From Bacteroidota bacterium (lineage in GTDB: Bacteria > Bacteroidota > Bacteroidia > Sphingobacteriales > Sphingobacteriaceae): a stretch of 64,000 nt of DNA. The stretch is from NCBI GenBank assembly GCA_040386815.1, contig JAZKET010000034.1, positions 61,236 to 125,235 on the forward strand, written 5' to 3'. The position numbers were made by a program, and so were the translations under genes. This document shows, piece by piece, positions 1 through 64,000 of this stretch. The stretch's first letter is position 1; the number at the start of each line of letters is the position of its first letter. The notes beneath the pieces are model-generated. The model was not told the DNA's origin. It saw only the letters and a program-made list of their open reading frames with translations, and did no database searches.

Positions 1-118
1 TTACAACCTTTCCATCAGGGCTTTTTACAGTTTTTACAAGACGCTCATCTTTTTCGAATAGATTGCATGAAGTCAACAAAAGAAGCGTTGCAATTGCATT
101 AACAAATAATCTCTTCAT
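1..118 (-). CDS. 5' part of a putative lipoprotein (runs off the window start)
   Basis: Not in the ORF track. The reverse strand from ATG at 118 reads MKRLFVNAIATLLLLTSCNLFEKDERLVKTVKSPDGKVV, with an LTSC lipobox. The ATG overlaps the TGA of the upstream ORF (TGATG). Confidence 0.7.
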   Translation of the reverse strand, partial: MKRLFVNAIATLLLLTSCNLFEKDERLVKTVKSPDGKVV

Positions 119-570
119 CACGTGCAATAAATCCTAACTAATTGTACGGTATTGATAATCGCTAAAAATGCAACTCTAATCAATTGCAGATAAAAATATT
201 CTTTAAAGCCCGCTCTTTTTAGATTATAAATTATAACCATCGTCGCCACTATCAGAAAGAAAAGGCCAAACAAAAATGAGTAGATATAATCAACTACGTT
301 TAACGCGCCCGTTAAAAATACAGCCATGTTAATGGAAAAAAAAGCACCTAAACTAATAGGAAGCAAATAGTTTCCGTTATTTAAAGGGTTCTTCAGGAAA
401 ATAAACCCCAACGGAAAATATAAAATGGCCAAAAACATACCAAAGACCGCTATATCTACTCCCTCTGTTAGTTGGATGCCGTAATGAAATACTATCGATA
501 AAAGTAAAGACGCAGTAGCAATCTTTTCAATGATGCTTGCTTGCCTAATTACTTCAAAAAAACGCTTCAT
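118..570 (-). CDS. Hypothetical integral membrane protein
   Basis: 150 aa with about 4-5 hydrophobic segments; tightly spaced between the GH43 gene and the lipoprotein. Confidence 0.7.
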   Translation of the reverse strand: MKRFFEVIRQASIIEKIATASLLLSIVFHYGIQLTEGVDIAVFGMFLAILYFPLGFIFLKNPLNNGNYLLPISLGAFFSINMAVFLTGALNVVDYIYSFLFGLFFLIVATMVIIYNLKRAGFKEYFYLQLIRVAFLAIINTVQLVRIYCT

Positions 571-577
571 GAAATCC

Positions 578-2086
578 CTACCTATTCACCAAACTAAACC
601 CCTTAAACTGCCCACCCAAACTTGCATCACCTTTAAAATGCAAACCAGCGCGCGGACTGCGGTCCCATTGTGGCAGGGTGCCTGCTTTTATCGGGGTTTC
701 GGTGTTTAGTTGTTTCCAGTCTTCGGTGCCTTGTTTGTAGTAAAAGGTGCAGGTTTTATCGGCGGCTACATCAAGCTTTAACTGTACAGGTGTTTTGGCT
801 TTGGTGCTTTGCTGAGCCAGGGCAGCGTATTTATTGCTTTTCACCTGCCATAAAACTACCTCATTGTTCTGCACCCCTATGCCTACCGCAGCGTTGGCAT
901 CGCCATAAAAAGAAAGCCCTTTAAGCGCGGCGTTGCTGTTTAAAACCGTAGCTGTCATTACAAAGCTGCCGGATACCGGCCTGTTGGTTAATACAATCCC
1001 GGCTTGGTTACTCTCTTTAACTGTGCCTGACAAAGACAACACGCCCTTTTGCTGTTTTACCACAGGCGTCGAGTTACGGAAATCCCATTGCCATTTTTTA
1101 TCTACGGTTTTGGCGGTAAAATCTTCTTTAATGTTTGGCGCGGTGCCGCCCATTACTTTCTGCGCTTTAAAAGCCGGCCAGTCGTTGCCGTTTGGCCAAA
1201 CCAACTCAGACATTAAACCCTGGCGGCCGGTAATGGCTACGCTCTCTTTGTTATAGGCATGGTGAATGTAAAAATCGGCATCATTATCACCTTTAACAAA
1301 AGTGCCGTGGCCCATACATTTCCATTTGTCGTTTTCAGACAGGATAGGGTTTTTGTCATACTTCTCATACGGCCCGGCATAAGTTTTAGACCTTGCTACA
1401 CGCACATTATAGCTGCAACGCACGCCGCAGCATCCACCTGCCGAGTAGAACAGGTAATAGTAATCGCCTTTCTTTAAAATACTTTGCCCCTCTATGCCTT
1501 GTCGCTCATCATCGCGCAGCATAGAAAATGGCTCGCCTTCAATTTTAAGGCCGTCGGCAGATAGTTTGTAGCCTAATATTTCGTTCGGGCGGTTATCCAG
1601 GCCATAAGCTTTGAATGACACATACAACTGCCCGTTATCATTATAAATAAAAGCGTCGATAGCTTCTTTACCAAAGGTGATAAAGGTACCATGGTCGGTA
1701 AAACCTTTGTCCGGGAACTTTGAGGTAGCTACACCGATGTAAGATACATTGTCGCTTTTGCGGCGGGCGGTGTAATAAATGTAGTAGGTGTCTTTGATCT
1801 TGTAATATTCTGGTGCCCAGAATGAGCCATTGGTCCACTCGGGTGCTTTATCAAACACATAGCCGGCCTGGCTCCAGTTTTTTAGGTCGACCGATTTAAA
1901 GATCGGGAAATGCGGCGCCCACTCTGACGATGTGCCTACCGCGTAGTACGTATTGCCGACTTTTATGATAGAAGGATCGGCAAAATCACCGTGTATAACA
2001 GCGCCATCGTTTAACTGCGCAAGCAGTGTTAACGGCGATAATAAAACCAGTACGATATAAACGGCGATGGCCCTGAGCTTTTGCAT
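578..2086 (-). CDS. Glycoside hydrolase family 43 with C-terminal beta-sandwich (beta-xylosidase/arabinofuranosidase-like)
   Basis: Signal peptide; motifs FADPSII (catalytic base), WAPE, IDAF, IEGQ (acid), GHG, GRQ; C-terminal domain contains WQWD. Confidence 0.9.
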   Translation of the reverse strand: MQKLRAIAVYIVLVLLSPLTLLAQLNDGAVIHGDFADPSIIKVGNTYYAVGTSSEWAPHFPIFKSVDLKNWSQAGYVFDKAPEWTNGSFWAPEYYKIKDTYYIYYTARRKSDNVSYIGVATSKFPDKGFTDHGTFITFGKEAIDAFIYNDNGQLYVSFKAYGLDNRPNEILGYKLSADGLKIEGEPFSMLRDDERQGIEGQSILKKGDYYYLFYSAGGCCGVRCSYNVRVARSKTYAGPYEKYDKNPILSENDKWKCMGHGTFVKGDNDADFYIHHAYNKESVAITGRQGLMSELVWPNGNDWPAFKAQKVMGGTAPNIKEDFTAKTVDKKWQWDFRNSTPVVKQQKGVLSLSGTVKESNQAGIVLTNRPVSGSFVMTATVLNSNAALKGLSFYGDANAAVGIGVQNNEVVLWQVKSNKYAALAQQSTKAKTPVQLKLDVAADKTCTFYYKQGTEDWKQLNTETPIKAGTLPQWDRSPRAGLHFKGDASLGGQFKGFSLVNR

Positions 2087-2187
2087 AATGTAGTTTATTG
2101 GTTACCTGTATTGATAGATAAACAAATAAACACAATTTAGCCTAACAAGCAAAGTATAATCATTGCACAAACAACGCGCAAGCCTGT

Positions 2188-2211
2188 GCGACCCGATAGC
2201 TATCGGGTCGC
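2188..2211. repeat. Perfect 24-bp palindrome GCGACCCGATAGCTATCGGGTCGC
   Basis: Self-complementary, read directly. The CCGATAGCTATCGG core resembles dispersed palindromes I recall from Bacteroidota genomes. Confidence 0.75.
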
Positions 2212-2243
2212 CTCTTGAGAAATAGTCCCAATTTATATATCGG

Positions 2244-2383
2244 ATAACAGGCCGCTCCTAATGGAGCGCAAAGCTTCTTTTATTTTTTCTATAAACAGGT
2301 TGCTCCTACAGAGCTAATTATCCCATAGGGATACCCTGTTTGTAGTTGAAATGCGGTATAGTTCGACGCTCCATAGGAGCGTC
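2244..2383. repeat. REP-like palindromic element
   Basis: Short hairpins CGCTCC-taat-GGAGCG (2253-2268) and GACGCTCC-ata-GGAGCGTC (2365-2383); ctataaacagg and cctgtttgtag arms; same style as the 22.3-23.1 kb units. Confidence 0.6.
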
Positions 2384-2566
2384 CTTTTATTCATCTCGAC
2401 TATTTAACAGATACCTGCGGATGCGGATTTACAGGCACAGCCTTAACATCGTTATCGCATTTGCCAAGCAGCATGTAAATAACAACAAATATCACGATGG
2501 TTGATAAACAACCACCACCTAATTTTTTAGCGGTCCAGCCTGCTATAAGTACTTTGAAGAAATTAT

Positions 2567-2881
2567 TCATATTTTTTCTGTTTGTGTTAAAACTCCTCTT
2601 ACTAGTGCATCCAGTTCACGGTCGGCGCATTCCCAGGGCGCGTTAAAATCCAGCAGATCCGCTTTTCGGAAAATAAAATTGTACGTTTCGCCCGTAGTAA
2701 AAACGTGCTTAAAGCTCCAATTACCACGTACTGCACCCGTCGAAATGATCACCAGCTCTGATGATACCTCGCGCGGCGAAGGCAAGGCCGCCCATGCCTC
2801 TAAAAAACAACTGATACGCTCATTAAAAGCCCCGTTTGGTTCCATGTAGTAATTTCTTAACATAAGCTTAAAAAGCGGCAA
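2567..2881 (-). CDS. Small hypothetical protein (start may be the downstream ATG of MEPNG)
   Basis: 104-aa ORF filling an intergenic gap, divergent from the Crp gene; no recognisable motif. Confidence 0.45.
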   Translation of the reverse strand: MPLFKLMLRNYYMEPNGAFNERISCFLEAWAALPSPREVSSELVIISTGAVRGNWSFKHVFTTGETYNFIFRKADLLDFNAPWECADRELDALVRGVLTQTEKI

Positions 2882-2956
2882 ATGTTTTAGGGTGATATAA
2901 AATTTGTAGCAGGTATAAACAAATTGGACTTAGATGTTTTTACATTTGAACTTACA

Positions 2957-3535
2957 ATGTTTAACACCTTTAAAACATACATACAAGCGCAAGCCGACTT
3001 GAGCGACGAAGAAGTACAGCAGATGTATGACCTTGCTACGGAACGTTCGCTTCGTCGTAAGGAAATGCTTTTGCAGGAAGGTGAAATTTGCCGCTACAAA
3101 GTATTTATTGCCAAAGGCCTGCTGCGCACCTATCGCATCAAGGAAGACGGCAGCGAACACATCATCCAATTCTCGCCCGAAAACGGCTGGACCGTTGAAC
3201 CGGAGAGTTATGATAAGGTAATACCAACCGCCTACAACATTGACGCGCTTGAGGCAAGCGAGTTACTGCTATGGACAAAAAAAGACTTTGTTGATCTGCA
3301 AGAGAGCATCCCAAAACTGAAAAGCTTTTCGCAACGCGTCATATCTAATAGCACCTACATTATTCGCGAACGGGTATACAGCGCCATCAGCTCATCTGCC
3401 GAAGAAAAGTACGACGAATTTGTAAAACAACACCCCAGTCTTTTTGCCCGTGTGCCGCTGCACATGGTAGCCTCGTACCTGGGCGTATCGCGCGAAACTT
3501 TGAGCCGTATCCGCATCGCGCAAGTCGGCCGCTAA
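2957..3535 (+). CDS. Crp/Fnr family transcriptional regulator
   Basis: cNMP-binding beta-roll (LLQEGEICRYKVFIAKGLLRTY) and C-terminal HTH (VPLHMVASYLGVSRETLSRIR). The ATG at 2957 is preferred over the TTG at 2924. Confidence 0.92.
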   Translation: MFNTFKTYIQAQADLSDEEVQQMYDLATERSLRRKEMLLQEGEICRYKVFIAKGLLRTYRIKEDGSEHIIQFSPENGWTVEPESYDKVIPTAYNIDALEASELLLWTKKDFVDLQESIPKLKSFSQRVISNSTYIIRERVYSAISSSAEEKYDEFVKQHPSLFARVPLHMVASYLGVSRETLSRIRIAQVGR

Positions 3536-3544
3536 TTTAAAACG

Positions 3545-3589
3545 GTGACAAATGTCCTCGCTTTTGGCCTTTTCTCCGGGCCATCTTTG
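3545..3589 (+). promoter_or_regulatory. Putative Crp/Fnr operator GTGACAAATGTCCT plus weak -7 box CATCTTTG for the SDR gene
   Basis: Near-palindromic GTGAC-aaat-GTCCT at 3545-3558 resembles the CRP-type TGTGA-N6-TCACA site; -7-like element at 3582-3589. Confidence 0.5.
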
Positions 3590-3624
3590 TAGTGTAATTA
3601 TCTATCACTATAAAATTTAAAAAC

Positions 3625-4518
3625 ATGCGTGTATTTGTAACAGGAGCCTCGGGTTTTGTAGGCTCGGCCGTTGTAAAAGAATTAATTGAAGCAGGCCATG
3701 AAGTTTTGGGGTTGGCAAGAAACGAAGCCTCTGCTCAAAAGCTAAGAGATGCCGGTGCCGAAGTGCATCTCGGCGATCTTGATGATCTGGAAAGTTTGAA
3801 AGCCGGCGCGGCTGCCGCCGATGGTGTAATTCATACCGCGTTCATCCATGATTTTTCAAAGTATAAAGAAAGTTGTGAAATTGATCGTGGTGTTATCCTT
3901 ACCCTGGGCGAAGCTTTGGCAGGCACCGATAAGCCGTTAGTGATCACATCAGGTACCGCGTTAGTGAAATCTAACCCCATCAGCAATGAATTGGGCAAGC
4001 CGGATGTAAGCTCAGACATCGTTCCGCGTGTAGCCTCTGAAGAGGCTGCCGCTGCTATTGCCGCCAAAGGCGTTAATGTGCGTGTTTTGCGCCTGCCACC
4101 ATCAACACACGGTGCCGGCGACTATGGTTTTGTGCCCATGCTTGCCAACATCGCCAAAGAAAAAGGCGAGGCAGCCTATATTGGCGATGGTTTGAACTTA
4201 TGGCCTGCAGCACACCGTTTTGACGCGGCCCGCTTGTACAGACTGGCGCTTGAAAAAGGCAAAGCAGGCGCTAACTACCACGCCGTTGTAGAGCAAGGCA
4301 TCCCAATGCGTGACATAGCCACGCAAATAGGTAAAAAGCTTGGCCTGCCTATATCATCAAAGACAAAAGAAGAGGCGGTTGAATATTTTGGTTGGATGGT
4401 GCATTTTGCCGGTATGCACATGCCATCGTCAAGCCAGATAAGCCGCGATGAGTTAGGCTGGGAGCCGACAGACAAAGGCTTGCTTGACGATATAAAGGAA
4501 AATTACTTTAACAGTTAA
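3625..4518 (+). CDS. NAD-dependent epimerase/dehydratase (atypical SDR family oxidoreductase)
   Basis: N-terminal TGASGFVG Rossmann motif, GDL and VIHTAF; 297 aa. Confidence 0.92.
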   Translation: MRVFVTGASGFVGSAVVKELIEAGHEVLGLARNEASAQKLRDAGAEVHLGDLDDLESLKAGAAAADGVIHTAFIHDFSKYKESCEIDRGVILTLGEALAGTDKPLVITSGTALVKSNPISNELGKPDVSSDIVPRVASEEAAAAIAAKGVNVRVLRLPPSTHGAGDYGFVPMLANIAKEKGEAAYIGDGLNLWPAAHRFDAARLYRLALEKGKAGANYHAVVEQGIPMRDIATQIGKKLGLPISSKTKEEAVEYFGWMVHFAGMHMPSSSQISRDELGWEPTDKGLLDDIKENYFNS

Positions 4519-4530
4519 TCAGGCAAAATG

Positions 4531-4569
4531 AAAGCCTGCTAATAGTATTGACTGTTAGCGGGCTTTTTA
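4531..4569. terminator. Bidirectional intrinsic terminator
   Basis: AAAGCCTGCTAA...TTAGCGGGCTTTTT between convergent genes. Confidence 0.75.
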
Positions 4570-5679
4570 TTATTTCTTTAACGGGATAACCATATTCCAC
4601 GAGCGTTCTAACTGGTAAGGTTTACTGCCCGAACCGGTGGCGGCAAAAAGGTGTGTAGCCACGCCATCCTCGAACAATAAAAACGGCCTTTCAAAATTTC
4701 CCTGCCGGGTGGTGGTACCATCGTCCCATTTTACATTTCTTGAGTAGGCTTTCAGCGGGGTAGCCAGGTTCCAGTTTACCCCATCTTTTGATTTTGCATG
4801 GATACCGCCGCCTTCTTCGCCGCAAATATGGCCAAATCGGTCCTTCATGATCAATTCAAAATGATCGTTCTCATACCATACAAAGGGGTCTTCTACATCA
4901 CTATCAGCCTCGCCGGGTTTTTGAAACTGGAATATAGGTTTGTCAGACAAACGCTCATAAGGCCCGCGAAACGACTTCGCTTTTGCCGCGCCCAGTAGCA
5001 AAGGCGGATTATAGTCTTTTGATGAAGATTTATACATCAGGTAAACACTACCATCAGGCAACACTACCGGCGATGGGTTAGAGGTTATGGATGCATCCCA
5101 TTGGCCCGGCCTTGGTTCAATCACCGGTTTGTCATTCCTGGTCCATGGCCCATACACAGATTTAGACCAGGCCATACCTACCCGCTTTTTCATCCAGGCC
5201 CGTTGCGCCAGGCCGGTTGCCCAAACATCAACACCTGGCTTGGGTGGCGCATCATCATAATGCGTCCCGAAATAGTATAACACATAGTAATCGCCATTTT
5301 TAACAATACGGGCATTGTGCGTTACACAACCGTCAAAAAACTGCTTCCCGCGGGCGGGCAGCACCACTTCTTGAAATTTATATGGCCCGGCCGGTGTTTT
5401 AGAAACCGCCCTAACTATCTGCGAGTTGGTAACCCAATTGCCAAAGCCGTATTCTTTTGACCATCGCGACGCAAACATGTGATAAAGGCCATCTTCTCCC
5501 TTAACAACCGATGGATCCCACACCCAATAATCGTCCATGGCAAAACCGCCGTTTACGGGTGCAGGCAACATTCTGTCAGGCAATGAGACGTCATCCTTCA
5601 CCTCCCCGAAAAGATGATTACTAAGCAATATGCCCGCTGCCAGTCCGCCTGTTTGCTGTAAAAATTTACGCCTTTCCAT
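4570..5679 (-). CDS. Tat-exported five-bladed beta-propeller glycoside hydrolase (GH43/62/32/68/117/130-like clan)
   Basis: MERRKFL Tat signal; motifs WDPSVV, HNARI, SNPSPV, EDPFVW, ERPFL. Confidence 0.8.
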   Translation of the reverse strand: MERRKFLQQTGGLAAGILLSNHLFGEVKDDVSLPDRMLPAPVNGGFAMDDYWVWDPSVVKGEDGLYHMFASRWSKEYGFGNWVTNSQIVRAVSKTPAGPYKFQEVVLPARGKQFFDGCVTHNARIVKNGDYYVLYYFGTHYDDAPPKPGVDVWATGLAQRAWMKKRVGMAWSKSVYGPWTRNDKPVIEPRPGQWDASITSNPSPVVLPDGSVYLMYKSSSKDYNPPLLLGAAKAKSFRGPYERLSDKPIFQFQKPGEADSDVEDPFVWYENDHFELIMKDRFGHICGEEGGGIHAKSKDGVNWNLATPLKAYSRNVKWDDGTTTRQGNFERPFLLFEDGVATHLFAATGSGSKPYQLERSWNMVIPLKK

Positions 5680-5717
5680 AGGTACCTATATGAATGCTTT
5701 AAAATCTGTTATAACAA

Positions 5718-5752
5718 AACAGCCTGTAAAATTCATCACTTTACAGGCTGTT
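5718..5752. terminator. Hairpin/terminator after the heme-binding protein gene
   Basis: 13-bp perfect inverted repeat AACAGCCTGTAAA / TTTACAGGCTGTT. Confidence 0.65.
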
Positions 5753-5769
5753 GTATAATTAAGCTAAGC

Positions 5770-8373
5770 TTACTTTTTGTTGTTAGCTAAGAAAGTAACC
5801 AGTGATGCCATTTCCTCGTACGACAAAGCGTTGGCTAAGCCTTGTGGCATCATAGATGTTTCCATTTCCTTGCGGGATATGATATCGCTGGTTTTCACGG
5901 TGTAAACTTCGCCGGTGATGTTACGCATAATTACGCGGTCTGCGTTCTCATCGGTAACAAAACCCATATAGCTTTTGTTGCCTTTGGCGGTTACCATAAC
6001 AGTAGCAAAACCCTGCGAGATAGAAGCGTTAGGCTTCAAAATCGACTCGGCAATTTGCTCGCGCGTCATGATAGAACCTATCTGTCCCATAAATGGCCCT
6101 TTTGGTTTCTCGCTCTTATCCAACGTATGGCAGGCAATACAACCCTGGCGTGCAAATAAAGCTTTACCCAAGGTTGGGTCGCCTTTAATTTTGCCCAGCA
6201 TCAGCATTACATCTTCAATAGATGCTTTACCTACCTGGCCCTTTTGGTTTTTGATTTTCTCCAAGTCAACCTTTGGCTCATTGTTGGCGATAGCTTTCTC
6301 TTCAACACCAAACTCAGCAATTTTCATACGGTGGCGCTCGTTCAAATCGGTATAAAGTTGTTTGCCTGTGGCATCGGCTTTTTCCCATTGTGCTTTCAGG
6401 AAAGTTTCAATTTTTGGCGACGCGGCCCAGGTAATACCTTTATAGTACGGACCATGAGAGTCTGGGCGTGTACCCCACCACCATGAAGCATCATAAGGCG
6501 CTTCTTCGCGGTAAAGGCGAGACAAGGTAGTGATGATCTCTGTTTTAGTTTTTGCATCGCTTACTTTGCCGTAAGCGGCAATTAAACCATCAACCGCTTT
6601 TTCATTGTGCATGTTGCGTAACACCCATAAAGCCAAAGTTGAGTTTTCTGTGCCGATAGAAGCAACAGCGGCATCGGTAGCGTTTAGTTCAACCAATGAG
6701 CGTGCAGCCAGGTGAGGCAATACAATAGCTGAGTTAGGCGTAGCATGCGGACCCTCTGCAACACCTTTAGCAGGTGCTACAAATGATGCAGGCACTTTGG
6801 TTTGCAATAAAGCGGCTATAGCCTCTGTTTTACCTAATCTGCCTAAACCTATAATAGCAGCAGCCTGCACACGTGGGTTAGCATCTTTTAAAGCAGCTAA
6901 AAACGGCTCGGCAGATACTTTTGATGCCCAGGCTTTGCGGTCGGCAAGTTCACGCAGGGCAAACTCACGAATGGCGGCATCTTTTGTTAATTCAGTTAAA
7001 CTTGGGATACCGCTTTCGGCAGCTATTTGCGCGTAAGTGAATACACCTGCGGCACGGCTCTCTAAGCTCAGACTTTTATCCTGTGCTACTTTTAAAGCAG
7101 CAGCGGCGGCGGACTTTACCGGGCGCTTTAATAATTCTTGCGAAGCATTGATACGCGCAACCGCGCTGGCAGATTTTAACAGGTCGGCCAGTTTTTTCTC
7201 TGATAGCTTGGCTACGTTAGGGAAAGCTTTGTACTTCCAGTCGTTAGGTACGGCACGCACTACATAACCTTTGCTTGGGCTACCGTTATAACCGGCACCA
7301 TCCCAGGCTGACATATATAAACGGCCAGAACCATCAACATCAAGGTCGCTTATCTGCGGTAGTTTTATAAATTCTTCGTCTTTTTGGGTAAAGGTAGGGC
7401 CATCAGGCGTAACACGGTGAATGTATAGCATGCTGCGTCCCCAGTCGGCCATCATAGGCACTTTATTGAATTTAGCCGGCCAGTTTGGCTCGTCCATAAA
7501 TAAGTTACCGGTACCAGAGCCACCACCAACGTCAACTAAAGCAGGCAAAATCTCGTCTGTAAAATGCTGGAACAACAATGGGTAACCATACTCGCCAGAT
7601 TGAATATAATGCGAGAAACGGATATTCCAGCCACCGCCATCATTGGTGTTCTCGCGGGTAAACACGTTCATGAAAGGATCTATGGCCACATCGTACACGT
7701 TACGGGTACCGTGTATAAACACTTCCATCTCGGTACCATCAGGACGTACACGAACGATACCACCACCCAGCATGGTTAGTTTTTTACCAGAACGATCAAC
7801 AGCGTTATAAAAACCGAAATCGCCTACGCTTACATATATCCAGCCATCAATACCCATGCGGATACCATTGGTAGCGTGGTCTGTACCACGCTCTTGCAGA
7901 TATTTGGTGTTACTAAAGTGTTCTATCAGCGGTTGCTCAGGGCCATCAGCTACGCCGTCGCCATCTTTGTCTTCAAACACCACCAGCGACATGCCGGTAG
8001 CCAGTTTAGTTTCTTTTGAAAAATCGGTATGCAATACATACACTTTGCTGCCGCTTACAATGATACCGCGCGGGTTATCCACATCAGCAAAATTGGTATG
8101 CTTATCCAATTTACCGTCATTGTCGGTATCTATCAGTTTTACAATACGGCCCTTGCCCGGGGTTTTACCCAATGAGCCTATCATATCCACACCCACAAAC
8201 ACCTCGCCGGTTGGGGCTACGGCTAAGCAAGCCGGGCTAGGCACCAGGTCAGGGCCTGCAAACTGGGTTATGGTTAATTCGGGTGGGTTTTCAAACGCCA
8301 TCGGCTGCGGAAAAAACATTCCCCCTAAAAAAACTACAAGGGCCGATATAATACTAATTGTTGCTTTTAACAT
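5770..8373 (-). CDS. PVC-type heme-binding protein: dehydrogenase-like beta-propeller + HEAT repeats + cytochrome c
   Basis: Propeller motifs DHATNGIRMGIDGWIY, GTRNVYD and ENTNDGGGW; Ala/Leu-rich HEAT region; GDPTLGKALF..GCIACH heme motif and S-M-M-P axial Met region. Confidence 0.88.
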   Translation of the reverse strand: MLKATISIISALVVFLGGMFFPQPMAFENPPELTITQFAGPDLVPSPACLAVAPTGEVFVGVDMIGSLGKTPGKGRIVKLIDTDNDGKLDKHTNFADVDNPRGIIVSGSKVYVLHTDFSKETKLATGMSLVVFEDKDGDGVADGPEQPLIEHFSNTKYLQERGTDHATNGIRMGIDGWIYVSVGDFGFYNAVDRSGKKLTMLGGGIVRVRPDGTEMEVFIHGTRNVYDVAIDPFMNVFTRENTNDGGGWNIRFSHYIQSGEYGYPLLFQHFTDEILPALVDVGGGSGTGNLFMDEPNWPAKFNKVPMMADWGRSMLYIHRVTPDGPTFTQKDEEFIKLPQISDLDVDGSGRLYMSAWDGAGYNGSPSKGYVVRAVPNDWKYKAFPNVAKLSEKKLADLLKSASAVARINASQELLKRPVKSAAAAALKVAQDKSLSLESRAAGVFTYAQIAAESGIPSLTELTKDAAIREFALRELADRKAWASKVSAEPFLAALKDANPRVQAAAIIGLGRLGKTEAIAALLQTKVPASFVAPAKGVAEGPHATPNSAIVLPHLAARSLVELNATDAAVASIGTENSTLALWVLRNMHNEKAVDGLIAAYGKVSDAKTKTEIITTLSRLYREEAPYDASWWWGTRPDSHGPYYKGITWAASPKIETFLKAQWEKADATGKQLYTDLNERHRMKIAEFGVEEKAIANNEPKVDLEKIKNQKGQVGKASIEDVMLMLGKIKGDPTLGKALFARQGCIACHTLDKSEKPKGPFMGQIGSIMTREQIAESILKPNASISQGFATVMVTAKGNKSYMGFVTDENADRVIMRNITGEVYTVKTSDIISRKEMETSMMPQGLANALSYEEMASLVTFLANNKK

Positions 8374-8392
8374 AATTGTAAATGGTAATTTA

Positions 8393-9244
8393 TTACTGTA
8401 CTGCCACGCGTTTCTGCGACATTAATTGAGCTACCACAGTTTTCAGTTTCTGTGGGTCTTTTGCATATTTTTCAAGATCAATGATCTCTATCTTTCTAAA
8501 ATCGGTAGGGTGGCTTTCGCTTTGGATAGATATGGTACCGCTTTTTATAAACGTTCCTTCTTTTTTGCCTTTCTCCGGGTCGGTTTGCGGTTTTTCATAA
8601 CGCATTACTTCCTCGCCATTAACGTAGTGTATTACCAGCGAATCTGCCAACACCAATAACTCTACACGTACCCATTGGTCGCCATCAAAGGTTTTTGATT
8701 TTGAGTCGGTACAATGCTGTGTGATGATCTTGCCATCGCGTTCAAACTGGGTACCGGGTGTACACAGGTTTGCTGTGCTGCGATTGCCTTTGCCGGTGCC
8801 GCCTAATAATTGCGCTTCCATAGAGTTAGGGAAATCCTGGTCCTTTTTCATGGTCGCCGGGTCTTGCCCGTGAAACATGATACCGTTGTTACGGAAAGCC
8901 CATCCCGGGCCACCCTTTACCTGGTCGCCAACAAAGCGATATTCGGCAGCTAAAAGGTAGTGCGAGTATGATTTTTTATAAAAAAGGTGACCGTAAGTTT
9001 CGTCAAACTTCTCGTACTCATCATAACGGTTTTCTAGCAGGCCATTTTCAACACGGAAGGTGTTTTTCCAGTTCTCACCATACTCGTGGTAACGTATTTT
9101 CGGTGTCCAGCCTTTAAGGTTTTTGCCGTTAAACAATTGCTCCCATTTAGGGTCGGCGGCGTTATTATTATTGTTTGAGTCGCCTGTGAAAGCAAGTAGT
9201 AAACCCGAGAACAAAAGCCCCGTTAGTTTTGCGTATTTATACAT
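8393..9244 (-). CDS. DUF1080 protein (3-keto-glycoside hydrolase/lyase-like)
   Basis: WEQLFNGKNLKGW, NNGI, SMEAQL, QWVRVE, GTISIQSE, FRKIEI. The likely start is MYKYAK; the ORF track extends to 9277. Confidence 0.88.
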   Translation of the reverse strand: MYKYAKLTGLLFSGLLLAFTGDSNNNNNAADPKWEQLFNGKNLKGWTPKIRYHEYGENWKNTFRVENGLLENRYDEYEKFDETYGHLFYKKSYSHYLLAAEYRFVGDQVKGGPGWAFRNNGIMFHGQDPATMKKDQDFPNSMEAQLLGGTGKGNRSTANLCTPGTQFERDGKIITQHCTDSKSKTFDGDQWVRVELLVLADSLVIHYVNGEEVMRYEKPQTDPEKGKKEGTFIKSGTISIQSESHPTDFRKIEIIDLEKYAKDPQKLKTVVAQLMSQKRVAVQ

Positions 9245-9436
9245 TGGTATGCTATAAATGATATGGGTATTGCACAAATAAATTGGTAAGGTAAACTTAC
9301 AATAATTTTATAATTAATTGATCTAAATGCATTGCCAGCGCTACTAAACTTTAGCGCAAACGTTTGCATACTGACGATATTATTAACTAAATTGCCATAT
9401 ATCTTTACAGCTTTCTATCATATCATCGCTTTTAGT

Positions 9437-9802
9437 ATGCAACACAACGCCAAATCCCTTCGTCCGTTTATAGGTGCAAAAGATTTTGAACTGTCGCGTG
9501 CCTTTTACCGCGACCTTGGTTTTACTGAAACTGCCCTCAGCGCAGACCTATCTGTATTTAAAACCGGCACTATGGCTTTTTACTTACAGGATGCCTACGT
9601 GAAAAACTGGATAGACAACACCATGCTATTTTTAGAAGTTGATGATGTAAGCCGCTTTTGGGATGATCTATCGGCACTTAACTTACCGGCAAAATATCCC
9701 GGCGTGCGCGCAACCCCACCACGAACACTGGAATGGGGGCGCGAATGCTTTTTGCATGATCCATCTGGAATATTGTGGCATTTTGGTGAGTTTAAGGGGT
9801 AA
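9437..9802 (+). CDS. VOC/glyoxalase family protein
   Basis: RPFIGAKDFELSRAFYRDLGF and EWGRECFLHDPSGILWHFG; ATG at 9437 preferred. Confidence 0.88.
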   Translation: MQHNAKSLRPFIGAKDFELSRAFYRDLGFTETALSADLSVFKTGTMAFYLQDAYVKNWIDNTMLFLEVDDVSRFWDDLSALNLPAKYPGVRATPPRTLEWGRECFLHDPSGILWHFGEFKG

Positions 9803-9838
9803 GCCAATTCTTTCAGCTTTGAAAGAATGGCCTTTTTA
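9803..9838. terminator. Bidirectional terminator
   Basis: GCCAATTCTTTCA-gctt-TGAAAGAATGGC followed by a T-run, between convergent genes. Confidence 0.65.
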
Positions 9839-9851
9839 TTACGTAGCACTA

Positions 9852-11441
9852 TCATCCCACTACAATCTCTTGTTTTACCCAAACCTGTTGTAAAAACCAT
9901 TCATCGTGCGATACCACCAACAGCGTACCCCTATAATCGGCAATGGCGGCAGTTAATATCTCTATGTTTTGCATATCAAGGTTGTTGGTAGGCTCGTCCA
10001 GTATGATCATATCTGGCGCTTGTTGGGCTATGGTAAGGCTGCACAGCATCAGGCGCATCTTTTCGCCGCCGCTTAAGGCATGGCAAGGTTTGTCCCAATC
10101 GTTCTTAGTAAATAAAAAACGATTAAGCCTTATCTTGATATCATGCTCTTGCAGTGCGCCGGTGTTATAGTGCTGCGCCTGTTGGTAAACTGTAAGGCTG
10201 TTATCTACCAGCGAATAATCCTGATCAATGTAGATAGCATTTACAGCCGCCAAATCAATACTACCCTGTTGTGATGGCATTTGCCCAAGAATCATTTTTA
10301 TCAGCGTGGTTTTGCCCGAACCATTTAAGCCCTTTATTGTTATCCTGTCGCCGCTATATATTTCAAAGCTTAAGCCTTCTTTCCAAAGCAAAACATCCCC
10401 ATAAATTACATTTACCGCATTTGCTTTAACCAAAGTTTTTCCTTTGTGCAATGCAGAGGTATCCAAATCAACTTTCATCTTATCCCCATCAGGCAAAGCA
10501 GAACGCAATTGCGAAAGCTGCTGCGATATGGCTTCAATCTTTCCGGTATGTATGCCTTTTATTTTTGAGGTACTGCGTTCGGCACTATTGCGCATAGTAT
10601 TCATCATAATAGCAGGCATGCCGGCTTTCTCCTGTTTCCTTTTGCCGCGCGCATCCAGCTTTTGCTGGCGTTCCACAGTTTCGCGTTCTACATCACGGGC
10701 CTTACGCAAGGCTTTTTCCTTGCTCTTTACATCAGCATTTAGCGCGTCGTGGGCAATAGCTTTTTGTTCGGCATAAAATTCATAATTACCGCCATATGTC
10801 GTTATCCCATTAGGTGCAAGCTCACAAACGGTAGCTAACAGGTTAAGCAAAGCGCGGTCATGACTTACCACCACCAACGTATTATTTGTATCCTTAATAT
10901 AGTTGTACAACATTTGCCGCCCCTGCCTATCCAGATGATTGCTTGGCTCATCCATCAAAACAATATCGGGCTTATGCAAATCAATGCCCGCCAAAAACAC
11001 TTTGGTTTTTTGCCCGCCACTTAGGGTGCCCATGCTTTCGTGAGGCGCCAAATCCATCAGCCCCCATTTGGCCAGGGCTGTTTGGCAACGTTCTTCAATG
11101 GTCCAATCGTCATTTAATGCGGCCATGGTTTCATCGCTTACATCGCCGTTTAAAATTTGGGCAAAGGCCTGTAATTTATCATCAATACCCAATGCCTGCG
11201 CAATAGTAACATGGTTATACTGACCAAAAATTTGTGGCACATAGTACGGCCGGGTATCGGTTTTAACCATGCCCGCAAACGGCACAAGCTCACCGGCCAT
11301 TAACTTTAAAAGCGTTGATTTTCCGGTGCCATTATTGCCTATTAAGGCTACTTTATTGTTTTTGTTGATGATGAGATCCAAACCACGGAAAAGCACATCA
11401 CGATTGGGGTGTATATAGGTAATATCCTGTAATAAAATCAT
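9852..11441 (-). CDS. ABC-F family ATPase (ribosome-associated, possibly ARE-type)
   Basis: Two ABC cassettes (GNNGTGKS, LSGGQ, DEPSNHLD, SHDR; GLNGSGKT, LSGGE, DEPTNNLD, SHDE) joined by a charged helical linker; no TM segments. Confidence 0.92.
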   Translation of the reverse strand: MILLQDITYIHPNRDVLFRGLDLIINKNNKVALIGNNGTGKSTLLKLMAGELVPFAGMVKTDTRPYYVPQIFGQYNHVTIAQALGIDDKLQAFAQILNGDVSDETMAALNDDWTIEERCQTALAKWGLMDLAPHESMGTLSGGQKTKVFLAGIDLHKPDIVLMDEPSNHLDRQGRQMLYNYIKDTNNTLVVVSHDRALLNLLATVCELAPNGITTYGGNYEFYAEQKAIAHDALNADVKSKEKALRKARDVERETVERQQKLDARGKRKQEKAGMPAIMMNTMRNSAERSTSKIKGIHTGKIEAISQQLSQLRSALPDGDKMKVDLDTSALHKGKTLVKANAVNVIYGDVLLWKEGLSFEIYSGDRITIKGLNGSGKTTLIKMILGQMPSQQGSIDLAAVNAIYIDQDYSLVDNSLTVYQQAQHYNTGALQEHDIKIRLNRFLFTKNDWDKPCHALSGGEKMRLMLCSLTIAQQAPDMIILDEPTNNLDMQNIEILTAAIADYRGTLLVVSHDEWFLQQVWVKQEIVVG

Positions 11442-11443
11442 AA

Positions 11444-11567
11444 AATTCCTTTCGGCTAAAAGGGTGAATAATAAGAGCGTTGGGGCCTGGGTGGCGGCTC
11501 ATGTTTATTATTGCCTGAAAGAAATTATTTATTACATGCGTGCGGGTTTGTTTGCGCTGCAAAAATA
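11444..11567 (-). promoter_or_regulatory. ABC-F promoter and attenuator-like leader
   Basis: -7 box TATTTTTG (11567-11560); AUG-UAA mini-ORF (11537-11532); complementary arms 11526-11517 and 11453-11444 next to the start codon. Confidence 0.55.
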
Positions 11568-11644
11568 GAAAAATTTACCGTAAGCAAACCACACAACATT
11601 TTAACTAAGCGCATATTTGGTAACTTGCATGCTGATATAAAGCT

Positions 11645-12250
11645 ATGCGCATAGGCACAAATATTTATAAAATGTTTTTTTTGTGGGGATCTCTGGTCTT
11701 CATAACAACGTCAGCATCGGCACAAAACCGCCTGCAAGAGTTTGACGACCGGATAATGATAGACCTGGCAGAGCATCGCACACCGCAGAAAACCGGGTTC
11801 ATGATGTTCATGTCAGACACTTACCGTTACGGCGATATTGGCATACCTGCGGGCCTGCTTATTGCCGGCGTAGCCACTAACGACCGCAATATGCGCGAGA
11901 ACGCGGGCTATATTGCCAGTAGCACAGCTATATCGTGGGGCCTTACCTTTTTAATAAAACATATTGTAAAACGCCCGCGCCCCTTTGTACAAAATCTAAA
12001 AATTGTCCCGGTTTATAAAGCGGGCAGTACGTCGTTCCCTTCGGGACATACATCAACAACCATCGCCACTGCTACAGCGCTTTCTATGGCCTATCCTAAA
12101 TGGTACGTTATTGCCCCGGCATTTATGTGGGCGGGTACTGTAGGGTATTCGCGTATGTATTTAGGGGTGCATTACCCTACCGATGTTGGCGCGGGTGCTT
12201 TGTTGGGTGCGGGTACTGCGTTGAGTATGTCGTTTATGCGGGTGCGGTAG
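11645..12250 (+). CDS. PAP2 family phosphatase
   Basis: KHIVKRPRP, SFPSGH, SRMYLGVHYPTDV. Confidence 0.93.
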   Translation: MRIGTNIYKMFFLWGSLVFITTSASAQNRLQEFDDRIMIDLAEHRTPQKTGFMMFMSDTYRYGDIGIPAGLLIAGVATNDRNMRENAGYIASSTAISWGLTFLIKHIVKRPRPFVQNLKIVPVYKAGSTSFPSGHTSTTIATATALSMAYPKWYVIAPAFMWAGTVGYSRMYLGVHYPTDVGAGALLGAGTALSMSFMRVR

Positions 12251-12290
12251 GTTTTGTAGTCTGAAAGTCCGAAAGAGACTTGTCGTGTAT

Positions 12291-12384
12291 TTTGTCTGAA
12301 CCTTGATTCGCAGGATTAGAGGATTACAGGATTTGAGTTGCATCACGGCAATCCTCTAATCCTGCGAATCAAGGTTCAGACAAA
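12291..12384. repeat. 35-bp perfect inverted repeat with 24-nt loop
   Basis: TTTGTCTGAACCTTGATTCGCAGGATTAGAGGATT (12291-12325) is the exact reverse complement of 12350-12384. Confidence 0.9.
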
Positions 12385-12493
12385 TCCTATCATCCTTTTA
12401 ATCCTACAGATATTAGTTTGTAATCCAATTGTATAAACACCATCATCAAACCGTCAGTAATTATTAGCACGTATATCGCTTAGTAATTTTTAA

Positions 12494-12501
12494 TAACTTT
12501 G
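12494..12501 (+). promoter_or_regulatory. Bacteroidota -7 promoter element for the GAF gene
   Basis: TAACTTTG matches TAnnTTTG, 18 nt before the ATG. Confidence 0.6.
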
Positions 12502-12519
12502 CATGCTGTTTAAATCCAT

Positions 12520-14883
12520 ATGTTCCCGCAATTCTTCGACAAACCCTTTCGTTTACAACTATCGTTCGATAAAATTATCGAGGGCTTAGAAGATACTGCC
12601 TCAAACGATAGCGGCTGGCGTAGTATGAATGCCCATTCGTTATTAGAGCAGGTTGCCAAACACCCTGAACTACGCGACGGTCTTGTTAATGAAGAGCAGG
12701 TTGCTGTTAACGAAGAACTGATTGCCGAATTACTTGCAGACCTGTTTCCGAAAGCCTTAACGCTAAACGAAATAAAGGCTGTAAGCATTCCTTTTCAAAG
12801 CCTCATTTTTAATCATACCCAACGCTTTAAAAATATTTTGAAAGATGCGGGGTCTGATTTTGAGATCAATATCCGCGATTTTGGCGATCAGCAGTTGTAT
12901 GTAATGAGCTGCTGTATCATCCTTAATGAATTTTATAACACCAGGCTTGATTTTAGCAAGCCCATGTTTTATGATATACCTACGGCTAACGGCGTTATGC
13001 GCCATTACCGCATTTTATATAATGCCGATTTTCTGGAGATTTTAGAGACCGACAATTCGCCTAAGCTAACACAGGCAGATATTGATGAGTTGATGGATAA
13101 CTTTGACGATGTTGAACTGTGGAGGCAAAAAATACCACCGGGCAGCTACCTTATAAAAGGCTTTGGCTTAATGACTTTGGTTGATGTTACTGTTGAGAGC
13201 GCGCTGTCAACCCTTAAAAGTAATTTACTGGCCAACTATTCATCGCCAGAGGTTAAAGAAAGTTTGTTGTCAATTTTTAGGTCGATATATGGTATACCCG
13301 ATATGCGCATGGGCTTTACCTTGTTTGACAAAAACGAAGAGAAGTTTTTAAACGTACGTTTCGGGCCCGATTTTCATAGCTTTTTACTGCCCTACCAAAA
13401 GGCGCACGATACAGAAAAGATCCTGTGCGATAATTCTTTTAATTGCCTGGTGCATGAGCATCATTATTTCGCGGTGTCTGATGTGGCGCGTTATGTTGAG
13501 GAAAACCCTGAAGATAACTTCGGTAAGCATTTCCTTGAACAAGGCATTATGAGTTTCATCCTTGCACCAGTAATTAAGGATGGTGTTTTATTAGGGATAC
13601 TAGAGCTGGTATCGCCACGCATACGCGAGCTGAACAGCGTTACTGCCAACAAGCTGGATATTGTAATGCCGTTTCTGGTAGATACAGTAGACCGCAAGAT
13701 GAATGAAATGCAGAACCGCGTGCGGGCTGTCATTCAAAACTACTACACCACGCTGCACCCCAGCGTTTACTGGAAATTCCGTCGCGAAGCGCAAAATTAT
13801 ATCGAGCATAACAATAACAGTTTGGCTTACACGCTAAAAGAGATCAAATTTAAAGACGTTTATCCGCTTTACGGGCAGGTTGATATCAGCGATTCCTCTC
13901 TCACCCGTAACCTGAGTGTGAGTAATGATCTGGGGAACCACATGGCACGTTTGATCCAATTGTTAAAAGAGATCAATAAGGCCGGCAATAAACCGCACGT
14001 AACGCAAATATTGTTCGACCTTACTACTTTCTCTGACGAGTTAAAGCAGAGCATACGTGCGGATACAGAGCAGTTTATACAGCATTATATTGAGGACAAG
14101 GTGCACCCGGTGCTTACCGCCGCTGCCGTAAACGCTAATTTTAAAATACAGGTAGATAATTACTTTAAACAAGCCGATAGTTTAAAGGGCGATTTCCACG
14201 CTAACCGCCGTAATTACGATAAAACACTGTCGCTGATCAATCAAAAACTGGCTGGTATTCTGGACCATCGCCAGGCCGAGATCCAGGAGTTTTACCCGCA
14301 TTATTATGAACGCTTCAAAACCGATGGGGTTGAGCACAATATGTACATTGGCGAAACTATTGCACCTGATCGGGAATTTACGTTGAAGGATCTGCACCGT
14401 TTACGCTTATGGCAAATGCGGGTAATTGCCGAAATGGAAATTGAGCAGTATGATCTGAAAAGCTTGTTGCCATATTCGTTAGGTGTAACGTCGCTGATAC
14501 TGGTTTTCAGTACGCCGATAGCTATCCGTTTCAGAATGGATGAGAAACATTTTGATGTGGACGGCGCTTACAATATCCGCTACGAAGTAATTAAAAAGCG
14601 GATTGATAAAGCTCATATTAAAGAAAGCACCGAGCGTATTACCAAGCAAGGAAAGATCACCATCATCTACTCAAAAGCCGAAGAAGAAACAGAGTACATG
14701 GGCTATATCAAAATTCTGCAAGACGAAGGCGTACTGGCCGACGATGTAGAACATTTTGAGGTAGAAGAACTACAAGGCGTAGCCGGCCTAAAAGCCTTGC
14801 GGGTTGGCCTTATCCACCATGATCAAAACCTGCTGGCGCACCGTGCCGCAAGCTATGACAAGCTGTACGATAGGATAAGTTAA
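12520..14883 (+). CDS. GAF domain protein with a putative divergent class III nucleotidyl cyclase C-terminal domain
   Basis: GAF-like segment SFILAPVIKDGVLLGILELVS. C-terminal motifs LYGQVDISDSS, RFKTDGV, KHFDVDGAYN, GKITII and ELQGV follow the cyclase order. The cyclase call is inference. Confidence 0.8.
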   Translation: MFPQFFDKPFRLQLSFDKIIEGLEDTASNDSGWRSMNAHSLLEQVAKHPELRDGLVNEEQVAVNEELIAELLADLFPKALTLNEIKAVSIPFQSLIFNHTQRFKNILKDAGSDFEINIRDFGDQQLYVMSCCIILNEFYNTRLDFSKPMFYDIPTANGVMRHYRILYNADFLEILETDNSPKLTQADIDELMDNFDDVELWRQKIPPGSYLIKGFGLMTLVDVTVESALSTLKSNLLANYSSPEVKESLLSIFRSIYGIPDMRMGFTLFDKNEEKFLNVRFGPDFHSFLLPYQKAHDTEKILCDNSFNCLVHEHHYFAVSDVARYVEENPEDNFGKHFLEQGIMSFILAPVIKDGVLLGILELVSPRIRELNSVTANKLDIVMPFLVDTVDRKMNEMQNRVRAVIQNYYTTLHPSVYWKFRREAQNYIEHNNNSLAYTLKEIKFKDVYPLYGQVDISDSSLTRNLSVSNDLGNHMARLIQLLKEINKAGNKPHVTQILFDLTTFSDELKQSIRADTEQFIQHYIEDKVHPVLTAAAVNANFKIQVDNYFKQADSLKGDFHANRRNYDKTLSLINQKLAGILDHRQAEIQEFYPHYYERFKTDGVEHNMYIGETIAPDREFTLKDLHRLRLWQMRVIAEMEIEQYDLKSLLPYSLGVTSLILVFSTPIAIRFRMDEKHFDVDGAYNIRYEVIKKRIDKAHIKESTERITKQGKITIIYSKAEEETEYMGYIKILQDEGVLADDVEHFEVEELQGVAGLKALRVGLIHHDQNLLAHRAASYDKLYDRIS

Positions 14884-14897
14884 ACTCTTTACTTTGT

Positions 14898-14985
14898 TGT
14901 CATTTCGAAACGAGGAACGAGTGAGAAATCTTATCCTCGCGATTTGGCATCCGTATAAGATCTCTCGCTATGCTTCGAAATGACA
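14898..14985. repeat. Palindromic repeat TGTCATTTCGAA...GAGAAATCT...AGATCTCTC...TTCGAAATGACA
   Basis: 12-bp terminal inverted repeat plus inner arms, between convergent genes; may act as a terminator. Confidence 0.75.
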
Positions 14986-14998
14986 TTTTGTTTTAACC

Positions 14999-17536
14999 TC
15001 AAAATCTAAACCCAGCCGTGATATAAGGATACGCGCCCTCTTTTGAGAAACCAACCACACCCTGTATCAATATCAGCTGCGCCGGTAAAAAAAAGACACC
15101 ACCGCCATAACCCATGTGCCAGGTATCAGAGTTTTCGCCCGGCGACCATACACGGCCGACATCATCAAACCCAACCAGCCCAACAGTGCCCGGCAACAGG
15201 TACGACGTAAAATCAAACAGCTTTACTCTTACCTCAAAATTGTTAAAGGCCATGGTTTTTCCGGTGAAGCGCCACTGATAAAAGCCACGTAAATTGTTGT
15301 TACCGCCCAATTTTAATTGCTGATAGTACGACGCGTTACCTACAGTTGTGCCTATACCTGTACGGTTGCCAAACACCAGTTTATAATTATCGCCGGGATC
15401 ATACAGAAAGCTGAAGTCAGACTCTATCTGCCCATAATTATGCGCATCGGGGTTTAGTGATTTCATGGCGCTGAAACTGGTTGTCCATAAAATACCCGAG
15501 TGTTGCACAATGTTCTTATCGCGTGTGTCTAAAGTAAATGCGCCAACTATACCCACATTACCCTGGCCGGCAAACACATTTTCTTTCGGATGAGCAAGGT
15601 CGTAATCTTTCAAAAAACGGGTTTGGTTATCGTCCCTGTCGCCGTTGTAGTATTGGGCAGAGACACCAGCGCTTACCGTCCAGTTGTTATCATAAGTATG
15701 CCGCAAGCGGATATCGGCATTTATCAGGTTATAAACGTTGCGGTAATAACGAATGCGTTTGCCCTCTTCATTTACAAAAACGCTGTTGTTTCCCACACCA
15801 AAAAAGTTGCTTACAAAGTTTGGCCCCCGGTTGGTTATGTTTACTATCAGGTCGTTCTTTTTTACAGCTTGCTTAAACTCGCCCTCGTAATTTAACCACA
15901 ATGAGCTTACGCCAAGGCCATAGTTTGCCGTAAAACTTTGCCTAAACGCATACGGATCTTTCTTAAAACCCTGCTTTTGCCATACCAGTTTGGTGATAAG
16001 CTGTAAGCCGTAGTCTTTATTATAACTACCTAAAAACAGTGGCTGCAAAAAGTCATACTTAAAATTCTTGTTCAAGTATTTATTCACCATCGTATCCGTT
16101 GACAAACGGCGGCGGGCGAAACCGCTTTCAGGCAGGTTGTTCTTCTCATCGCTCCGGTCATAAATGTACCGGTTGCCGCGGCCGGTGATATTGCTGTCAA
16201 CCATAAAGTTGTCCTTATCATCGCCACCCACCATCCTGATCTTTATAGGCGAACTGTTTTTGCCATGCACCGCAAAATAATCTTCATTACCCTGCCCGTA
16301 CAGGCGCACTTCTTCGGTAACTTTAGGGTCGAAAGTGCGCTCGTAAATAACATTGTCGCGCTGGCCCTCTTTGTTTATTTTGGTGATGGTTACCTTAACA
16401 CTGCCATCCTGCTGGTTGGTGATGTCAAAATATTCGTGCTTATCTGTGCCCGGAATATCTACTTTATTTGATATAAAGCGGTAATACCTCATTGCTTGCC
16501 GCTTAAGCACATTACGGCGTGCAATCATTTTGCTGACGATCTCCTGTCCGCTTATTTTATAAATATTAGGCGGCATTAATTTTATCGCCCTGGTAATCAC
16601 CTCATCGGTAAGCTTGGTTTGTACAATATTGATCTGCTCTTCCCAATCTTTTTCATTCAGGCCATTTAAAAAGAAACGGTCGAAATTACGCGCGTTCAAA
16701 TTCCAGCGTCTTACAGAGCGGATATGATCTTCATAACTCTGAAATTTCGACATCAGCAAATGCCTTGACACCAGCCAGGGCATAACGCCTGATGTGCTGT
16801 AATACACCTGGTCCCTATCCCTTGGTATAGGCTCATAAACACTGCCTTTATCGGTTTTTATCTTCTCCCAGCGCCATTGATCCTCGTGGCGGTCCCAGTC
16901 GCCCAGCAGCATATCCAGCAGGCGGGCACGCAGCACCGTTTTCTGATTTACGCTGTTATCGTTATCCTCTTTTAATTTTTCGAAGGCTTTGTCGGTGTTA
17001 TCTGTTTTCTTCGCGTCAAGCGGCTCTCGTTCTTCAAACAAAAACACCTGGTTGGCAAAGTCTTTTCTAAACTCGCCCAGGGCAGGGTCATCGGGTACGA
17101 AAACAATCTCGGGATTAGCGTGCGGCACGTTCAACGCTTTTGCCAGCGGCGGTACGGTAACAGCAGCAAAAGGGTGTTCGGTAACTATCTGATCATCCAA
17201 AATAGAGGCCGCGATGGTTTTTCTCAGCGTTGGTGGCAACACGCGTTCAGGGTATTTCTGGATAGAACGCAGCACCCACTCCTGCCCGGTTTTATCTTCC
17301 AGACGTACAGATTTGGTTTGCATACCGCCGCCACGCTCTGTAGCTTTCAGTCCTCCTTTTTCTTTTGTGATACGAAACACGCGCATTTTAACCGGCGCCG
17401 CCCAAAGCTTGCGGTAACTTTCGCCACTATCATACCTGGGTTCAATAGCCACGGTAATGCTGTCGCCTTTTATCTGCGCAAACGTTTTTGCAGATATGGC
17501 CAAGAGGAAAATCAAAAGCAGGTAACGTTTTCCCAT
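14999..17536 (-). CDS. Omp85 (BamA/TamA-like) outer-membrane protein with an N-terminal atypical-kinase-like domain
   Basis: Signal peptide; GGGMQT, GDWDRHEDQ and PRDRDQ kinase-like motifs; GxGxDxF beta-repeats; barrel with LGGNNNLRGF lid-loop motif and terminal GFRF. Confidence 0.82.
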   Translation of the reverse strand: MGKRYLLLIFLLAISAKTFAQIKGDSITVAIEPRYDSGESYRKLWAAPVKMRVFRITKEKGGLKATERGGGMQTKSVRLEDKTGQEWVLRSIQKYPERVLPPTLRKTIAASILDDQIVTEHPFAAVTVPPLAKALNVPHANPEIVFVPDDPALGEFRKDFANQVFLFEEREPLDAKKTDNTDKAFEKLKEDNDNSVNQKTVLRARLLDMLLGDWDRHEDQWRWEKIKTDKGSVYEPIPRDRDQVYYSTSGVMPWLVSRHLLMSKFQSYEDHIRSVRRWNLNARNFDRFFLNGLNEKDWEEQINIVQTKLTDEVITRAIKLMPPNIYKISGQEIVSKMIARRNVLKRQAMRYYRFISNKVDIPGTDKHEYFDITNQQDGSVKVTITKINKEGQRDNVIYERTFDPKVTEEVRLYGQGNEDYFAVHGKNSSPIKIRMVGGDDKDNFMVDSNITGRGNRYIYDRSDEKNNLPESGFARRRLSTDTMVNKYLNKNFKYDFLQPLFLGSYNKDYGLQLITKLVWQKQGFKKDPYAFRQSFTANYGLGVSSLWLNYEGEFKQAVKKNDLIVNITNRGPNFVSNFFGVGNNSVFVNEEGKRIRYYRNVYNLINADIRLRHTYDNNWTVSAGVSAQYYNGDRDDNQTRFLKDYDLAHPKENVFAGQGNVGIVGAFTLDTRDKNIVQHSGILWTTSFSAMKSLNPDAHNYGQIESDFSFLYDPGDNYKLVFGNRTGIGTTVGNASYYQQLKLGGNNNLRGFYQWRFTGKTMAFNNFEVRVKLFDFTSYLLPGTVGLVGFDDVGRVWSPGENSDTWHMGYGGGVFFLPAQLILIQGVVGFSKEGAYPYITAGFRF

Positions 17537-17541
17537 AGGGG

Positions 17542-18405
17542 CTATTTTTTAAAAGTAAATTTCAACACGTTACCGGGCGTTATCTCATCCCCCTCGTTGC
17601 TGATGTATAAATTATGCTGATTATCAAAAGCCAAACCTTCCGGCTGTAAAAACAGCGCCGGATTAAGCGAATAGACCCCTTTTACTTTAAACGCGGCATC
17701 GGCTATCACCAATAATTTATTGATAGATGCTACAATGAACCACTCACCCGTACCTGGATTTTTTGCAAATGCCGAGGGGCGAAACGCGAATTTCTTTTTG
17801 TTTACCTGTGCTTCAATAGGCTTAGTGTCTATACTAAAGCCACCGGCTGGCGTAACCACGCCGTTAGCTGCCAGTTTAAACTTGTAGCCGGCCGTAGTTC
17901 GGACTTTATCGCCGCCACAATCTTTACACAATATATAAAGCAGGCCGGCTTTTTCATCGCCATACATGCTCTCATACTCGCCTTTGGGTAACAGGTCTTT
18001 TACCTCAACCACATTTGCTGCTGCTTCAGACCATACCTGGTTAAACGGAAAAATATATAGTGTGCCGTTACTCTTAAGCACTACAATCTGGTTGCCCAGT
18101 ATGGTAATATCTTCGTAATCGCCGCTTTTAGCAAAACGGCTGTATTTAGGCGTTTCTTTGCTGCCGGGTTTAAAGTAAAACACTTTCCCTTCTTCATCCT
18201 GTTCGGCAAACAGCATATCCGGCTTGCCATTATGAAATGTAATGCCCGATATCTCGGCCAACGCGTCAGACATATTGTCCTTTACCGGACTATTCAGATC
18301 ATACCCCGGCGGAGTAGGATAGGTCTTTTTTTCAAAACAAGCTATACCAGTTAACATGGCTAATACGATACAAATTATGGCTATAAATCCTTTTAAACCT
18401 TTCAT
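17542..18405 (-). CDS. SdiA-regulated/YjiK-like beta-propeller lipoprotein
   Basis: GIAC lipobox; EISGIT, AEQDEEG, DYEDIT, QPEGLAFD. Confidence 0.8.
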   Translation of the reverse strand: MKGLKGFIAIICIVLAMLTGIACFEKKTYPTPPGYDLNSPVKDNMSDALAEISGITFHNGKPDMLFAEQDEEGKVFYFKPGSKETPKYSRFAKSGDYEDITILGNQIVVLKSNGTLYIFPFNQVWSEAAANVVEVKDLLPKGEYESMYGDEKAGLLYILCKDCGGDKVRTTAGYKFKLAANGVVTPAGGFSIDTKPIEAQVNKKKFAFRPSAFAKNPGTGEWFIVASINKLLVIADAAFKVKGVYSLNPALFLQPEGLAFDNQHNLYISNEGDEITPGNVLKFTFKK

Positions 18406-20420
18406 GCTTTACTTTTCAAATATTGATAAACCCAGCGTTGCGATTGTACAGCAGGCTCAGTTACTTCAACAGGTACATTTTCTATTTTTTCATTAAGCCA
18501 TACGGCTTGTACGTTATCCGTTAGCTGAATGTTAATGATATCCATCACCTCCTGCTTAATCTCCTTATCATACACCGGGAAACACACCTCAACCCTACGA
18601 TATACATTGCGGTTCATCCAGTCTGCCGAACCCATAAAAACCTCGGGCTGCCCGTTATTCTCAAAAACAAACACGCGGCCATGCTCCAGGTATCTATCAA
18701 CAATCCGTTTAATGGTAATGTTTTCGCTCATCGCTTTTGCGCCCGGTATCAGGCGGCAAATGCTGCGCACAATCAACGACACCTTAACCCCTGCATTTGA
18801 TGCATCGTACAGTTTACTGATAAGCTTGCTTTCCTCCAGGTTGTTTAATTTTATGGTGATGGCCGCAGGCAAACCTTTTTGGGCATTGACAATCTCGCGG
18901 TCTATCAGCTCAAAAAAGCGTTGCTGTAAACCAAACTGCGCTACCAGCAAATGCTCAAATTTTATCAGATCTGCCGATTTTGGCTTTTCGCGTTTACGCA
19001 GAAAAATAAACAGCAACTCCACCTCGCGCAGTATGGCCTTGTTGGCTGTCATCAATATATGGTCGGTGTAAAACTCGGCCGTATTCTCATTAAAGTTGCC
19101 GGTTGATAGCAGGCCATAATATTTTATCCGGTCATTCACCCGGCGCTTTACCAGCGCTACCTTGGCATGTACCTTTAGTGCGGTTACGCTATAAATAATC
19201 TCGGCGCCGGCGGCTTTAAGGCGGTTGGCCCATTTAATGTTGTTAGCCTCGTCAAAACGAGCTTTCAACTCTATCAGCACTGTAACCTTTTTACCTGCGG
19301 ATGCGGCGTTTACCAACGCGTTAACAATCCTTGAATCTTTTGCTACGCGATACAGGGTGATATAGATCTCTTCTACCGCCTCATCCAAAGCGGCCGCGTT
19401 AAAGAAACGCAGAATGGTATCGTACGATTGATAAGGCGTATTTATCAGCAGATCTTTGCGTTCTATCTGATCAAAAATGGCTTCGTCGGCGCTTAATCGT
19501 TTATATATCGTCGGCCATTTATCGTACTTCAAATTTGCCTGACTTAGCGGGAAAGCAAACAGATCTTTCAGGTTATGATAATTGCCGCCCTCCACCAGGC
19601 TCGATGGCTCTATCGACCAGCTTTCGCAAACCATCTGCAAAATATTTTCGGGGATACCGGGCTGGTGCAAAAAGCGGGTGGCTATACCCAGATCGCGCTT
19701 TTGCAATTGTTCTTCCACCTGCTCGGCCAGGTCGCCGGGATACTCGTCTTTCAGGTCAAGTTCCGCGTCGCGGGTTATCTTGAAGGCGTAGCAGCCGGTA
19801 ACGGCCTCATCTCTAAATAGCTTATCCAAATTATAACGGATAATATCATCTAAAAACAAGATGTAGGTTTTGTCGCCCTCGTCAACCTTATAAAACCTTG
19901 GCAAATCCGGGGGGATATTTAGCACCAGTACTTTCTCTTCGTCCCCGCCCAGGGTAATTAAAAAATACAGCTCGTTATTTTGGGGGAAGAATTTCTTTTT
20001 GGGCGATAGTTTAAAGGGGCGCAAAAAGGCCATCACCTGGCTAAAAAAATAATCGTTCAGCTGGTCTACCAATTTGGCCGGAGGCGGCTGATTAATTAAC
20101 AGGTGAATGTTACTCTCCTTCAACTGCGCTATCACTTTGGTTATGCCTTTACCAAAATCATGCTGTTGCTGCATAATCAGTTTTTGCGCTACCGAAAGCG
20201 GATCATCAACCACACTGGTGGTAGTGGTTAGTTTGCCCAGCTTATCCATAGCCTGCAGCACGGGCATACGCACCCGGTAAAATTCATCCAGGTTCGACGA
20301 GAATATCGCCATAAAATTTACGCGCTCCAGCAGCGGCACATCACTTTGCAAAGCCGTTTGCAAAATGCGCCCGTTAAAGGTGAGCCAGCTAAGGTCGCGG
20401 TCAAAAAAAGCGTAAGCCAT
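18402..20420 (-). CDS. ppk1: Polyphosphate kinase 1
   Basis: DRDLSWLTFNGRIL, SSNLDEFYRVR, TLYRV, IELKARFDEANN, LKVHAK, TGNFN, DRYLEHGR, SADWMNRN. Confidence 0.97.
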   Translation of the reverse strand: MAYAFFDRDLSWLTFNGRILQTALQSDVPLLERVNFMAIFSSNLDEFYRVRMPVLQAMDKLGKLTTTTSVVDDPLSVAQKLIMQQQHDFGKGITKVIAQLKESNIHLLINQPPPAKLVDQLNDYFFSQVMAFLRPFKLSPKKKFFPQNNELYFLITLGGDEEKVLVLNIPPDLPRFYKVDEGDKTYILFLDDIIRYNLDKLFRDEAVTGCYAFKITRDAELDLKDEYPGDLAEQVEEQLQKRDLGIATRFLHQPGIPENILQMVCESWSIEPSSLVEGGNYHNLKDLFAFPLSQANLKYDKWPTIYKRLSADEAIFDQIERKDLLINTPYQSYDTILRFFNAAALDEAVEEIYITLYRVAKDSRIVNALVNAASAGKKVTVLIELKARFDEANNIKWANRLKAAGAEIIYSVTALKVHAKVALVKRRVNDRIKYYGLLSTGNFNENTAEFYTDHILMTANKAILREVELLFIFLRKREKPKSADLIKFEHLLVAQFGLQQRFFELIDREIVNAQKGLPAAITIKLNNLEESKLISKLYDASNAGVKVSLIVRSICRLIPGAKAMSENITIKRIVDRYLEHGRVFVFENNGQPEVFMGSADWMNRNVYRRVEVCFPVYDKEIKQEVMDIINIQLTDNVQAVWLNEKIENVPVEVTEPAVQSQRWVYQYLKSKA

Positions 20421-20421
20421 G

Positions 20422-21696
20422 TTAGTTAGCTAAAGGCGCGTCGTTATGCAGCGTTGAGGCTATAATATATGCCGCCACAGCAATGATCAACCCAAACATA
20501 AATATGTTATAAGCTACTCTTAAAAAGCGATACTTCCGGCCCAACACCACGCCCTGGCTGTATACGTCCTTTATCAGCGTGCCGTATAAAAAGCCTCGGT
20601 CATCCATCACTTTAAGCATGCCGGCGGTATACTCTTCCAACCCCATTTTATAAAAATTACCAAAGAATAGCAGGTTAACCTTTTTATCGTCAATATCCTG
20701 CGTAGTAAAAGTCCCTTCGGGGATAGCCGGGCGGGTAGCCAGTATCGAAAATATCATAGACAGCAAACTCACCGTCAGCAATATAAAACTCGGTATAGCC
20801 AGGAATGCGTTTTCCTCTAGCTTACGCAACACCAAACTGATAATGGCCGACAGGATAATAGAGTTAACCGTAATTAAAATATGAGCCTTATTATCGGCCA
20901 TATCGCTCAAGCGCTGGTTATTGCCCGATGTTATTCTGAACATGGTTTCAATGCCTTTGTCCGGCTTGTTTTTTTTCTCTTCTTTCTTTTTATCTTTTTT
21001 CTCGTCGGCAATAACTACTACCGGCACAGCTTGCACGGCAGCCTCGGTCTTGCTTTCTGCTTTGGTTTCCTTTGCAGCCTCTGGCTTATCTTCGGCAATG
21101 GTTTCCTGTTGTTTTTTCATTAGTTTGTCCAGGTTTTTTTTCTGCTGATCATGCAGTAACAACTGTGCGTAATCTGTAAAATAGGTATGTGTCTGTAGCA
21201 GCTCAATATTCTTCTGGCGCCAATGGTCCTTATCAATATCCAGGTGTTTTATAATATTAAACTCCTTGCGCAGCAGCTTGCTTTTGTCGGCAAAGTCATC
21301 GGTACCTAAATGGAACAGATCAGCATCGCACATAATTTGCTGCAGCTTACCGGTAGGTTTTTGAGGGATACGGGTGGCAAGAATACAATCATGCACTTTG
21401 GCAATTACCGCTTCATCAACCTTAAGGTGTTGTAAATGCGACACGGCCAGTTCGGCACCGGCAGCTTCGTGGTCGGCTTTGTCAATCAGGTAGCCAATAT
21501 CATGAAACCATGCGGCGGTTACCACCACAAAAAAATCTTCGTTGTTAAGCTGGTAATGGTTGGCAATTTGCGTGGCGGCGTCAACAACGCCTTTGGTATG
21601 TTCCAGATCATGGTACAGCAAATCGGCATCATGATGGCCGTCAAAATACCTTAAAACGTATTGCTTAACATCGCTTAATAATTGCTGATAATTCAT
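20422..21696 (-). CDS. HD-domain phosphohydrolase fused to a Pycsar-effector-like (PycTM/DUF5706) membrane domain
   Basis: HD motifs YHDLEHT, AWFHDIGY and DADLFHLG; charged linker; MADNKAHILITVN, NLLFFGNF and KYRFLRVAY with three TM helices. ATG 21696 is preferred over GTG 21720. Confidence 0.88.
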   Translation of the reverse strand: MNYQQLLSDVKQYVLRYFDGHHDADLLYHDLEHTKGVVDAATQIANHYQLNNEDFFVVVTAAWFHDIGYLIDKADHEAAGAELAVSHLQHLKVDEAVIAKVHDCILATRIPQKPTGKLQQIMCDADLFHLGTDDFADKSKLLRKEFNIIKHLDIDKDHWRQKNIELLQTHTYFTDYAQLLLHDQQKKNLDKLMKKQQETIAEDKPEAAKETKAESKTEAAVQAVPVVVIADEKKDKKKEEKKNKPDKGIETMFRITSGNNQRLSDMADNKAHILITVNSIILSAIISLVLRKLEENAFLAIPSFILLTVSLLSMIFSILATRPAIPEGTFTTQDIDDKKVNLLFFGNFYKMGLEEYTAGMLKVMDDRGFLYGTLIKDVYSQGVVLGRKYRFLRVAYNIFMFGLIIAVAAYIIASTLHNDAPLAN

Positions 21697-21721
21697 AGAA
21701 AAGGTGTTGGTGTTGCTCACC

Positions 21722-21729
21722 CAAATTTA
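21722..21729 (-). promoter_or_regulatory. -7 element TAAATTTG for the HD-PycTM/ppk1 operon
   Basis: Matches TAnnTTTG and implies a transcription start downstream of the GTG, supporting ATG 21696. No clear -33 box. Confidence 0.5.
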
Positions 21730-21841
21730 ATGTTTATATCTGTATTTTGTTTGGTGGATGGGTGTTTTTGTGGGATGAACGTTTAAACATATTTTAAAGA
21801 CGGTTTAAACCAAGCGATGTTACCTAACATATATTTCAGCA

Positions 21842-22019
21842 AGGCTGACCCAGAGGGTCAAAACCTTTGTAGCAAAAAAAGACAAAGCTGTTATGACCCG
21901 GAGGGTCTACCCTTAACGTAAGCATTGATCCCTGTAAAACCTGCACAACGGTAGCCCCGCTGGGGCAAAAAAGAAACTGTAAATTTTTCTACAAAGGTTT
22001 TGACCCTCCGGGTCAGCCT
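21842..22019. repeat. REP/REPIN-like element A (about 36-bp terminal inverted repeats)
   Basis: AGGCTGACCCAGAGGGTCAAAACCTTTGTAGCAAAA versus the reverse complement of TTTTTCTACAAAGGTTTTGACCCTCCGGGTCAGCCT (2 mismatches); internal TGACCCGGAGGGTC copy; GTAG motifs. Confidence 0.85.
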
Positions 22020-22043
22020 ATTATTGCGGTCCGGTATTATAAT

Positions 22044-22265
22044 AGGCGTGTTCGAAACATTTTAAAAGCGACTTTTAAAAGGCGTAGCCTCGACAAATAT
22101 TGTAGCCGCGGTTTTCAACCCGTGGTATACATCATCCATCGAAAGCGAGTGCCATCGGCACGGCCCGCATTATATGGATCGTGCCGATGGCACTCGTTTC
22201 TTGTGTTTGATTTTTTCGCCGGGTTGAAACCCGGCGCTACAATATGAGTCGAGCCGCTGGCTCTT
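22044..22265. repeat. REP-like element B, copy 1 (222 bp)
   Basis: Nested hairpins including GAGTGCCATCGGCACG...CGTGCCGATGGCACTC; near-identical to 22570-22791. Confidence 0.9.
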
Positions 22266-22273
22266 TATTTACG

Positions 22274-22541
22274 GCGGTCCTCGATTACAAATTCAGACCA
22301 CCTTCAGCCACTCTGCTGCTACCAAGCTGCTCCAGAGGAGCAAAATGTCGGTAGAAAAATCCTCTTAAATCTATATTTCGCGCCGTTAGGTGCGAAACTT
22401 AGGCGACCAACGAAACCCCTGATCATAGCGGATAAGTTATGTACCTACGGCACATATAAATTACTTTATATTATTTGCTACCGACATTAAACCCCTACGG
22501 GGTTATCTTCAAATGGCTAAGGGTGTTGATGTTATCGCTTC
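22274..22541. repeat. REP-like element C, copy 1
   Basis: AATGTCGGTAG...CTACCGACATT arms and CCCCTACGGGG; near-identical to 22887-23152. Confidence 0.9.
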
Positions 22542-22569
22542 GTTTTTATGTTAGTCGGGATTTATAATC

Positions 22570-22791
22570 AGGCGTGTCCGAAACATTTTAAAAGCGACTT
22601 TTTAAGAGGCGTAGCTTCGACAAATATTGTAGCCACGGGTTTTAACCCGTGGTATTTGTAATCTATAGAAGATGGAGTGCCATCGGCACGGCCCATTTAA
22701 ATGGATCGTGCCGATGGCACTCTGTTTTGTGTTTAATTTTTTCGCCGGGTTAAAACCCGGCGCTATAATATGTGTCGAGCCGCTGGCTCTT
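22570..22791. repeat. REP-like element B, copy 2
   Basis: Direct repeat of 22044-22265 with scattered substitutions. Confidence 0.9.
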
Positions 22792-22886
22792 ATTTTCAAT
22801 TTGCAAGGTTTCGAACACTCCTGATTTGCAATCCGTGTATCCCAAAGAATAAAATCACGGCCCGGGATTACAAATTCCCACTTACC

Positions 22887-23152
22887 GCGGTCCGCGATTA
22901 CAAATCCGAACCAACTTCATGACTCTGCTGCTACCAAGCTGCTCCAGCGGAGCAAAATGTCGGTAGAAAAATCTCCCACATCTATATCCCGCGCCGTTAG
23001 GTGCGAAACTTAGGCGACTAACGAAACCCTTGATCATAGCGGATAAGTTATGTACCTACGGCACATATAAATTGCTGATATTATTTGCTACCGACATTAA
23101 ACCCCTACGGGGTTACCTTCAAGATGGGTAAGAATGTTAATGTTATTGCTTC
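22887..23152. repeat. REP-like element C, copy 2 (end overlaps the CHAT stop codon)
   Basis: Direct repeat of 22274-22541. Confidence 0.88.
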
Positions 23153-25766
23153 ATTTGTCTACGGATAACAAGCCATCCCCCCAAACCGAACACAATCGCC
23201 GCAATAGCAATTTGCAAAGGCACCCACGAATTTGCCGCCGGCAAATTCACCACCTCATCTGCCCCGGTTAACACCAGCGTATCCCAATAATATGGCAGGT
23301 ACAATGCATCGGCAGACTGCGCATGGTTTAGCCAGTTCAGCTTGGCATTGTGCAGGGCGGCAGCTGTGCTTTGGCTCTTCGTTAAACCCGCGTACATATC
23401 CGCCGTAATGCGCGCCACCGCATCGTCATTAACATTCCATAACCCCGATACCGTGGCCGCGGTACCTATAGCTATAAAACCACGCGACAGGCTGATAATA
23501 CCCTCGCCTTGTGCCAATGTGCCGTCGCCGGTGCGGCAGGCGCTTAGCACTACCAGGTTAGGCTTACGGGAACGCGCCAGCAGTTCAAACAAAAACAGTT
23601 TTTCTTTACCAAAATCAAGCGTAGGTTCATGGTTGGGGCCAGATAGGTAGGCGTGCGTGCTGATGTGCAGGGCAGCCGAATTTTCAAACGACTTAAAAAA
23701 CGAAACAGTATTTACGTCGTCATCATACAAATAATTGCCTTCAACCAATTTCTCAATAGCGGCCGACTCCTGTTTTACGGCCATAATGGGTTTATCGTCG
23801 GCACTGTTATGCGTCATAAACAAACCGCTAAAACTGCCATTGTATTTAATGAGAAAGCGTAACTCACAGTTAACTGCCTGATAAGGTAGGGCCATAGCGA
23901 CGGGGCGGGTTGAAACTTGCTATCGGTTATCAAGCCATCAAAAGACAAATAACCCAAAACATCATCAGGCACAATGCACAGTTTTTCATTTTTCTTTAGG
24001 GCGATATTTGCAAACAGCGTTTTATAAATAGCGTTCGACTGTTGAAAAAACACCTTAGGCGCGTTCACCATTCCAGCCGGACCATTACGATAAAAGGTAT
24101 CTACAAAACCGGTTACCTGCTTGCGGAATTGTTTTGCCCCATCTATGCGGTTAATTGCCCACGCCGACCGGTTTTTAACTTCAATAACATACAAAGCTTC
24201 CGCCCCGAAAAAGAACTCCAATACATGCGCATCAACAGGCAATTTCTTCAATATTTCATCTGCCGATGCTACCGAACCAACGGCCGTTTCACGATATTTT
24301 TTATTGAGCAGGGCCAAATCAAACTTCAAGGCATCTATCTTTTTTTGATATTCGGCCGGGTTGTTTTCCGTCATCATCAAACGCTCATTATAGCTAATGG
24401 CGCGTTCCATATCCAGCTTGCGACGCAGGGCTGCGTCGTTCTTGCCAGCCGCCAGGTTGTGGTAGGTTTTCTGTAGGTCATCTGCCAGCGTACGCGCCTT
24501 GGTTTGTTCGCTCACCGCTAATATCAGGTTTAGATATTTTGGCTGTTTGGTTTGCGCGTAAAGGTTGTAGGCTATTTCAATGGTTTCTTCGGCCAGTTCT
24601 TTTCCCTCTTTTTGCAGGCGTTCCTTGGTTTTATTGTCGGCAAATTCCTTGCGCATTTTATCAGTAGCCAACAGCGCATAGCGCATGTTTTCAAGCGCCA
24701 AAGCAGGCTGCTTTAGCGCCATGTAGGTAAGCGCCTTTTCATGGAAGATGTCAACCAGCTTATTCTCGCCATAAATTTTGTTTGCCGGGGTGATGTTCTG
24801 CACTGTGTTAATGCGCATAATCTGCAACGCGCTGTTTAAACAATTTAGCGCGTTTTGCCATTGCCCCTGTAAACGACATATCTTACCCAGTTGTGTAGTC
24901 AGATAGGCTTTTTCGCGCTGCCTGCCGTCAGCATAATATTTGTTAAGCAATTGCAGCGCTGTTTTAAACTCAGCTTGCGACTTATTTAGCTGGTTGGACT
25001 GCAAATAAATATTACCCAACGTAGTGTGGCTGCCCGTTAAACCATAAGCAGTTTCGCTGTCTATATTTTTTCGTGTAGCGATGTTTTTAATAAGCAGGGC
25101 TTCGGCTTGCTTTAACTCATTTTTTTGGAGCAGTATATCGGCCAGGGTATTATTCAGATTAAACCGTACTTGTGGGTCTTGCACCAGTGCCAGTCCTTTA
25201 GCTACACTTTCCCCGGCGTCATCATATCGCTCAATATTGTAGTATGATATGGCCACGTTGCTGTACAGGGCGGCTACCTTATCGGCCTCGGCAGTTTTGT
25301 TAAGCGCCGCAATGGTGTTTTGCTGTATAAAAATAGCCCGCTCATAATCGCCAAGGCGGGCGTAGTTATTGCCCAGCGGCTTTACTATGTATTCGGCAAA
25401 ATCAAACGCCGCCACGTTATGCTTTTTATAAAACGAATAAGCATCCTCATAACTGTTGATAGATTGCAAAATGTCGCCGGCCTGTAGTTGGTTATAGCCC
25501 TGGGTGGTTAGCAAGGTAAGCCAGGCTATTTGTTCATCGGCAGTCTTGGGTTGTCGCCAGGCTTGTTTGCGGGTGTCTGTTAAAAACGATTGCTGATTGG
25601 GATTAGCATTTGCGTAATCAATGTTGGCGTACAGCCATTCGGTTAAATTGTCCTGTTTTTTTAGCCCATTTAATATAGATTTTTTCGGATTTTTCTGGGC
25701 AAAACTCTGCAAACTGCAAAAGAACAGGCAAAAAAAAAGGCTGATTTTCCTAGGATTGATGAGCAT
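23143..25766 (-). pseudogene. TPR-CHAT (caspase-like) protease split by a frameshift near 23840
   Basis: ORF 25784/25766-23814 has a signal peptide, TPRs and the start of CHAT (IVPDDVLGYLSFDGL). ORF 23895-23143 has the rest, with catalytic LHISTHA and VVLSAC, SLW-like SGLWNV, PYYW and a C-terminal TM helix. The two frames overlap by 82 bp. Confidence 0.8.
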
Positions 25767-25820
25767 TGGCAGGATGTACGGCAATGCTAAAATAGGGAAT
25801 TTTCGCCAGTAAACGCGGGG

Positions 25821-25975
25821 GACTCACCCGGTCGACGCTTCGCTGGACCACCCTCTCTGCGCAAGCGCAAAGAGGGTTTGGAGAGTTTTATAAATAATCT
25901 TTCTAAATCAAAAAAGCCCTCTTTCAGACGAAGTCGAAGAGAGGACAGCGCGAGCGAAGCAATACGCGGGTGAAT
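25821..25975. repeat. Long imperfect hairpin repeat upstream of the CHAT gene
   Basis: Nested arms TCACCCG/CGGGTGA, GCTTCGCT/AGCGAAGC and CCTCTCT/AGAGAGG. Confidence 0.65.
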
Positions 25976-26218
25976 TGTCGCCTCCATATCGTCGCTTTTA
26001 CCAAATTTTGGTGATTCACGCCAACTGTTTCGCTCAGTTTTTAGCATAAGCATCAAAAATCTATAACTATCTAAACAACAATACCTTAGTCCTGTAATCT
26101 TAAAGCTTTACTGCTGTTACAAACTGTTTCACTCTATTTCATAAAACAATGACATACAGTCATTTAAATAAAAACACTGTTTCATTTGTTTCACTTTTAT
26201 TGTAAATAAAACACCTTG

Positions 26219-28216
26219 CTAAAACTTCCACGTTACGTACGTACTCGCGTTTGACGTACCCGACTTAGGATCATAAAAATACCTGAAACCAACAGACGGC
26301 CCTACCCTAACCAAGCCTACCACCACATCGGCAAAACCGGTGGCACGCACGTCTGTAAAGGTTTTGGTGATGTCTTGATTCAGGGCCTCGTAATTGCCGT
26401 TGGCCGTGCCGTTAGCACCCATCAGGGTGTAGTTGATGTTGTTTTTTAAGCGGGTACTGATGTCAACCGCCAACAGCGCGCCTACCCCTGCACCGATATA
26501 CTTGTTAAAGTTGTAGCGCAGCGATACAGGCACAATATTGATGGTTGTCACCTTGGTCGACGTGGTTTGCGTACGACCGGTGATAATATAGTTCTGCTTA
26601 CCGATGGTAGTATCCTTACGTATATTATTGACTGACCGTGTGTCTGATATCTCCTTGAAATCACTCAGGTAAATCTCGGCCTGCAGGTACTTGCCAAACG
26701 GCGAATAAGGCGCTATACTGGCCCCCAACACAATGTTGCGTTGCGTGATATAGCTGCTGCCTTTGGATTGTAACGGAAAGCCTATCCCCACAATAGCACC
26801 CGGCGACAACCCCATTTTGAACCTGCCGGCCGCACGATTGGTGTAGATGGGTTCGTTCTTGTCAAACACAATATCGGCACTGGTAAAGATGGGCAGCTTT
26901 GGTGGTTTCTCTTTAAACTTGATCTTGTACTCAACAAAACCCTGGGTCGAGTCGGCATCATTAACGCCGTCTTGCTGGGTGCCCGGCAAGTATATGTTGT
27001 TAAATATAAAGTGTACGCTATCTTTACCGGTCACCGTATTCATATAGCTTTGGTTAGCATAAGCCGCGGTACCCACCGGCACTGCAGGCTTGGTGTTGCT
27101 CACCACAATGGTTGTTGGATCAAACACCGGCGACAGGCTCACCCCTATATCCACCTTCTTGGCCGGCCCCTTGCCGGTGTTTTGAAAGCGTACTTTGTAG
27201 GTAATCTCGCGATTTTGGCCGGTCAATCTGTAGTTCATTCTCGATTTCCGGATAGACATCTTATTAGGATCATGCGATGCCACGATCTGCAATTCCATGC
27301 TAAACAGCTCACGCTCAACGGCTGGATCATCCGGGATAAAAACACCCGTCAGGCGTACAGTGGCGTTGGTGTCCTGTATCATCTCGGGCGTTGTCTTAAA
27401 GTGCATAAACACAAACTGCTCTGCCCCTGCCTTAAGGTTTTCAAAGTGCCAGGCCTGCTTGCTTTTAAAATTCTGCATCTCGGCACCAATGGCTGCGGCT
27501 TCTTTGGCCAGCAGGGCTTCGATCTCTGCTTTGCTTATGCCATAGCTAGTCGAGGCATAGTACACGGCCTGCTGCTTGTTCATCGCATTAGCTAACACCG
27601 GTTCGGCTTTCAACTCTGTCTTTGTTTCCTGGTGATAGGTGCGGGTTTCGGCCAACTCGAAGTTGTCGCTGCTAAACTCCCTATCGTTATATAAAATGGC
27701 GATGGTGCCGCTTATGGTTTGCTTCAAATTCTCGGGTTTGTTGCGGTACCCCATAATCATCATCATGTCGTCGCCGGGCTTGGGCATGCAGTTGTTCTTT
27801 AACCCTACGCTGCCGCCCATCTTAAAAAATCCTGGAATAGGTGCCGCCGCCAGCATCGCTTTTGGCGCTTTAACAACTACCGGTTTAGGGCGGGTTGGCG
27901 GGCGCTTGCCATCGTCATAGTTATTGGTGGCAAAAAGGCGTACATCAAACTTGCCGCTGTCCAGGTAGGTATGCAAAGGGTCTTTCTCAAAGCTGAATGT
28001 ACCATCGCCAAACTCCCATAAATATGTGTAAAATGGGGCAGGCGCGCCGGCAACACCACGCAGGGGGCGCAGCTCTGAGCTAAACTTAGCCTGGCTGCTA
28101 TCAAGCGTATGGTTAATAATAGCGGGAACGGTATCTGCCGGAATAAGTGCGGGTTTATCTTGAGCATGTAATTGCATAGCTATGCAAACAAATGCAAGGG
28201 CAAGGAGCTTTCTCAT
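26219..28216 (-). CDS. PKD-domain exported protein with Ig-like repeats and a C-terminal outer-membrane beta-barrel
   Basis: Signal peptide; PKD motif YLWEFGDG...HTY; YKVRFQNTG and GFVEYKIK repeat-domain motifs; amphipathic C-terminal strands ending YVTWKF. Confidence 0.8.
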   Translation of the reverse strand: MRKLLALAFVCIAMQLHAQDKPALIPADTVPAIINHTLDSSQAKFSSELRPLRGVAGAPAPFYTYLWEFGDGTFSFEKDPLHTYLDSGKFDVRLFATNNYDDGKRPPTRPKPVVVKAPKAMLAAAPIPGFFKMGGSVGLKNNCMPKPGDDMMMIMGYRNKPENLKQTISGTIAILYNDREFSSDNFELAETRTYHQETKTELKAEPVLANAMNKQQAVYYASTSYGISKAEIEALLAKEAAAIGAEMQNFKSKQAWHFENLKAGAEQFVFMHFKTTPEMIQDTNATVRLTGVFIPDDPAVERELFSMELQIVASHDPNKMSIRKSRMNYRLTGQNREITYKVRFQNTGKGPAKKVDIGVSLSPVFDPTTIVVSNTKPAVPVGTAAYANQSYMNTVTGKDSVHFIFNNIYLPGTQQDGVNDADSTQGFVEYKIKFKEKPPKLPIFTSADIVFDKNEPIYTNRAAGRFKMGLSPGAIVGIGFPLQSKGSSYITQRNIVLGASIAPYSPFGKYLQAEIYLSDFKEISDTRSVNNIRKDTTIGKQNYIITGRTQTTSTKVTTINIVPVSLRYNFNKYIGAGVGALLAVDISTRLKNNINYTLMGANGTANGNYEALNQDITKTFTDVRATGFADVVVGLVRVGPSVGFRYFYDPKSGTSNASTYVTWKF

Positions 28217-28277
28217 AATAGCAGGCGTATTGGCAGGTATTGTGAATTAAAGATAAAGTTAAAATTGTAAACAACAC

Positions 28278-28310
28278 AAATAGCGATGAGTTTGAAACCC
28301 ATCGCTATTT
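28278..28310. terminator. Intrinsic terminator after the 28329-29330 lipoprotein gene
   Basis: AAATAGCGATG / CATCGCTATTT 11-bp inverted repeat. Confidence 0.7.
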
Positions 28311-28328
28311 ATTTGATTAACTGATGTT

Positions 28329-29330
28329 TTAGTAGTTATCTAAGCTATTGATTGATGCTTGTACCGCAGCCTGAGTAGTTTCGGCCAAAGTTAAAGTTAC
28401 ATTTTGGCTGGCTGATATGGTGGTTACCTGCTCTGCATAATAGTATTTACCATCTTTGATAGAGAATGAGATAAACTTACCTTCAACACCCACCGGCATT
28501 ACGTTGTCATAACTTTTTACACTGTTAGGACCTGCAATGGTATACAGTTGAGCAACTACGTTAGCACCTTTAGCGCAGAAGTAAACATAAGTTTCGCCGC
28601 TGTATGAGTAGAATGAAGCAAGGGCGCCTGGGTTGTTAACCAAACTAACAGTTACCGTAGTTTTAGGGTTATTATAGCTATAGAAGATATCGGTATTTAC
28701 CCAGCCGGTTGTGCCAAAACTAAAGGTAAAAGTGTTATTTACGCTGGCAACTTCTTTACCACCACCCTGGCCATTAGCGCCCTGACGCGGTGCAGCCCAT
28801 GCCATTTGCGCATCCTGACCTTCAACCAATGGTTTGCCGCCCTGGTCTACACCTTCCCATAGCTGGGTTACACCATCGCGTTTAGCCGGTATGGCAATTT
28901 CCATTGGGGCGCCCAGGTTACGGTCGACACTTACACCTTCAGATTTTACATCTACATATATAAAACCGTCTGATGCCAGGGGCGCGCCGCTAATGTGATT
29001 GGTATTGCTACCCAGCATCATTACCGAGCTGCGTTTTAAAACTTCTATAACTTGCACATCAACCGGGCCAGTTACTGCTACACCGTTAATTTTTAATGAG
29101 CCCGGGGCAAAGGTAATTTTGGTACCGCCTTTAAATGTTGCTGTTTGTGGCAGGCTTGAGGCGTTAATTTTCACAGTTTGTACTTTAGGGCCATTGTTCT
29201 TTAAAAAATCCCTTGAGGTAGCATCCGGGTTGATCCTTACAAAAGGTGATTTCTGATCTTTAGTGCATGATACTAATGATAATGCTAATAATGCTACTGC
29301 TGCTACTGAGGTTAAAATTGACTTTTTCAT
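28329..29330 (-). CDS. Hypothetical lipoprotein
   Basis: LVSC lipobox then TKDQ; conserved-looking SDGFIY and GWVNTD; beta-rich. Confidence 0.8.
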   Translation of the reverse strand: MKKSILTSVAAVALLALSLVSCTKDQKSPFVRINPDATSRDFLKNNGPKVQTVKINASSLPQTATFKGGTKITFAPGSLKINGVAVTGPVDVQVIEVLKRSSVMMLGSNTNHISGAPLASDGFIYVDVKSEGVSVDRNLGAPMEIAIPAKRDGVTQLWEGVDQGGKPLVEGQDAQMAWAAPRQGANGQGGGKEVASVNNTFTFSFGTTGWVNTDIFYSYNNPKTTVTVSLVNNPGALASFYSYSGETYVYFCAKGANVVAQLYTIAGPNSVKSYDNVMPVGVEGKFISFSIKDGKYYYAEQVTTISASQNVTLTLAETTQAAVQASINSLDNY

Positions 29331-29409
29331 GATTTCTGGTTTTTATGTTTTTTATTGCTTACTCTGTTTTGGCTTTTCAGCATCTGCCGTTTTTATCGTT
29401 GTTTGTAGG

Positions 29410-29438
29410 TATATCAGCGGCAGCTAAACTTTGTTACC
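29410..29438 (-). promoter_or_regulatory. Putative ECF-sigma promoter GGTAAC-N17-GATATA
   Basis: Reverse strand reads GGGGTAACAAAGTTTAGCTGCCGCTGATATACC, about 80 nt upstream of the lipoprotein ATG and divergent from the ECF gene; AAC-containing -35 with a 17-nt spacer. Confidence 0.5.
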
Positions 29439-29520
29439 CCCTTATCTGAAAAAAAATTAAAAATATTTTCATTTAGTGCTGTTTTAGCTATAAAAAAACA
29501 TCAGTAACAATAAAAATTAT

Positions 29521-29625
29521 GGCGTTGCCTGCGGCCCAGGCTGTCCGTTTATACGCCTGCAGGCATTAGGCGCGGCCGGCGCTGAGGCCCTCGCGTGGCC
29601 GGTATTCACTGCCATCCTTAACGCG
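29521..29625. repeat. GC-rich structured element (dispersed repeat or ncRNA) in an AT-rich intergenic region
   Basis: Abruptly GC-rich block bounded by GCGTT...AACGC, with several short complementary arms. Confidence 0.45.
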
Positions 29626-29697
29626 GCCAGCGCGCATCCACATTGGCCGATATCAAACCATTAAAAAATTATTTGTATTTTCAAGCCACCTATTTTA

Positions 29698-30251
29698 TGA
29701 CAAAAGCACCTCACCCAGACCAGCGCTACATTACCGCATTGTTAAACAATGAGGTAGCCGTTATTGACGAGGTTTATAAAAGCAGTGCCCGCCAGGTTAA
29801 ATCATACATATGCTTTAATAATGGCAATGAGGATGACGCTGCCGATATTTTTCAGGAAGCTTTAATAGATATATACAACCAGGCAAAAAACAAAGGCCTG
29901 CAGCTTACCTGCCCCTTTAATGCTTTTGTTTTTATGGTGTGTAAGCGCAAATGGTTTAATGAATTAAAAAAAAGATCATTATTACCGGTAACAAATAACG
30001 AGAACGATTTATTACATAGCAGCGAGGATACTTTTGCCTTAGCCGAAGAACTGGAGCAGCAGACAGAGCAACAAAATAAGTTTTTAGCTGCCTTTGAGAA
30101 ATTGGGCGACAGGTGTAAAGAAATTATCGAATGGAGCATGAAAGGCGAAGCGCAGGAAAAAGTGGCCGAAGCTATGGGTGTTACTTACGGGTACCTGCGC
30201 AAAAAGAAATCGGAGTGTATGGCTTCGCTAATTAAATTGGTTCAATCGTAA
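29698..30251 (+). CDS. ECF (sigma-70 family) RNA polymerase sigma factor
   Basis: Region 2 DDAADIFQEAL and CKRKWFNEL; region 4 LGDRCKEII...EKVAEAMGVTYGYLRKKKSEC; ATG 29698 preferred. Confidence 0.92.
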
Positions 30252-30266
30252 AATAGAAATAAGGCA

Positions 30267-31022
30267 ATGGAAGAGGATAGCATTTTACAGGCATCGCGGT
30301 ATGTTGATGGAGAGATGGATGCGCAGGAGCAGCAGCAGTTTGAATTGCTGTTACAAACCGACGTACAGCTTAATGAATATGTAGCGCAATATCAGCAGGC
30401 AACGGCTGCCCTTAAAGCACACTTTGCGCCCGATGAAAACCGTAATGCGCTTAAACAAACCATAGTCACTTTAAATGCCGAATACTTTAAGCCTGAGGCT
30501 AAAGTGGTATCTATGAAACCACCGTCAAAAGTAATGTCGTTCAATAACTACGTCCGTTGGGCATCGGGCATTGCAGCCTTATTGTTAGTGGGCTTATTGA
30601 TATTTAACCCATGGCGCAAAAGTTTGTATGATGAGTATAATACCGCTACCACCATGTCCATATCAGAACGGGGCGCGGGTGCGCAAACCAACCTGGAGAA
30701 AGCTGCATCGTTTTATAACAATAAAGATTTTAATAGTGCAGAGCCATTACTGGCAAAAGAATATACAACCGATACAGATAACAGCCTGGTTGCCTATTAT
30801 TATGCCATAACACTTGTACAAGATGGAAAAACGGCAAAAGGACGTGATATATTAGAAAGTTTGTATAAAGGAGAGTCTGCCTTTAAATATGATGCGGCTT
30901 ATCAGGTGGCATTAAGCTTCGTAAAAGAGAAAAATAATACCGAAGCTAAAAAATGGTTAGCACTGGTGCCTGCAGGCACATCAAACCACGTTAAGGCCCA
31001 AGAGTTAAGCAAGAAATTGTAA
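30267..31022 (+). CDS. Putative anti-sigma factor: N-terminal anti-sigma helix bundle, single TM, periplasmic TPR domain
   Basis: RYVDGEMDAQEQQQFE (zf-HC2-like, Cys-free); TM WASGIAALLLVGLLIF; TPR-like YYYAITLV and AAYQVALSF; 15 bp after the sigma gene. Confidence 0.8.
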   Translation: MEEDSILQASRYVDGEMDAQEQQQFELLLQTDVQLNEYVAQYQQATAALKAHFAPDENRNALKQTIVTLNAEYFKPEAKVVSMKPPSKVMSFNNYVRWASGIAALLLVGLLIFNPWRKSLYDEYNTATTMSISERGAGAQTNLEKAASFYNNKDFNSAEPLLAKEYTTDTDNSLVAYYYAITLVQDGKTAKGRDILESLYKGESAFKYDAAYQVALSFVKEKNNTEAKKWLALVPAGTSNHVKAQELSKKL

Positions 31023-31031
31023 GCTAATAGC

Positions 31032-32093
31032 TTATTTAAAGATCTCGGTAATTACTTTGCCTTTGCTGTATTCCATTTTAAAGTTAAGTAGCTTGGCAAC
31101 TGTAGCGCTAATGTCTATCTGCTCATAAGCAGTATGTACGCCAACACCCTTTTTAAAATCAGGCCCTATAGCAAAAAACTCAATGTGGCGGCAATCATCA
31201 CAACCATCGCCATGATCCATAAAGCCAGTTGATACGCCGTTTGAATGGCGGCCATGATCATTGGTAACAATCAGCGTAGTTTTATCTTTATAGTGCTCAT
31301 CGCCCTGTATTAACTCATAAATTTCTTTGATATACGCATCTGTCGATTTAATGCCCTCAATATATTTATTCCACTGGTTACCATGTGCAAAATAATCTGG
31401 GTCTTTAAAGTTTACCAGCATTAAATTAGGATGATAGGTCTTCATTACATTAGCAGTGTGCGCCATGGTAGTATCATCATAACGGTAACCTGTAAACGAG
31501 CCATTTTTACCACAATCGGTTTTAGGCAAATACTTTCCAGCCCACCCGTCCTGCTTGCAATTACCTAATATCTGAAGCTTATCTTTTGAAGTTATTATCC
31601 AGGCTTTCTCGGCAGGTTTACCGGTAGCTTTTAACCAGCTTTGAAATATAGAAGGATACTGCGGCATGTCCTGTCCCCAGTTTTCCAAATCTTCATAATT
31701 ACCGGTGGAAATGGCATCATGGCCAGAGTCGGTGTTAGTGGTACCATTGTTTTTAAAGTTTCCTAACATCACGCCCTGTCCCCATAAATTGTAACGCTCA
31801 GGTATATTTTGCTTTGAGTGATCGCCCCAGGTTTCACTGTAACGCGGGCCATCAATTACAACTATGATAACGTTTTGTGTTTTGCAGCAAACTTCAGCTT
31901 TCTTGGCCGCATCAGTTGTTGTTGTAGTACCAGCAGAAATTTGCGTGGCAGTAGCTTGCGACGAACTATGCGTCATGGTTGAATCTGATAACCGGTTGCC
32001 GAGGGCGTCTATCTTTGATTCCTTTTTACAGGCGACCAAAGCACACACCAGCGCAAATACTAAAGGCAATAAATTAGGGGTATTAATTCGCAT
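31032..32093 (-). CDS. Alkaline-phosphatase-superfamily lipoprotein (phosphodiesterase/sulfatase-like)
   Basis: LVAC lipobox; IVVIDG, TTNTDSGH, DPDYFAH and TNDHG metal/nucleophile motifs intact. Confidence 0.85.
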   Translation of the reverse strand: MRINTPNLLPLVFALVCALVACKKESKIDALGNRLSDSTMTHSSSQATATQISAGTTTTTDAAKKAEVCCKTQNVIIVVIDGPRYSETWGDHSKQNIPERYNLWGQGVMLGNFKNNGTTNTDSGHDAISTGNYEDLENWGQDMPQYPSIFQSWLKATGKPAEKAWIITSKDKLQILGNCKQDGWAGKYLPKTDCGKNGSFTGYRYDDTTMAHTANVMKTYHPNLMLVNFKDPDYFAHGNQWNKYIEGIKSTDAYIKEIYELIQGDEHYKDKTTLIVTNDHGRHSNGVSTGFMDHGDGCDDCRHIEFFAIGPDFKKGVGVHTAYEQIDISATVAKLLNFKMEYSKGKVITEIFK

Positions 32094-32187
32094 TCTAGTT
32101 TGTTAATTGGGTTGTGTATACAAGTATACAATTCACATTCCAATGTAACAAGAAAAATACAAAATTTATTTTTACAGCTAATACGCA

Positions 32188-32224
32188 CAAAAAAGGGCGT
32201 TTTTATGTAAAACGCCCTTTTTTG
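32188..32224. terminator. Intrinsic terminator after the CotH gene
   Basis: 16-bp perfect inverted repeat CAAAAAAGGGCGTTTT / AAAACGCCCTTTTTTG. Confidence 0.8.
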
Positions 32225-32287
32225 TATGCTAAAATATACGGTCTGAAATTCCTCAATATGACCCCAAATTACCCTATTGGGGTTGCA

Positions 32288-33871
32288 CTAGAAATTGCTG
32301 ATATAATCGTCCACCAAATCAACCTGAGCGCTGTACCAATCACTTATGAAACTGGCTTCGCTGTTTAAATCTTGGGGGATATTGCCCCAAAGCACTCTTT
32401 CGCGTGCAAACGCTTTTGTGCTGCCCAAAACTTTTCTGTAAGCCTCAATACGTTCGCTAACTTTTGATTTACCCAATTGATCTGTTTTTAACTGTTGCCA
32501 ACGTGTCTTTACCAGGCCTTTAAAATTAGCCGGATTTAATTTAACCAGGCGCGCAAACAAATTGTTATTGCCGTAGCCAATAATTGAATTTGGAGCACGC
32601 CCACCAGTTGCATACCTGCCTATTGAACCGTCAAGATCCCATACAGAGTAAAAGAACTTGTTAGCCACGCGCGAATCGTAAAAACTAAAGAATGTATTTT
32701 TATTTTGATTATCGGTAGCCCGGGTAATATTCATAAAAATGAAATAATCAACCATGTTGTTAATATCAACCTTGTTTTTTACCTGGTTTATAAATTCATC
32801 ATCGGTTGAATTTAATATAAAGCTAATCTCGTCATATAAATAACCCCAGTTTGGCGCCGGTGTATCGCCCAGTTCAGGATATTCCAGCTCCCAGCCTACC
32901 CAGGTAGCGCTGGCATTGTTAAATGGCGACAGTCCATAAAAATCGGTTTCATTGGTCCAGTCATTCGCCTTATACATATTGCCGTACTGCTTTTTAATTT
33001 TAAGCTGTTTGCGGTCAAGTTTTTCGGTTAGGCAATAAACGCCCATGTATTTATAATTTACAAAAACCTCGGCCATATAGCCGCGCGTACCGTTAAGTGC
33101 ATCAGGCTCGCTGGCAATGTGGGGTACGTTGTTAAAGCTATTCCAAATATCAGTGGCTAAACGGTTACGCATGCGCGACTGATCGACATACATAGCATCC
33201 AATATCCAGTTATTATCATCGCGCAAGCCTAATAACGATTTGTCTATATCATTGCCAGACGCGTCAACTAAATGTACAGAATATGATTTTTTTGGATAAA
33301 AACGAGACGTAGCACCACGCACAGAGACTGAGGTATTTGCAGATATTTCAAGCTGGCTCTTTTGTGCCTGGTAGTTAGGGTTAACTAATTTAAACGCCCC
33401 TGTTATGCGTTCATCGCCAATTGCAGCACCGGTATTTATTGTCACCATTGGCAATCCTGTAATTATCATGTGATAATTTGTTGCCAGGTTTATGCTATTA
33501 ACAGCCTTAACAACAATCTCCTGGTCGGCCTTAAGGGTGTAAGAAACGTTGCTGCCATTTAAAACTTTTCTGTCGTCAAGATAAACTGCTTTAGTGGTAA
33601 CAGTATCAAAGCTTATGGTAAAGCTTGTTAATTCTGCACCGACGGCAACCGGGTAATAAAAGGTATTCTGTGTAGAATCATACGCGCACGATGCTCCATT
33701 TATTTTAAAATTTTTAAGTTGAGCAGATAATACCGGTCCGGTCGGCGTTGTTTTACCACCGTTACTTCCGGTATTAACGTCAAGCTTATTATTGTCAAAA
33801 TATGTTTTTTTACAGCCTGTGCTTACCAAAGCTAAAAGTAGTACGCCGTAAAATAAATGTTGCATTTTCAT
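32288..33871 (-). CDS. CotH-family kinase lipoprotein
   Basis: STGC lipobox; RGATSRFYPKKSY, WILDA, YMGVYCLTEK, DNQNKN and WDLDGSIG. Confidence 0.9.
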   Translation of the reverse strand: MKMQHLFYGVLLLALVSTGCKKTYFDNNKLDVNTGSNGGKTTPTGPVLSAQLKNFKINGASCAYDSTQNTFYYPVAVGAELTSFTISFDTVTTKAVYLDDRKVLNGSNVSYTLKADQEIVVKAVNSINLATNYHMIITGLPMVTINTGAAIGDERITGAFKLVNPNYQAQKSQLEISANTSVSVRGATSRFYPKKSYSVHLVDASGNDIDKSLLGLRDDNNWILDAMYVDQSRMRNRLATDIWNSFNNVPHIASEPDALNGTRGYMAEVFVNYKYMGVYCLTEKLDRKQLKIKKQYGNMYKANDWTNETDFYGLSPFNNASATWVGWELEYPELGDTPAPNWGYLYDEISFILNSTDDEFINQVKNKVDINNMVDYFIFMNITRATDNQNKNTFFSFYDSRVANKFFYSVWDLDGSIGRYATGGRAPNSIIGYGNNNLFARLVKLNPANFKGLVKTRWQQLKTDQLGKSKVSERIEAYRKVLGSTKAFARERVLWGNIPQDLNSEASFISDWYSAQVDLVDDYISNF

Positions 33872-34342
33872 ATGCAGGTGTCTGTGATTAAGTGTGTTAT
33901 CGGCTATTAACCCATGTAATTAAAAACTACATTTTATATTTGAGAATGTTTTATCGGCCAACTATACATTGTATTGATAAACAAGCTTGTTACAATATTT
34001 AAGCTACTTGTTAAACCCTATTAGTATCACTTTATAGCAAAACATTACCATCGGGTTAAAAGCGGCTGTAGTCCATTTAGTGATGTTGCGTTAACAGAAC
34101 TAACCAAATAGGGTAATTATGAAAACCAGTACAACTATCTGAATATCAGACTATTAATAAATTAAAAAGTTTAATCTCCATAATAAAAGCTGGTTTAGGG
34201 GCGGCTTTTACCGGTGATCTGTGCTGTTTATAACGCTTAGGGGAAGCAAGATACAGCTGTAATTAATTAGGTTTAAATATCGTTATTTTATTTAGCAAAG
34301 TTAAAACTGATATGATCTGTAACATCATATCCTATAATAATG

Positions 34343-35548
34343 TTACCGTAACAATTTTGTGTTGTTAAACTTTAGCCTTATAAAACGCGGGCGGTACATA
34401 TTAGGATCTGCCTGCAGATCTTTCAAAAAATCTGTCGAATTCAAATTATAAGAAATAATCAACTCGCCAGGTTGCGAAAGGATGGGATGGCCTTTTGCAT
34501 TGTACACAAAGTAATTTTTGCCGGTAATGTCAGCACTGCAATCCCATATCTTGATAGTTGGCCCGAAAGGTCCATATGGTGTTTTACCAATGCGTAAGCC
34601 TATATCTTTTGTCATGGTGCCTACCTGAAATATCATTGCATAGCGCCCATCGGGCAGGGCAGATACGCTTAACTCATTAGATACCCAATCTGCTATTTTA
34701 TCTGCCTTATTAATATTGTGTACCCAAATTTTGCCGTCCCAATAAGTCCATTTATCGTAACTATCAAAATCTGCCGGCAAAACGCGTGCAACTAATACAT
34801 TCTTCCATTTGCTAACTACGCCATACACATAAATGTAACCGTCGGGGTTTGGCGCCCCAGACGTTTTGGTATTAACATATACAGCCGCACCAAATGAGCC
34901 CATGCCCTCGCCTTTATCTCCTATATAAAAGGGCGTGTCTTTCTGTTGCTGTCTAATGTATGGTGGCTTATCTCCAGCCGGAATTTTAATCAAAACGTTA
35001 CCTACTTCCTTAAACCCAAAGGCAGCTTCACTAACATTTGTTATGCGATAACCAAATATGTAAAGGCTATTATTTAAGGCCTGATTTACAAAACCATCTC
35101 CTAACCAAAAATAGTCTTTAGGCCCTGCCTGTATAGTTTTCGGTATAAAAATCGATTCAGGCTTACCATCCTTTGTTTTATCCCAGTAATAAGTCATTGC
35201 CGTGCTCATCGGTTTATTACCCTTCAGTATACCCACCGAGTTATGTACCATCACCGCGCCAGGCTGAAGCTTGCCGTGCTTTATGGTACCTATCATACTA
35301 TCGCTAAATATAAACAGCACCTTGCTGGTTGTTTTGGCGGCACTATGCTCAACGCCATCTAAGGGGATAGTAAAAATCCCATCGCCGCCAAACCAGCCGG
35401 TATAACGGTTAAAAAGGGCGTTCCAATCAGCAGCAGGCTCAACTGTGTAGTCAAGTGTTTCCGGTTGGATGGGTAACCGTTTATCCTGAGCCAAACCCGT
35501 AAATACTAAGCAAAAGTAGCAACACAAAAAAAGACCACTCCTTTTCAT
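34343..35548 (-). CDS. DUF4185/DUF5005-like secreted beta-propeller (possible glycosidase)
   Basis: Signal peptide; GWFGGDG, FIFSDSMIG, VHNS, YNAKGHP, YRPRF. Confidence 0.7.
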   Translation of the reverse strand: MKRSGLFLCCYFCLVFTGLAQDKRLPIQPETLDYTVEPAADWNALFNRYTGWFGGDGIFTIPLDGVEHSAAKTTSKVLFIFSDSMIGTIKHGKLQPGAVMVHNSVGILKGNKPMSTAMTYYWDKTKDGKPESIFIPKTIQAGPKDYFWLGDGFVNQALNNSLYIFGYRITNVSEAAFGFKEVGNVLIKIPAGDKPPYIRQQQKDTPFYIGDKGEGMGSFGAAVYVNTKTSGAPNPDGYIYVYGVVSKWKNVLVARVLPADFDSYDKWTYWDGKIWVHNINKADKIADWVSNELSVSALPDGRYAMIFQVGTMTKDIGLRIGKTPYGPFGPTIKIWDCSADITGKNYFVYNAKGHPILSQPGELIISYNLNSTDFLKDLQADPNMYRPRFIRLKFNNTKLLR

Positions 35549-35761
35549 TTAATTACCAAGCGTATACATTTGTTAATAAAGTAATTATACTAAAATATTG
35601 ATACAGACAACGAAACTTTCTATATTGCAGTACGTATAAATGCATGGTAGTTGTAGAAAACCCCCTTTCACTATTACCAATTATGCAGATACGCATGTAT
35701 CAAATCTAAAAGTCCTATACCAAGGCTAAGTATTATTTGTTGGATCTAAACCTTTTGAATT

Positions 35762-35992
35762 ATGCCAAAATACTATTTTGACAGGCTTGACTTTTTACAT
35801 AGTTTAATAAAAAAAAGGGCCACCGGAGCGCCAGAGCAGTTAGCAAAAAAACTAAATGTAAGTGAGCGCACCACTTTTGAATACATCGAAATTTTAAGAT
35901 CGTTAGGGGCTGATATTAAATACAGTCGCGACCGTCAATCTTATTACTATACTTTAGACGGCAGCTTCGATTTTCATTTTAAGCAAACCTAA
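35762..35992 (+). CDS. Small stand-alone winged-HTH protein
   Basis: TGAPEQLAKKLNVSERTTFEYIEILRSLGADIKY; 76 aa. Confidence 0.85.
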   Translation: MPKYYFDRLDFLHSLIKKRATGAPEQLAKKLNVSERTTFEYIEILRSLGADIKYSRDRQSYYYTLDGSFDFHFKQT

Positions 35993-36054
35993 GCCGGTTT
36001 TACCCCAATAAGAAGCTAAATGCAGTATCAACACTGCTTCAAATTATAGATAAA

Positions 36055-36091
36055 GAAAAAGCCCGACCATTTTTAATGCCCGGGCTTTTTC
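36055..36091. terminator. Bidirectional terminator ending the Sus operon and the HTH gene
   Basis: GAAAAAGCCCG / CGGGCTTTTTC inverted repeat. Confidence 0.8.
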
Positions 36092-36111
36092 TCTATCTAT
36101 TTTAGATTATT

Positions 36112-37254
36112 CTATCTAAACAATTGGAATTCTGACAACTGTAATAAACCGTCACCCCAGTTAGCTGTAATGTTCAATCTAACCATGCTGTATTCTTTTG
36201 GATCAGCAATTGGGAAGTAGAACAGCTTTTTGAAGCCTTGTGAATCACTTGTTGCACCTAAGTCAGTGTTAGTATCTCTGAAGTTTTTAGCCATTGTAAT
36301 AGCGTCCATCTGAGTCCAGGTACTACCACCATCGCTTGAGCCTTCAAGAGTCCATGATTTCGGATCCCTTGCTTTTGCGTCATTTGCACTACCGATAGCA
36401 TATAATTTAATTTTCTGAGGAGTCAAGAAAATGAATACGCATCTTAAAGGATAGGTGAATGTACCGAATGAACCACCTACCAGGAATTTGGTATCAACGT
36501 TACCGTCAACCAACTTCGAAGCGTTCTCGTTAGCATTGCTAATGTTATCCTGGCTTGGGGTCCAGCTTAAACGGTTACCCGTTACGTTCTCAACCAAACC
36601 ATCAGTAGTTACGTTACGTGTAACAGTTACAGTTGAACCTTTATCAGTAACAACTTTCAACGTTACACTGTTGAAAGTGTTCACGAAAAAGCTTTTCTTA
36701 ACTGCAAAGTTATCAGCTACTAAACCTTCTATAACAGTAGTTTTTGCTGCAGAAGTAAAAGAAGCAGCATCAACAAAAGTCCATGTAGCTTTTACAGGGG
36801 TAGCTTTTACCGTAAGTGAAAATCTAACCTCTGCACTGTTTGATGTAGTTACACCAGTTTTAGCCGCAGCAATTTGGCAAATAGCATCCGGAATAATTGG
36901 AATATTAGTGTATTTATGCGAAATATTACCCGTTGATGAAGTAGCTTTCAAGTCTACCTGATAGTTCCATTTCGGATTAGCACCAGGATCGCCTGTTGTT
37001 AAATAAATGTGTTTTGGGTTATCAGCAACGCTTACAGAATCATCACCAAATCTCCACTCTAATTTAGTGTAGTTTTTTGATAAATTCTGGAAGTTAAAAG
37101 TAAACCCGTCATTTGCATCCGGAGTAACTGTATAATTCGACACGGGATTAATAACCGCAGAATCAGCTCCAACTACATCAACTTTCTTTGAACATGAAGA
37201 GATCACAGCTCCCATGCAGAAAAGTAGTCCAAGTGGTTTAAAAAATTGTTTCAT
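36112..37254 (-). CDS. PKD + discoidin (F5/8 type C, CBM32-like) lipoprotein
   Basis: ISSC lipobox; WRFGDD PKD motif; LVDGNVDTKF, SANDAKARDPKSWTLEGS, LQLSEFQLF. Confidence 0.82.
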   Translation of the reverse strand: MKQFFKPLGLLFCMGAVISSCSKKVDVVGADSAVINPVSNYTVTPDANDGFTFNFQNLSKNYTKLEWRFGDDSVSVADNPKHIYLTTGDPGANPKWNYQVDLKATSSTGNISHKYTNIPIIPDAICQIAAAKTGVTTSNSAEVRFSLTVKATPVKATWTFVDAASFTSAAKTTVIEGLVADNFAVKKSFFVNTFNSVTLKVVTDKGSTVTVTRNVTTDGLVENVTGNRLSWTPSQDNISNANENASKLVDGNVDTKFLVGGSFGTFTYPLRCVFIFLTPQKIKLYAIGSANDAKARDPKSWTLEGSSDGGSTWTQMDAITMAKNFRDTNTDLGATSDSQGFKKLFYFPIADPKEYSMVRLNITANWGDGLLQLSEFQLFR

Positions 37255-37286
37255 ATCAATGTTTAATTTAATATACGTAAACTAAA

Positions 37287-38771
37287 TTAGCTCTTTCTTG
37301 TGAAAATAGTGCCTCTAAAATCATGAGAACCTGTGTTCATAAACACTTTAAAGATATGGTAACCTTTTTTCAAAGTTACATCTGCTTTGTGTTCTAACTG
37401 GTTACCATACGCACCGGTATTTCTAACTGATATTTGCGTTGGAGTTAACAACACGTTATCTAAAAACGCAGTTACTCTGCCGTTAGTATTATTTGACCCT
37501 AATAACAACGCCATATCATACACACCGTCTTCCTCTACATTTACGCTCCAGGTTAGGTATTCGTTGTTACCAACCCATCCTACTGCGCTTCTTGGCGAAT
37601 AATCACCGGCAACGTCAACATAGTCAGGTAAGCGCCAGTTACCGTCACCTTCTTTAGTATTGTTATCATTGTAAGCAACGCCTTGGCCACCAAGGTCATA
37701 ATAAGCAGCGTAAATTGGGGCTGACACCGCACCAATTGCACCTTTAACTACGAAAGGTGTACCATAATATGGTCTGAAAAAGTTAGGATCGATTACAAAA
37801 TAATAAGTCTTACTCTCTTTTTCACTTACCTTATATTTAGTAGGGTTTTTTAAAGTGAATGCAACTGTTGGATATTTCAATGTTGGCGCACCAGCAGCAG
37901 GCTGTACCGCTAAAAGGACATTGATCTTAGTGGTGAAAGTAAATACCGCAGTGTTTGTGCCTGCTTGTATTTTGATTTTAGGATCAAATGATATTGAATT
38001 TTGCGCATAAGTTTGAGAAGTAGACAATCTACCAGAGTTGATATACTTGGTAACACTATCCTGCGCAAATACTGCGTCAACTGTCACTTCTGAACCCGGA
38101 TCGCCTTGTAAAGTAACTGGTACGCTAACAGTAACGTTCTGTGTAGTTAAAACGTAATTAGCCGGGCTGGAAACAACATTTACTACGTTTGAAGTTGCGC
38201 CTGCAGCCCCAAAATAAATTTCATGTACGGAAGTTGGATCTAACAACTCGCCCGTCTTTACTGTAAGTATAGTCGCACTTTTACCGGCTGCAACAGCATT
38301 GCTTTTGCCAACAGTACCAATTTTGATAACGGCAGCCAAAGTTTGGCCGTAAAGTACCTCCATTGCAGATCTGCTAACTACGATATTTGTTGTAAAACTA
38401 GTTACACCTGCAGGGATATTAAGTTGCGGAAGTACAGCCGCGCCACCAACCGGGAATGCAACAGTACCTACCGGCAAAGTTCCGTCAGTAATAAGTTTTG
38501 CAACAGTATCAACATTTGTAGACAAACTAACAGTAAACGCTGTTGTTGTAGGAGCAGAAAAGGTAATAGTATAAGGTATAGTAAGCTCAGCGCCGGTAAG
38601 CGTGTAGGTACTACCCTTTACTATATCAATTTTCGAGCTTGCGGATACACTTACTTTTCCGTAGGACTGACTACCAACCACGTCAGCTAGTTTCTCGTTT
38701 TTACACGATACGCCTAATGTAACAATTAAACCTAAAACGGCTAATTGTACGTGACTAAATATTTTTTTCAT
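37287..38771 (-). CDS. SusE-like lipoprotein: two Ig-like (DUF1735-type) domains + CBM6-like domain
   Basis: GVSC lipobox; C-terminal YDLGGQGVAYND, VGW...EYLTWSVNV and TGAY CBM6-like motifs. Confidence 0.75.
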   Translation of the reverse strand: MKKIFSHVQLAVLGLIVTLGVSCKNEKLADVVGSQSYGKVSVSASSKIDIVKGSTYTLTGAELTIPYTITFSAPTTTAFTVSLSTNVDTVAKLITDGTLPVGTVAFPVGGAAVLPQLNIPAGVTSFTTNIVVSRSAMEVLYGQTLAAVIKIGTVGKSNAVAAGKSATILTVKTGELLDPTSVHEIYFGAAGATSNVVNVVSSPANYVLTTQNVTVSVPVTLQGDPGSEVTVDAVFAQDSVTKYINSGRLSTSQTYAQNSISFDPKIKIQAGTNTAVFTFTTKINVLLAVQPAAGAPTLKYPTVAFTLKNPTKYKVSEKESKTYYFVIDPNFFRPYYGTPFVVKGAIGAVSAPIYAAYYDLGGQGVAYNDNNTKEGDGNWRLPDYVDVAGDYSPRSAVGWVGNNEYLTWSVNVEEDGVYDMALLLGSNNTNGRVTAFLDNVLLTPTQISVRNTGAYGNQLEHKADVTLKKGYHIFKVFMNTGSHDFRGTIFTRKS

Positions 38772-38843
38772 TTGTTTAAATTTTAACTAGTAGGTTAAGT
38801 AAGCGAGAGGCTGCATTTAAAGCAATCTCTCGCTAAAATATTC

Positions 38844-40760
38844 TTAATTAGCAATCCAAACTTTGCCATCTAACGCCCATGAAGTTTGACGAGCAATGTT
38901 AAACCAACCCAAAATTTGAGCAGGGATGTCTGAATTCTTTGGAACTCTCAAACTCAAATCGCTGGCTGCTGGCGAGCAAATTAAATCAGTAAATGCAGTC
39001 CACTGATAACCGCTCATCAACGGAGGAGTGGTGCCGCTAGCTGGTGGAATTGCAGTGTTAGCTTGAGATTGATTTAATGTCATATCAGCTACACCGAATC
39101 TGTCTTTTAATACGGTACCATTACCTTCATTGATAGGCCAGTAGCCTAACAAGAAACTATAGAAAGGGTGGCTTCTGTCTATGCTTTGATCACAAGCATA
39201 CTGTCTTACAACAGCATCTGGCAAAGCGGCTTTGAAAACTTTGAATTCTTTTAATTCAACATCTATCTGTCCAAAAGAGTTGATAGCTTCACCACCATCT
39301 ATCTCGTTTCCACCAGTCCAACCTAAACGTAAGAACGAGTTATTGTCAAAGTTCGAATTTGCAGGTATCACATAAGGAATTGTAGATGGATTAGCAAGAG
39401 AACCACTGTTTTTGTTAGATATACCCGGAACACCGTCAGTATATAATCTTACTTGTCTATTACCATTCGGAGTTCTTTCCACAACAGCTGTCAAATCATG
39501 CCAGGTATCACCGGTAAAATCAACACCTAAAATTTCTTCATTTAAACCAGTCGCACCAGATGTATTACCTATTAGCATTACACGCCAGGTGTTACGGATT
39601 AAGCACAAATTCCACCCGCGCGAGCCGCCATTATTTCCCCAATTGGTGATAGGCGCAGGGTTCAGCATAGTATGACTAGGCGTACCTTGCTTGCCCAAAA
39701 AGCCTGGCCATTGGTAGTAATAGTCGCCTCTTGAAACGTTATACGGATTTTTACGTTTTTTTATCTTTACAGAAATAGTAAAGCTTGAAGTATCACCAAA
39801 ATTAAACGCTGTAGATAAGTTTGTACCTAATGCGTCTGTACCTCGTACTTCGGCTACACCTTTATGAGGCCATCCTCTAAATCTTACCGCATTACCTACG
39901 TAAGAGTTACCTACAAAAGGCTTAGCGATAAAAGTTGGGTTATAACTTGCGTTATAAATTATAGTAAAGGTGTTAGCATTTGTGTTACTAAATACGGTTT
40001 TATCATCCTCGCCCACACCTAAAGTAAACGGACCGCCTCTGTTTGAACTGATAATAACCAACCAGTTTTCTTTCGTGAAAGTAGCTCTTGATTTAACAGA
40101 AGCTAAAATAGCGCCAACCTGAGTATCAAAAGCAGCAATAGCGTTTTTGTAACCCACGCTGCTGTTGTCAAATTTATCGGCTAAACCAGCTGCTTGTACA
40201 GCAGAAAACTCACCAACCACCAAATCAGCAGCATCTGTTTTCAGAAAATCAACCATACGGGTTTTAACAGCCTCGTCATTGGCCAAATTCTCAGAAACGT
40301 CAGCTCCGGTAGTTAAATTGGTCTTAAACGCAACTGATGACGCAAACGACGCGATACGCGTGTCCTTGTTTACAGACTTTATCCTATCAAATATAGTCTT
40401 GTAAGTTGCCAGGTTATTACCCGCAAAGTCCTCGGTTAAAACATTGTGTTTCTCTTTTTTTACGCCGGTAATCATATCAGCCCAGTTAGTTGCATTGGTC
40501 TGCGTAGCGTCTGACAATGAATTCCAGGTGTAAATTGAATTTGGTATTAGAGATTTAAGCGTAGGGATTGCTGCATCTCTAACCTGAGTACCTCTGGCGC
40601 CATCTACAATGATGTAAAGCACTTTAGGCTTTAGAAAAACGTCCTTGCCATCCGGAATCGGCGCCGGAGCAGGTATTTCTTTATCAAAACCGTGATTACA
40701 TGCTGATAGGGCCACTACCAAGAGAGACATACCAAGCAGTTTGGCTTTAAATTTTTTCAT
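38844..40760 (-). CDS. DUF4983-like lipoprotein: degenerate alkaline-phosphatase fold + LamG-like domain
   Basis: LSAC lipobox; VLYIIVDG and WADMITG; LamG motifs FTISVKIK and WHDLTAV; C-terminal LLGYWPINEGNG. Confidence 0.75.
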   Translation of the reverse strand: MKKFKAKLLGMSLLVVALSACNHGFDKEIPAPAPIPDGKDVFLKPKVLYIIVDGARGTQVRDAAIPTLKSLIPNSIYTWNSLSDATQTNATNWADMITGVKKEKHNVLTEDFAGNNLATYKTIFDRIKSVNKDTRIASFASSVAFKTNLTTGADVSENLANDEAVKTRMVDFLKTDAADLVVGEFSAVQAAGLADKFDNSSVGYKNAIAAFDTQVGAILASVKSRATFTKENWLVIISSNRGGPFTLGVGEDDKTVFSNTNANTFTIIYNASYNPTFIAKPFVGNSYVGNAVRFRGWPHKGVAEVRGTDALGTNLSTAFNFGDTSSFTISVKIKKRKNPYNVSRGDYYYQWPGFLGKQGTPSHTMLNPAPITNWGNNGGSRGWNLCLIRNTWRVMLIGNTSGATGLNEEILGVDFTGDTWHDLTAVVERTPNGNRQVRLYTDGVPGISNKNSGSLANPSTIPYVIPANSNFDNNSFLRLGWTGGNEIDGGEAINSFGQIDVELKEFKVFKAALPDAVVRQYACDQSIDRSHPFYSFLLGYWPINEGNGTVLKDRFGVADMTLNQSQANTAIPPASGTTPPLMSGYQWTAFTDLICSPAASDLSLRVPKNSDIPAQILGWFNIARQTSWALDGKVWIAN

Positions 40761-40872
40761 GTTATATCTTTTAATTTAGTTCGTTTATGTTTGGTTATGC
40801 TGAAAAGCATCTGCGTTAGCCACAGGGTAACGCTAATTTAACAATATTATTATATTAACAAAAAATAATATC

Positions 40873-42507
40873 TTATAATTCAAGCTTTACTCTGATAAGG
40901 TTACGTCTAACTTTACCATCAAAGTTACTGAAGCTACCCATAATTAACAAGGCACGCTTATTATCAGCTGATTGCATTTCGTAAGTATCTCTGATTGCAC
41001 CTGTCAGGTTACCGGTTGTGTTAAATCCATCGGCTAAAGTACCATCAGAATTCAAGATACAAAAGCCATTTCTGATAATACCGTCATAGGTTCTGAAACC
41101 ACCGCCTACTACGATCAAGCCATCAGACAAAGTTTTGGCATAAGTAGGTATACCACCACCAAATACTTTAGGTGTAAATGTATTATCAACAGAGCCATCC
41201 TCATTTAATCTAACCATATATTGAGACGCTTTACCTGCAATAGTGTTAAATAAACCTACGGCTAAATATTTTTTAGTGGCAGCGTCATATGACACAAAAC
41301 CTATAACCTGATCTGCGCCAGCGCCAACGTTAAATGATCCGTCAGGAGAACCATCCTCAGCATTTAATCTGATAATTCTACCTGCAGCCGCACCATCAAA
41401 AGTGGTAAACTGACCGTAAATTAACAGCTTACCTGCAGTACCGCCAGCGTGCATAAGAGAACGGATAGGGCCGTTAGCACCAATTTTACTCTTACCAAGC
41501 TGATTTTTATAACCAACAGCGTTTGCATCAAAACGCCAGGTTTTGTCAAGCGAACCGTCTTCGTTTAGACGTGCAATTGAACGAACATCGATACTATCTG
41601 TAACTGTACTATCCTTATAATCAAAAGTGTATTGATCATAACGACGAGAAACGTAGTAGTTAAAGTCGCCGGTAATAATCATTTTATTAGTACCAACCGG
41701 GTAAATTTCATGGATACCACCAGTTGTACCACCGTTAAATGCTGGTACAAATTTGGTTTTGTTTGTATACGTTAAAACCTGCGTAGTATCTACCTGGCCT
41801 GATGTATTTATCCTGGTAATTCTGCTTATACCACTACCTTGTTGAGCATAGCCGGTTAAATCACCAACTACATAGTAGTAAGGGCCAATCTGAGCCATAT
41901 CCCAAAGCGTACTGTTAGCTGCCGTTCCTGCCAAAAGCGATCTGTCCCAAGTTCCGTCAGGGAAAATTCTAACTATTCTGTTTTGACGTGAAATATTACC
42001 TTTACCATCATAGCTTTGGAAAGCGCCTAATAATATCAGGTTTGAAGTTAACGGCACTGGAAATGCTTTAAATACCGCGTTATCAGCACCCGATACTGCT
42101 ACAAAGGTAGGGTCGATATTAACTCTACCTAAAACAGTAAATTGTGGACCAAATACTAATTGGCCGTCCACAACAAAAGACGTAACACCTGTACTGGCAT
42201 TACCCGGCACTTTAACAATAATATTTGACTCAGTTACATTAACAATTTGAGCTTCCTGACCATTAAATAAGAATTTTAATACTTTCTTATCATAGTGGGT
42301 TTTCGCGCCAGTTACGCTAATTGTAACTTCTGTACCCGCCAAACCTTCGGCCGGTACAGGTAGTTGCTGGGCATTTACTGAGATACCCAGAGCTGCTTTA
42401 CCACCTGCATAGGGATCATTAAATACGGTAGTTTGCTTTTTACAGCTTCCCATCAGCATGCCCGCTACTACCAATAATAAACCAGTATATTTAAGTTTCA
42501 TAATCAT
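40873..42507 (-). CDS. DUF5008-like lipoprotein with IPT domain and delta-60 (DUF5122) beta-propeller repeats
   Basis: MGSC lipobox; repeated R-L-N-x-D-G-S-x-D-x-x-F and GxFxxY/F motifs. Confidence 0.78.
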   Translation of the reverse strand: MIMKLKYTGLLLVVAGMLMGSCKKQTTVFNDPYAGGKAALGISVNAQQLPVPAEGLAGTEVTISVTGAKTHYDKKVLKFLFNGQEAQIVNVTESNIIVKVPGNASTGVTSFVVDGQLVFGPQFTVLGRVNIDPTFVAVSGADNAVFKAFPVPLTSNLILLGAFQSYDGKGNISRQNRIVRIFPDGTWDRSLLAGTAANSTLWDMAQIGPYYYVVGDLTGYAQQGSGISRITRINTSGQVDTTQVLTYTNKTKFVPAFNGGTTGGIHEIYPVGTNKMIITGDFNYYVSRRYDQYTFDYKDSTVTDSIDVRSIARLNEDGSLDKTWRFDANAVGYKNQLGKSKIGANGPIRSLMHAGGTAGKLLIYGQFTTFDGAAAGRIIRLNAEDGSPDGSFNVGAGADQVIGFVSYDAATKKYLAVGLFNTIAGKASQYMVRLNEDGSVDNTFTPKVFGGGIPTYAKTLSDGLIVVGGGFRTYDGIIRNGFCILNSDGTLADGFNTTGNLTGAIRDTYEMQSADNKRALLIMGSFSNFDGKVRRNLIRVKLEL

Positions 42508-42554
42508 TATATTAATTTCAAAAAATCCTTTTAAATATAAATTTTTTGTGTGAT

Positions 42555-43346
42555 TTATTTATTCAAGATAACGTCATCCTGGAAATCCATCCACATACCG
42601 AAATACTCCGCCATCCATTGATCCAGGCGAATATCACCCAATCTGGTTGTGTTTGGTACAAACTGAGCAAGTACGTGCACAACACCATTTGTAGGTTGAA
42701 CGTCTGACGTTGCTACAGCAGCGGATGAAAAATAGTACGCGCTTGGATTTGAAGGATCAACCACAGCAGCTATACACAACTGACGGTAACCGGCATATCT
42801 TACAGAGTTTGCTGAGTTGTAAACAACACCAACGTTAAGAAGATCGCCGTTATATCCGTAGTAATAACCTCCTGGATATAATGGTCGCAAATCGAAATCC
42901 AATTGAGGAAAGTCTTTCATCAGATACTTGCCTTTCATAATATATCTTTGCAAGTATTTTCTCCAAATCACTGGAGGGATATCAGAAAGTTGTTTAATGG
43001 TATCCTTATTCAAATTGAATAATCTCTGGTTAAGACGGTTTTGTAAAAGTGGAATATTACCGTTTACAATACCGATGGTACGTCTTACAACCTCATCTGT
43101 AGGAGCAAAAAATGTAATATTCTCTTTTGAAAACGCATCTTCCATACCTGCAAGTTTGATTACCTGAACAATAGTATCAAACTTAACTGGATTAGATTGA
43201 AGATATTGCAATACTGTACCGTTAAATTTAGGCTCGGCCAGACCGCCGTCTTGATAATACTTGTCTTTTGAACAAGACGACACTGTTATAGCAAGTACTA
43301 CTGAACAAACTATAAGTGTAATGTATTTTTTTGTAAAGTTTCTCAT
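42555..43346 (-). CDS. Fasciclin-domain lipoprotein
   Basis: VSSC lipobox; TFFAPTD and TNGVVHVL. Confidence 0.85.
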   Translation of the reverse strand: MRNFTKKYITLIVCSVVLAITVSSCSKDKYYQDGGLAEPKFNGTVLQYLQSNPVKFDTIVQVIKLAGMEDAFSKENITFFAPTDEVVRRTIGIVNGNIPLLQNRLNQRLFNLNKDTIKQLSDIPPVIWRKYLQRYIMKGKYLMKDFPQLDFDLRPLYPGGYYYGYNGDLLNVGVVYNSANSVRYAGYRQLCIAAVVDPSNPSAYYFSSAAVATSDVQPTNGVVHVLAQFVPNTTRLGDIRLDQWMAEYFGMWMDFQDDVILNK

Positions 43347-43359
43347 TTGCTTAATAAAA

Positions 43360-45003
43360 TTATTCTAAACCAGAGCCTACCCAATATGAATTTAAGCTCA
43401 TAAGCGGGTTGTTATTTAATGCAGATACGTCAATTGGCCAAGTCCAACCACCTCTTGCATACTTATCTGAAGTCAGATAGTTATCTGTATACAGTCTGTT
43501 TGTAAGTCTTTTGGTACGAACAAGATCGAAATAATGCGATCCTTCACCCATTAACTCTTTAGCACGCTCATAAAAGATAGCGTCTTTTAAGCCATAAGGC
43601 TCGCCGTTAGGATTTGGAAACTCAGGAGATGTTGCTCTTTTTCTAACAATGTTTAATAATGTGGTTGCGTCTGCATCTTGATTTAACTCTGCAAGTGCTT
43701 CTGCACGTAACAAAATCGCGTCAGCATAACGGAAAATCATAAACGTGTTATCTGGCAAACCATTTACTGAACCTGCGCCACCGTCAATAGGGCTGTTGGT
43801 TGCAAACTTTTTCATTTGGAACGTTTCAGCGTTTTGGTTAAATGGCTCATCAAACCAAATAGCAAGACGGTTATCTTTTGTATCTGGATATAACTTTTTC
43901 ATATATTCAGCTGTAAGAACAACTGGACTGGTACGGTTATCGTACTCTGGCAATTTGTAAGGGAAGTGTGTAAACGCATCACCTATTGGCGCCAATGCAA
44001 ATGGAATGTTATTTGGATTGTAGTTGACGCTATTAAATAATTCAAACAAACCTTCTTCAGAACGACCTTTCATTACCACAGCCCACTCGCTTAACGATAA
44101 CAGTCTTGGAGCACCAGATACCTGAGCTTCATCCATTAATTCTTTACCAAGTGCAGCGGTTTCTTGATAATAAGCAGTTTTACCACCTAAATCAAAACCC
44201 GCATTCCACATGTTCATGTTCATTAATAAACAAATTACTGCAGACTTACTTGCTCTGATAGAACGGTTTGATGGATCTGTTACTGTAAGAGGAAGATCAT
44301 TTTTAGATGATCTCATATCCGCAATACATTTTTTGATCACCGAAACCATGTTTTCTCTTGGTAGAGGGTCTTTTTGGTAAGCGTTAGTGTAATAAACAAC
44401 GTCACCATATAACCTTACCATAGTAAAGTAGCAATAGTTACGTATAAACTTAGCTTCGGCAATATACTTTTTGGTTTGATCCTGGTTTAATGAAGGGATA
44501 CCTTCCTGAAGTTTATCAACCAAAATGTTTGCGGCTTGTATTACTCTATAATACTCGCCCCATTTTGTAAGTGCCGAAAATCTGGTAGGGTTGGTTACAC
44601 CAGCGTCGTCTCTTTCTGCTACCGCAAATAATAAATATCTGTCGCTACGGGTACCGTTAACTTGAATATTAACTAAACCCGGCGTAGTACCAGAGTTTGG
44701 AATTCTGTTTTTATGTCCGCCTAGAAGTGCCACATCTCCTCTAACAGCACGGGCGCCGCTACCACTCGATGAGGGAATAGCCTCACCTGAACGGAATTCG
44801 CCAGTTGCACCTGCTGTATTGGTCTGCACATATTTATCATATAGCTGACCATACATGTCTGTGATATTGGCTTCAACGTCTTGTACAGACTTGTAATAGT
44901 TATTTCCGGTTACCTTATCTATAGGGGTGATATCCAGAAATTTCTTACAGCTGTATTGTGAAGCAACCATCACAACCAGTAAGCAAATAATAATCTTTTT
45001 CAT
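43360..45003 (-). CDS. susD: SusD/RagB family lipoprotein (second pair)
   Basis: QYSC lipobox; EAKFIRNYCYFTMVRLYGDV, FRYADAILLRAEALAE, ERAKELMGEG, YFDLVR. Confidence 0.93.
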   Translation of the reverse strand: MKKIIICLLVVMVASQYSCKKFLDITPIDKVTGNNYYKSVQDVEANITDMYGQLYDKYVQTNTAGATGEFRSGEAIPSSSGSGARAVRGDVALLGGHKNRIPNSGTTPGLVNIQVNGTRSDRYLLFAVAERDDAGVTNPTRFSALTKWGEYYRVIQAANILVDKLQEGIPSLNQDQTKKYIAEAKFIRNYCYFTMVRLYGDVVYYTNAYQKDPLPRENMVSVIKKCIADMRSSKNDLPLTVTDPSNRSIRASKSAVICLLMNMNMWNAGFDLGGKTAYYQETAALGKELMDEAQVSGAPRLLSLSEWAVVMKGRSEEGLFELFNSVNYNPNNIPFALAPIGDAFTHFPYKLPEYDNRTSPVVLTAEYMKKLYPDTKDNRLAIWFDEPFNQNAETFQMKKFATNSPIDGGAGSVNGLPDNTFMIFRYADAILLRAEALAELNQDADATTLLNIVRKRATSPEFPNPNGEPYGLKDAIFYERAKELMGEGSHYFDLVRTKRLTNRLYTDNYLTSDKYARGGWTWPIDVSALNNNPLMSLNSYWVGSGLE

Positions 45004-45024
45004 ATCTTCTCTGTATAAATTGAA

Positions 45025-48000
45025 TTAAAAATTGACATTCAGACCTAAAGTATAAGTACGTGGGTTTGGATATGCCCCGTCAATATCTTTACCTAAGTTA
45101 TTAACGTTTTCAACGTTAGGACCTGAGTAAGGCGTAAATACGGCCAAGTTACTTGCTGTAAACGTAGTTCTGATTGCGTTAAGACCTAAACGTTTTACAA
45201 GATCTTTAGGTAAGTTGTAAGACAACGTTGCCTGGTTTATCTTAAAGTAACTACCATCTTCTTGCCATAAAGTCTGCTCACCTCTAAAGTTATTCATGTA
45301 TTGCTCATGAGCATAGTTGTAAACGTTTGCATAGGTTGCTGTTGCATCACCTGTACCTCTCCATATACGAAGGTCGCCTGGAGATGGTACGGCATTAGTA
45401 CCAAAAGGGTTGCTTAGCGCTACTAAACGTTGTGCTAATGAGTTATTTAATACAGAACGTACAGCAGTGTATGAACAGTATACGTTCAAAGAAAATTGTC
45501 CGTAACCAATAGTGTTGCTGAAACCACCAGTAATTAATGGCTGAGTGTTACCAGAAACACTTCTGTCTCTAACATCAATCACATAGTCACCATTTAAATC
45601 TTTCAATCTCGCATCACCACCCTGGTAAGAGTTAAGTGGGTTGTTGCCTACTAAGTTTCTCAATCTTACACCTGTAACTGGGTCAACCGGTACTTGTGCT
45701 GTAGTAGCATAAACACCTTCGTTAGTAAACAAGTAGTTAGATAATGAGTTACGACCAACACGTTTTGCTAAGAACTGACCTGAAACATCAAGACCGTTTG
45801 AGCCAGAGATATCAATGTACTGACCGTTAAAGATAGCCGGCAATTTAACCAACACGTCATAGTTTAACGCGCCGTTAACGTTCATTGTCCATTTAACTTT
45901 AGCGCTTTGTTTAAGCGGACGAATGGTTAAAGCTAACTCATAACCGTAGTTAGAAATAGCACCATCGTTACTTTGGAAGCTACCAAAAGCTAACACGTTT
46001 GAAAGGTTGATTGATACAAGGTCATTAGTAACCGCTTTATAGTAGGTATCAAATGTGATATCTAAGTGGCTGTTAAATAAAGTTGCATCAAAACCTAAGT
46101 TGTACTGAAGTACTTTTTTAGGTAATAAGTTCGGGTTAGGAACTCTACCAAAATCGATACCAACACGCGCCTGGTTGTTATAGAAACCATTTGGATTGTA
46201 TCTACCATAAATGTCTACCAAGTTACCGATAGGGTAAATGTTCTGACCAACACTTAATCTTAAGTCAGCCTGATCAAGCCATTTTGAAGTATGGTTTGCA
46301 ATCCAATCTTCCTTAGTAATGTTCCATCTAAAACCAACTGAAGGGTTTTTAGTATATGGATCAACCGGACCGTTTGCTGATGAACCATCCAAACGATAGG
46401 TAAGGTCTAATACGTATTTCTTTTTAAAGTCATAAGTGAATGCAAATGCATATGAAGCTGTTCTTAAATCGTAGAAGTTGTCCAATACACCTGCACCTCT
46501 TGATAAGTTACCATCGTAACCACTTGGGCCTTCGTACTGATCGTTTGGAGTACCTGTGATACGAGTGTAGCTTTGTTGTCTTTTCTTAACATAGATCTCA
46601 TTGAACACGTTAAAGAACAAATTGTGTTGACCTAATGATTTAGTATAAGTAAGGTTGTTTCGATTGTATAATTCTGAAGAATATCCGTAAAAATTGTCAA
46701 TTCTGGCAAACTGTCCGTTTGCCGCTGCTGGTAAAAACTTATCTTGAGTTTCAATCTCATAAGTATAGTTACCGTTTGTTTGCAAACTTAAACCTGGCAA
46801 TAACTCATAAGTAGCGTTTAAGTTAGCACTTAAGTTTTTAGGACCAGAGCTCTCTCTGATGTTTAAGCTTGATAATACATCGCTTGTAGCTAACAGGAAT
46901 GACGGGCCCGGCTGCAATGTTGATTTATTACCGTTTGCGTTAACAACAGTTTGTAATACCTGGTTACCACTACCTGACCTAATTCTAGCCATTGAAGTTC
47001 TGATTTGGCCAAAGAAGCTCAATTTAGAAGAAGGTTTAAACTCCATGTTCATGTTCATACTGTAATTCTCGAAACCGGTTTTTTCAATCAAACCTGATTG
47101 TGAGAAATACTTCAAGTTAACTTTATAGTTAAATCTTGCATCACCACCATCTAACGCGATGTTGTGAGTAGTATTAAATTTATTAGCATAGAATATACCT
47201 TGCCAGTTAGTTGAGTTATTATAATATGCATTCAAACTATCTGAAAGGAACTGAGTGTTACTTAGTCTATATTTATCATCGTTGATACCGTATTTGTTAA
47301 TCTGTCCAACTTTAAAAGATCTCTCAGCCGCACCACCTAAAGTTTCGCGTAGTTTAGGTACTGCTGATAAATAAAACATCGCAGAATATCTGATAACCGG
47401 AACTTTTGATTTACCTCTCACCGTTTGGATCAAGATTACACCGTATGCACCTCTTGAACCGTACAATGCAGTTGCAGTCGCATCTTTCAAGATCTCCATG
47501 CTCGCGATATCCTCTTGAGGAATCAATGAAAGCGGGCTTACGCCTGGACCTTGTTGATCAAAACCAAACTCAGAAGCTTTATCAGCATCCAATGGTACAC
47601 CGTCAATTACATATAAAGGTGATGTTGGTTGCAAGAAAGCAGCGTCGCCAGTACCAGTTGTAGCAATCGTAGATAAACCACGAATGTTTACAGAACCACG
47701 CATACCCGGTGCACCTGTGTTATTTTGAATGTTCAAACCTGCTACTTTACCTTGTAGTAATTGCTCAACGTTACCCACCGGGTTGTCTTGAACCTCTTTA
47801 CCGGTAATGATATAAGATGAACCTGTTGTTTGATCACGGTTACGTTTAACGTAACCACGAATTACAACTTCGTTAGCTTGCTTAGCGTCCGTAGTCATGT
47901 TAATGTTAACGGTAGTTTCGCCAGCTGCAAGTTTATGACTTTCAGATTTATAGCTTACAAACGTAAATGTAAGTACAGAGCCTTCATCTACGGTAACGGT

Positions 48001-48195
48001 GTACTTACCGTTAATATCCGCTTGTGTTTTACCCCCTTCGGCCTGAGTGCCAATAGTGGCGCCTGTTAATGGCTCTTTTGTTACTGCATCTAAAATGGTA
48101 CCTTTTACGGTCACCTTTTTAACTTGCGCCATCAAATTCTGGCACATAAGAAGGCAGCAGAAAAACATTAACGGCCAAATAATTTGTTTTCTCAT
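45025..48195 (-). CDS. susC: SusC/RagA TonB-dependent transporter (second pair, with N-terminal extension domain)
   Basis: CarboxypepD_reg-like N-terminal domain; LQGKVAGL, SPLYVIDG, ILKDATATALYGSRGAYGVILI; ends YPNPRTYTLGLNVNF. Confidence 0.95.
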   Translation of the reverse strand: MRKQIIWPLMFFCCLLMCQNLMAQVKKVTVKGTILDAVTKEPLTGATIGTQAEGGKTQADINGKYTVTVDEGSVLTFTFVSYKSESHKLAAGETTVNINMTTDAKQANEVVIRGYVKRNRDQTTGSSYIITGKEVQDNPVGNVEQLLQGKVAGLNIQNNTGAPGMRGSVNIRGLSTIATTGTGDAAFLQPTSPLYVIDGVPLDADKASEFGFDQQGPGVSPLSLIPQEDIASMEILKDATATALYGSRGAYGVILIQTVRGKSKVPVIRYSAMFYLSAVPKLRETLGGAAERSFKVGQINKYGINDDKYRLSNTQFLSDSLNAYYNNSTNWQGIFYANKFNTTHNIALDGGDARFNYKVNLKYFSQSGLIEKTGFENYSMNMNMEFKPSSKLSFFGQIRTSMARIRSGSGNQVLQTVVNANGNKSTLQPGPSFLLATSDVLSSLNIRESSGPKNLSANLNATYELLPGLSLQTNGNYTYEIETQDKFLPAAANGQFARIDNFYGYSSELYNRNNLTYTKSLGQHNLFFNVFNEIYVKKRQQSYTRITGTPNDQYEGPSGYDGNLSRGAGVLDNFYDLRTASYAFAFTYDFKKKYVLDLTYRLDGSSANGPVDPYTKNPSVGFRWNITKEDWIANHTSKWLDQADLRLSVGQNIYPIGNLVDIYGRYNPNGFYNNQARVGIDFGRVPNPNLLPKKVLQYNLGFDATLFNSHLDITFDTYYKAVTNDLVSINLSNVLAFGSFQSNDGAISNYGYELALTIRPLKQSAKVKWTMNVNGALNYDVLVKLPAIFNGQYIDISGSNGLDVSGQFLAKRVGRNSLSNYLFTNEGVYATTAQVPVDPVTGVRLRNLVGNNPLNSYQGGDARLKDLNGDYVIDVRDRSVSGNTQPLITGGFSNTIGYGQFSLNVYCSYTAVRSVLNNSLAQRLVALSNPFGTNAVPSPGDLRIWRGTGDATATYANVYNYAHEQYMNNFRGEQTLWQEDGSYFKINQATLSYNLPKDLVKRLGLNAIRTTFTASNLAVFTPYSGPNVENVNNLGKDIDGAYPNPRTYTLGLNVNF

Positions 48196-48224
48196 TGTAT
48201 ATTAGTTTTTAGTCATTAGGGTTT

Positions 48225-49397
48225 CTAATCGTTTTCAAACTTAGGGTTGGCGGTTTTAAAGTGGAATACGATTTCCCAATCACCCTTTTCGAAAATTGCG
48301 AAATCAAGAAGGATCTTTCCTGTTTCCCTCTGGCCACCAAAGCCCAGACGTGTGAAACTAAATTCAGCATGTGCCAAGTTTCCACCAGTTTGGTTAGTAA
48401 CACCTCCTACGGTATATTTAGAAGGGATTCTAGCCAACGGGATAGGGTAAGCTACGTTGTACTCCATGTAGGTGTGTGCCGCATTCAGGAAAGAACCTGG
48501 CTGCGTACCATCCGGAGTGAATCCATGAACCTGATCAAGCCATTTTGTAGCATTAAATCTAGAAGGATCAATAGCTACTGAGTCCTTATCTAAAAACTTA
48601 AATCTTAATCTGTGACCGATAGCTGCAGCGTCTCCGGTTGGGTCTGTAAATTTGCGAATGTATAGATACACAATACCGCTGGTATTGTTACGACCATCCA
48701 TAACCAGGTTATTGGTTGCGTTACGTATATTCTGTACGGTAGCAAAGTTACGTACCAGTTGGCCACCACCCGGAAGGGTTTTATTAGGCATACCTGTAAC
48801 CTTATTATAGTCATCATTAGGAAGATATGGTTGATCCCTTTGCGGAATAATAACCAAATTCTTAATAGTTCTTGTGCCGCCGCTGTTAGAAATTTTCACG
48901 TCGAAATAGTTTTGATCCTGCGGAAACACAACCGAGTCGGCTGGTCTAACCAAAGCCGGTGTTGCTGTGTACCACAAAACAAAATCACCATTTCCTCTCG
49001 CTTCTAACAAACGGTGGTTTTCAAGTTTTCTTTTTGCTTCAATTTGGGCAAGGCTTGTTTCCTTACCGGTATATTCGCTTGTCCATACTAACGTTGGCTG
49101 TACGGTAAGCAGGTATTCTGCCGAATTACCATCTCCCTTCCTTGGGTTCTTTATCTCAAAAGTCATCGGGAAGCTAGAGTTAGCCGCGTTAAATATGTTA
49201 CCGCCATTTAAAATGGTAGTTCTACCTAAAATTGGCCTAAATTCTTTTGCAGTATAGTCAGCCTGACCGCTTAAATAATTTTTCTCATCAGGCAGATTAA
49301 ATATCTTTCTGCAACCAGAGAAAGCAATTACAGATGCTAACAATACAAAAGTTTTATATCTCATTGTGTTCTGCATAACATGGTTTACTTTAAACAT
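48225..49397 (-). CDS. DUF5007-like lipoprotein
   Basis: FSGC lipobox; ILGRTT, RFKFLDKD and YNVAYPIP; located between the fasciclin gene and susC. Confidence 0.7.
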   Translation of the reverse strand: MFKVNHVMQNTMRYKTFVLLASVIAFSGCRKIFNLPDEKNYLSGQADYTAKEFRPILGRTTILNGGNIFNAANSSFPMTFEIKNPRKGDGNSAEYLLTVQPTLVWTSEYTGKETSLAQIEAKRKLENHRLLEARGNGDFVLWYTATPALVRPADSVVFPQDQNYFDVKISNSGGTRTIKNLVIIPQRDQPYLPNDDYNKVTGMPNKTLPGGGQLVRNFATVQNIRNATNNLVMDGRNNTSGIVYLYIRKFTDPTGDAAAIGHRLRFKFLDKDSVAIDPSRFNATKWLDQVHGFTPDGTQPGSFLNAAHTYMEYNVAYPIPLARIPSKYTVGGVTNQTGGNLAHAEFSFTRLGFGGQRETGKILLDFAIFEKGDWEIVFHFKTANPKFEND

Positions 49398-49408
49398 TTC
49401 TTTTTATA

Positions 49409-50662
49409 TTACAATTGCTCTCTGTAGTTCATAGTCCACTCCGAAATTTGGAATAGATCGTCCAAAGATGAACCTGTACCAGTAAGCAAAATACGCATTC
49501 TGTAACCTTTGTAAGCCACAGTGTTAGGGAAATCAAATATCTTTTGCTGATAGTTTGTAGTCCAATCCTGATCTTGACGTATGTCTAACTGAACCCATAC
49601 AGCTGTCGTGCTTTCCGGATCATCAAGTGTACCGTCAATAGCAAATGCTCTTGGATCACGTCCTCTGTACGTTTTAGAGTCATTGGCGCTTGTCATTGTA
49701 TAGCAATTTGCTACTCTGCCAACGTTTACACCCGCAGCGTTTTTAGGTGTCCAGTATAAAGTTGGATACTGTGAATTTTGAACGCTAACTCTAGATATAA
49801 ATTTAGTTAAAACACTACCGTCAAATAGTCTAATCAAAGTTTCACCTGGCGAAACACCACCGTCGGTATAATTTAAACCTGAAGGGAATGTTACTTTAAA
49901 CGCATCAGTTTTAAAGTTAAACACAGATGGCGGAGGTGGAACGTAGGTTAAACGCGACACAAACTCATCAAAACCAAAGGTGTGATCTGGTCTTAATAGG
50001 TGAACCATACCATTCTTTGTTTTAATGTTAACAGAAGTGGTTGTGGTTTTTGACCACTTAGATGTAAATAAACTTCTTTTTGTGTTTGCAAATTCAATAA
50101 TCTCTGAACCACCATTTTGATAGCCTTGAGCATCAGCATACACACGCTGACCGTGCATTGGGAAACCACCGCGAACCGCAAGGATAAACTGTCCGTCGCC
50201 AATTGCAAAATCATTAGCGATAAACTGCTTACGGATAATGTATCTTGATACTAGTGTATCTAACATAATACTATCCTGTTTAGCTTTTGCTTTTTGCTTT
50301 GGATTAACCAGCAATTTATCACCGGCAGCTAATTGCGTAAGGTAAATAGCTTGTTGGCCTGCAGCTCTACGTACAGTGTTTAAGTTAGCAATAGCTATCT
50401 GGAAACTACTGTTTGACGGAGCAAACAAGGTAACGTTACTATCTGTTAAGGTTTTTGCGATACCCATTTTATCAACAAGTAATAAAAGGGAATCATAAAC
50501 ACCTACTTTGCTTTTTAAGTACTGGTAAGTATTCAAAGAAGCTGAAGTGGTAACCAGCTGTTGCTCGTAATATCCTTTCTCCTTCTTACAACCTGTTTGA
50601 AATATCATAGCAGCAACACTTAGTGCAGCTATATATTTTCCTAATGAATTTAATGTTTTCAT
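49409..50662 (-). CDS. Fasciclin + discoidin-like lipoprotein
   Basis: QTGC lipobox; TLFAPSN and NGMVHLL; C-terminal SAND...RDP...YKGYRM...FQISEW. Confidence 0.82.
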   Translation of the reverse strand: MKTLNSLGKYIAALSVAAMIFQTGCKKEKGYYEQQLVTTSASLNTYQYLKSKVGVYDSLLLLVDKMGIAKTLTDSNVTLFAPSNSSFQIAIANLNTVRRAAGQQAIYLTQLAAGDKLLVNPKQKAKAKQDSIMLDTLVSRYIIRKQFIANDFAIGDGQFILAVRGGFPMHGQRVYADAQGYQNGGSEIIEFANTKRSLFTSKWSKTTTTSVNIKTKNGMVHLLRPDHTFGFDEFVSRLTYVPPPPSVFNFKTDAFKVTFPSGLNYTDGGVSPGETLIRLFDGSVLTKFISRVSVQNSQYPTLYWTPKNAAGVNVGRVANCYTMTSANDSKTYRGRDPRAFAIDGTLDDPESTTAVWVQLDIRQDQDWTTNYQQKIFDFPNTVAYKGYRMRILLTGTGSSLDDLFQISEWTMNYREQL

Positions 50663-50682
50663 GTCTCTATGCGCTTTCTATA

Positions 50683-52272
50683 TTACTTCCAATATGAATT
50701 TTGTGTTATCAGCGGATTTTGAGCTAAAATCTCTTTTGCAATTGGCCAGAAAATACCACCTGTGTTTATCAATTGCATAAACTGAGGGTTATTTTGCTTG
50801 ATCTTTTCATATCTGATTTTGTCATACCAACGCTGACCTTCGCCCATAAACTCTTTTTGACGCTCTTTAAAGATAGCTTCAATAACAGAACCGTTTCTGG
50901 CTGCGTTATAAGTCAAATAATCATTGGCATCATTGTTTGTGATACCTACCTGGTCAACATTATATCTTAACTTCCTAACAAGGTTTAGATCTGATATAGC
51001 AGATGTTGTTTCGCCAAGTACGGCGTAAGCTTCAGCTCTTAACAAGGTAACGTCCTCTAAACGTGTAAGCAAAATAGAGCTTGAGTATATCCTGAAAGTA
51101 GGATCTTTCTCGCCACCCATAATTACTTTGATTTTAGCAAAAATTGGATATCTACCCTGGAAGTTAGCAAAATAACCTGGTCTGGTTTGTGCATCAGCAT
51201 AAGTAACACCAGTTGTATCGATGTTAAAACGAGCATCATTAGTTTCTTTAAAGATTGATAATATCGAATCTTTAGTAACATAAATGTCAGGCACGTTTTT
51301 ATTTACAATAGGAGCAGCTAATGTTAACGACTCAATATTACCGGTAAATGCAGCGTCCTGGTTATCCCAAATAAAACCAAAAGCAAACATTTGGTTCGGG
51401 TTAGCACCATTAGCTGTTTTGTAAAACAAGCCATTGCTATTGGTTAATGTTGCTGTATTTGTATAACCATAACCAAGGCCTGTTCTGGTAGCAGCCTCTG
51501 TTAATACAATACGAGTGTATTTAATAACGTCAGAGTATTTACCTTGCCATGCAGCAACGTGTCCAAGCATTGCGTAAGCACCTAATTTGGTGATCAACGC
51601 GCCGCTCCATCTTCCTTGTGACTGATTGTAATACTGACCAGGCTGTTGCAGGTCATTGTTACTGTACACATACGGTAATTCTAATGCTGCGGCTTCCATT
51701 TCAGACTGTGCGTAAGATAATACAGCATTCTGGTTGGATCTTGCTCTGTTCTCAAATGTTCCGTCACGTGAAGTAAGGATCAATGGAACATCGCCCCATA
51801 TTCTGGCCATGTAGAAATACGCAAACGCTCTTAAGAATCTAACTTGAGCAATATCAACCTGCATGTTATTTGAGGTGTATCTTGCATCTTTTTTCTTAAC
51901 CTCACCGATACGCTCAATGAAAGTGTTAGCGGCATTTACGATAGCGTAAAATCTTCTCCAGTTAGAAAGTTGATTTACAACTGGGTATGCTGCATTAAGG
52001 TCGTTTTTAATAATGGCTTTCAAATCCTGGCGAATAGGGCTTTCAAAGCTTCCCATACGTACGTCGCCGTATATCCAGTGGCCATTATTGTCGGCTAATG
52101 CCGCTCTGGTTAACCCGTATACACCCATAATGCCGGCACGGGCATCTTCTAATGTATTCCAATAGTTAACCTCATTTACAACGCGTGATGAAGCAACATC
52201 TAATGATTTTTTACAGCTATTAGTAGCAATAAGGGTAAAAAAGATCAGACTTAGCAAAACTATTTTTTTCAT
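50683..52272 (-). CDS. susD: SusD/RagB family lipoprotein (first pair)
   Basis: TNSC lipobox; RFLRAFAYFYMARIWGDVP, LLRAEAYA, ERQKEFMGEGQRWYD. Confidence 0.93.
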   Translation of the reverse strand: MKKIVLLSLIFFTLIATNSCKKSLDVASSRVVNEVNYWNTLEDARAGIMGVYGLTRAALADNNGHWIYGDVRMGSFESPIRQDLKAIIKNDLNAAYPVVNQLSNWRRFYAIVNAANTFIERIGEVKKKDARYTSNNMQVDIAQVRFLRAFAYFYMARIWGDVPLILTSRDGTFENRARSNQNAVLSYAQSEMEAAALELPYVYSNNDLQQPGQYYNQSQGRWSGALITKLGAYAMLGHVAAWQGKYSDVIKYTRIVLTEAATRTGLGYGYTNTATLTNSNGLFYKTANGANPNQMFAFGFIWDNQDAAFTGNIESLTLAAPIVNKNVPDIYVTKDSILSIFKETNDARFNIDTTGVTYADAQTRPGYFANFQGRYPIFAKIKVIMGGEKDPTFRIYSSSILLTRLEDVTLLRAEAYAVLGETTSAISDLNLVRKLRYNVDQVGITNNDANDYLTYNAARNGSVIEAIFKERQKEFMGEGQRWYDKIRYEKIKQNNPQFMQLINTGGIFWPIAKEILAQNPLITQNSYWK

Positions 52273-52316
52273 TTCATCTATTTTAAACGGTATTCAATAT
52301 TTTGTCTACGCTCTTA

Positions 52317-55316
52317 TTAAAAGTCTAATTTAACTCCGACTAAGAAAGTTCTTGGAATCTGTATTCCGTAACCGTTGTCATAGCCTGTATAGCTAGCTAA
52401 CTCTGGGTCTTGACCGGTATACTTTGTTAATGTAAATACATTATTTACACTACCATAGATATAGAATTTCTGTAAGTTAATGTGCTTCACTTTGAATTTG
52501 CTTGTCAAATCATATCCTAATGATAATGTACGAAGCTTAATGAATGAAGCGTCTTCTAAGAATAACGACTGATTAACCTGGTAAGGAGCAACAGAACTTG
52601 CCGGGTTGTATAGAGGGTATTTTGAATAGTCGCCTCTTTTCTCCCAATAAGTGATCTCTCTGGCAGAGTTGATGTCATTTAAACCTTCACGGTTGTAAAA
52701 ATCAAATCTGTTAGCCATCTCCTGGTTCATTAACTTACGACCAAGGTTGTAGTAGAAGTTTAAACCTAAAGTCCATTTTCCGTAAGTAAAATCGTTATTC
52801 CAACCACCCGATACCGTAGGTAAAGCATGACCTTGTAACGTTCTGTCAGCATCAGTTATAGCGTTATCGCCATTAACATCCTGCCATCTTGGATCGCCTG
52901 TTTTTAAAGCAATACCATTGTAAGCCATTTTCTTACCGGCTACTGTTGGCACTTCAGAGTCGTTATTGTAAATACCCTGGTTATTTAATAACCAATAGCT
53001 ATCAACAGATGAACCTACTTTCAACATTCTGTCGCCAATTACCAATTGGTTTAATCCGCCTGGTAAAGCTGTAAGCGTGTTTTTGTTTAGGTTAACGTTT
53101 AATGAAGTTGTCCATGATAATTTGCTGTCAGAAGGTAGTATTACACCTGTAACAGTTGCGTCTATACCTGTGTTGCGGATAGCCATACCGTTTCTGATAA
53201 CAGAAGTATAACCATACTCAGCAGCTGAAGGAACACCTAATAACATGTTTTTGTCATGTTTGTAGTAAGCGTTCAAGCTTAAGTATAAGCGCTTGTTAAA
53301 TAAAGCCGCATCTAAACCAAGGCTAGCCTGATCTGTGTAAGCCCATTTAAGGTTGTAAGGAACGTAACCTGCAGTGTACGGACGAGTTAACGCAGCTATA
53401 CCGTTATAACCCGGAGTAATTAAGTTACCGGTATAACCAATAAACGCGGTGTACTGAGGTCCTTGAGAATAATTGTCAAAATTCTCAAATCTTCCCATTC
53501 TGCCAATGCTACCACGTAGGTTTAAATCAGACACTGAAGGGGCATCAGATAAGAACTCTCTTTTCAAATCCCAACCTGCTGTTAATACCGGTGAGTAGTA
53601 CCAACGGTCTGTTGGTTGTTGGTTTGAAGAAGCATCAGCTCTTAACAATAAAGATAGGTTGTAAGTACCTTTGAAAGAGTAATCAACTTTACCGTAGAAA
53701 GAAGTAAGGTTGCTTCTGGTTTTATCTAAGAATTTGTATACCAACTGGCTTCTGAAAACTGTTGGATTTAAATAACCAGGGTCACTTGGGTTTGAAACCA
53801 ATAAGTTTAATTTAATAAAGTCGTTGCTACCTTTATATGCATAACCATAAGTATATCTATGGAAATCATATTGGAAAGAGTTACCTAAAGTAAATTCAAA
53901 CTTGTTATCGGCATTGATATCATGGCTGTAAGTAGCAATGTTATCAATAGTACCGCGTTGGTTGTAGCCAAAATAGTTTGATGCATAGTTAGTTGTTTGC
54001 AACAAAGTTCTTGGGAAGAAAATATCACGGTAGCCTTCGTTATAATCAATAGCTAAGGTGGTGATAAATTTAAATTTACCTAAATCAACAGCAAATTTTG
54101 CGTAGCCGTTAACAAGGTTGGTTTTGTTATTGTCAAAGCCACCACCAAATTGATCTAAGTACTGTTGGTACTTAACTTTGTTTGGCGTTAACGGTGTGCT
54201 TAGATCTGGTATGTAGTTAACTTGCGCTAACCTGTCGCGTACGTTTTTGTTACGTGCACGTACAATACGGTTACCGTTTACCATTGCGCTAAACGCTAAC
54301 CATTTTAATGGTTTCATGTTGATCAGGAAACGGGTATCGTAACGGTCCATATTGGTTTTATCAGCTACACCACCGTTTTTAGTGTTACCTAAAGAGAAAC
54401 GGAAGTTAGCCAACTCATTACCACCACTGATACTGGCGTTAACGCTATATATAGCACTGCTGCCATAATAAAGGTCATTCCAGTTTGAAGAGCCGTAATA
54501 ATCGTTACTTAATGAGTCGCTCAAGAATAATGGATAGTTGTCATTTTCAGAGAATGAACCATTAGCAGTATACTTGTTGTAAAACTGTCTTCTGAAATTG
54601 TTTTCAAATCTACCATTGATAGTAGTTACAGAGCTTGGTGTAGCAACACCTGCGTAGGTATCAAAAGTAATTCTTCTTCTGGTACCTGCTGCTTTGGTTG
54701 TTATTAAGATAACACCGTTTGCAGCTTTAGGGCCATAAAGAGCAGTACCATCTAAACCTTTTAATACCTCAACAGATTTGATGTTTGCAAAGTTGATACC
54801 TGCTAAAGTATTTGTTGCCGGGCCAATTTTGTCAAACTTGTACTGCTGGATATCAAATGCGTAAGGATGTTCCTGTACCATTTGTACACCGTCAATAACT
54901 ACAAGTGGTTGTGTTGCGTACAACTCACGTGCAGATAATAGCGGCTGAGACGTTCCATGTATAAACATGTTTTGAACGGTTCCTGGCTCGCCAGATGGTT
55001 CTTGTACATACAAACCAGCCGCAGCTCCTTTTAAGTATTGCTGTAATGAAACAGCCGGGAAAGTTGATAGTTTATCAACATCGGTATCATTTGTCTTAGA
55101 CTTCAGTCTTTTCGAAATAATAGCCTTAGCCGGCACAACACCTACCGGTATTGTATCAATAGCTGTCGAATCAATAGCAGCTTTACGGGTTGAGTCTTGA
55201 AAGCCCGCGTTTAATGAGCTATGGTTCGAGACACGTGCGTACATAGCTGTATTGCCATAGGAGTACGTTGTTGTACATAGCACACCAAGGAAAGTTATAA
55301 TTGCAATAATGCGCAT
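52317..55316 (-). CDS. susC: SusC/RagA TonB-dependent transporter (first pair, lacking the N-terminal extension domain)
   Basis: PLVVIDG and EVLKG...LYGPKAANGVILITTK plug motifs; ends IPRTFLVGVKLDF. Confidence 0.93.
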   Translation of the reverse strand: MRIIAIITFLGVLCTTTYSYGNTAMYARVSNHSSLNAGFQDSTRKAAIDSTAIDTIPVGVVPAKAIISKRLKSKTNDTDVDKLSTFPAVSLQQYLKGAAAGLYVQEPSGEPGTVQNMFIHGTSQPLLSARELYATQPLVVIDGVQMVQEHPYAFDIQQYKFDKIGPATNTLAGINFANIKSVEVLKGLDGTALYGPKAANGVILITTKAAGTRRRITFDTYAGVATPSSVTTINGRFENNFRRQFYNKYTANGSFSENDNYPLFLSDSLSNDYYGSSNWNDLYYGSSAIYSVNASISGGNELANFRFSLGNTKNGGVADKTNMDRYDTRFLINMKPLKWLAFSAMVNGNRIVRARNKNVRDRLAQVNYIPDLSTPLTPNKVKYQQYLDQFGGGFDNNKTNLVNGYAKFAVDLGKFKFITTLAIDYNEGYRDIFFPRTLLQTTNYASNYFGYNQRGTIDNIATYSHDINADNKFEFTLGNSFQYDFHRYTYGYAYKGSNDFIKLNLLVSNPSDPGYLNPTVFRSQLVYKFLDKTRSNLTSFYGKVDYSFKGTYNLSLLLRADASSNQQPTDRWYYSPVLTAGWDLKREFLSDAPSVSDLNLRGSIGRMGRFENFDNYSQGPQYTAFIGYTGNLITPGYNGIAALTRPYTAGYVPYNLKWAYTDQASLGLDAALFNKRLYLSLNAYYKHDKNMLLGVPSAAEYGYTSVIRNGMAIRNTGIDATVTGVILPSDSKLSWTTSLNVNLNKNTLTALPGGLNQLVIGDRMLKVGSSVDSYWLLNNQGIYNNDSEVPTVAGKKMAYNGIALKTGDPRWQDVNGDNAITDADRTLQGHALPTVSGGWNNDFTYGKWTLGLNFYYNLGRKLMNQEMANRFDFYNREGLNDINSAREITYWEKRGDYSKYPLYNPASSVAPYQVNQSLFLEDASFIKLRTLSLGYDLTSKFKVKHINLQKFYIYGSVNNVFTLTKYTGQDPELASYTGYDNGYGIQIPRTFLVGVKLDF

Positions 55317-56105
55317 AACAGATAATTAAGTATTAACTGATTAAAAAACTGTTTATTAATTGTTGTATTCTAGTAGGAATTTCTAATAGCCAAAAACAGC
55401 ACAACAACCCTAAAAAAGGCTGTCAAACAAGTATTTCCGGAAATTAGAATAAAAATCTATTTGGCTGCTTGAACTATCAGAATTTAGCCGAACGAAAATC
55501 TGCACCAACTTGCGTCAGTCGATTATCATCCAGAAATTGATAGTAAGTAATGCCAGGAGGATTCACTCCAAAGGGTTTTTGTAAATTTTTGATCATAGCA
55601 TGGTTTATAATAGTTAAATAATGATTTGTTAGGGCAATAAAATTAAAATTGGTCGTATTCGTAATTGGTTGCAAATGAACGTAACATTGCTGTTATTAAA
55701 CATTCACTTTGACAATGATACAAAATTAAATCTGATATATTCCAAATATATTTTAAAATAATCTCATTTTTTGGAGCATAAAAGAGACATAATTTGGCAT
55801 TTGTATTTAATACTGGACAAACCAACTATGATTGCACTCATAACAATCATAAATTCTGTAGGTTAAACTATACCTACCAAATAAAATTAGTCACATTAAA
55901 CCTTTTCTTAACCCTGCTGTCTATAGCTAAACAATTTAACCAAGCAATTAAACTATAGCCAATTGTAACCTTTGTACTACCTTTCTCAACTTTCAATAAA
56001 ATTGCGTTGCTTTGCACCTGTTAACTGCTCAGTAAATACCAAGTAACTCGCTTATATGTTCGATTGAGAAGCGACTCCCTATTGTATATTATACCTATAC
56101 CTAAT

Positions 56106-58841
56106 ATGATAAAAATAAAACGCCTTTATATTAAAATCGGATTATTCTGTTCGCTTTTCCTGCTTTTCGCTTTCGTGCCTAAAGCCGACGACCCAATTGA
56201 TAAGCTGGTAGCAGCGCTTCAAAAATGGACAGACACCTATCCGCAGGAAAAAGTATACCTGCACATGGACAAGCCTTATTATGCATTGGGCGATACCATT
56301 TGGTTTAAAGGCTACATTACTATAGGCAGCAGGCACCAGCTTTCTAAACTAAGCGGGGCATTGCATGTTGATTTTATAACAGACCAGGATTCAGTAATAC
56401 GTTCGCTTAAATTACCCATCATATCGGGCATGGTTGTAGGCGAGTTTAATTTAAGCGATGATTTTAAAGAAGGCAGCTACCGTATACGCGCCTACACACA
56501 ATGGATGCTTAACGCCGGCGACGAATACTTTTTCGACAAAACATTCACTGTAGGCAGTATTGGCAGCAATGTAGTGGCTAAAGCCGATTATCAGTATAAA
56601 ACCGTTAACAACAAACCCATACTTACCGCAGTATTAAATTACACCGATGATGATGGCCGCGCGCTTGCCGAACGCAGCATTAAATATCAGATTGTTATTG
56701 ACAAAACGGTAATGGATACCAAAGTTACCAAAACCGACGCCCTGGGTAGCTTGATGATAAATATTGCTAATGACAAACGCGCAAATTTAAGCGGCGCTTA
56801 CATACGTACTATTATTGAAGATAAGGATAAGCAGCCTGTCATTCGCGATTTTCCTATCAAAGCCGGCTTGGTTCAGTCTGATGTTCAGTTTTTCCCTGAG
56901 AGCGGTAACCTGGTTGCCGGGGTATCATCGCGCGTTGCTTTTAAAGCTATTGGCGTTGATGGCACAGGCACGCCCATAAAAGGCAGCGTTGTTGATCAGG
57001 CTAATGCCGAGGTAGCGCAAATTGAAACACTACATGCCGGTATGGGCAATTTTTTGATGCGCCCCGAGGCTGGCAAAACATACACAGCCAAAATCAGTTT
57101 TGCAGATGGATCAACAAAAACCGTCGCCTTGCCAAAGGTGGTTGACGAGGGTTATGTACTGGGTGTTTACCAACCTAATAAAGACAGTATCCTGGTAAGA
57201 ATTGGCGCATCGGCAAATATGGTTGCTGCCGGACAGGATATATTGTTTATTGCACAAACCAGTGGCGAAACTATTTTTGCCACCCCGGTAAAAATCGCGA
57301 AAGCATCTACATCTATATGGTTAGAGAAAAAATCATTCCCTAGCGGTATTGCACAGTTTAATTTGTTTGATGCCAATGGGCAACCGTTAAATGAGCGTGT
57401 AGCATTTATCAGAAGCAATGACGTAATGCAGCTATTGGTAAAATCATCTAAAGCCACTTACAAAGCCAAAGAGCCAATTGCCGTATCGCTGGAAGCTAAA
57501 GACAGTAAGGGTGCCGGCATACCGGGCAACTTCTCTGTAGCTGTAATTGACGAAACCAAAGTACCGGGCGGCGAAGATGTAGAAAGCACCATATTTTCAA
57601 ACCTGCTGTTAACATCAGATCTTAAGGGTTATATTGAAAAGCCTAATTATTACTTTGCCAAACAGGGCGACGAAGTTGATCGTGCTTTAGACAACCTGAT
57701 GCTTACCCAGGGCTATAGCCGTTTTACCTGGAACAAATTGCCTGTATTAAACGCAGCCAAGCCAGCCTATGAGCCAGAGGACCTTGGGGTTAAAATATCA
57801 GGAAAAGTTTATAAGCTGGCTAGCAATAGTGTAATTGCGGGGGCTACTGTAGATATGATCTCGATACGTGCCGGCATTAACAAAACCGCTACTACCGATG
57901 CCGAGGGCCGTTTTAGTTTTGGCCCCATACTATTGCAAGACAGTATTAAGTTTGCCGTACAGGCTAAAAACGGCAAAAGCGACAAGGTTAAGATTATGAT
58001 TGATACCCTGCCAAAAGTAAGAATAGGCATTAACCCTAATTTTGGCGATGTAAGCACCAATGTAAGCGCCACACTTAGCGCCTACTTGCAAAATCTTAAA
58101 AAGCAGGACGAGTTTTATGAAAAAACCGGACAGCTTGATAAAGTGCAACGCCTTAGAGAGGTACGTATTAAAGCTAAACGGGCAAAAGCCGAATCAAACC
58201 TAACGCCGCAGGGCATGTTTCAGATACCTGAAGTATCGGCCGATAAGGTGGTACGTTTCTCTGAGTACGAAGCCGACATGTGTCTTAATCTTTCTATGTG
58301 CTTACAAGCCAGGTTGCCGGGTGTAAGGGTTGAATCAAACCTTGGCTATACTACCATGACAGACCTGCGCGGCTCAAAACTGGTGCTAATACTTGACGGC
58401 CGTAAAATTACCAGCGCTGATGAAGTTTCAGAGATACTGGAAGGCAGCGTACCGCCTACCGATGTAGCCAAAATATTATTGGTAAGAACTAACGAAGCGA
58501 TTAAAAACACCTTAGGTGGCGACGGCGCCGGTTATATATTGATTATAACTAAACTGGGCACTGCGCGTAAACTGTATATACCCAACATTGCCAACGTAAC
58601 ACCTAAAGGCTTTAATAAAGTGCGCGAGTTTTATATGCCTAAGTATACTACCGCTAACGCTACACAAGCCGATTTACGTACTACCATTTATTGGGACCCA
58701 CGTATTAAAACAGACGCGAATGGAAAAACCGCCTTTACCTATTTTAATGCCGACGGCCCCGGCACCTATAAAGTGGTGGTTGAAGGCATAAATGCTGCGG
58801 GCGAATTAGGCAGACAAGTTTACAGATATACTGTAAAATAA
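56106..58841 (+). CDS. Exported MG2/macroglobulin-like protein with CarboxypepD_reg-like and TonB-plug-like domains, no barrel
   Basis: QEKVYLHMDKPYYALGDTIWFK, QFFPESGNL, DNLMLTQGY, plug-like LPGV...ILDG...GYILIITK, RTTIYWDP; ATG 56106 preferred. Confidence 0.82.
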   Translation: MIKIKRLYIKIGLFCSLFLLFAFVPKADDPIDKLVAALQKWTDTYPQEKVYLHMDKPYYALGDTIWFKGYITIGSRHQLSKLSGALHVDFITDQDSVIRSLKLPIISGMVVGEFNLSDDFKEGSYRIRAYTQWMLNAGDEYFFDKTFTVGSIGSNVVAKADYQYKTVNNKPILTAVLNYTDDDGRALAERSIKYQIVIDKTVMDTKVTKTDALGSLMINIANDKRANLSGAYIRTIIEDKDKQPVIRDFPIKAGLVQSDVQFFPESGNLVAGVSSRVAFKAIGVDGTGTPIKGSVVDQANAEVAQIETLHAGMGNFLMRPEAGKTYTAKISFADGSTKTVALPKVVDEGYVLGVYQPNKDSILVRIGASANMVAAGQDILFIAQTSGETIFATPVKIAKASTSIWLEKKSFPSGIAQFNLFDANGQPLNERVAFIRSNDVMQLLVKSSKATYKAKEPIAVSLEAKDSKGAGIPGNFSVAVIDETKVPGGEDVESTIFSNLLLTSDLKGYIEKPNYYFAKQGDEVDRALDNLMLTQGYSRFTWNKLPVLNAAKPAYEPEDLGVKISGKVYKLASNSVIAGATVDMISIRAGINKTATTDAEGRFSFGPILLQDSIKFAVQAKNGKSDKVKIMIDTLPKVRIGINPNFGDVSTNVSATLSAYLQNLKKQDEFYEKTGQLDKVQRLREVRIKAKRAKAESNLTPQGMFQIPEVSADKVVRFSEYEADMCLNLSMCLQARLPGVRVESNLGYTTMTDLRGSKLVLILDGRKITSADEVSEILEGSVPPTDVAKILLVRTNEAIKNTLGGDGAGYILIITKLGTARKLYIPNIANVTPKGFNKVREFYMPKYTTANATQADLRTTIYWDPRIKTDANGKTAFTYFNADGPGTYKVVVEGINAAGELGRQVYRYTVK

Positions 58842-58862
58842 ATACATTGAAAAGGATATTTG

Positions 58863-58894
58863 AAAGCGGGTTGCCAAAGCGCCCGCTTTTTTAT
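58863..58894. terminator. Terminator between convergent genes
   Basis: AAAGCGGG / CCCGCTTT inverted repeat followed by a T-run. Confidence 0.7.
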
Positions 58895-58948
58895 TTTAGG
58901 GCGATTAGGATTTGCCAATGATAGTAACCTTAATGCCCCGGCAAATTT

Positions 58949-59863
58949 TTAATTAAGCTGTGATTTTAATACCGCCTGCCGTTTACCACTAAACAAATGA
59001 TGCGCGTTAAATATCAGCACCGATATAAATATAAGCGAGTATGATATGATCTGTATTTGGCTGATATGTTCTTTGTAGAAGATGCCGGCCAATGTAAAAC
59101 CTATAATTGGGTTGATATTTAATAACATACCCAAAGTTGACGAATTAAGGCCCTTCAACGCGAACAGATTTAAAAACAGTGGAATGATGGTGAATGCTAC
59201 AGCTATAATCTCTATATACAAATAGAATTTAAATTCGGCAGGCAATGGGCCACCCAATGCCGGGTAAAACGGCAATAGCATTACAGCCGATAGGACGATA
59301 TGAAAGGTAAGTACAATAAACTTATCAAACCCTGCATTTTTACGCTGGCTAACCAGGTAGGCGGCATAGCTAAAACCCACCATGGTGCTGTAAAACATAT
59401 CAATAATATTAGCGTACGATAGCAGCACACAAGCCACCAAACTTAAGCCAATGGCGCCCCATTGCAGCTTAGTCAATTTTTCGCGCAAAATGGCCCAGGC
59501 CAGTAGCGTGGTTAATATAGGGCAAACCAAATAAGCCAGCGACGCGGCTTTTATGCTGATATGATTTAATACATATATAAACGAGAACCAGTTGATGTTA
59601 AGCAAAATACTACCACCAATGTTCAGTAACAATATCTTACGTTTTCTGGCAACAGGCAGTGCTTTGTAGATAGCAATAGTATCTTTAACCGTTTGACGCT
59701 TAAATAACGCCACAATGATCAGCATCAAAATAGCGCAGCTAAATACCCGGTAAAATAAAATATCAGCAGACGGATAAGCGGCCAGCGGTTTTAGCACCAG
59801 GCTAAAAAAGCCCCAGGTTGCATAAGCTGCAATAGCCGACAGGTAGTATCTAGTATTATTCAA
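58949..59863 (-). CDS. rarD: EamA/DMT transporter, RarD-like
   Basis: About 10 TM helices; AYATWG..., DILFYRV, NWFSFIY, ASLAYLVCP and NINPII match the RarD pattern. Confidence 0.75.
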   Translation of the reverse strand: MNNTRYYLSAIAAYATWGFFSLVLKPLAAYPSADILFYRVFSCAILMLIIVALFKRQTVKDTIAIYKALPVARKRKILLLNIGGSILLNINWFSFIYVLNHISIKAASLAYLVCPILTTLLAWAILREKLTKLQWGAIGLSLVACVLLSYANIIDMFYSTMVGFSYAAYLVSQRKNAGFDKFIVLTFHIVLSAVMLLPFYPALGGPLPAEFKFYLYIEIIAVAFTIIPLFLNLFALKGLNSSTLGMLLNINPIIGFTLAGIFYKEHISQIQIISYSLIFISVLIFNAHHLFSGKRQAVLKSQLN

Positions 59864-60084
59864 AGCCTTATTGTAAACGTGTATACAGGGGCAAATATCT
59901 AAAAACGTAACGGGGTTATTGACATGGGTTTGTTAAAATTGGTTTGATATGATTTCTGTAATAAAAACCAGGCAGAAACATCAACATAACAAAGGGTTTT
60001 GAAACTCATGACTATGGCGTTAAAATTATGCTCAAATAAGTTGCAAGAACAATAACCCAAATAGCTAATTCAAAAAAGTAATAT

Positions 60085-60092
60085 TAGCTTTG
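60085..60092 (+). promoter_or_regulatory. -7 promoter element TAGCTTTG for the TlpA gene
   Basis: Matches TAnnTTTG, 35 nt before the ATG. Confidence 0.55.
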
Positions 60093-60127
60093 ATAAAACC
60101 ATCACCAACAGGCCTAAATTTTTTATT

Positions 60128-61933
60128 ATGTGTAAACTTTACAGCTTAATTTTTTTTCTGGTATCGTTTAACTGTATTGCTCAAAAAAGGGCTCAAAACT
60201 TCAGCACGGTTTACGGCCCCAAAAATACAGATCGGCTGGAAAACCTGATATTGCAACCTAAAGTTCCGGTTGTTAAAGGCATTATCCGCAATATTCCCGA
60301 TTCGCTTAAAAACCAAGCCGACTTACTTTCACTTCGTTTAAATACGCTTGATGTTGACGGATATTATGAAAGACCTATAAAACTATCCGCTACAGGAACC
60401 TTTACGTTTAAACCCGATTATGCATGGCCGCTTCAAAAAATTGAACTGGTTATAGGCGAGCTAAGTAACAAAAGTATTTATATTTCAAAAGACCAATATG
60501 TTGATATAGATTTTGACAAACTTGAAAACAACAAACCCGGTGCTGTAATTTATAAAGGTGCCGATGCAAGCTTGAATAATTTCATAGACCGTTACAATCA
60601 GTTTAAGAACAACTACAATTATAAAACGCGTTTGAAAAGCCGTATTGATGCCCTGCTATTTAAAGACACTTTATCGGCGGGCTTTATACCTGGATGGCTA
60701 CAATTGAAACGCGAAACAGACAGCTTGCAGGCAAGCTACTTCGCCACCGACAAATCATCCGCACGTTATGGATGGATAATAAATAATGAATTATTGACAG
60801 AACAATACGCAAGTCTGCTAAGCTTTCACGCTAACCGTAATTTGGAGTTTGATGATAGTCTTTGGGTATCGGTAAATAAGTTTTACCCCCAGTTTTTAAA
60901 TCAACATGTCCCTGGTTTCTATAAGGCCCTGCAAAACTATGTGGTTTCAAAAAGGCAAAAAGACATCAATCTTGATTTCGGAATATCGAGGTTTGAAGCC
61001 CTGCTAAAACACAACGATACTAAAGAAACGGACAAACCCGCAATTAAAGAAGCTTTATACTTATTAGATAGCTTTTTTAAAGGCGAGAAAGCCGGAACAA
61101 GCACCCAGGAAGATGCCGAAAATTTAAATAAAAAAGCAAATGCTGTGCTGAAGAGTTACGATGAGTTTAACAAGAACTATATTAAAATATTTAATGAAAA
61201 ACTTCAGCGGCAAACTTATTACGACTATTTACGTCAAAATTTTAAGCCTAACAGAGCTGATATATTGATTGCGCAAAGTATGCCTAATTTGGTACAAGCA
61301 GGTATAGATAAATTTAATGAAGATTACACCAGGGTTATCCCCCAGATAAAATCGACATTCGTACAAAAGTTTATGAACAGCTATGTTGCCCGAATTAATA
61401 AACTACCGGTAAACGTTAATGCTCTTGCAAAAACAGCGACAAATATGGCTGCTGATACTTTACACTACAGTTATAACAAAACCACGTTGACCAATGGTAT
61501 GGTACTGTACAATAATGACAAGCCCGACGGTATAAGCATTTTTAAACAACTAACAGCTGATTATAAGGGCAAGGTACTTTTGATAGATATGTGGGGTACG
61601 TGGTGCCAACCTTGTATTGATAGTTTTACCGAATCCACTCAATTACGGGCTAAAACCGATAGCAACGTTGTATTTATTTACTTGTGTAACACTTCGCCAA
61701 AAAAAGACTGGATGATGCGCGTTGCCAAACACAACTTACAAGGCATCAACATTTGGCTTACACAAAAACAAACAGCCCAAATGGAAAAGATCTTTAAACT
61801 AACGGGCTATCCAAGCTATCTGATAGTTGACAGGGGTGGAAAAATTCATTACGATGCAGATGCCCGCAAACTATCAGAAGCATCGTTAAAAGGCAACAAT
61901 AAATTAAATGAGTTGGCAAAAACTACTGATTGA
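60128..61933 (+). CDS. TlpA-like disulfide reductase/redoxin with large N-terminal region
   Basis: C-terminal GKVLLIDMWGTWCQPC and GYPSYLIVDRGG. Confidence 0.88.
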   Translation: MCKLYSLIFFLVSFNCIAQKRAQNFSTVYGPKNTDRLENLILQPKVPVVKGIIRNIPDSLKNQADLLSLRLNTLDVDGYYERPIKLSATGTFTFKPDYAWPLQKIELVIGELSNKSIYISKDQYVDIDFDKLENNKPGAVIYKGADASLNNFIDRYNQFKNNYNYKTRLKSRIDALLFKDTLSAGFIPGWLQLKRETDSLQASYFATDKSSARYGWIINNELLTEQYASLLSFHANRNLEFDDSLWVSVNKFYPQFLNQHVPGFYKALQNYVVSKRQKDINLDFGISRFEALLKHNDTKETDKPAIKEALYLLDSFFKGEKAGTSTQEDAENLNKKANAVLKSYDEFNKNYIKIFNEKLQRQTYYDYLRQNFKPNRADILIAQSMPNLVQAGIDKFNEDYTRVIPQIKSTFVQKFMNSYVARINKLPVNVNALAKTATNMAADTLHYSYNKTTLTNGMVLYNNDKPDGISIFKQLTADYKGKVLLIDMWGTWCQPCIDSFTESTQLRAKTDSNVVFIYLCNTSPKKDWMMRVAKHNLQGINIWLTQKQTAQMEKIFKLTGYPSYLIVDRGGKIHYDADARKLSEASLKGNNKLNELAKTTD

Positions 61934-62107
61934 TTAGCCTCTCACTCTCTTTTAAAATCCCAGGCTTAGAAGAATAAGATAGTCACCAGACTACTTGTTA
62001 TGCGCTATAGTTAGAGACTATTGGAAAATTAGGCCAAATGCTATTGATATGGGTTTATTAAAACTGGCTATCGAATATGATTCTGGAATAAAACTGGCAT
62101 ATTGCCA

Positions 62108-62142
62108 AAAGGCTTTGTCTTAGCAGCTAAGACAAAGCCTTT
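62108..62142. terminator. 17-bp perfect inverted repeat after GH125
   Basis: AAAGGCTTTGTCTTAGC-a-GCTAAGACAAAGCCTTT. Confidence 0.7.
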
Positions 62143-62164
62143 AAATATCAAAAGCATAATACGC

Positions 62165-63574
62165 TTATGCCAATAAATGTGGTTTGTTTTTGTAAGTCTC
62201 CCACAAAAACTCGCCAAACAAAGTGTTGGCCCAGGCAAACCAAGGGCGGCTGAATTTTTTAGCATCGTCTTTGTGGAACGACTCGTGCATAAAGCCGGTA
62301 CCGGCGTTGCTGTTTTTCAATATTTTGATACACTGCTTTATCTCGGCATCATTAACGCTGGTTAAACCACGAATAATAACGCTTAAAGGCCATATACGGT
62401 CTTTACCCGCGTGCGGGCCACCTATGCCCTCGCCTGCCGCGCCTTTGTAAAAGAACGGGTTGTTTAACGATAACAACAGCTTACGGGTATTTTGATAGAT
62501 AGGATCTTTAACAGACATGGCATCCAGATAAGGCATACCTAATAACGACGGCACGTTAGCATCGTCCATTAAATTGTAGCTGCCGTAACCATTAACCTCA
62601 AAGGCATAAACCTTACCGTACGTTGGGTGATTAATGATAGCATGTTTTTTCAAAGCTGTTTCAACCTCAAGGGCCAAAGCGGTAAGCTCGGCAGCCAGTT
62701 TGGTGTCTTTGGTAATGGCGGTTATCATGGCCGCTGCCTGGCGCAAGCTGGTTACCGCGAAATAGTTTGATGGCACCAAATAAAGGTAAATGGTTGCATC
62801 ATCGCTTGGGCGGAATGCCGAGCAGATCAATCCGTTTGGACGCACCGGGTAACCGTAACCATCCATAGGTACGCCGTCTGTAGCCCATGATGTTTTACGC
62901 TGAAACCTGTAAGGACCGGGATTTTGCTTGCGCTGTTGCTCTTTAAAAGTTTTTAAAGTAAGCTCAATTGCCTCTTTCCATTTAGCGTCGAAAGGCGTGG
63001 TGTCGCCGGTTACTTTCCAGTAACGGTGTGCCAACCTAATTGGATAACAAAGCGAATCAATCTCCCATTTACGCTCATGGATGCCGGGCTGCATTTTAGT
63101 TTCGTCGTGCGCCCACTCGCCTACCTTGTTTGGGTCGTTATAAAAAGCATTAGCATAAGGGTCTTTTAACACACATTTTGTTTGGTGATTAATAACGCCT
63201 GCAACCAGTTGCTGTAATTTTTTGTCTTGCTTAATAAAGTGCATGTATGGGTATACCTGCGCGCTGCTGTCGCGCAGCCACATAGCGTCAATATCACCGG
63301 TAATAACGTAGGTATCGGGCTTGCCACCCTGCTCGGTATAAGTTACCGTTGTGTCTAACGTGTTAGGGAAACAGTTGTTAAACAACCAAACAAGCTCTTT
63401 ATCTTTTACATTTTTGGTAAACTCTGCAATTGCGCCTTCAACAGCAGTGCTGCTAAAGTTTCTGTTGGCTACCCTAACTACAGGATAACCCGCCTGGGCA
63501 AATGTAGGCACCTTGCTAAGCAATACTGATGCGCCCAGCACGCCGGTGGTTTTTAAAAAATTTCTTCTTTGCAT
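62165..63574 (-). CDS. Glycoside hydrolase family 125 (exo-alpha-1,6-mannosidase-like, DUF1237), Tat-exported
   Basis: QRRNFLK Tat motif; FPNTLDTT, TGDIDAMWLRDSSAQ, ERKWEIDSLCY, MDDANVPSLL, GGPH, FSRPWFAWAN. Confidence 0.95.
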   Translation of the reverse strand: MQRRNFLKTTGVLGASVLLSKVPTFAQAGYPVVRVANRNFSSTAVEGAIAEFTKNVKDKELVWLFNNCFPNTLDTTVTYTEQGGKPDTYVITGDIDAMWLRDSSAQVYPYMHFIKQDKKLQQLVAGVINHQTKCVLKDPYANAFYNDPNKVGEWAHDETKMQPGIHERKWEIDSLCYPIRLAHRYWKVTGDTTPFDAKWKEAIELTLKTFKEQQRKQNPGPYRFQRKTSWATDGVPMDGYGYPVRPNGLICSAFRPSDDATIYLYLVPSNYFAVTSLRQAAAMITAITKDTKLAAELTALALEVETALKKHAIINHPTYGKVYAFEVNGYGSYNLMDDANVPSLLGMPYLDAMSVKDPIYQNTRKLLLSLNNPFFYKGAAGEGIGGPHAGKDRIWPLSVIIRGLTSVNDAEIKQCIKILKNSNAGTGFMHESFHKDDAKKFSRPWFAWANTLFGEFLWETYKNKPHLLA

Positions 63575-63843
63575 ACTGTGTTTAAGTTTAAATATCAAAG
63601 CCACAAAACCACTTGAAGAAGTTTAGCTGCCTTTTATTTACAGACTTTATTTTGTTATTTGTATTAGGATTAATACTTTGGTTAATACTTCTTCAATACT
63701 ATAATTTTTACCGCACTTAAGCAAATTATATTTTAGCCGCCGCCGCCTAAACCATTGATTATTTTACCGCAAGTACTGGCATATTAAAATAGCAATTGTT
63801 TGCTTAAAATTGCTAACTTGTATAAACAACCCTAATTAAACTA

Positions 63844-64000
63844 ATGAGTAGCAAAACTAATTTAAAACTTGCCACAGACTTTGTACGCGCTGTTGAAGCC
63901 GGCGCCTTCGGCGATGATTTAGACCAATTTTACCATGCCGATGTGGTACATACCGAGTATCCAAACGCGTTGGCACCACTGGTAACTACCCGTAACCTAA
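63844..64000 (+). CDS. 5' part of a SnoaL/NTF2-like protein (runs off the window end)
   Basis: Reads MSSKTNLKLATDFVRAVEAGAFGDDLDQFYHADVVHTEYPNAL..., with no stop before the end. Confidence 0.65.
   Translation, partial: MSSKTNLKLATDFVRAVEAGAFGDDLDQFYHADVVHTEYPNALAPLVTTRNL

What the first reader, a model, noticed from the sequence alone, without database searches (positions are those of the whole stretch)
12520..21720. Candidate undescribed cyclic-nucleotide system: GAF-cyclase + HD-PycTM + PPK1 + SdiA propeller + kinase-Omp85
Seen: the putative cyclase gene converges on a four-gene operon whose first gene fuses an HD phosphohydrolase to a three-TM DUF5706/PycTM domain. Established: in Pycsar anti-phage systems a class III cyclase (PycC) makes cCMP or cUMP, which activates PycTM membrane effectors, and HD domains include cyclic-nucleotide phosphodiesterases. 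Inference: the locus would supply a writer (GAF-cyclase), an eraser (HD) and a membrane reader (PycTM), linked to polyphosphate synthesis and to surface proteins. It could be a Pycsar-related signalling circuit for phosphate or stress physiology, or a non-canonical defence system.
Basis: partly seen in the sequence, partly recalled or inferred. Interest (0 to 1): 0.88.

Follow-up and report, generated by a model that had tools for sequence, protein, structure and literature searches.

The report
Pycsar-like envelope signalling gene cluster
A gene cluster kept together across several orders of Bacteroidota joins a cyclase-like sensor and a membrane protein related to an anti-phage pore to a polyphosphate kinase and an outer-membrane kinase. 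It looks like an untested housekeeping cousin of a bacterial immune signalling system.

Summary
HD plus PycTM and PPK1 are clear family matches. The "GAF-cyclase" has no cyclase match by sequence, but its model has a GAF domain followed by a complete class III cyclase fold (Z about 11 to Pycsar uridylate cyclase and to adenylyl and guanylyl cyclases). The N-terminal part of the Omp85 protein has a PI4K/CotH/HipA-type kinase fold with invariant catalytic motifs.

The linkage is not chance. Of 62 long loci around HD-PycTM relatives, 55 carry a cyclase-fold gene, 58 the kinase-Omp85, 53 the propeller lipoprotein and 43 PPK1, in several gene orders. In lineages that lack the GAF protein, a canonical PF00211 cyclase sits in the same slot. 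Natural fusions exist: cyclase-PycTM and HD-PycTM-propeller.

The cluster is single-copy, syntenic within genera, and evolves no faster than its PPK1. I read it as a physiological cyclic-nucleotide-type module spanning the envelope, related to Pycsar/Pucsar, not as a classical defence island. No enzyme activity, product, ligand or output has been tested. The second metal-binding Asp of the cyclase is not canonical. I found no paper that describes the cluster.

The parts
11645..12250 (+). PAP2-family membrane phosphatase, 201 aa, immediately upstream of the GAF-cyclase-like gene and co-directional with it. An accessory member of the cluster.
   Evidence: PF01569, 6.6e-23. The PAP2 family is the sixth most frequent neighbour, in 17 of 79 loci. 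It often lies inside the operon or paired with the GAF gene.
12520..14883 (+). Soluble sensor protein, 787 aa. Layout: N-terminal PAS-like region, GAF domain (about 230-400), linker helix, then a class III cyclase-like domain (about 440-770) interrupted by a helical insertion of about 120 residues (about 470-590). The candidate writer.
   Evidence: No Pfam, NCBIfam or PADLOC cyclase match; GAF E 0.03.

AF2 model, pLDDT 75.7. VIA matches: 3k2n GAF Z 12.6; 8jsz uridylate cyclase Z 11.2-11.3 with 214 residues aligned; Cya2, CyaB, AC5, AC9 and sGC Z 10.5-11.3. Best Foldseek hit is a phytochrome-cyclase fusion, 6fht.

The cyclase-like core is the most conserved part: 56% mean pairwise identity against 24-25% for the N-terminus, GAF domain and insertion. 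Conserved motifs are D455 in 'IDIxxS(S/T)', 'K/R-T-D-G-V-E' and 'GAYNIRYEVIKKRIDK'.
14999..17536 (-). Outer-membrane protein, 845 aa. Layout: signal peptide, atypical kinase domain (about 22-357), beta-rich linker domain, C-terminal Omp85 barrel. This is the short form, without the metallophosphoesterase domain that the roughly 1200-aa relatives carry.
   Evidence: NF047779 Omp85 over residues 593-845, 2e-23. Model of residues 22-592: pLDDT 88, pTM 0.87. VIA matches: PI4KIIalpha Z 13.6 with 258 aligned, CotH Z 12.9, CtkA Z 11.8, HipA Z 10.4. Foldseek matches to CtkA, HipT and Rio2, E 1e-5 to 1e-4.

Invariant in 43 sequences: G69, K94, D213, D215, D240, R241 and D242. R216 and H217 are present in at least 41 of 43. 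The long forms carry PF00149 Metallophos.
17542..18405 (-). Probable lipoprotein with an SdiA-regulated/NHL-like beta-propeller, 287 aa, periplasmic.
   Evidence: PF06977 at 19.8 bits in the window protein and 23 bits in relative L003. Phytase-like in L060. Profile against PDB: PknD NHL propeller 5.7e-5, YjiK 0.044. A Cys is conserved in the signal peptide. The gene lies beside the kinase-Omp85 gene in most loci. It is fused to the C-terminus of HD-PycTM in P0388.
18402..20420 (-). PPK1 paralogue (polyphosphate kinase 1), 672 aa, dedicated to the cluster.
   Evidence: TIGR03705, 1e-202, above the cut-off. The genome has a second, higher-scoring PPK1 on another contig. Cluster-linked PPK1 is an extra copy in G016, G043 and G049 as well. 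It follows HD-PycTM directly in almost all of the 52 of 79 loci that have it.
20422..21720 (-). Inner-membrane protein. Layout: cytoplasmic HD phosphohydrolase domain (about 9-200), Lys/Glu-rich linker, PycTM (pJV1-SpdB3-type 3TM) domain (about 262-430). The probable start is Met9 at 21696. The candidate receiver and eraser.
   Evidence: PF18967 8.6e-35 and PF01966 5.3e-6. PADLOC PycTM models, 154-165 positions long, cover residues 273-422, E 1e-17. H37, H73-D74 and D132 are present; D132 is invariant in 45 of 45 sequences. TM segments at 278-301, 304-333 and 398-426. Closest solved HD domains: 2pq7, YedJ 3gw7, BH2835. More than 7800 relatives; 583 clusters at 50% identity with E below 1e-30.

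Best explanation
This is one copy of a conserved Bacteroidota module that couples cyclic-nucleotide-type signalling to the cell envelope. Its cyclase-3TM core is related to the Pycsar/Pucsar immune systems, but it is used for physiology.

Shown:
- A cytoplasmic sensor with a GAF domain and a class III cyclase fold.
- An inner-membrane protein with a cytoplasmic HD hydrolase domain and a PycTM-type three-helix membrane domain.
- A periplasmic beta-propeller lipoprotein.
- An Omp85-family outer-membrane protein carrying an atypical kinase domain. In most relatives it also carries a metallophosphoesterase.
- In many lineages, a dedicated PPK1 paralogue and a PAP2 phosphatase.
- These genes are kept together through many rearrangements.

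Inferred:
- The GAF domain senses a metabolite, and the cyclase-like domain makes a nucleotide signal, most likely a 3',5'-cNMP.
- The conserved cytoplasmic face of the 3TM domain receives the signal, as PycTM does.
- The fused HD domain hydrolyses the signal, so the receiver resets itself.
- The state of the 3TM protein passes to the periplasmic propeller and on to the outer-membrane kinase/phosphatase. The propeller is fused to the C-terminus of the 3TM protein in one relative.
- The output concerns phosphate, polyphosphate or envelope phosphorylation, not cell suicide.
For: (1) Folds and families of all parts.

(2) Linkage. Clustering all ORFs from 79 loci around HD-PycTM relatives gives five families in 52-79 loci; the next family is in 17. 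At least five gene orders keep them adjacent across Sphingobacteriales, Chitinophagales and Cytophagales. Of 62 loci of at least 15 kb, 55 have a cyclase-fold gene.

(3) Presence and absence in 60 Bacteroidota genomes: both genes 11, HD-3TM only 6, GAF-cyclase only 1, neither 42.

(4) Substitution. Four of the six genomes with HD-3TM but no GAF protein have a membrane-anchored canonical PF00211 cyclase in the same slot (propeller > kinase-Omp85 > cyclase > < HD-3TM; L116-L119). Other lineages pair a cyclase-TPR protein with a stand-alone 3TM beside the kinase-Omp85 (L120, L121). L122 fuses cyclase and 3TM in one 356-aa protein.

(5) The same HD type occurs beside other cyclases: HD-YitT next to REC-cyclase in L123-L125, a stand-alone HD next to two cyclases in L126, and DUF2652 next to HD-3TM in L143.

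(6) A Rosetta-stone fusion HD-3TM-propeller, P0388. It fits the topology of HD inside and C-terminus outside.

(7) The beta1 motif of the GAF proteins ('IDIRNST') resembles that of the cluster's canonical cyclases ('IDLKNST'). The cyclase-like core is the most conserved part of the protein.

(8) A housekeeping-like pattern. The genes are single-copy. Flanks are shared within Pedobacter and within Chitinophaga. HD-3TM diverges at the same rate as PPK1, for example 62/62%, 54/54% and 46/48% identity. The window's flanks are ordinary metabolic genes.

(9) Cyclase plus pJV1-SpdB3 3TM is an established signalling pair (PMC11224242; bioRxiv 10.64898/2026.08.12.744502).
Against: - The cyclase assignment for the window's protein rests on a predicted fold only. 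Pfam, NCBIfam, PADLOC, a profile against PDB, and hhalign against 31 and against 12 Bacteroidota cyclase domains all gave nothing significant.
- The canonical second metal Asp ('GD') reads 'GV'. Conserved D602 and E605 flank it. The Arg of the Asn...Arg pair is shifted. The domain could therefore be a pseudo-enzyme or make something other than a cNMP.
- The HD domain's nearest solved relatives have no known substrate. About a quarter of family members lack the His of the HD dyad.
- More distant HD-3TM relatives stand without any of these neighbours.
- Co-occurrence counts come from related genomes and overstate independence.
- There is no expression, phenotype or biochemical data.
Confidence: 0.55

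Rival explanations
1. Same parts, opposite direction of signal flow (outside-in). The 3TM domain is a transducer, not a ligand-gated effector. The outer-membrane kinase/phosphatase and the periplasmic propeller report an envelope or phosphate state to the 3TM protein. That state switches the attached HD phosphodiesterase (or, in the fusion, the attached cyclase). The resulting cNMP level is read by soluble receptors such as Crp-type regulators.
For: - Enzyme domains of both kinds, HD and cyclase, are fused to the N-terminus of the 3TM domain. A periplasmic propeller is fused to its C-terminus. This is the layout of a transmembrane receptor.
- A cyclase fused to its own lethal pore would be odd.
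- The genome has eight cNMP-binding ORFs, one of them in the window.
- The cluster's canonical cyclases have their own 3-4 TM anchors.
Against: - In every studied case the PF18967 family is the cNMP-activated effector.
- The cytoplasmic loop and the pre-TM1 segment are the most conserved parts of the 3TM domain, as expected for a ligand site.
- Crp-type ORFs are common in Bacteroidota and are not linked to the cluster.
Confidence: 0.2
2. No cyclic nucleotide is involved. The cluster is a phosphate or polyphosphate machine of the envelope. PPK1, HD, PAP2, the metallophosphoesterase, the phytase-like propeller and the kinase all handle phosphoryl groups. The cyclase-fold protein is a regulatory pseudo-enzyme or a polymerase-palm-like enzyme with another substrate. 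The 3TM domain is merely an anchor or conduit.
For: - Phosphate chemistry is the common theme of six of the seven domains.
- The second metal-binding Asp of the GAF protein is non-canonical.
- There are many invariant basic residues in the cyclase-like core: R672, R687, K692, K693, R694, K697 and R706.
- The PPK1 is a dedicated paralogue.
Against: - PPK1 is missing from the cluster in 27 of 79 loci and from all Flavobacteriia-type clusters, while a cyclase-fold gene is almost always present.
- In the sister clusters the cyclases are canonical, with both metal-binding Asp residues and the Asn...Arg pair intact.
- The 3TM domain is a close relative of ligand-activated PycTM.
Confidence: 0.13
3. 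A non-canonical anti-phage defence system of the Pycsar type. Infection activates the cyclase, and the cNMP opens the PycTM pore and kills or arrests the cell. The HD domain guards against self-activation.
For: - PF18967 and PADLOC PycTM and CBASS 2TM effector models match the 3TM domain.
- The best structural match of the cyclase-like domain includes a Pycsar uridylate cyclase, 8jsz.
- NCBI already names relatives 'Pycsar system effector family protein'.
- Stand-alone relatives of the 3TM domain are common on viral or proviral contigs.
Against: - The cluster is single-copy, syntenic within genera and conserved across at least three orders. It is present in every sampled genome of some genera (g5, 4 of 4).
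- It evolves no faster than PPK1. Immune cyclases are reported to be fast-evolving.
- Its fixed partners are envelope proteins and PPK1, not defence genes.
- P0001 matches no PADLOC model.
- The best 80 viral contigs carry no HD fusion and no cluster gene.
- The window has no defence-island context.
Confidence: 0.1
4. Chance neighbours. The convergent GAF gene is unrelated to the four-gene operon.
For: In this window the gene is on the opposite strand and is separated from HD-PycTM by three genes.
Against: - 56 of 79 loci keep a member of this family within 10 kb, mostly on the same strand inside the operon.
- 11 of the 12 genomes with the family also have HD-3TM.
Confidence: 0.02

Closest known systems
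Pycsar and Pucsar anti-phage systems (class III cyclase PycC/PucC plus PycTM/PucTM, the pJV1-SpdB3-type 3TM effector)
   Same: - A class III cyclase-fold gene is genomically coupled to a PF18967 3TM membrane protein.
- In sister lineages the partner is a canonical PF00211 cyclase that also matches PycC models. It is adjacent to the 3TM or fused to it.
   Different: - The 3TM carries an N-terminal HD hydrolase.
- The window's cyclase-fold protein is GAF-fused and an orphan by sequence. It has a helical insertion of about 120 residues and a non-canonical second metal site.
- The pair is embedded in a conserved cluster with a propeller lipoprotein, a kinase-Omp85, PPK1 and PAP2.
- Inheritance is vertical and core-like, not patchy.
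- No phage phenotype is known.
Physiological GAF-regulated class III cyclases with a phosphodiesterase partner (own knowledge: cyanobacterial CyaB1/CyaB2 type; sGC-like sensor-helix-cyclase layout)
   Same: - Sensor domain, signalling helix, then cyclase domain.
- Best Foldseek hits are a phytochrome-cyclase fusion and soluble guanylate cyclase over the whole length.
- A hydrolase gene is linked to the cyclase.
   Different: - No sequence-level membership in PF00211.
- The hydrolase is a YedJ-type HD domain tethered to a PycTM domain. It is not a class I/II/III PDE or an HD-GYP.
YedJ/BH2835-type HD phosphohydrolases (PDB 3gw7, 2pq7, 3dto)
   Same: Closest solved sequences to the HD domain (E 1e-7 to 1e-6). 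The H...HD...D metal site is intact.
   Different: Those proteins are soluble, stand-alone and of unknown substrate. Here the domain is fused to 3TM (or to YitT) membrane modules and linked to cyclases.
Omp85-family proteins with an N-terminal enzyme (own knowledge: type Vd autotransporters such as PlpD), and the BamA-BamB pairing of an Omp85 protein with a propeller lipoprotein
   Same: C-terminal Omp85 barrel, N-terminal enzymatic domains, and an adjacent beta-propeller lipoprotein gene.
   Different: - The N-terminal domains are a PI4K/CotH/HipA-like kinase with or without a calcineurin-like phosphoesterase.
- Pfam recognises no POTRA domain.
- Whether the domains face the periplasm or the cell surface is unknown.
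Secreted or atypical kinases CotH, Fam20, CtkA and PI4KIIalpha
   Same: Fold match with Z 11.8-13.6 over 220-260 residues. Conserved Gly-rich loop, Lys, 'DRHxDQ/N' catalytic loop and 'DRD' metal loop.
   Different: Fused to an outer-membrane barrel in a compartment with no known ATP supply. The substrate and the phosphoryl donor are unknown.

Membership tests
Pycsar system | A class III cyclase (PycC) recognisable by PF00211 or PycC models | tested here: not met
   P0001 has no Pfam, NCBIfam or PADLOC match. The similarity is at fold level only: 8jsz, Z 11.2-11.3. Canonical cyclases of sister clusters do match PycC models.
Pycsar system | An effector of the PycTM (PF18967, 3TM) or CNBD-TIR type | tested here: met
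   PF18967 8.6e-35. PADLOC PycTM 9.8e-17 over residues 273-422. Here, however, it is fused to an HD domain.
Pycsar system | A compact cyclase-effector operon, patchily distributed and often in defence islands | tested here: not met
   The cyclase-like gene is convergent and three genes away from the effector. The cluster has 5-6 genes, is conserved across orders and is syntenic within genera. The flanks are metabolic genes.
Pycsar system | cCMP or cUMP synthesis on infection, and phage protection | not testable with these tools
   Needs biochemistry and phage assays.
Class III nucleotidyl cyclase (cyclase homology domain) | The fold of the catalytic domain | tested here: met
   180-214 residues aligned to Cya2, CyaB, CyaC, AC5, AC9, sGC, GC-A and AnPycC at rmsd 3.1-4.0, Z 10.5-11.3. 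This covers nearly the whole target domain. It is a predicted model with mean pLDDT 75.7.
Class III nucleotidyl cyclase (cyclase homology domain) | Two metal-binding Asp residues (end of beta1, and the 'GD' of the beta2-beta3 hairpin) | tested here: inconclusive
   D455 is invariant at the end of beta1, in 'IDIxxS(S/T)'. The 'GD' position reads G603-V604, flanked by invariant D602 and near-invariant E605. The correspondence was made by motif and secondary structure, not by superposed coordinates.
Class III nucleotidyl cyclase (cyclase homology domain) | The transition-state Asn...Arg pair ('NxxxR') | tested here: inconclusive
   N685 is conserved. The Arg lies at +2 (R687), not +4. K692, K693 and R694 are invariant nearby.
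Class III nucleotidyl cyclase (cyclase homology domain) | Significant sequence or profile similarity to PF00211 | tested here: not met
   Pfam gave no match. hhalign probability is below 1% against two cyclase alignments. The profile against PDB found no cyclase.
HD superfamily phosphohydrolase | The H...HD...D metal-binding residues | tested here: met
   H37, H73-D74 and D132 are present in the window protein. Across the family: D132 45/45, H37 44/45, D74 38/45, H73 33/45. PF01966 5.3e-6.
Cyclic-nucleotide phosphodiesterase | Hydrolysis of a cNMP | not testable with these tools
   The only evidence is genomic linkage of this HD type to cyclases. The nearest solved relatives have no known substrate.
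Polyphosphate kinase 1 | Full-length match to the equivalog model above its cut-off, with all four PPK1 domains | tested here: met
   TIGR03705 at 674.9 bits, cut-off 465.85. PF13089, PF02503, PF17941 and PF13090 are all present.
Omp85 superfamily | A C-terminal 16-strand barrel domain; POTRA domains before it | tested here: inconclusive
   NF047779 at 83 bits, below its 200-bit cut-off, over residues 593-845. PF01103 is above its cut-off in relatives. A profile hits a POTRA-domain protein's barrel, 9ccg, 1e-12. No POTRA match was found. The beta-rich region 337-470 of the model has not been assigned.
PI3/4-kinase, CotH and HipA-like atypical kinases | Kinase fold with a Gly-rich loop, a Lys, a catalytic-loop Asp and a metal-binding Asp | tested here: met
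   Z 13.6 (4hnd), 12.9 (5jda) and 11.8 (3akj). G69-G71, K94, D215-R216-H217 and D240-R241-D242 are invariant or nearly so in 43 sequences. Activity is untested.
SdiA-regulated (PF06977) beta-propeller | A Pfam match above the gathering score | tested here: inconclusive
   The window protein scores 19.8 bits, below 21. Relative L003 scores 23.0 bits. The fusion P0388 carries it weakly. The profile hits the PknD NHL propeller and YjiK. No model was made.

The most novel reading that the evidence does not exclude
The cluster is a trans-envelope phosphorylation machine. A metabolite-sensing cyclase opens a non-lethal PycTM-type channel. The HD domain on that channel times its closure. The dedicated PPK1, made from the gene directly downstream of the channel gene, supplies polyphosphate (or NTP regenerated from it) through the channel. 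This feeds the kinase and phosphatase domains mounted on the Omp85 protein and its propeller partner. Bacteroidota would thereby phosphorylate envelope or surface substrates in a compartment that has no ATP of its own. It would be a bacterial counterpart of the coupling of polyP synthesis to membrane translocation in the yeast VTC complex. It would also be the physiological ancestor from which Pycsar-type suicide pores were recruited.
Probability: 0.1. Interest if true: 0.92.

Novelty: new variant of a known kind. Interest (0 to 1): 0.8.

Why it matters
- PycTM-type membrane proteins and their cyclases are known only as abortive-infection immunity. Here the same pair appears in a conserved, vertically inherited cluster with fixed envelope partners. 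This would give a physiological context, and perhaps the evolutionary source, for that immune module.
- It would assign a role to a family of more than 7800 HD-PycTM proteins now auto-named 'Pycsar system effector'.
- It would do the same for a roughly 790-aa 'GAF domain-containing' family, also seen in Cyanobacteriota and Thermodesulfobacteriota, whose cyclase fold sequence methods do not detect.
- It shows an atypical kinase fused to an Omp85 barrel. That raises the open question of what donates phosphate outside the cytoplasm.
- It ties a dedicated PPK1 paralogue to second-messenger signalling in a phylum where cNMP signalling is barely studied.
- All of this can be tested in tractable Pedobacter, Chitinophaga or Dyadobacter strains.

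Tried and rejected
- Sequence-level proof that P0001 is a cyclase gave nothing significant: Pfam to E 10, NCBIfam, PADLOC, a profile against PDB, and hhalign with and without the helical insertion, against 31 general and 12 cluster-linked cyclase domains.
- Pfam PF27174, labelled 'YeeD' in Atlas output, maps to the C-terminal region of relatives. It is not in the Pfam copy I could scan.
- Complex prediction of the propeller with the N-terminal part of the Omp85 protein gave no verdict, score 0.00.
- No RNA holder is listed for the window. Only watershed-metagenome DNA runs hold it, so I did not lay reads.
- More distant HD-PycTM relatives (33-34% identity) were looked up. Three stand without cluster genes, one sits beside DUF2652, and one is the propeller fusion.
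- Viral contigs hold only stand-alone 3TM relatives. My own HMMs found no HD, cyclase, PPK1, propeller or kinase next to them. My cyclase HMM could miss divergent PycC.
- Literature searches found no description of the cluster. Terms tried: PycTM with HD; DUF5706; PF18967; spdB3; Omp85 with metallophosphoesterase; Pycsar with polyphosphate; CotH with Omp85.
- Tal et al. 2021 and Burroughs et al. 2015 are not held. An earlier mention of an HD-3TM association there cannot be excluded.
- The consensus scan gave no more promoter-like sites than shuffled sequence (21 found, 22.3 expected). Terminator-like sites were only slightly above it (17 found, 12.9 expected). Neither informed on operon boundaries.
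- I considered and dropped the idea that PF18967 is only a passive pore domain. Canonical PycTM proteins are about 160 aa and consist of little else, so the family must also hold the ligand site.

Full report
**The locus.** The window comes from a Mucilaginibacter-like member of the Sphingobacteriaceae, assembled from a watershed metagenome. A 787-aa gene on the plus strand (12520-14883) converges across 115 nt on four minus-strand genes packed with 5, -4 and 1 nt between them: 14999-17536, 17542-18405, 18402-20420 and 20422-21720. A PAP2 phosphatase gene (11645-12250) precedes the 787-aa gene on the same strand.

**The four operon genes.**
- The first gene has an HD domain and a PycTM domain: PF01966 at 5e-6 and PF18967 at 8.6e-35. 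PADLOC PycTM models and CBASS '2TM' effector models, each only 154-184 positions long, cover residues 250-429. The H...HD...D residues are intact. There are three hydrophobic segments, with a conserved 65-residue loop between the second and third. With the HD domain inside the cell, the C-terminus lies outside. The true start is probably Met9. The nearest solved HD domains are uncharacterised YedJ-type hydrolases.
- The second gene is PPK1, by the equivalog model. It is an extra paralogue, because a higher-scoring PPK1 lies on another contig.
- The third gene is a probable lipoprotein with a borderline SdiA-regulated/NHL propeller signature.
- The fourth gene has a signal peptide and a C-terminal Omp85 barrel. 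A model of residues 22-592 has pLDDT 88. Its first 335 residues match PI4KIIalpha (Z 13.6), CotH (12.9), CtkA (11.8), actin-fragmin kinase and HipA. The Gly-rich loop, K94, the 'DRHxDQ/N' loop and a 'DRD' loop are invariant or nearly so in 43 relatives. So 'kinase-Omp85' is right.
- Most relatives of the fourth gene are about 1200 aa and add an N-terminal calcineurin-like phosphoesterase. In some loci that domain is a separate gene.

**The 'GAF-cyclase'.** By sequence it is not a cyclase. Pfam, NCBIfam and PADLOC found nothing beyond a weak GAF match, and neither did a family profile searched against PDB sequences. Databases call it 'GAF domain-containing' or hypothetical.

An AlphaFold2 model (pLDDT 75.7) tells a different story.
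- Residues 147-403 are a GAF domain (Z 12.6).
- Residues 411-785 align over 180-214 residues with nearly the whole catalytic domain of class III cyclases. These include the Pycsar uridylate cyclase of Anabaena (8jsz), Cya2, CyaB, CyaC, AC5, AC9, soluble guanylate cyclase and GC-A, at Z 10.5-11.3.
- The best whole-length Foldseek hits are sensor-helix-cyclase proteins.
- The domain is interrupted after its first helix by a helical insertion of about 120 residues.
- Across 35 diverse members, the cyclase-like core is by far the most conserved part, at 56% mean identity against 24-25% elsewhere.
- The first metal Asp is invariant, in 'IDIRNST'. This resembles the 'IDLKNST' of canonical cyclases found in sister clusters.
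- The 'GD' of the second metal site reads 'GV', between conserved D602 and E605. The Asn of the Asn...Arg pair is kept and the Arg is shifted.
- hhalign stays insignificant.

I therefore call it cyclase-like by fold, with catalysis unproven.

**Is the neighbourhood real?** I took 80 genome loci around HD-PycTM relatives of 40-62% identity, from Sphingobacteriales, Chitinophagales and Cytophagales. I then clustered all of their ORFs.
- Five families stand out: HD-PycTM in 79 loci, kinase-Omp85 in 69, propeller in 65, GAF-cyclase-like in 57 and PPK1 in 52. The next family, PAP2, is in 17.
- The usual order is HD-PycTM > PPK1 > propeller > kinase-Omp85 > GAF protein, all on one strand. Divergent, convergent and permuted versions also occur.
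- Of 62 loci of at least 15 kb, 55 have a cyclase-fold gene.
- Flanking genes differ between genera and are shared within Pedobacter and within Chitinophaga.
- HD-PycTM diverges in step with PPK1.
- In the window's own genome, the HD-PycTM, GAF protein and kinase-Omp85 genes are single-copy.

**Presence and absence.** In 60 Bacteroidota genomes sampled across the phylum, 17 have full-length HD-PycTM and 12 have the GAF protein. Eleven have both, one has the GAF protein only, and 42 have neither. Kinship inflates any P value.

**Substitution and fusions.** I think this is the strongest evidence.
- Four of the six genomes with HD-PycTM but no GAF protein carry a canonical class III cyclase in the same slot. 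It has PF00211 with 3-4 N-terminal TM helices. The order is propeller > kinase-Omp85 > cyclase > < HD-PycTM (L116-L119).
- Another lineage has kinase-Omp85, a cyclase-TPR protein and a stand-alone PycTM (L120, L121).
- One genome fuses cyclase and PycTM in a 356-aa protein (L122).
- Two loci hold both kinds of cyclase, or PPK1 with a canonical cyclase (L127, L128; also L073, L075 and L076).
- The same HD type is also fused to a YitT membrane domain next to a REC-cyclase (L123-L125).
- It stands alone next to two cyclases in L126.
- As HD-PycTM it sits beside a DUF2652 protein. From my own knowledge, DUF2652 belongs to the nucleotide-cyclase clan.
- A 651-aa metagenomic protein fuses HD, PycTM and the propeller, in that order. 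This places the propeller on the periplasmic side and argues for physical coupling.
- With about 2.6 cyclase genes per genome of about 3.4 Mb, a given 20-kb window should contain one about 1.5% of the time.

**Known systems.** Pycsar pairs a class III cyclase with PycTM or a CNBD-TIR effector (PMC11224242; PMC13069673). A 2026 preprint names PycTM the pJV1-SpdB3 3TM family. It describes five cyclase subclades, adds the cGMP-making Pucsar systems, and reports that immune cyclases evolve fast. None of the papers found mentions an HD fusion, PPK1, or the propeller and kinase-Omp85 partners. Two founding papers could not be read.

**Interpretation.** The cyclase-3TM core is the Pycsar kind of pair. 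The distribution, synteny, evolutionary rate and fixed envelope partners are those of a physiological module.

I commit to an inside-out model. The GAF sensor drives synthesis of a nucleotide signal. The conserved cytoplasmic face of the 3TM domain receives it, and the fused HD domain removes it. The change is relayed to the propeller and the outer-membrane kinase/phosphatase. PPK1 and PAP2 tie the output to phosphate chemistry.

Only the parts and their linkage are shown. Every activity is inferred. The rivals are:
- an outside-in receptor reading;
- a purely phosphate-handling machine with a pseudo-cyclase;
- a defence system.

They are weighed in their own sections. The complex prediction gave no verdict, and no RNA data exist for this organism.

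**Verdict.** This is a new variant of the cyclase-plus-3TM kind of system, and it is worth experiments.

Noticed in passing
window 21800-23130: The gene-free stretch upstream of the HD-PycTM gene holds two repeat units of about 530-610 bp, 85-100% alike in their pieces. They are built from many short GC-rich hairpins and look REP- or MITE-like.
   Followed up: partly
window 23143-25784 (-): A 656-aa TPR ORF and a 250-aa CHAT-domain ORF overlap by about 80 nt on the same strand. They look like a single TPR-CHAT gene split by a frameshift or an assembly error.
   Followed up: no
window 29356-29390 (-): A DUF805b RNA motif (RF02914) scores above its gathering score. It is the only Rfam hit in the window.
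   Followed up: no
window 2924-3535 (+): A Crp-type cNMP-binding protein is encoded about 9 kb from the cluster. The genome has eight PF00027 ORFs and one canonical PF00211 cyclase on another contig, so cNMP signalling exists here independently of the cluster.
   Followed up: partly
window 32000-56000: G+C falls from about 0.45 to about 0.38. The stretch is a PUL-like cluster with two SusC/SusD pairs, DUF5007/DUF5008, fasciclin and DUF5122 propeller genes.
   Followed up: partly
G000 contig C113:20479-22482 (L132): A second PPK1, presumably the housekeeping one, scores higher against TIGR03705 (762 against 675 bits). In other genomes too, the cluster-linked PPK1 is the extra copy with the lower score.
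   Followed up: partly
L123:4153-5610, L124:1813-3273, L125:4133-5593: The same HD type is fused to a YitT 5TM domain plus DUF2179 (485-486 aa). It sits directly beside a response-regulator-cyclase gene. This is a second, separate HD-membrane-domain plus cyclase pairing.
   Followed up: partly
L122:5245-6315 (+); P0388: Two natural fusions: cyclase-PycTM (356 aa) and HD-PycTM-SdiA-like propeller (651 aa).
   Followed up: yes
L130:4586-7594 (-): One genome (G036) encodes a GAF-cyclase-like protein with an N-terminal extension of about 200 residues. It lies in an open frame of 1383 aa, and my ORF call is 1002 aa. It has a clear Pfam GAF match (1e-9) and lies about 50 kb from a stand-alone PycTM.
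   Followed up: no
L149-L228 (IMG/VR contigs): Stand-alone PycTM-like ORFs at 28-40% identity to the 3TM part are frequent on viral or proviral contigs: 156 confirmed matches. The best 80 show no HD fusion and no cluster gene.
   Followed up: partly

What the first reader, a model, noticed from the sequence alone, without database searches (positions are those of the whole stretch)
14999..17536. Omp85 barrel carrying an atypical-kinase-like passenger (type Vd-like architecture)
Seen: a signal peptide, a Gly-rich loop ERGGGMQT and WVLRS. DMLLGDWDRHEDQW (about 16866-16920) resembles the D-x-x-x-G-N-x-D-R-H-x-x-N catalytic loop of PI3/4-kinase, HipA and CotH-like kinases, and PIPRDRDQ lies at the DFG position. 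GxGxDxF beta-repeats and a C-terminal barrel follow. Established: PlpD-type Vd proteins fuse an enzyme to an Omp85 barrel. From memory, related Bacteroidota proteins often carry an extra N-terminal metallophosphoesterase, which is absent here. Inference: a surface or periplasmic kinase, possibly using polyP or lipid substrates given the coupling to ppk1.
Basis: partly seen in the sequence, partly recalled or inferred. Interest (0 to 1): 0.75.

Follow-up and report, generated by a model that had tools for sequence, protein, structure and literature searches.

The report
Kinase-fold enzyme domain on Omp85 barrel
An outer-membrane barrel protein of a soil Mucilaginibacter carries an uncatalogued domain with the fold and invariant active-site-type residues of an atypical kinase, inside a conserved Bacteroidota operon with its own polyphosphate kinase copy, which hints at phosphate-transfer chemistry outside the cytoplasm.

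Summary
ORF 14999-17536 (-) encodes an 845-aa protein: a signal peptide, a 334-aa N-terminal domain, an all-beta middle domain with two RTX-like GxGxD turns, and a 16-stranded Omp85 barrel.

AlphaFold2 models are confident (pLDDT about 92). In Foldseek, all top 50 PDB hits for the N-domain are atypical kinases (CtkA, Rio2, PI4KII-alpha, HipA/HipT, CotH). No Pfam family covers the domain.

The "type Vd" analogy is weak. There is no POTRA domain, and stand-alone relatives are lipoproteins without a surface-export signal, so a periplasm-facing position is more likely.

The gene ends an operon: HD-PycTM, ppk1, propeller lipoprotein, this gene. That module recurs across Bacteroidota. The ppk1 here is a second paralogue; the housekeeping ppk1-ppx pair lies elsewhere.

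Best reading: an outer-membrane-anchored phosphotransferase in a phosphate/polyphosphate envelope module. Substrate and donor are unknown, and activity and topology are untested.

The long form was catalogued in 2014 as Omp85 "Metallo" without the kinase domain being noticed. This scan has already noted the same module on other DNA several times.

The parts
14999..17536 (-). Whole gene: 845-aa signal peptide + kinase-like domain + beta domain + Omp85 barrel (P0001)
17474..17536 (-). Sec signal peptide, residues 1-21, cleavage after TFA before Q
   Evidence: Read from the sequence; AF2 models helix 3-23 at low pLDDT
16466..17467 (-). Protein-kinase-like (PKL) fold domain, residues 24-357
   Evidence: AF2 pLDDT 92.8. 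Foldseek: CtkA, Rio2, PI4KII-alpha, HipA/T, CotH. No Pfam family
17315..17338 (-). Gly-rich loop ERGGGMQT (G69-G71), between strands 64-69 and 76-80
17255..17278 (-). Third strand WVLRSIQK with invariant R90 and K94, at the position of the ATP-binding Lys in kinases
   Evidence: the positional assignment is inferred
16868..16915 (-). Catalytic-loop-type motif DMLLGDWDRHEDQWRW (D213, D215, R216, H217, Q220), directly after helix 198-211
   Evidence: Invariance. Aligned to the CotH GxWD motif by hhalign
16808..16831 (-). PIPRDRDQ (D240, D242), after the beta hairpin 221-238; at the metal-binding 'DFG' position
   Evidence: Aligned to the CotH IPxDxD motif
16100..16465 (-). All-beta middle domain, residues 358-479, with two RTX-like G-x-G-x-(x)-D-x-F turns (412-421, 435-444). 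It takes the place of POTRA
   Evidence: AF2: ten strands, no helix. Family consensus GGxGxDxI. Calcium binding is inferred
15002..16051 (-). 16-stranded Omp85 barrel, residues 496-845, with the L6 motif NLRGF (15281-15295) and a C-terminal Phe
17542..18405 (-). Upstream gene, 5 nt away: probable lipoprotein with a SdiA-regulated/YjiK-like beta-propeller (P0002)
   Evidence: Same position in L001, L003, L004, L006. Present in 39 of 80 loci
18402..20420 (-). ppk1 paralogue (P0003); its stop overlaps the propeller gene's start
   Evidence: A second ppk1, adjacent to a Ppx-GppA gene, lies elsewhere in the genome
20422..21720 (-). HD phosphohydrolase fused to a PycTM-type membrane domain (P0005); first gene of the operon
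   Evidence: Present in 45 of 80 loci. Within 10 kb in at least 76 of 122 genomes (hand tally)
12520..14883 (+). Convergent 787-aa GAF-like protein (P0004), a recurrent member of the neighbourhood
   Evidence: Present in 26 of 80 loci
11645..12250 (+). PAP2 phosphatase upstream of the GAF-like gene
   Evidence: Same arrangement in L001 and L004
14898..14985 (.). Long hairpin in the 115-nt gap between the two convergent genes; probable bidirectional terminator
   Evidence: -35.7 kcal/mol, z -5.3

Best explanation
P0001 is an outer-membrane-anchored enzyme. After Sec export, its 16-stranded Omp85 barrel inserts in the outer membrane. The barrel holds a rigid two-domain arm, most likely on the periplasmic side where POTRA domains normally sit. 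The arm is an all-beta, probably calcium-binding domain plus a protein-kinase-like domain.

The kinase-like domain is a distant relative of the CotH / HipA-CtkA / PI4KII group. It keeps a Gly-rich loop, a basic pair on the third strand (R90, K94), a catalytic loop G-D-W-D-R-H-x-D-Q, and a D-R-D metal-site motif. I therefore read it as an active phosphoryl-transfer (or nucleotidyl-transfer) enzyme.

The gene is the last of a four-gene operon: HD-PycTM inner-membrane protein, a dedicated PPK1 paralogue, a propeller lipoprotein, then this protein. That operon is one version of a module conserved across Bacteroidota. In other genomes the module also recruits a purple-acid-phosphatase-like domain, PAP2, His-phosphatase, a CotH lipoprotein and a phosphate-porin-like protein.

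I infer that the module handles phosphate or polyphosphate in the cell envelope. The kinase-like domain would act on an envelope substrate, possibly with polyphosphate rather than ATP as donor.

Shown: the architecture, the fold, the residue conservation and the gene linkage. Inferred: catalysis, orientation, donor and substrate.
For: Fold:
- The full-length AF2 model has pLDDT 91.7 and pTM 0.85.
- The domain-only model has pLDDT 92.8 and pTM 0.91.
- All top 50 Foldseek PDB hits are kinases: CtkA 3akk/3akl at E 2.7e-6 and TM 0.41-0.46, then Rio2, PI4KII-alpha, HipT/HipA, CotH and LepB.

Motif position:
- The motifs fall where a kinase has them. The GGG loop lies between strands 1 and 2. R90/K94 lie on or just after strand 3. 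DWDRHEDQ follows the long helix 198-211. DRD follows the hairpin 221-238.
- hhalign against a CotH profile aligns 175 columns at P 0.0096. It puts GDWD on CotH GxWD and IPRDRD on CotH IPxDxD.

Conservation:
- The residues are invariant or nearly so in 142 homologues and in 150 cluster representatives.

Extracytoplasmic location:
- The protein has a signal peptide.
- Long forms carry a secreted-type purple-acid-phosphatase-like domain with intact GD/GDxxY/GNHD/GHEH motifs.
- Stand-alone forms are lipoproteins without an acidic export signal.

Module:
- The same operon occurs in another Mucilaginibacter.
- Variants occur in Larkinella, Maribellus and Reichenbachiella.
- In 80 loci, HD-PycTM is present in 45, the propeller in 39, the GAF protein in 26 and ppk1 in 24.
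- A PycTM-type gene lies within 10 kb in at least 76 of 122 genomes that have the domain.

Polyphosphate link:
- The operon's ppk1 is a 41%-identical second copy, while the other ppk1 lies directly upstream of a Ppx-GppA gene on another contig.
- Related neighbourhoods hold CotH, Porin_O_P, PAP2 and His_Phos_1.
- A Gram-positive cassette pairs a secreted CotH-like kinase with a VTC polyP polymerase and a multi-TM protein (bioRxiv 10.1101/2024.04.20.589940).
Against: - No activity data exist.
- ATP is not known to be available in the periplasm, and no PKL-fold enzyme is known to use polyphosphate.
- The strand-3 basic residue at the usual Lys position is Arg (R90). The metal-binding Asn position is Gln (Q220). 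Both are unusual for active kinases.
- Structural similarity is moderate: TM below 0.5, rmsd 7-8 A.
- No sequence profile method places the domain in a kinase family. Pfam gives no hit. hhalign probability is 0.9% against HipA and 4.3% against CotH.
I could not check that the invariant residues line one cleft, or on which face of the barrel the arm sits.
- 31 of 80 loci have none of the partner genes within 10 kb, so some paralogues work outside the module.
Confidence: 0.5

Rival explanations
1. Type Vd-like autotransporter: the kinase-like domain is a passenger that its own Omp85 barrel exports to the cell surface, and perhaps releases. There it acts on external or neighbouring-cell targets.
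For: PlpD sets the precedent of an N-terminal enzyme on an Omp85 barrel (PMC4104836). The best structural match, CtkA, is a secreted kinase. Some CotH lipoproteins in related neighbourhoods carry an acidic stretch after the lipid-anchor Cys, as surface lipoproteins of Bacteroidota do (L157 ORF). The RTX-like turns suit a calcium-rich outside.
Against: There is no POTRA and no patatin domain. The kinase-like domain abuts the beta domain without a linker, and the model is rigid (pTM 0.85). Only 16 residues separate the beta domain from barrel strand 1. Four stand-alone lipoprotein relatives lack an acidic export signal. Omp85 N-terminal domains are periplasmic by default (established knowledge).
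Confidence: 0.2
2. Non-catalytic module: the kinase fold is a ligand-binding (pseudokinase-like) sensor that has replaced POTRA. It gates or targets the Omp85 barrel, whose real job is insertion or translocation of a partner such as the adjacent propeller lipoprotein, or passage of an anionic polymer.
For: Known Omp85 proteins are insertases or translocases. The L6 motif (NLRGF, R750/G751 invariant) typical of working BamA/TamA barrels is kept. The propeller gene sits immediately upstream in many lineages. R90 replaces the canonical Lys and Q220 the Asn. There are many invariant Arg/Lys/His residues (R42, R78, R90, K94, R170, R205, R216, R241, R287, H139, H217), which would suit binding of a polyanion.
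Against: Pseudokinases usually lose the catalytic Asp residues. Here D213, D240 and D242 are 151/151 and D215 144/151 across distant representatives. Long forms add an intact phosphoesterase on the same chain, which suggests chemistry rather than sensing alone.
Confidence: 0.2
3. Component of a Pycsar-like anti-phage defence locus: a cyclase-like GAF protein signals to the PycTM effector, and the barrel protein is an accessory effector.
For: P0005 matches PycTM models in Pfam and PADLOC. A class III cyclase sits in the GAF protein's position in Larkinella.
Against: Only the PycTM part matches any defence model; P0001, P0002 and P0004 match none. The domain is found in 122 of 301 sampled Bacteroidota genomes and 56 of 144 genera, usually at one conserved locus, unlike patchy defence islands. 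The partners are phosphate-metabolism genes.
Confidence: 0.03

Closest known systems
CotH atypical kinases (Pfam PF08757; B. cereus CotH, PDB 5JD9/5JDA)
   Same: Both have a PKL fold (Foldseek E 7.8e-4). The motifs correspond: G-x-W-D catalytic loop and I-P-x-D-x-D metal site (hhalign, 175 columns, P 0.0096). Both often work outside the cytoplasm. CotH lipoproteins occur in the same HD-PycTM neighbourhoods in other Bacteroidota.
   Different: The PF08757 model gives no hit. This family has Gln instead of Asn after the catalytic loop, a DRH triplet as in PI3/4-kinases, and fusion to an Omp85 barrel. The genome has six separate true CotH genes.
HipA / HipT / CtkA and PI4KII-alpha kinases
   Same: These are the best structural matches (CtkA E 2.7e-6; PI4KII-alpha 1.7e-4; HipT/HipA 1.8e-4 and weaker). 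The catalytic loop D-R-H-x-D-Q-W resembles DRHxxN of PI3/4-kinases and DxHxxN of HipA (the comparison is from my own knowledge).
   Different: The profile comparison with HipA is negative (probability 0.9%). Those kinases are cytoplasmic or host-delivered and have no membrane barrel.
Omp85 'Metallo' subfamily of Heinz and Lithgow 2014 (PMC4104836)
   Same: It is the same protein family. The long forms are PF00149 + this domain + Omp85 barrel, and that paper lists PF00149-Omp85 fusions.
   Different: The paper calls PF00149 a metalloprotease and does not mention a kinase-like domain. The protein here is a short form without PF00149. It would probably have fallen among the 'noNterm' proteins, whose barrels that paper found similar to 'Metallo'.
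Type Vd autotransporters (PlpD)
   Same: An N-terminal enzyme domain on a 16-stranded Omp85-type barrel.
   Different: PlpD has a patatin passenger and one POTRA domain. Both are absent here. Export of the domain is not indicated.
Streptococcus intermedius pel-operon cassette: secreted CotH-like kinase + VTC-type polyP polymerase + multi-TM protein (bioRxiv 10.1101/2024.04.20.589940)
   Same: It has the same three roles side by side: an extracytoplasmic atypical kinase, a polyphosphate synthase and a small membrane protein.
   Different: The protein families differ for the synthase (VTC versus PPK1) and the membrane protein. It is Gram-positive and has no outer-membrane barrel. It is itself uncharacterised.
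SEAE1, a PKL family from Segetibacter aerophilus (bioRxiv 10.64898/2026.09.18.752743)
   Same: A newly described PKL-fold family, mostly from Bacteroidota, near a PAP2 gene, with D..N..D spacing like D215/Q220/D240.
   Different: It is described as intracellular and has Asn at the position where this family has Gln. A profile search of the S. aerophilus genome found four PKL-Omp85 paralogues, and none fits the SEAE1 residue numbering. It is therefore a different protein.

Membership tests
Omp85 superfamily | C-terminal 16-stranded beta-barrel resembling BamA/TamA | tested here: met
   AF2 gives 16 long strands in residues 496-845. Foldseek finds BamA, TamA and Sam50 at E 7e-11 to 1e-9.
Omp85 superfamily | Match to curated sequence models above threshold | tested here: inconclusive
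   NCBIfam Omp85_fam gives E 2.3e-23 but 83 bits against a cut-off of 200. PF01103 does not hit P0001 itself, but it hits 20 of 30 aligned homologues.
Omp85 superfamily | Conserved L6 loop (V/I)RG(Y/F) motif and C-terminal aromatic residue | tested here: met
   NLRGF at residues 748-752 with R750 and G751 invariant. The protein ends in ...GFRF.
Omp85 superfamily | One or more POTRA domains (beta-alpha-alpha-beta-beta) before the barrel | tested here: not met
   Residues 358-479 form ten strands and no helix. No POTRA hit in Pfam. POTRA-less Omp85 subfamilies are known (PMC4104836).
Type Vd autotransporter (PlpD) | Patatin-like lipase passenger | tested here: not met
   No patatin hit. The N-domain has a kinase fold.
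Type Vd autotransporter (PlpD) | Single POTRA between passenger and barrel | tested here: not met
Type Vd autotransporter (PlpD) | Passenger exposed on the surface or released | not testable with these tools
   Needs protease shaving or immunolabelling. Indirect evidence favours the periplasm.
Protein-kinase-like (PKL) superfamily | Bilobal kinase fold | tested here: met
   All top 50 Foldseek PDB hits are kinases; probability 1.00 for the top hits, with TM 0.41-0.46 for the best (CtkA) hits.
Protein-kinase-like (PKL) superfamily | Gly-rich loop between the first two strands of the N-lobe | tested here: met
   G69 G70 G71 lie between strands 64-69 and 76-80. G69 and G70 are present in 149 and 148 of 151 sequences.
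Protein-kinase-like (PKL) superfamily | ATP-binding Lys on the third strand | tested here: inconclusive
   Strand 86-91 ends in invariant R90, and invariant K94 follows. Which residue reaches the phosphates cannot be told without coordinates.
Protein-kinase-like (PKL) superfamily | Catalytic loop Asp ... Asn after the long C-lobe helix | tested here: inconclusive
   D215-R-H-E-D-Q220 lies directly after helix 198-211. The Asp is present (144/151), but the Asn position is Gln (148/151).
Protein-kinase-like (PKL) superfamily | Metal-binding Asp (DFG position) after the beta hairpin | tested here: met
   D240 and D242 are 151/151, directly after strands 221-227 and 232-238. They align to CotH IPxDxD.
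Protein-kinase-like (PKL) superfamily | Phosphotransferase activity | not testable with these tools
   A biochemical assay is needed.
CotH family (PF08757) | Match to the family HMM | tested here: not met
   No PF08757 hit for P0001 or for 30 homologues at E up to 5. The same model hits six other genes of this genome.
Omp85 'Metallo' subfamily (PF00149 + Omp85) | N-terminal PF00149 metallophosphoesterase domain | tested here: not met
   Absent from P0001 and present in its roughly 1,200-aa homologues. P0001 is a short form of the same lineage.
Pycsar defence system | PycC-type cyclase plus PycTM/PycTIR effector in a mobile, patchily distributed locus | tested here: not met
   Only the PycTM part of P0005 matches PADLOC models. 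The locus is widely and stably conserved.

The most novel reading that the evidence does not exclude
The operon is a trans-envelope polyphosphate system. The dedicated PPK1 paralogue, together with the three-helix PycTM-type membrane protein, makes polyphosphate and passes it across the inner membrane, as the eukaryotic VTC complex does. In the periplasm, the Omp85-anchored CotH-like domain uses that polyphosphate, not ATP, as phosphoryl donor to modify an envelope lipid, glycan or protein. The propeller, the purple-acid-phosphatase-like domain, PAP2 and His-phosphatase partners trim or reverse the modification. This would be the first periplasmic kinase system in bacteria and the first bacterial route for polyphosphate export.
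Probability: 0.15. Interest if true: 0.9.

Novelty: new variant of a known kind. Interest (0 to 1): 0.68.

Why it matters
Kinases are thought of as cytoplasmic enzymes because ATP is there. This family places a kinase-fold domain with an intact-looking active site outside the inner membrane, bolted to an Omp85 barrel.

- It occurs in about four in ten sampled Bacteroidota genomes. The sample presumably includes gut, oral, soil and marine lineages.
- No Pfam model covers the domain. The searchable literature held no paper with both 'Omp85' and 'kinase-like'.
- It is steadily linked to a PycTM-type membrane protein, and often to a second PPK1.

These links give a concrete, testable entry to two open questions: whether bacteria carry out regulated phosphorylation in the periplasm, and whether and how polyphosphate leaves the cytoplasm. 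The finding also shows that a membrane module known only from Pycsar phage defence has a housekeeping relative. Finally, it corrects the 2014 description of the 'Metallo' Omp85 subfamily, which is a phosphoesterase plus a kinase-like domain, not a protease.

Tried and rejected
- Sequence searches for the N-domain found nothing. Pfam and NCBIfam gave no hit. Pfam on 30 homologues at E up to 5 gave none. The PDB gave none by phmmer or by profile.
- hhalign against a HipA profile built from 29 Bacteroidota HipA genes gave probability 0.9% and a meaningless alignment. The relation to HipA is visible only in structure.
- I tested whether the family is the SEAE1 family of a September 2026 preprint, because the Asp spacing is the same. 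I rejected this: the S. aerophilus genome has four PKL-Omp85 paralogues, none fits the SEAE1 numbering, and SEAE1 has Asn where this family has Gln.
- The Riemerella metallophosphoesterase paper (PMC8208144) was not held. A review describes that enzyme as a T9SS-secreted effector, so it is probably not this family.
- Anti-phage defence reading: rejected.
The operon call rests on 1-nt, overlapping and 5-nt gene junctions.
- The sigma-70 promoter and terminator scans were at chance level.
- Model coordinates are not returned by the tools. I therefore could not superpose the active site or read the orientation of the arm relative to the barrel.
Full report
WHAT IS THERE. The minus-strand ORF 14999-17536 encodes 845 residues. 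It begins with a typical Sec signal peptide that ends TFA|Q.

A full-length AlphaFold2 model, built on 142 homologues, is confident (pLDDT 91.7, pTM 0.85). It divides the mature protein into three parts:
- an alpha/beta domain, residues 24-357;
- an all-beta domain of ten strands, residues 358-479;
- a barrel of 16 long strands, residues 496-845.

The barrel is an Omp85 barrel:
- NCBIfam Omp85_fam matches residues 593-845 (E 2.3e-23, below the curated cut-off).
- Foldseek finds BamA, TamA and Sam50 barrels at E about 1e-10.
- The L6 motif NLRGF and a C-terminal Phe are present.

The middle domain has no helix, so it is not a POTRA domain. Its two conserved turns follow the RTX pattern (family consensus GGxGxDxI). 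That suggests calcium binding, but this is an inference.

THE N-TERMINAL DOMAIN. No sequence method recognises it.
- Pfam gives no family for the protein, or for 30 homologues at E up to 5.
- The PDB gives no match by sequence or by profile in this region.

A separate model of residues 24-357 has pLDDT 92.8 and pTM 0.91. Its Foldseek search of the PDB returns only kinases among the top 50:
- H. pylori CtkA (E 2.7e-6, TM 0.41-0.46);
- Rio2;
- PI4KII-alpha;
- HipT and HipA;
- CotH;
- LepB;
- Fam20C.

The similarity is at fold level (TM below 0.5).
- The GGG loop lies between the first two strands.
- R90 and K94 lie on and just after the third strand.
- GDWDRHEDQ lies directly after the long helix 198-211.
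- DRD lies directly after the hairpin 221-238.

A profile comparison with HipA fails. A comparison with a CotH profile gives a weak but topologically sensible alignment of 175 columns (P 0.0096, probability 4.3%). It places GDWD on CotH GxWD and IPRDRD on CotH IPxDxD.

These residues are invariant in 142 homologues. They are almost invariant in 150 cluster representatives of 37-60% identity: D213, D240 and D242 151/151, R90, K94 and H217 150/151, Q220 148/151, D215 144/151.

Two features are atypical for active kinases. Arg stands at the usual Lys position, and Gln at the usual Asn position.

THE FAMILY. The domain has 2,752 relatives at E up to 1e-3 among 1.84 billion cluster representatives. 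It was found in 122 of 301 sampled Bacteroidota genomes and 56 of 144 genera. This genome has one copy.

That domain has the purple-acid-phosphatase motif set and matches such phosphatases in the PDB.

Heinz and Lithgow listed these PF00149-Omp85 fusions in 2014 as the 'Metallo' subfamily. They called the domain a metalloprotease and did not mention a kinase-like domain (PMC4104836). No held paper contains both 'Omp85' and 'kinase-like'.

A September 2026 preprint describes another new PKL family from Bacteroidota, SEAE1. I checked and it is a different protein.

WHERE THE DOMAIN SITS. N-terminal domains of Omp85 proteins are periplasmic unless threaded through the barrel (established knowledge). 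Several points bear on this protein:
- The kinase-like domain joins the beta domain without a linker.
- The model is rigid.
- Only 16 residues precede barrel strand 1.
- Stand-alone relatives have lipoprotein or plain signal peptides, and the four lipoproteins examined lack the acidic export signal of Bacteroidota surface lipoproteins.

I therefore favour a periplasm-facing arm, at roughly two to one over surface display. The 'type Vd passenger' picture fails two of its three structural criteria: there is no patatin domain and no POTRA.

THE NEIGHBOURHOOD. The gene is last in a tight minus-strand series:
- HD-PycTM, 20422-21720;
- ppk1, 18402-20420, beginning 1 nt after the HD-PycTM stop;
- a probable propeller lipoprotein of the SdiA-regulated/YjiK type, 17542-18405, whose start overlaps the ppk1 stop;
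- this gene, 5 nt after the propeller gene.

A PAP2 phosphatase gene and a 787-aa GAF-like gene converge on the series from the other side. A strong hairpin lies in the gap between them.

The same four-gene operon is present in another Mucilaginibacter. Rearranged versions occur in Larkinella, Maribellus and Reichenbachiella. Counts in 80 loci from named genomes with 10-kb flanks:

| Partner within 10 kb | Loci (of 80) |
|---|---|
| HD-PycTM | 45 |
| Propeller | 39 |
| GAF-like protein | 26 |
| ppk1 | 24 |
| At least one partner | 49 |

I compared by hand the coordinates printed. At least 76 of the 122 genomes with the domain have a PycTM-type gene within 10 kb on the same contig. Six more have one at 11-12 kb.

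The ppk1 in this operon is a second copy, 41% identical to the other. The other ppk1 lies directly upstream of a Ppx-GppA gene on another contig.

In three other Bacteroidota, the HD-PycTM neighbourhood holds a true CotH lipoprotein, a phosphate-porin-like protein, PAP2 and a His-phosphatase. One of the three also has the kinase-Omp85 gene there, and two do not.

A Gram-positive cassette described in a 2024 preprint has the same three roles: a secreted CotH-like kinase, a VTC polyphosphate polymerase and a multi-TM protein.

Only the PycTM part matches any anti-phage defence model. The wide, stable distribution also argues against a defence island.

MOST LIKELY MECHANISM. I read the protein as an outer-membrane-anchored, probably periplasm-facing phosphotransferase. 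It belongs to a conserved envelope module concerned with phosphate or polyphosphate.

Shown here:
- the architecture;
- the fold;
- the residue conservation;
- the gene linkage;
- the dedicated ppk1 paralogue.

Inferred:
- that the domain is catalytically active;
- that it faces the periplasm;
- that polyphosphate, not ATP, is the donor;
- what it modifies.

The main rivals are surface display of the domain and a non-catalytic ligand-binding role that controls the barrel. Neither is excluded.

STANDING. This scan has already noted the same module on other DNA. I used those notes only as leads. The CotH and polyphosphate leads were checked here, as were the module conservation and the kinase fold. 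The claim that the GAF-like protein hides a cyclase fold was not checked.

Relative to the published record, this is an uncatalogued branch of the kinase-like superfamily in an unusual place and fusion. I class it as a new variant of a known kind. A more novel system-level reading remains possible.

Noticed in passing
window 32288-33871 (-): A 527-aa ORF is a true CotH-family kinase (PF08757, E 1.1e-46). The genome has six CotH matches in all, so this bacterium has several extracytoplasmic-type atypical kinases besides the Omp85-linked one.
   Followed up: partly
window 14898-14985: A long, nearly perfect hairpin (-35.7 kcal/mol, z -5.3) lies in the 115-nt gap between the convergent Omp85-fusion and GAF-like genes. 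It is probably a bidirectional terminator.
   Followed up: partly
G000 contig C113, L158:3560-6504 (-): A second ppk1 (41% identical) lies directly upstream of a Ppx-GppA gene, the classical pair. The ppk1 in the window is therefore an extra, operon-specific paralogue.
   Followed up: yes
L155:4771-10122, L156:6549-11310, L157:5664-13162: In three other Bacteroidota genomes, HD-PycTM is flanked by a CotH lipoprotein, a Porin_O_P-like protein and PAP2, and in two of them also by a small His_Phos_1 protein. In two genomes there is no kinase-Omp85 gene nearby, as if CotH can take its place.
   Followed up: partly
L010, L012, L013, L026, L030, L037 (about 7500-9900): In other Mucilaginibacter and Pedobacter, a paralogue of the 787-aa GAF-like protein (about 30% identity) sits on the same strand between the propeller gene and the kinase-Omp85 gene. 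In this window it is convergent instead.
   Followed up: no
L003:10642-11970 (-): In Larkinella terrae, a 442-aa class III nucleotidyl cyclase (PF00211) occupies the convergent position held by the GAF-like protein in this window. This fits, but does not prove, the idea that the GAF-like protein is a cyclase.
   Followed up: no
window 23143-25784 (-): Two overlapping ORFs carry TPR repeats (23814-25784) and the C-terminal half of a CHAT protease domain (23143-23895). This is consistent with one gene split by a frameshift.
   Followed up: no
G301 (Segetibacter aerophilus), L088-L091: This genome has four paralogues of the family: one long form with the phosphoesterase domain and three short forms.
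   Followed up: partly

What the first reader, a model, noticed from the sequence alone, without database searches (positions are those of the whole stretch)
23143..31022. Caspase-like (CHAT) protease / ECF sigma / TM-TPR anti-sigma: candidate trans-envelope proteolytic signalling cascade
Seen: the reconstructed CHAT protein has a cleavable signal peptide, TPRs, His (STHA) and Cys (LSAC) catalytic residues and a C-terminal TM anchor, so the protease faces the periplasm. The divergent sigma gene is followed by a single-TM anti-sigma with a periplasmic TPR domain. Between them lie a PKD/beta-barrel outer-membrane protein and a lipoprotein. Established: ECF anti-sigmas are released by regulated proteolysis, and in type III-E CRISPR the CHAT protease Csx29 cleaves the sigma-binding Csx30. 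Inference: this is a CRISPR-independent analogue, in which an outer-membrane sensor activates a periplasmic TPR-CHAT that cleaves the anti-sigma and releases the ECF sigma.
Basis: partly seen in the sequence, partly recalled or inferred. Interest (0 to 1): 0.8.

Follow-up and report, generated by a model that had tools for sequence, protein, structure and literature searches.

The report
Split ECF sigma / periplasmic CHAT module
A gene set conserved in soil Bacteroidota pairs a sigma factor and its membrane inhibitor with an exported caspase-like protease, an outer-membrane barrel protein and a lipoprotein; it looks like a split form of the Myxococcus DdvA/DdvS switch, but here the protease gene is broken.

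Summary

- **Conservation:** The same arrangement recurs in about 60 of 79 related loci from Sphingobacteriaceae and Chitinophagaceae. In 151 family genomes the sigma and the barrel protein occur in the same 20, and each of these carries a TPR-CHAT gene.
- **Promoter:** A strongly conserved ECF-type promoter (GGGGTAACA-N16-TGATATA, window 29410-29438) precedes the lipoprotein gene. A terminator-like hairpin follows that gene. The same promoter drives an unlinked secreted repeat protein.
- **Anti-sigma:** Its most conserved residue is an Arg (E-R-G) in the linker between the membrane helix and the TPR domain.
- **Protease:** The model of an intact orthologue matches Csx29, DdvA and separase.
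- **Closest known system:** DdvA/DdvS of Myxococcus, an anti-sigma fused to a periplasmic TPR-CHAT, fits better than type III-E Csx29/Csx30.

Cleavage of the anti-sigma by CHAT remains an inference (about 0.3). In this window the CHAT gene is split by a roughly 31-nt out-of-frame deletion and repeat elements have entered the locus, so the protease arm is probably dead here. Sequencing reads could not be checked.

This scan has noted sigma/anti-sigma/TPR-CHAT triads on other DNA many times. The DUF7849-barrel subtype had not been noted.

The parts
23814..25784 (-). TPR-CHAT protease gene, N-terminal piece (656-aa ORF; likely ATG at 25766). It encodes the signal peptide, the TPR superhelix and the first half of the CHAT domain, and ends at a premature stop after the frame break.
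   Evidence: Pfam TPR families. Intact homologues are about 880-930 aa. Alignment A1.
23143..23895 (-). TPR-CHAT protease gene, C-terminal piece in another frame. It holds the catalytic His (23653-23655), the catalytic Cys (23536-23538) and the C-terminal TM anchor with a basic tail (about 23157-23226).
   Evidence: Pfam CHAT 1.7e-28. His and Cys are invariant in alignments A2 and A4. Coordinates.
23833..23840 (-). Site of the frame break. The window has 8 nt here where intact relatives have 36-39 nt, a net loss of about 31 nt that is not a multiple of three.
25790..26210 (.). Two dispersed repeat elements (MITE-like, dozens of copies in the genome) inserted between the barrel gene and the CHAT gene. 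Relatives have only 10-150 nt here.
   Evidence: blastn against the window's own genome; gene spacing in relatives
26219..28216 (-). Exported protein with a PKD domain, further Ig-like sandwiches (DUF7619) and a C-terminal beta-barrel of about 12 strands (DUF7849, about 26219-26812). It ends in WKF.
   Evidence: Pfam DUF7849 2.2e-54, DUF7619 4.6e-20, PKD. AlphaFold model with pLDDT 79.6. Foldseek hits to adhesin Ig-repeats and to OmpA-short 9fzc_A. C-terminal F in 62 of 83 orthologues.
28276..28312 (-). Terminator-like hairpin with a 17-bp stem, directly after the lipoprotein stop codon.
   Evidence: Non-homologous strong hairpins sit at the same place in 34 of 54 loci.
28329..29330 (-). 333-aa lipoprotein of unknown family; the probable direct output of the sigma factor.
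   Evidence: Lipobox. No Pfam, NCBIfam or PDB relative. More than 280 homologues, all unnamed.
29356..29390 (-). DUF805b RNA motif (Rfam RF02914) in the 5' leader of the lipoprotein gene.
   Evidence: 39.2 bits against a gathering score of 35.6. Conserved in most Sphingobacteriaceae loci. Not specific to the module: found in 90 of 151 family genomes.
29410..29438 (-). ECF-type promoter: GGTAACA, a fixed 16-nt spacer, then TGATATA, with a conserved CAAA a few bases downstream.
   Evidence: 63 loci carry it, 61 with identical overall length. The flanking GG, T, A and CAAA positions are conserved although the search pattern did not require them.
29513..29633 (.). GC-rich dispersed repeat of about 115 nt (at least 20 copies in the genome), inserted between the promoter region and the sigma gene.
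29697..30251 (+). ECF sigma factor, 184 aa from the ATG.
   Evidence: TIGR02937 4.8e-17, above the cut-off. It is the most conserved gene of the module (83-85% identity within Mucilaginibacter). Start set by alignment with relatives.
30267..31022 (+). Single-pass anti-sigma factor: a cytoplasmic anti-sigma domain without zinc ligands, a TM helix (30552-30623), a conserved linker with an invariant Arg in E-R-G (30666-30674), and a periplasmic TPR domain.
   Evidence: NF052375 2.9e-7, below its cut-off. One TM in 70 of 71 orthologues. Alignment A5. R-G present in 70 of 71. TPR profile hit to MamA at 5.8e-6.

Best explanation
This is a conserved envelope signalling module of soil Bacteroidota, and it works like a split version of Myxococcus DdvA/DdvS.

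**Proposed mechanism**
- The ECF sigma factor is held at the inner membrane by its single-pass anti-sigma. The anti-sigma's periplasmic TPR domain blocks intramembrane proteolysis.
- A separately encoded TPR-CHAT cysteine protease is exported and tethered to the inner membrane by a C-terminal helix. Together with its constant partner, the outer-membrane-anchored Ig-repeat/barrel protein, it forms the trigger arm.
- On an unknown periplasmic signal, the protease most likely cuts the anti-sigma in the conserved linker next to the membrane. The candidate site is the invariant Arg in E-R-G.
- After that cut, an RseP-type protease frees the sigma.
- The sigma then reads GGTAACA-N16-TGATATA promoters. 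These drive the neighbouring lipoprotein gene, with some read-through into the barrel-CHAT genes, and an unlinked secreted PIGGIVVKGG-repeat protein.

**Shown here**
- gene content, synteny and genome-level co-occurrence
- predicted topologies and folds
- conservation of the promoter and of the linker motif

**Inferred**
- that this sigma reads this promoter
- that CHAT contacts and cuts the anti-sigma
- the signal itself

In this particular genome the protease gene is broken by an out-of-frame deletion. The catalytic half has no export signal, so the trigger arm is probably dead and the pathway is probably locked.
For: **Conservation and co-occurrence**
- The order antisigma<-sigma | lipoprotein->barrel->CHAT is found in about 60 of 79 loci from two orders.
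- In 151 family genomes the sigma orthologue and the barrel protein occur in exactly the same 20 genomes. Thirteen of these have a close CHAT, and the other seven have a diverged TPR-CHAT right after the barrel gene.
- Where the genes are not adjacent, the missing partners lie elsewhere in the same genome.
- One genome keeps only a divergent CHAT/anti-sigma-like pair, with no sigma orthologue and no barrel gene.

**Topology and catalysis**
- Signal peptide plus C-terminal TM and basic tail are present in essentially all CHAT orthologues. The anti-sigma has one TM in 70 of 71.
- The His/Cys dyad is kept in every intact orthologue.
- The CHAT orthologue model (pLDDT 86, pTM 0.83) matches Csx29 (7.7e-14), DdvA 8rw5/8rot (1e-13 to 2e-12) and separase.
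- DdvA is an anti-sigma fused to a periplasmic TPR-CHAT and is proposed to cut its own linker before RseP acts (PMC11506125).

**Anti-sigma linker**
- Apart from the start Met, only R135, N151 and L247 are invariant in the anti-sigma alignment. R135 is the only one in the linker, about 20 residues past the TM and just before the TPR domain.

**Promoter and regulon**
- The promoter is conserved with fixed spacing in 63 loci.
- The same motif sits before an unlinked secreted protein in this genome and in the one same-genus genome that has the module.
- In a diverged subgroup the barrel-CHAT pair lacks the motif, while neighbouring genes carry it. In most loci a hairpin separates the lipoprotein gene from the barrel-CHAT genes. 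CHAT is therefore not simply an output.
Against: - No experiment or complex prediction links CHAT to the anti-sigma; AlphaFold-Multimer was not on hand.
- The proposed self-cleavage of DdvA is itself unproven: dyad mutants had no phenotype without a signal (PMC11506125).
- In Chitinophaga loci without the lipoprotein gene, the sigma-type promoter sits directly before barrel-CHAT. There CHAT is at least partly an output.
- Barrel and CHAT stay together when separated from sigma/anti-sigma (Pelobium, Pedobacter arcticus). This fits the barrel protein as the protease's main partner or substrate.
- The conserved Arg could instead cap the TPR fold.
- An earlier check in this scan, on a related triad, priced 'protease cuts anti-sigma' at only 9%.
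- In this window CHAT is broken while the other four genes are intact.
Confidence: 0.35

Rival explanations
1. Output only. The sigma/anti-sigma pair senses its signal through the anti-sigma TPR domain and through general envelope proteases. The lipoprotein, the barrel protein and CHAT are the response. CHAT then processes the barrel protein, the lipoprotein or foreign periplasmic proteins, and does not touch the anti-sigma.
For: - The conserved ECF-type promoter lies upstream of the lipoprotein-barrel-CHAT side, and directly before barrel-CHAT in Chitinophaga loci that lack the lipoprotein.
- The sigma gene itself has no such motif: 1 relaxed hit in 71 loci.
- Barrel and CHAT are tightly coupled, often with overlapping genes, and stay together when moved away from sigma/anti-sigma.
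Against: - Exported TPR-CHAT genes recur next to ECF sigma/anti-sigma pairs with changing accessory genes. That pattern is typical of regulators rather than outputs (scan notes, which are unchecked leads; DdvA fusion).
- In the diverged subgroup, barrel-CHAT lacks the promoter motif while other neighbouring genes have it.
- A hairpin follows the lipoprotein gene in most loci.
- One genome keeps only CHAT plus an anti-sigma-like gene.
Confidence: 0.3
2. CHAT and the barrel protein modulate the pathway without cutting the anti-sigma, or they act negatively. For example, the CHAT TPR arm could bind and shield the anti-sigma TPR domain (as RseB or MucB do), or CHAT could destroy the inducing signal. 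Loss of CHAT would then switch the pathway on.
For: - Both proteins carry TPR domains in the same compartment.
- Lipoproteins and periplasmic partners in ECF operons often damp signalling. This rests on established knowledge of RseB, MucB and CseA and was not tested here.
- The window keeps intact sigma, anti-sigma, barrel and lipoprotein genes although CHAT is broken.
Against: - The catalytic His and Cys are kept in every intact orthologue, so proteolysis is under selection.
- No direct evidence exists for binding.
Confidence: 0.15
3. The frame break in CHAT is an assembly or sequencing artefact, and the organism has an intact protease gene.
For: The genome is a 175-contig draft and reads could not be inspected.
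Against: - The difference from relatives is a loss of about 31 nt, not a single-base slip in a homopolymer.
- The protein collection holds the same truncated 650-aa product for this contig (P0001).
- The locus also carries three repeat-element insertions that relatives lack. This fits a locus under relaxed selection.
Confidence: 0.1

Closest known systems
DdvA/DdvS of Myxococcus xanthus (PMC11506125; PDB 8rot, 8rw5)
   Same: - An ECF sigma with a single-pass anti-sigma.
- A TPR-CHAT with a His/Cys dyad on the periplasmic side of the inner membrane.
- A linker between the TM helix and the TPR region, proposed as the cut site before RseP acts.
- Fold match of the orthologue model to DdvA at 1e-13.
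   Different: - Here the TPR-CHAT is a separate protein with its own signal peptide and C-terminal anchor, not the C-terminus of the anti-sigma.
- The anti-sigma domain has no CHCC zinc site.
- An outer-membrane barrel protein and a lipoprotein belong to the module.
- The regulon is a lipoprotein and a secreted repeat protein, not a CBASS/CRISPR island.
- The sigma shows no autoregulatory promoter.
- The hosts are Bacteroidota rather than Myxococcota.
Type III-E Craspase: Cas7-11, Csx29 (TPR-CHAT), Csx30, Csx31, CASP-sigma
   Same: - A TPR-CHAT protease genetically linked to an ECF-type sigma and to a sigma-binding inhibitor.
- Csx29 is the best fold match (8eey_B, 7.7e-14).
   Different: - Craspase is cytoplasmic and triggered by RNA-guided target binding. 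This protease is exported.
- No CRISPR array or tandem repeat array is present in the 64-kb window.
- The sigma scores only 21 bits against the type III-E sigma model, whose cut-off is 100.
Regulated intramembrane proteolysis of RseA (DegS then RseP) releasing sigma-E
   Same: A single-pass anti-sigma whose periplasmic domain must be removed by a site-1 protease before site-2 cleavage. This is the logic of the proposed mechanism.
   Different: The site-1 protease would be a dedicated clan CD cysteine protease encoded in the module, not a PDZ serine protease. None of these steps is shown here.
Trans-envelope signalling: FecA/FecR/FecI, and SusC-like/anti-sigma/ECF pairs of Bacteroides
   Same: An outer-membrane barrel protein is encoded next to an ECF sigma/anti-sigma pair, which suggests a signal relayed across the periplasm.
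   Different: - The barrel is a small DUF7849 barrel of about 12 strands with Ig-like passenger domains, not a 22-strand TonB-dependent transporter.
- The anti-sigma has a TPR domain, not a FecR domain.
- A protease is part of the set.
ECF54 group (Actinobacteria)
   Same: CHAT-domain proteins are conserved in the genomic context of an ECF group, and proteolytic control has been proposed (PMC8999054).
   Different: - ECF54 lacks an anti-sigma factor and belongs to another phylum.
- No relation to this sigma was tested.

Membership tests
DdvA/DdvS-type anti-sigma with periplasmic TPR-CHAT | TPR-CHAT domain fused to the anti-sigma polypeptide | tested here: not met
   The anti-sigma (251 aa) and the TPR-CHAT (about 880 aa in relatives) are separate genes on opposite strands in all loci.
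DdvA/DdvS-type anti-sigma with periplasmic TPR-CHAT | Zinc-binding CHCC anti-sigma domain | tested here: not met
   The aligned N-terminal domain has no conserved Cys or His positions (alignment A5).
DdvA/DdvS-type anti-sigma with periplasmic TPR-CHAT | TPR-CHAT with a His/Cys dyad located in the periplasm, next to an ECF sigma and a single-pass anti-sigma | tested here: met
   Signal peptide plus C-terminal TM in orthologues. Dyad invariant. Fold match to 8rw5 and 8rot. In the window itself the gene is frame-broken.
DdvA/DdvS-type anti-sigma with periplasmic TPR-CHAT | RseP-dependent degradation once the periplasmic domain is removed | not testable with these tools
   This needs immunoblots of truncated anti-sigma in strains depleted of RseP.
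Type III-E Craspase system | Genetic association with Cas7-11 and a CRISPR array; cytoplasmic protease | tested here: not met
   No tandem array in the window. The protease has an export signal. The sigma scores 21 bits against a cut-off of 100 for NF041236. No PADLOC hit.
CHAT peptidase (Pfam PF12770, clan CD) | Pfam match above the gathering score, with catalytic His and Cys | tested here: met
   100.4 bits against a cut-off of 24 on the C-terminal piece. STHA and LSAC are present.
CHAT peptidase (Pfam PF12770, clan CD) | One intact reading frame joining the export signal, TPR and catalytic domain | tested here: not met
   Two overlapping ORFs in different frames; 8 nt where relatives have 36-39. 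Not checked against reads.
ECF (group 4) sigma factor | Regions sigma-2 and sigma-4 only, a match above the family cut-off, and an adjacent anti-sigma gene | tested here: met
   TIGR02937 62.1 bits against a cut-off of 42.9. 184 aa. The anti-sigma starts 16 nt after the sigma stop here and overlaps it in many loci.
ECF (group 4) sigma factor | Autoregulation: its own promoter motif upstream of the sigma gene (common, not universal) | tested here: not met
   A relaxed motif was found upstream of the sigma in 1 of 71 loci.
Outer-membrane beta-barrel protein | Signal peptide, C-terminal antiparallel barrel, aromatic last residue | tested here: met
   DUF7849 2.2e-54. The model shows about 12 long strands at residues 469-664. 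OmpA-short hit. The protein ends in WKF. Which side of the membrane the Ig-like passenger faces is not determined.
Rfam DUF805b RNA | Covariance-model score above the gathering score | tested here: met
   39.2 bits against 35.6, full length 1-35.

The most novel reading that the evidence does not exclude
A dedicated caspase-like protease, exported and tethered to the inner membrane, acts in trans as the site-1 protease of an ECF anti-sigma factor. It cuts at an invariant Arg-Gly next to the membrane when an outer-membrane Ig-repeat/barrel partner reports a signal. This would be a trans-envelope proteolytic cascade in Bacteroidota. It would also be the experimentally accessible, split counterpart of the still unproven DdvA self-cleavage model.
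Probability: 0.25. Interest if true: 0.75.

Novelty: new variant of a known kind. Interest (0 to 1): 0.5.

Why it matters
ECF sigma factors are the largest class of bacterial alternative sigma factors. For most of them, neither the site-1 protease nor the signal is known.

The only studied anti-sigma with a periplasmic caspase-like domain is DdvA. Its trigger is unknown and its self-cleavage is unproven, partly because protease and substrate are one polypeptide.

In this module the protease and the putative substrate are separate proteins. The module also offers:
- a defined candidate cut site;
- a sharply defined promoter that could serve as a reporter;
- a small regulon;
- carriers among cultured Pedobacter, Mucilaginibacter and Chitinophaga strains.

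That would make the hypothesis directly testable. It would also give a first functional context to DUF7849 and DUF7619 proteins and to an unnamed lipoprotein family.

The copy in this window is a poor model, because its protease gene is broken.

Tried and rejected
2. **Sequence search of the CHAT profile against PDB.** It found only TPR proteins. The relation to Csx29, DdvA and separase appears only at fold level.
3. **Lipoprotein function.** Nothing was found in Pfam, NCBIfam or PDB, and all homologues are unnamed. There is only a faint hint of a BT_3987/DUF1735-like N-terminal domain.
4. **Is the DUF805b leader specific to this module?** No. It occurs in 90 of 151 family genomes, often in several copies.
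5. **Is the sigma autoregulated from the same motif?** This was not found. The motif-like sequence inside the sigma ORF of Chitinophagaceae codes for the conserved P-V-T-K..D-D linker. It was not pursued as an internal promoter.
6. **Is this a known defence system?** There are no significant PADLOC hits. The HD-PycTM neighbour is syntenic only in the closest relative.
7. **First alignment for the locus search.** It failed because it contained the two gene pieces and was redone with full-length proteins only.
8. **Third strict promoter hit in the genome (C113).** It lies inside an efflux-pump gene on the other strand and was discarded as chance.
9. **Complex prediction.** Predictions for sigma/anti-sigma, CHAT/anti-sigma and CHAT/barrel could not be run, because the tool folds single chains only.

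Full report
**What is there.**
On the minus strand the window carries three things in a row:
- a lipoprotein gene (28329-29330);
- a gene for a PKD/DUF7619/DUF7849 protein (26219-28216);
- a TPR-CHAT gene split into two overlapping ORFs (23814-25784 and 23143-23895).

Divergent from these are an ECF sigma gene and, 16 nt after its stop, a 251-aa single-pass protein with an anti-sigma-like N-terminus and a TPR C-terminus.
- The sigma passes the TIGR02937 cut-off (62.1 against 42.9 bits).
- Alignment with relatives puts its start at the ATG at 29697, not the upstream TTG.

- a signal peptide ending SFA-Q;
- TPRs;
- His in STHA and Cys in LSAC;
- a C-terminal hydrophobic helix followed by RRQMKQ.

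**The frame break.**
More than 100 homologues of about 880-930 aa exist in Mucilaginibacter, Pedobacter, Chitinophaga and relatives. Aligned with them, the window reads correctly up to SLNT in one frame and from FSGL onward in another.
- Only 8 nt (23833-23840) lie between those points, where the relatives have 36-39 nt.
- This is a net loss of about 31 nt, not a one-base slip.
- The catalytic half has no export signal of its own, so an active periplasmic protease cannot be made from this sequence.
An assembly artefact therefore keeps about 0.1.

Dispersed repeat elements also sit in the locus at places where relatives have short spacers:
- between the barrel and CHAT genes;
- between the sigma gene and the promoter region;
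- downstream of CHAT.

**Synteny and co-occurrence.**
A scan of one genome per species gave 79 loci with a relative of the protease. A tblastn of the window's proteins against them shows the order antisigma<-sigma | lipoprotein->barrel->CHAT in about 60. These cover Sphingobacteriaceae and Chitinophagaceae.

Some Chitinophaga loci lack the lipoprotein gene. Where the set looked incomplete, the missing genes were elsewhere in the same genome:
- Nubsella and one Pedobacter have sigma, anti-sigma, lipoprotein and barrel together, with CHAT 10-20 kb away.
- Pelobium has sigma, anti-sigma and lipoprotein at one site and barrel plus CHAT at another.

In an even draw of 151 genomes of the family:
- The sigma orthologue and the barrel protein are found in exactly the same 20 genomes.
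- Thirteen of these have a close CHAT.
- The other seven have a more diverged TPR-CHAT of 844-884 aa directly after the barrel gene.

One further genome (97% complete) has only a CHAT gene divergent from an anti-sigma-like gene, with no sigma orthologue and no barrel gene. The module is patchy. Only 1 of 7 same-genus genomes in that draw, and none of 24 in another draw, carry it.

**Topology and folds.**
- Nearly all CHAT orthologues have an N-terminal signal sequence (a lipobox in the diverged subgroup) and a C-terminal TM helix with a basic tail. The body therefore faces the periplasm.
- The catalytic His and Cys are kept in all intact orthologues.
- The anti-sigma has exactly one TM helix in 70 of 71 orthologues.
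- The model of the barrel protein (pLDDT 79.6) shows a string of Ig-like sandwiches, which resemble adhesin stalk domains. It also shows a C-terminal barrel of about 12 strands, with a hit to OmpA-short. The protein ends in an aromatic residue in most orthologues.
- The model of the nearest intact CHAT orthologue (pLDDT 86, pTM 0.83) matches Csx29 (7.7e-14), DdvA (1.1e-13) and separase. Sequence profiles alone do not find these.

**Promoter, leader and transcription units.**
About 100 nt upstream of the lipoprotein gene lies GGGGTAACA, a spacer, then TGATATA.
- The motif is present in 63 loci, 61 of them with identical overall length.
- Positions that my search pattern did not require are also conserved, while the spacer varies freely. 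This is the signature of an ECF-type promoter.
- A strict scan of the window's own genome finds two other hits. One is inside an efflux-pump gene and is taken as chance.
- The other is 28 nt upstream of a 160-aa secreted protein with PIGGIVVKGG-like repeats, and it matches the extended consensus.
- The one same-genus genome that has the module carries a homologue of that protein behind the same motif.
- The sigma gene itself has no such motif.

The lipoprotein leader matches Rfam DUF805b above threshold. That RNA motif is common throughout the family and is not specific to this module.

Directly after the lipoprotein stop comes a 17-bp hairpin. Unrelated strong hairpins occupy the same place in 34 of 54 loci. 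The lipoprotein is therefore probably its own sigma-dependent unit, with at most partial read-through into barrel-CHAT.

In the diverged subgroup, the short spacer between the sigma and barrel-CHAT genes lacks the motif. There the motif precedes a neighbouring protein gene of about 590 aa and lipoprotein genes. In Chitinophaga loci without the lipoprotein, the motif sits directly before the barrel gene.

**The anti-sigma linker.**
Apart from the start Met, only three residues are invariant in the alignment of 33 anti-sigmas. One of them is R135, within E-R-G. It lies about 20 residues beyond the TM helix and just before the first TPR helix. R-G is present in 70 of 71 orthologues. The one exception is a paralogue with no sigma partner. 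Separase and metacaspase-type clan CD enzymes cut after Arg (established knowledge; separase motif cited in PMC11506125). This makes it a concrete candidate cut site, but it is no more than that.

**Comparison with what is known.**
The literature search found DdvA/DdvS of Myxococcus xanthus. DdvA is a transmembrane anti-sigma whose periplasmic part is a TPR-CHAT. It is proposed, not shown, to clip its own linker before RseP acts. It is reported only from Myxococcota and one Comamonas (PMC11506125).

The present module has the same parts on two polypeptides. It adds an outer-membrane barrel protein and a lipoprotein, and it controls a different regulon. It fails the defining DdvA features of fusion and a zinc anti-sigma domain, so it is not a member of that family. 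The most economical reading is still that it works in the same way.

Type III-E Csx29/Csx30 shares the fold and the logic of a protease, a sigma inhibitor and a sigma. It differs in being cytoplasmic and CRISPR-bound. There is no repeat array in the window, and the sigma does not match the type III-E sigma model.

A review notes CHAT proteins near actinobacterial ECF54 sigmas (PMC8999054). The ECF reclassification paper does not mention CHAT in its main text.

**Weighing the mechanism.**
I rate about 0.85 that this is a real module in which the sigma drives the GGTAACA-N16-TGATATA regulon.

Four observations favour CHAT acting on the anti-sigma:
- the DdvA fusion;
- strict co-occurrence;
- the lone CHAT/anti-sigma pair;
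- the conserved linker Arg.

Two observations remove the objection that CHAT is merely an output: the hairpin after the lipoprotein gene, and the subgroup in which barrel-CHAT has no motif.

Three things count against. There is no direct evidence, the barrel-CHAT pair is tightly coupled, and an earlier check in this scan priced the same step at 9% on a related triad.

I put the full chain, including cleavage, at about 0.35, and cleavage at the Arg-Gly site at about 0.25. The output-only reading gets 0.3.

**Relation to earlier scan findings.**
The scan has noted ECF sigma/anti-sigma/exported TPR-CHAT triads on other DNA many times: 481 notes in at least 393 genomes. These usually name DdvA as the closest known system. 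None mentions DUF7849, so this subtype is an addition, not a first sighting of the kind. It is defined by the barrel partner, the lipoprotein output and the promoter described here.

**Verdict.**
This is a new variant of a known kind. Interest is moderate (0.5). The module is well defined and testable in cultured relatives, but the class has been seen repeatedly in this scan, the key step is unproven, and this copy has a broken protease gene.

Noticed in passing
window 29356-29390 (-): The 5' leader of the lipoprotein gene is a full-length DUF805b RNA motif (Rfam RF02914, 39.2 bits). It is the only copy found in this genome. The motif is common in the family (90 of 151 genomes) and its function is unknown. 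In one genus two tandem copies lie in the same intergenic region.
   Followed up: partly
own genome contig C68:44741-45279 (outside the window; locus L111): A second perfect copy of the sigma-type promoter lies 28 nt before a 160-aa secreted protein with PIGGIVVKGG-like repeats. In the one same-genus genome that has the module, a homologue sits behind the same motif (L112, about 1206-1743). This is probably a second regulon member.
   Followed up: partly
window 25790-26210, 29513-29633 and 21721-23142: Several families of short dispersed repeats (MITE-like, about 115-200 nt, tens of copies across the 175 contigs) occupy intergenic spacers in and around the module. One separates the sigma gene from the shared promoter region. 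Two separate the barrel gene from the CHAT gene.
   Followed up: partly
loci L071, L075, L077-L087 (Chitinophagaceae), inside the sigma ORF, e.g. L082 about 6200-6228 (-): A sequence matching the promoter motif lies inside the sigma coding region. It codes for the P-V-T-K...D-D linker between sigma-2 and sigma-4, and the same codons are used across genera. It may be a coding coincidence or an internal promoter for the anti-sigma.
   Followed up: no
loci L103-L107 (diverged subgroup), e.g. L103 9530-11377: In this subgroup the promoter motif is absent before barrel-CHAT. It precedes a convergent gene for a secreted protein of about 590 aa, and it precedes lipoprotein genes, one of which has a DUF805b-like leader (L105, 855-1782).
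   Followed up: partly
locus L109 (genome G075) 6465-10078: A 918-aa TPR-CHAT gene lies divergent from an anti-sigma-like TM-TPR gene that still has the E-R-G linker. The genome has no sigma orthologue (best hit 28% identity) and no DUF7849 barrel gene.
   Followed up: partly
locus L035 12608-14560: Two anti-sigma-like TM-TPR paralogues lie convergent with the CHAT gene. One has an anti-sigma domain but no R-G linker motif; the other has no anti-sigma domain. No sigma gene lies next to this module.
   Followed up: no
window 20422-21720 (-): An HD phosphohydrolase fused to a Pycsar-type PycTM domain (PF18967, 8.6e-35) lies downstream of the module, followed by ppk1. It is syntenic only in the closest relative (L009), so it is not part of the module.
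   Followed up: no
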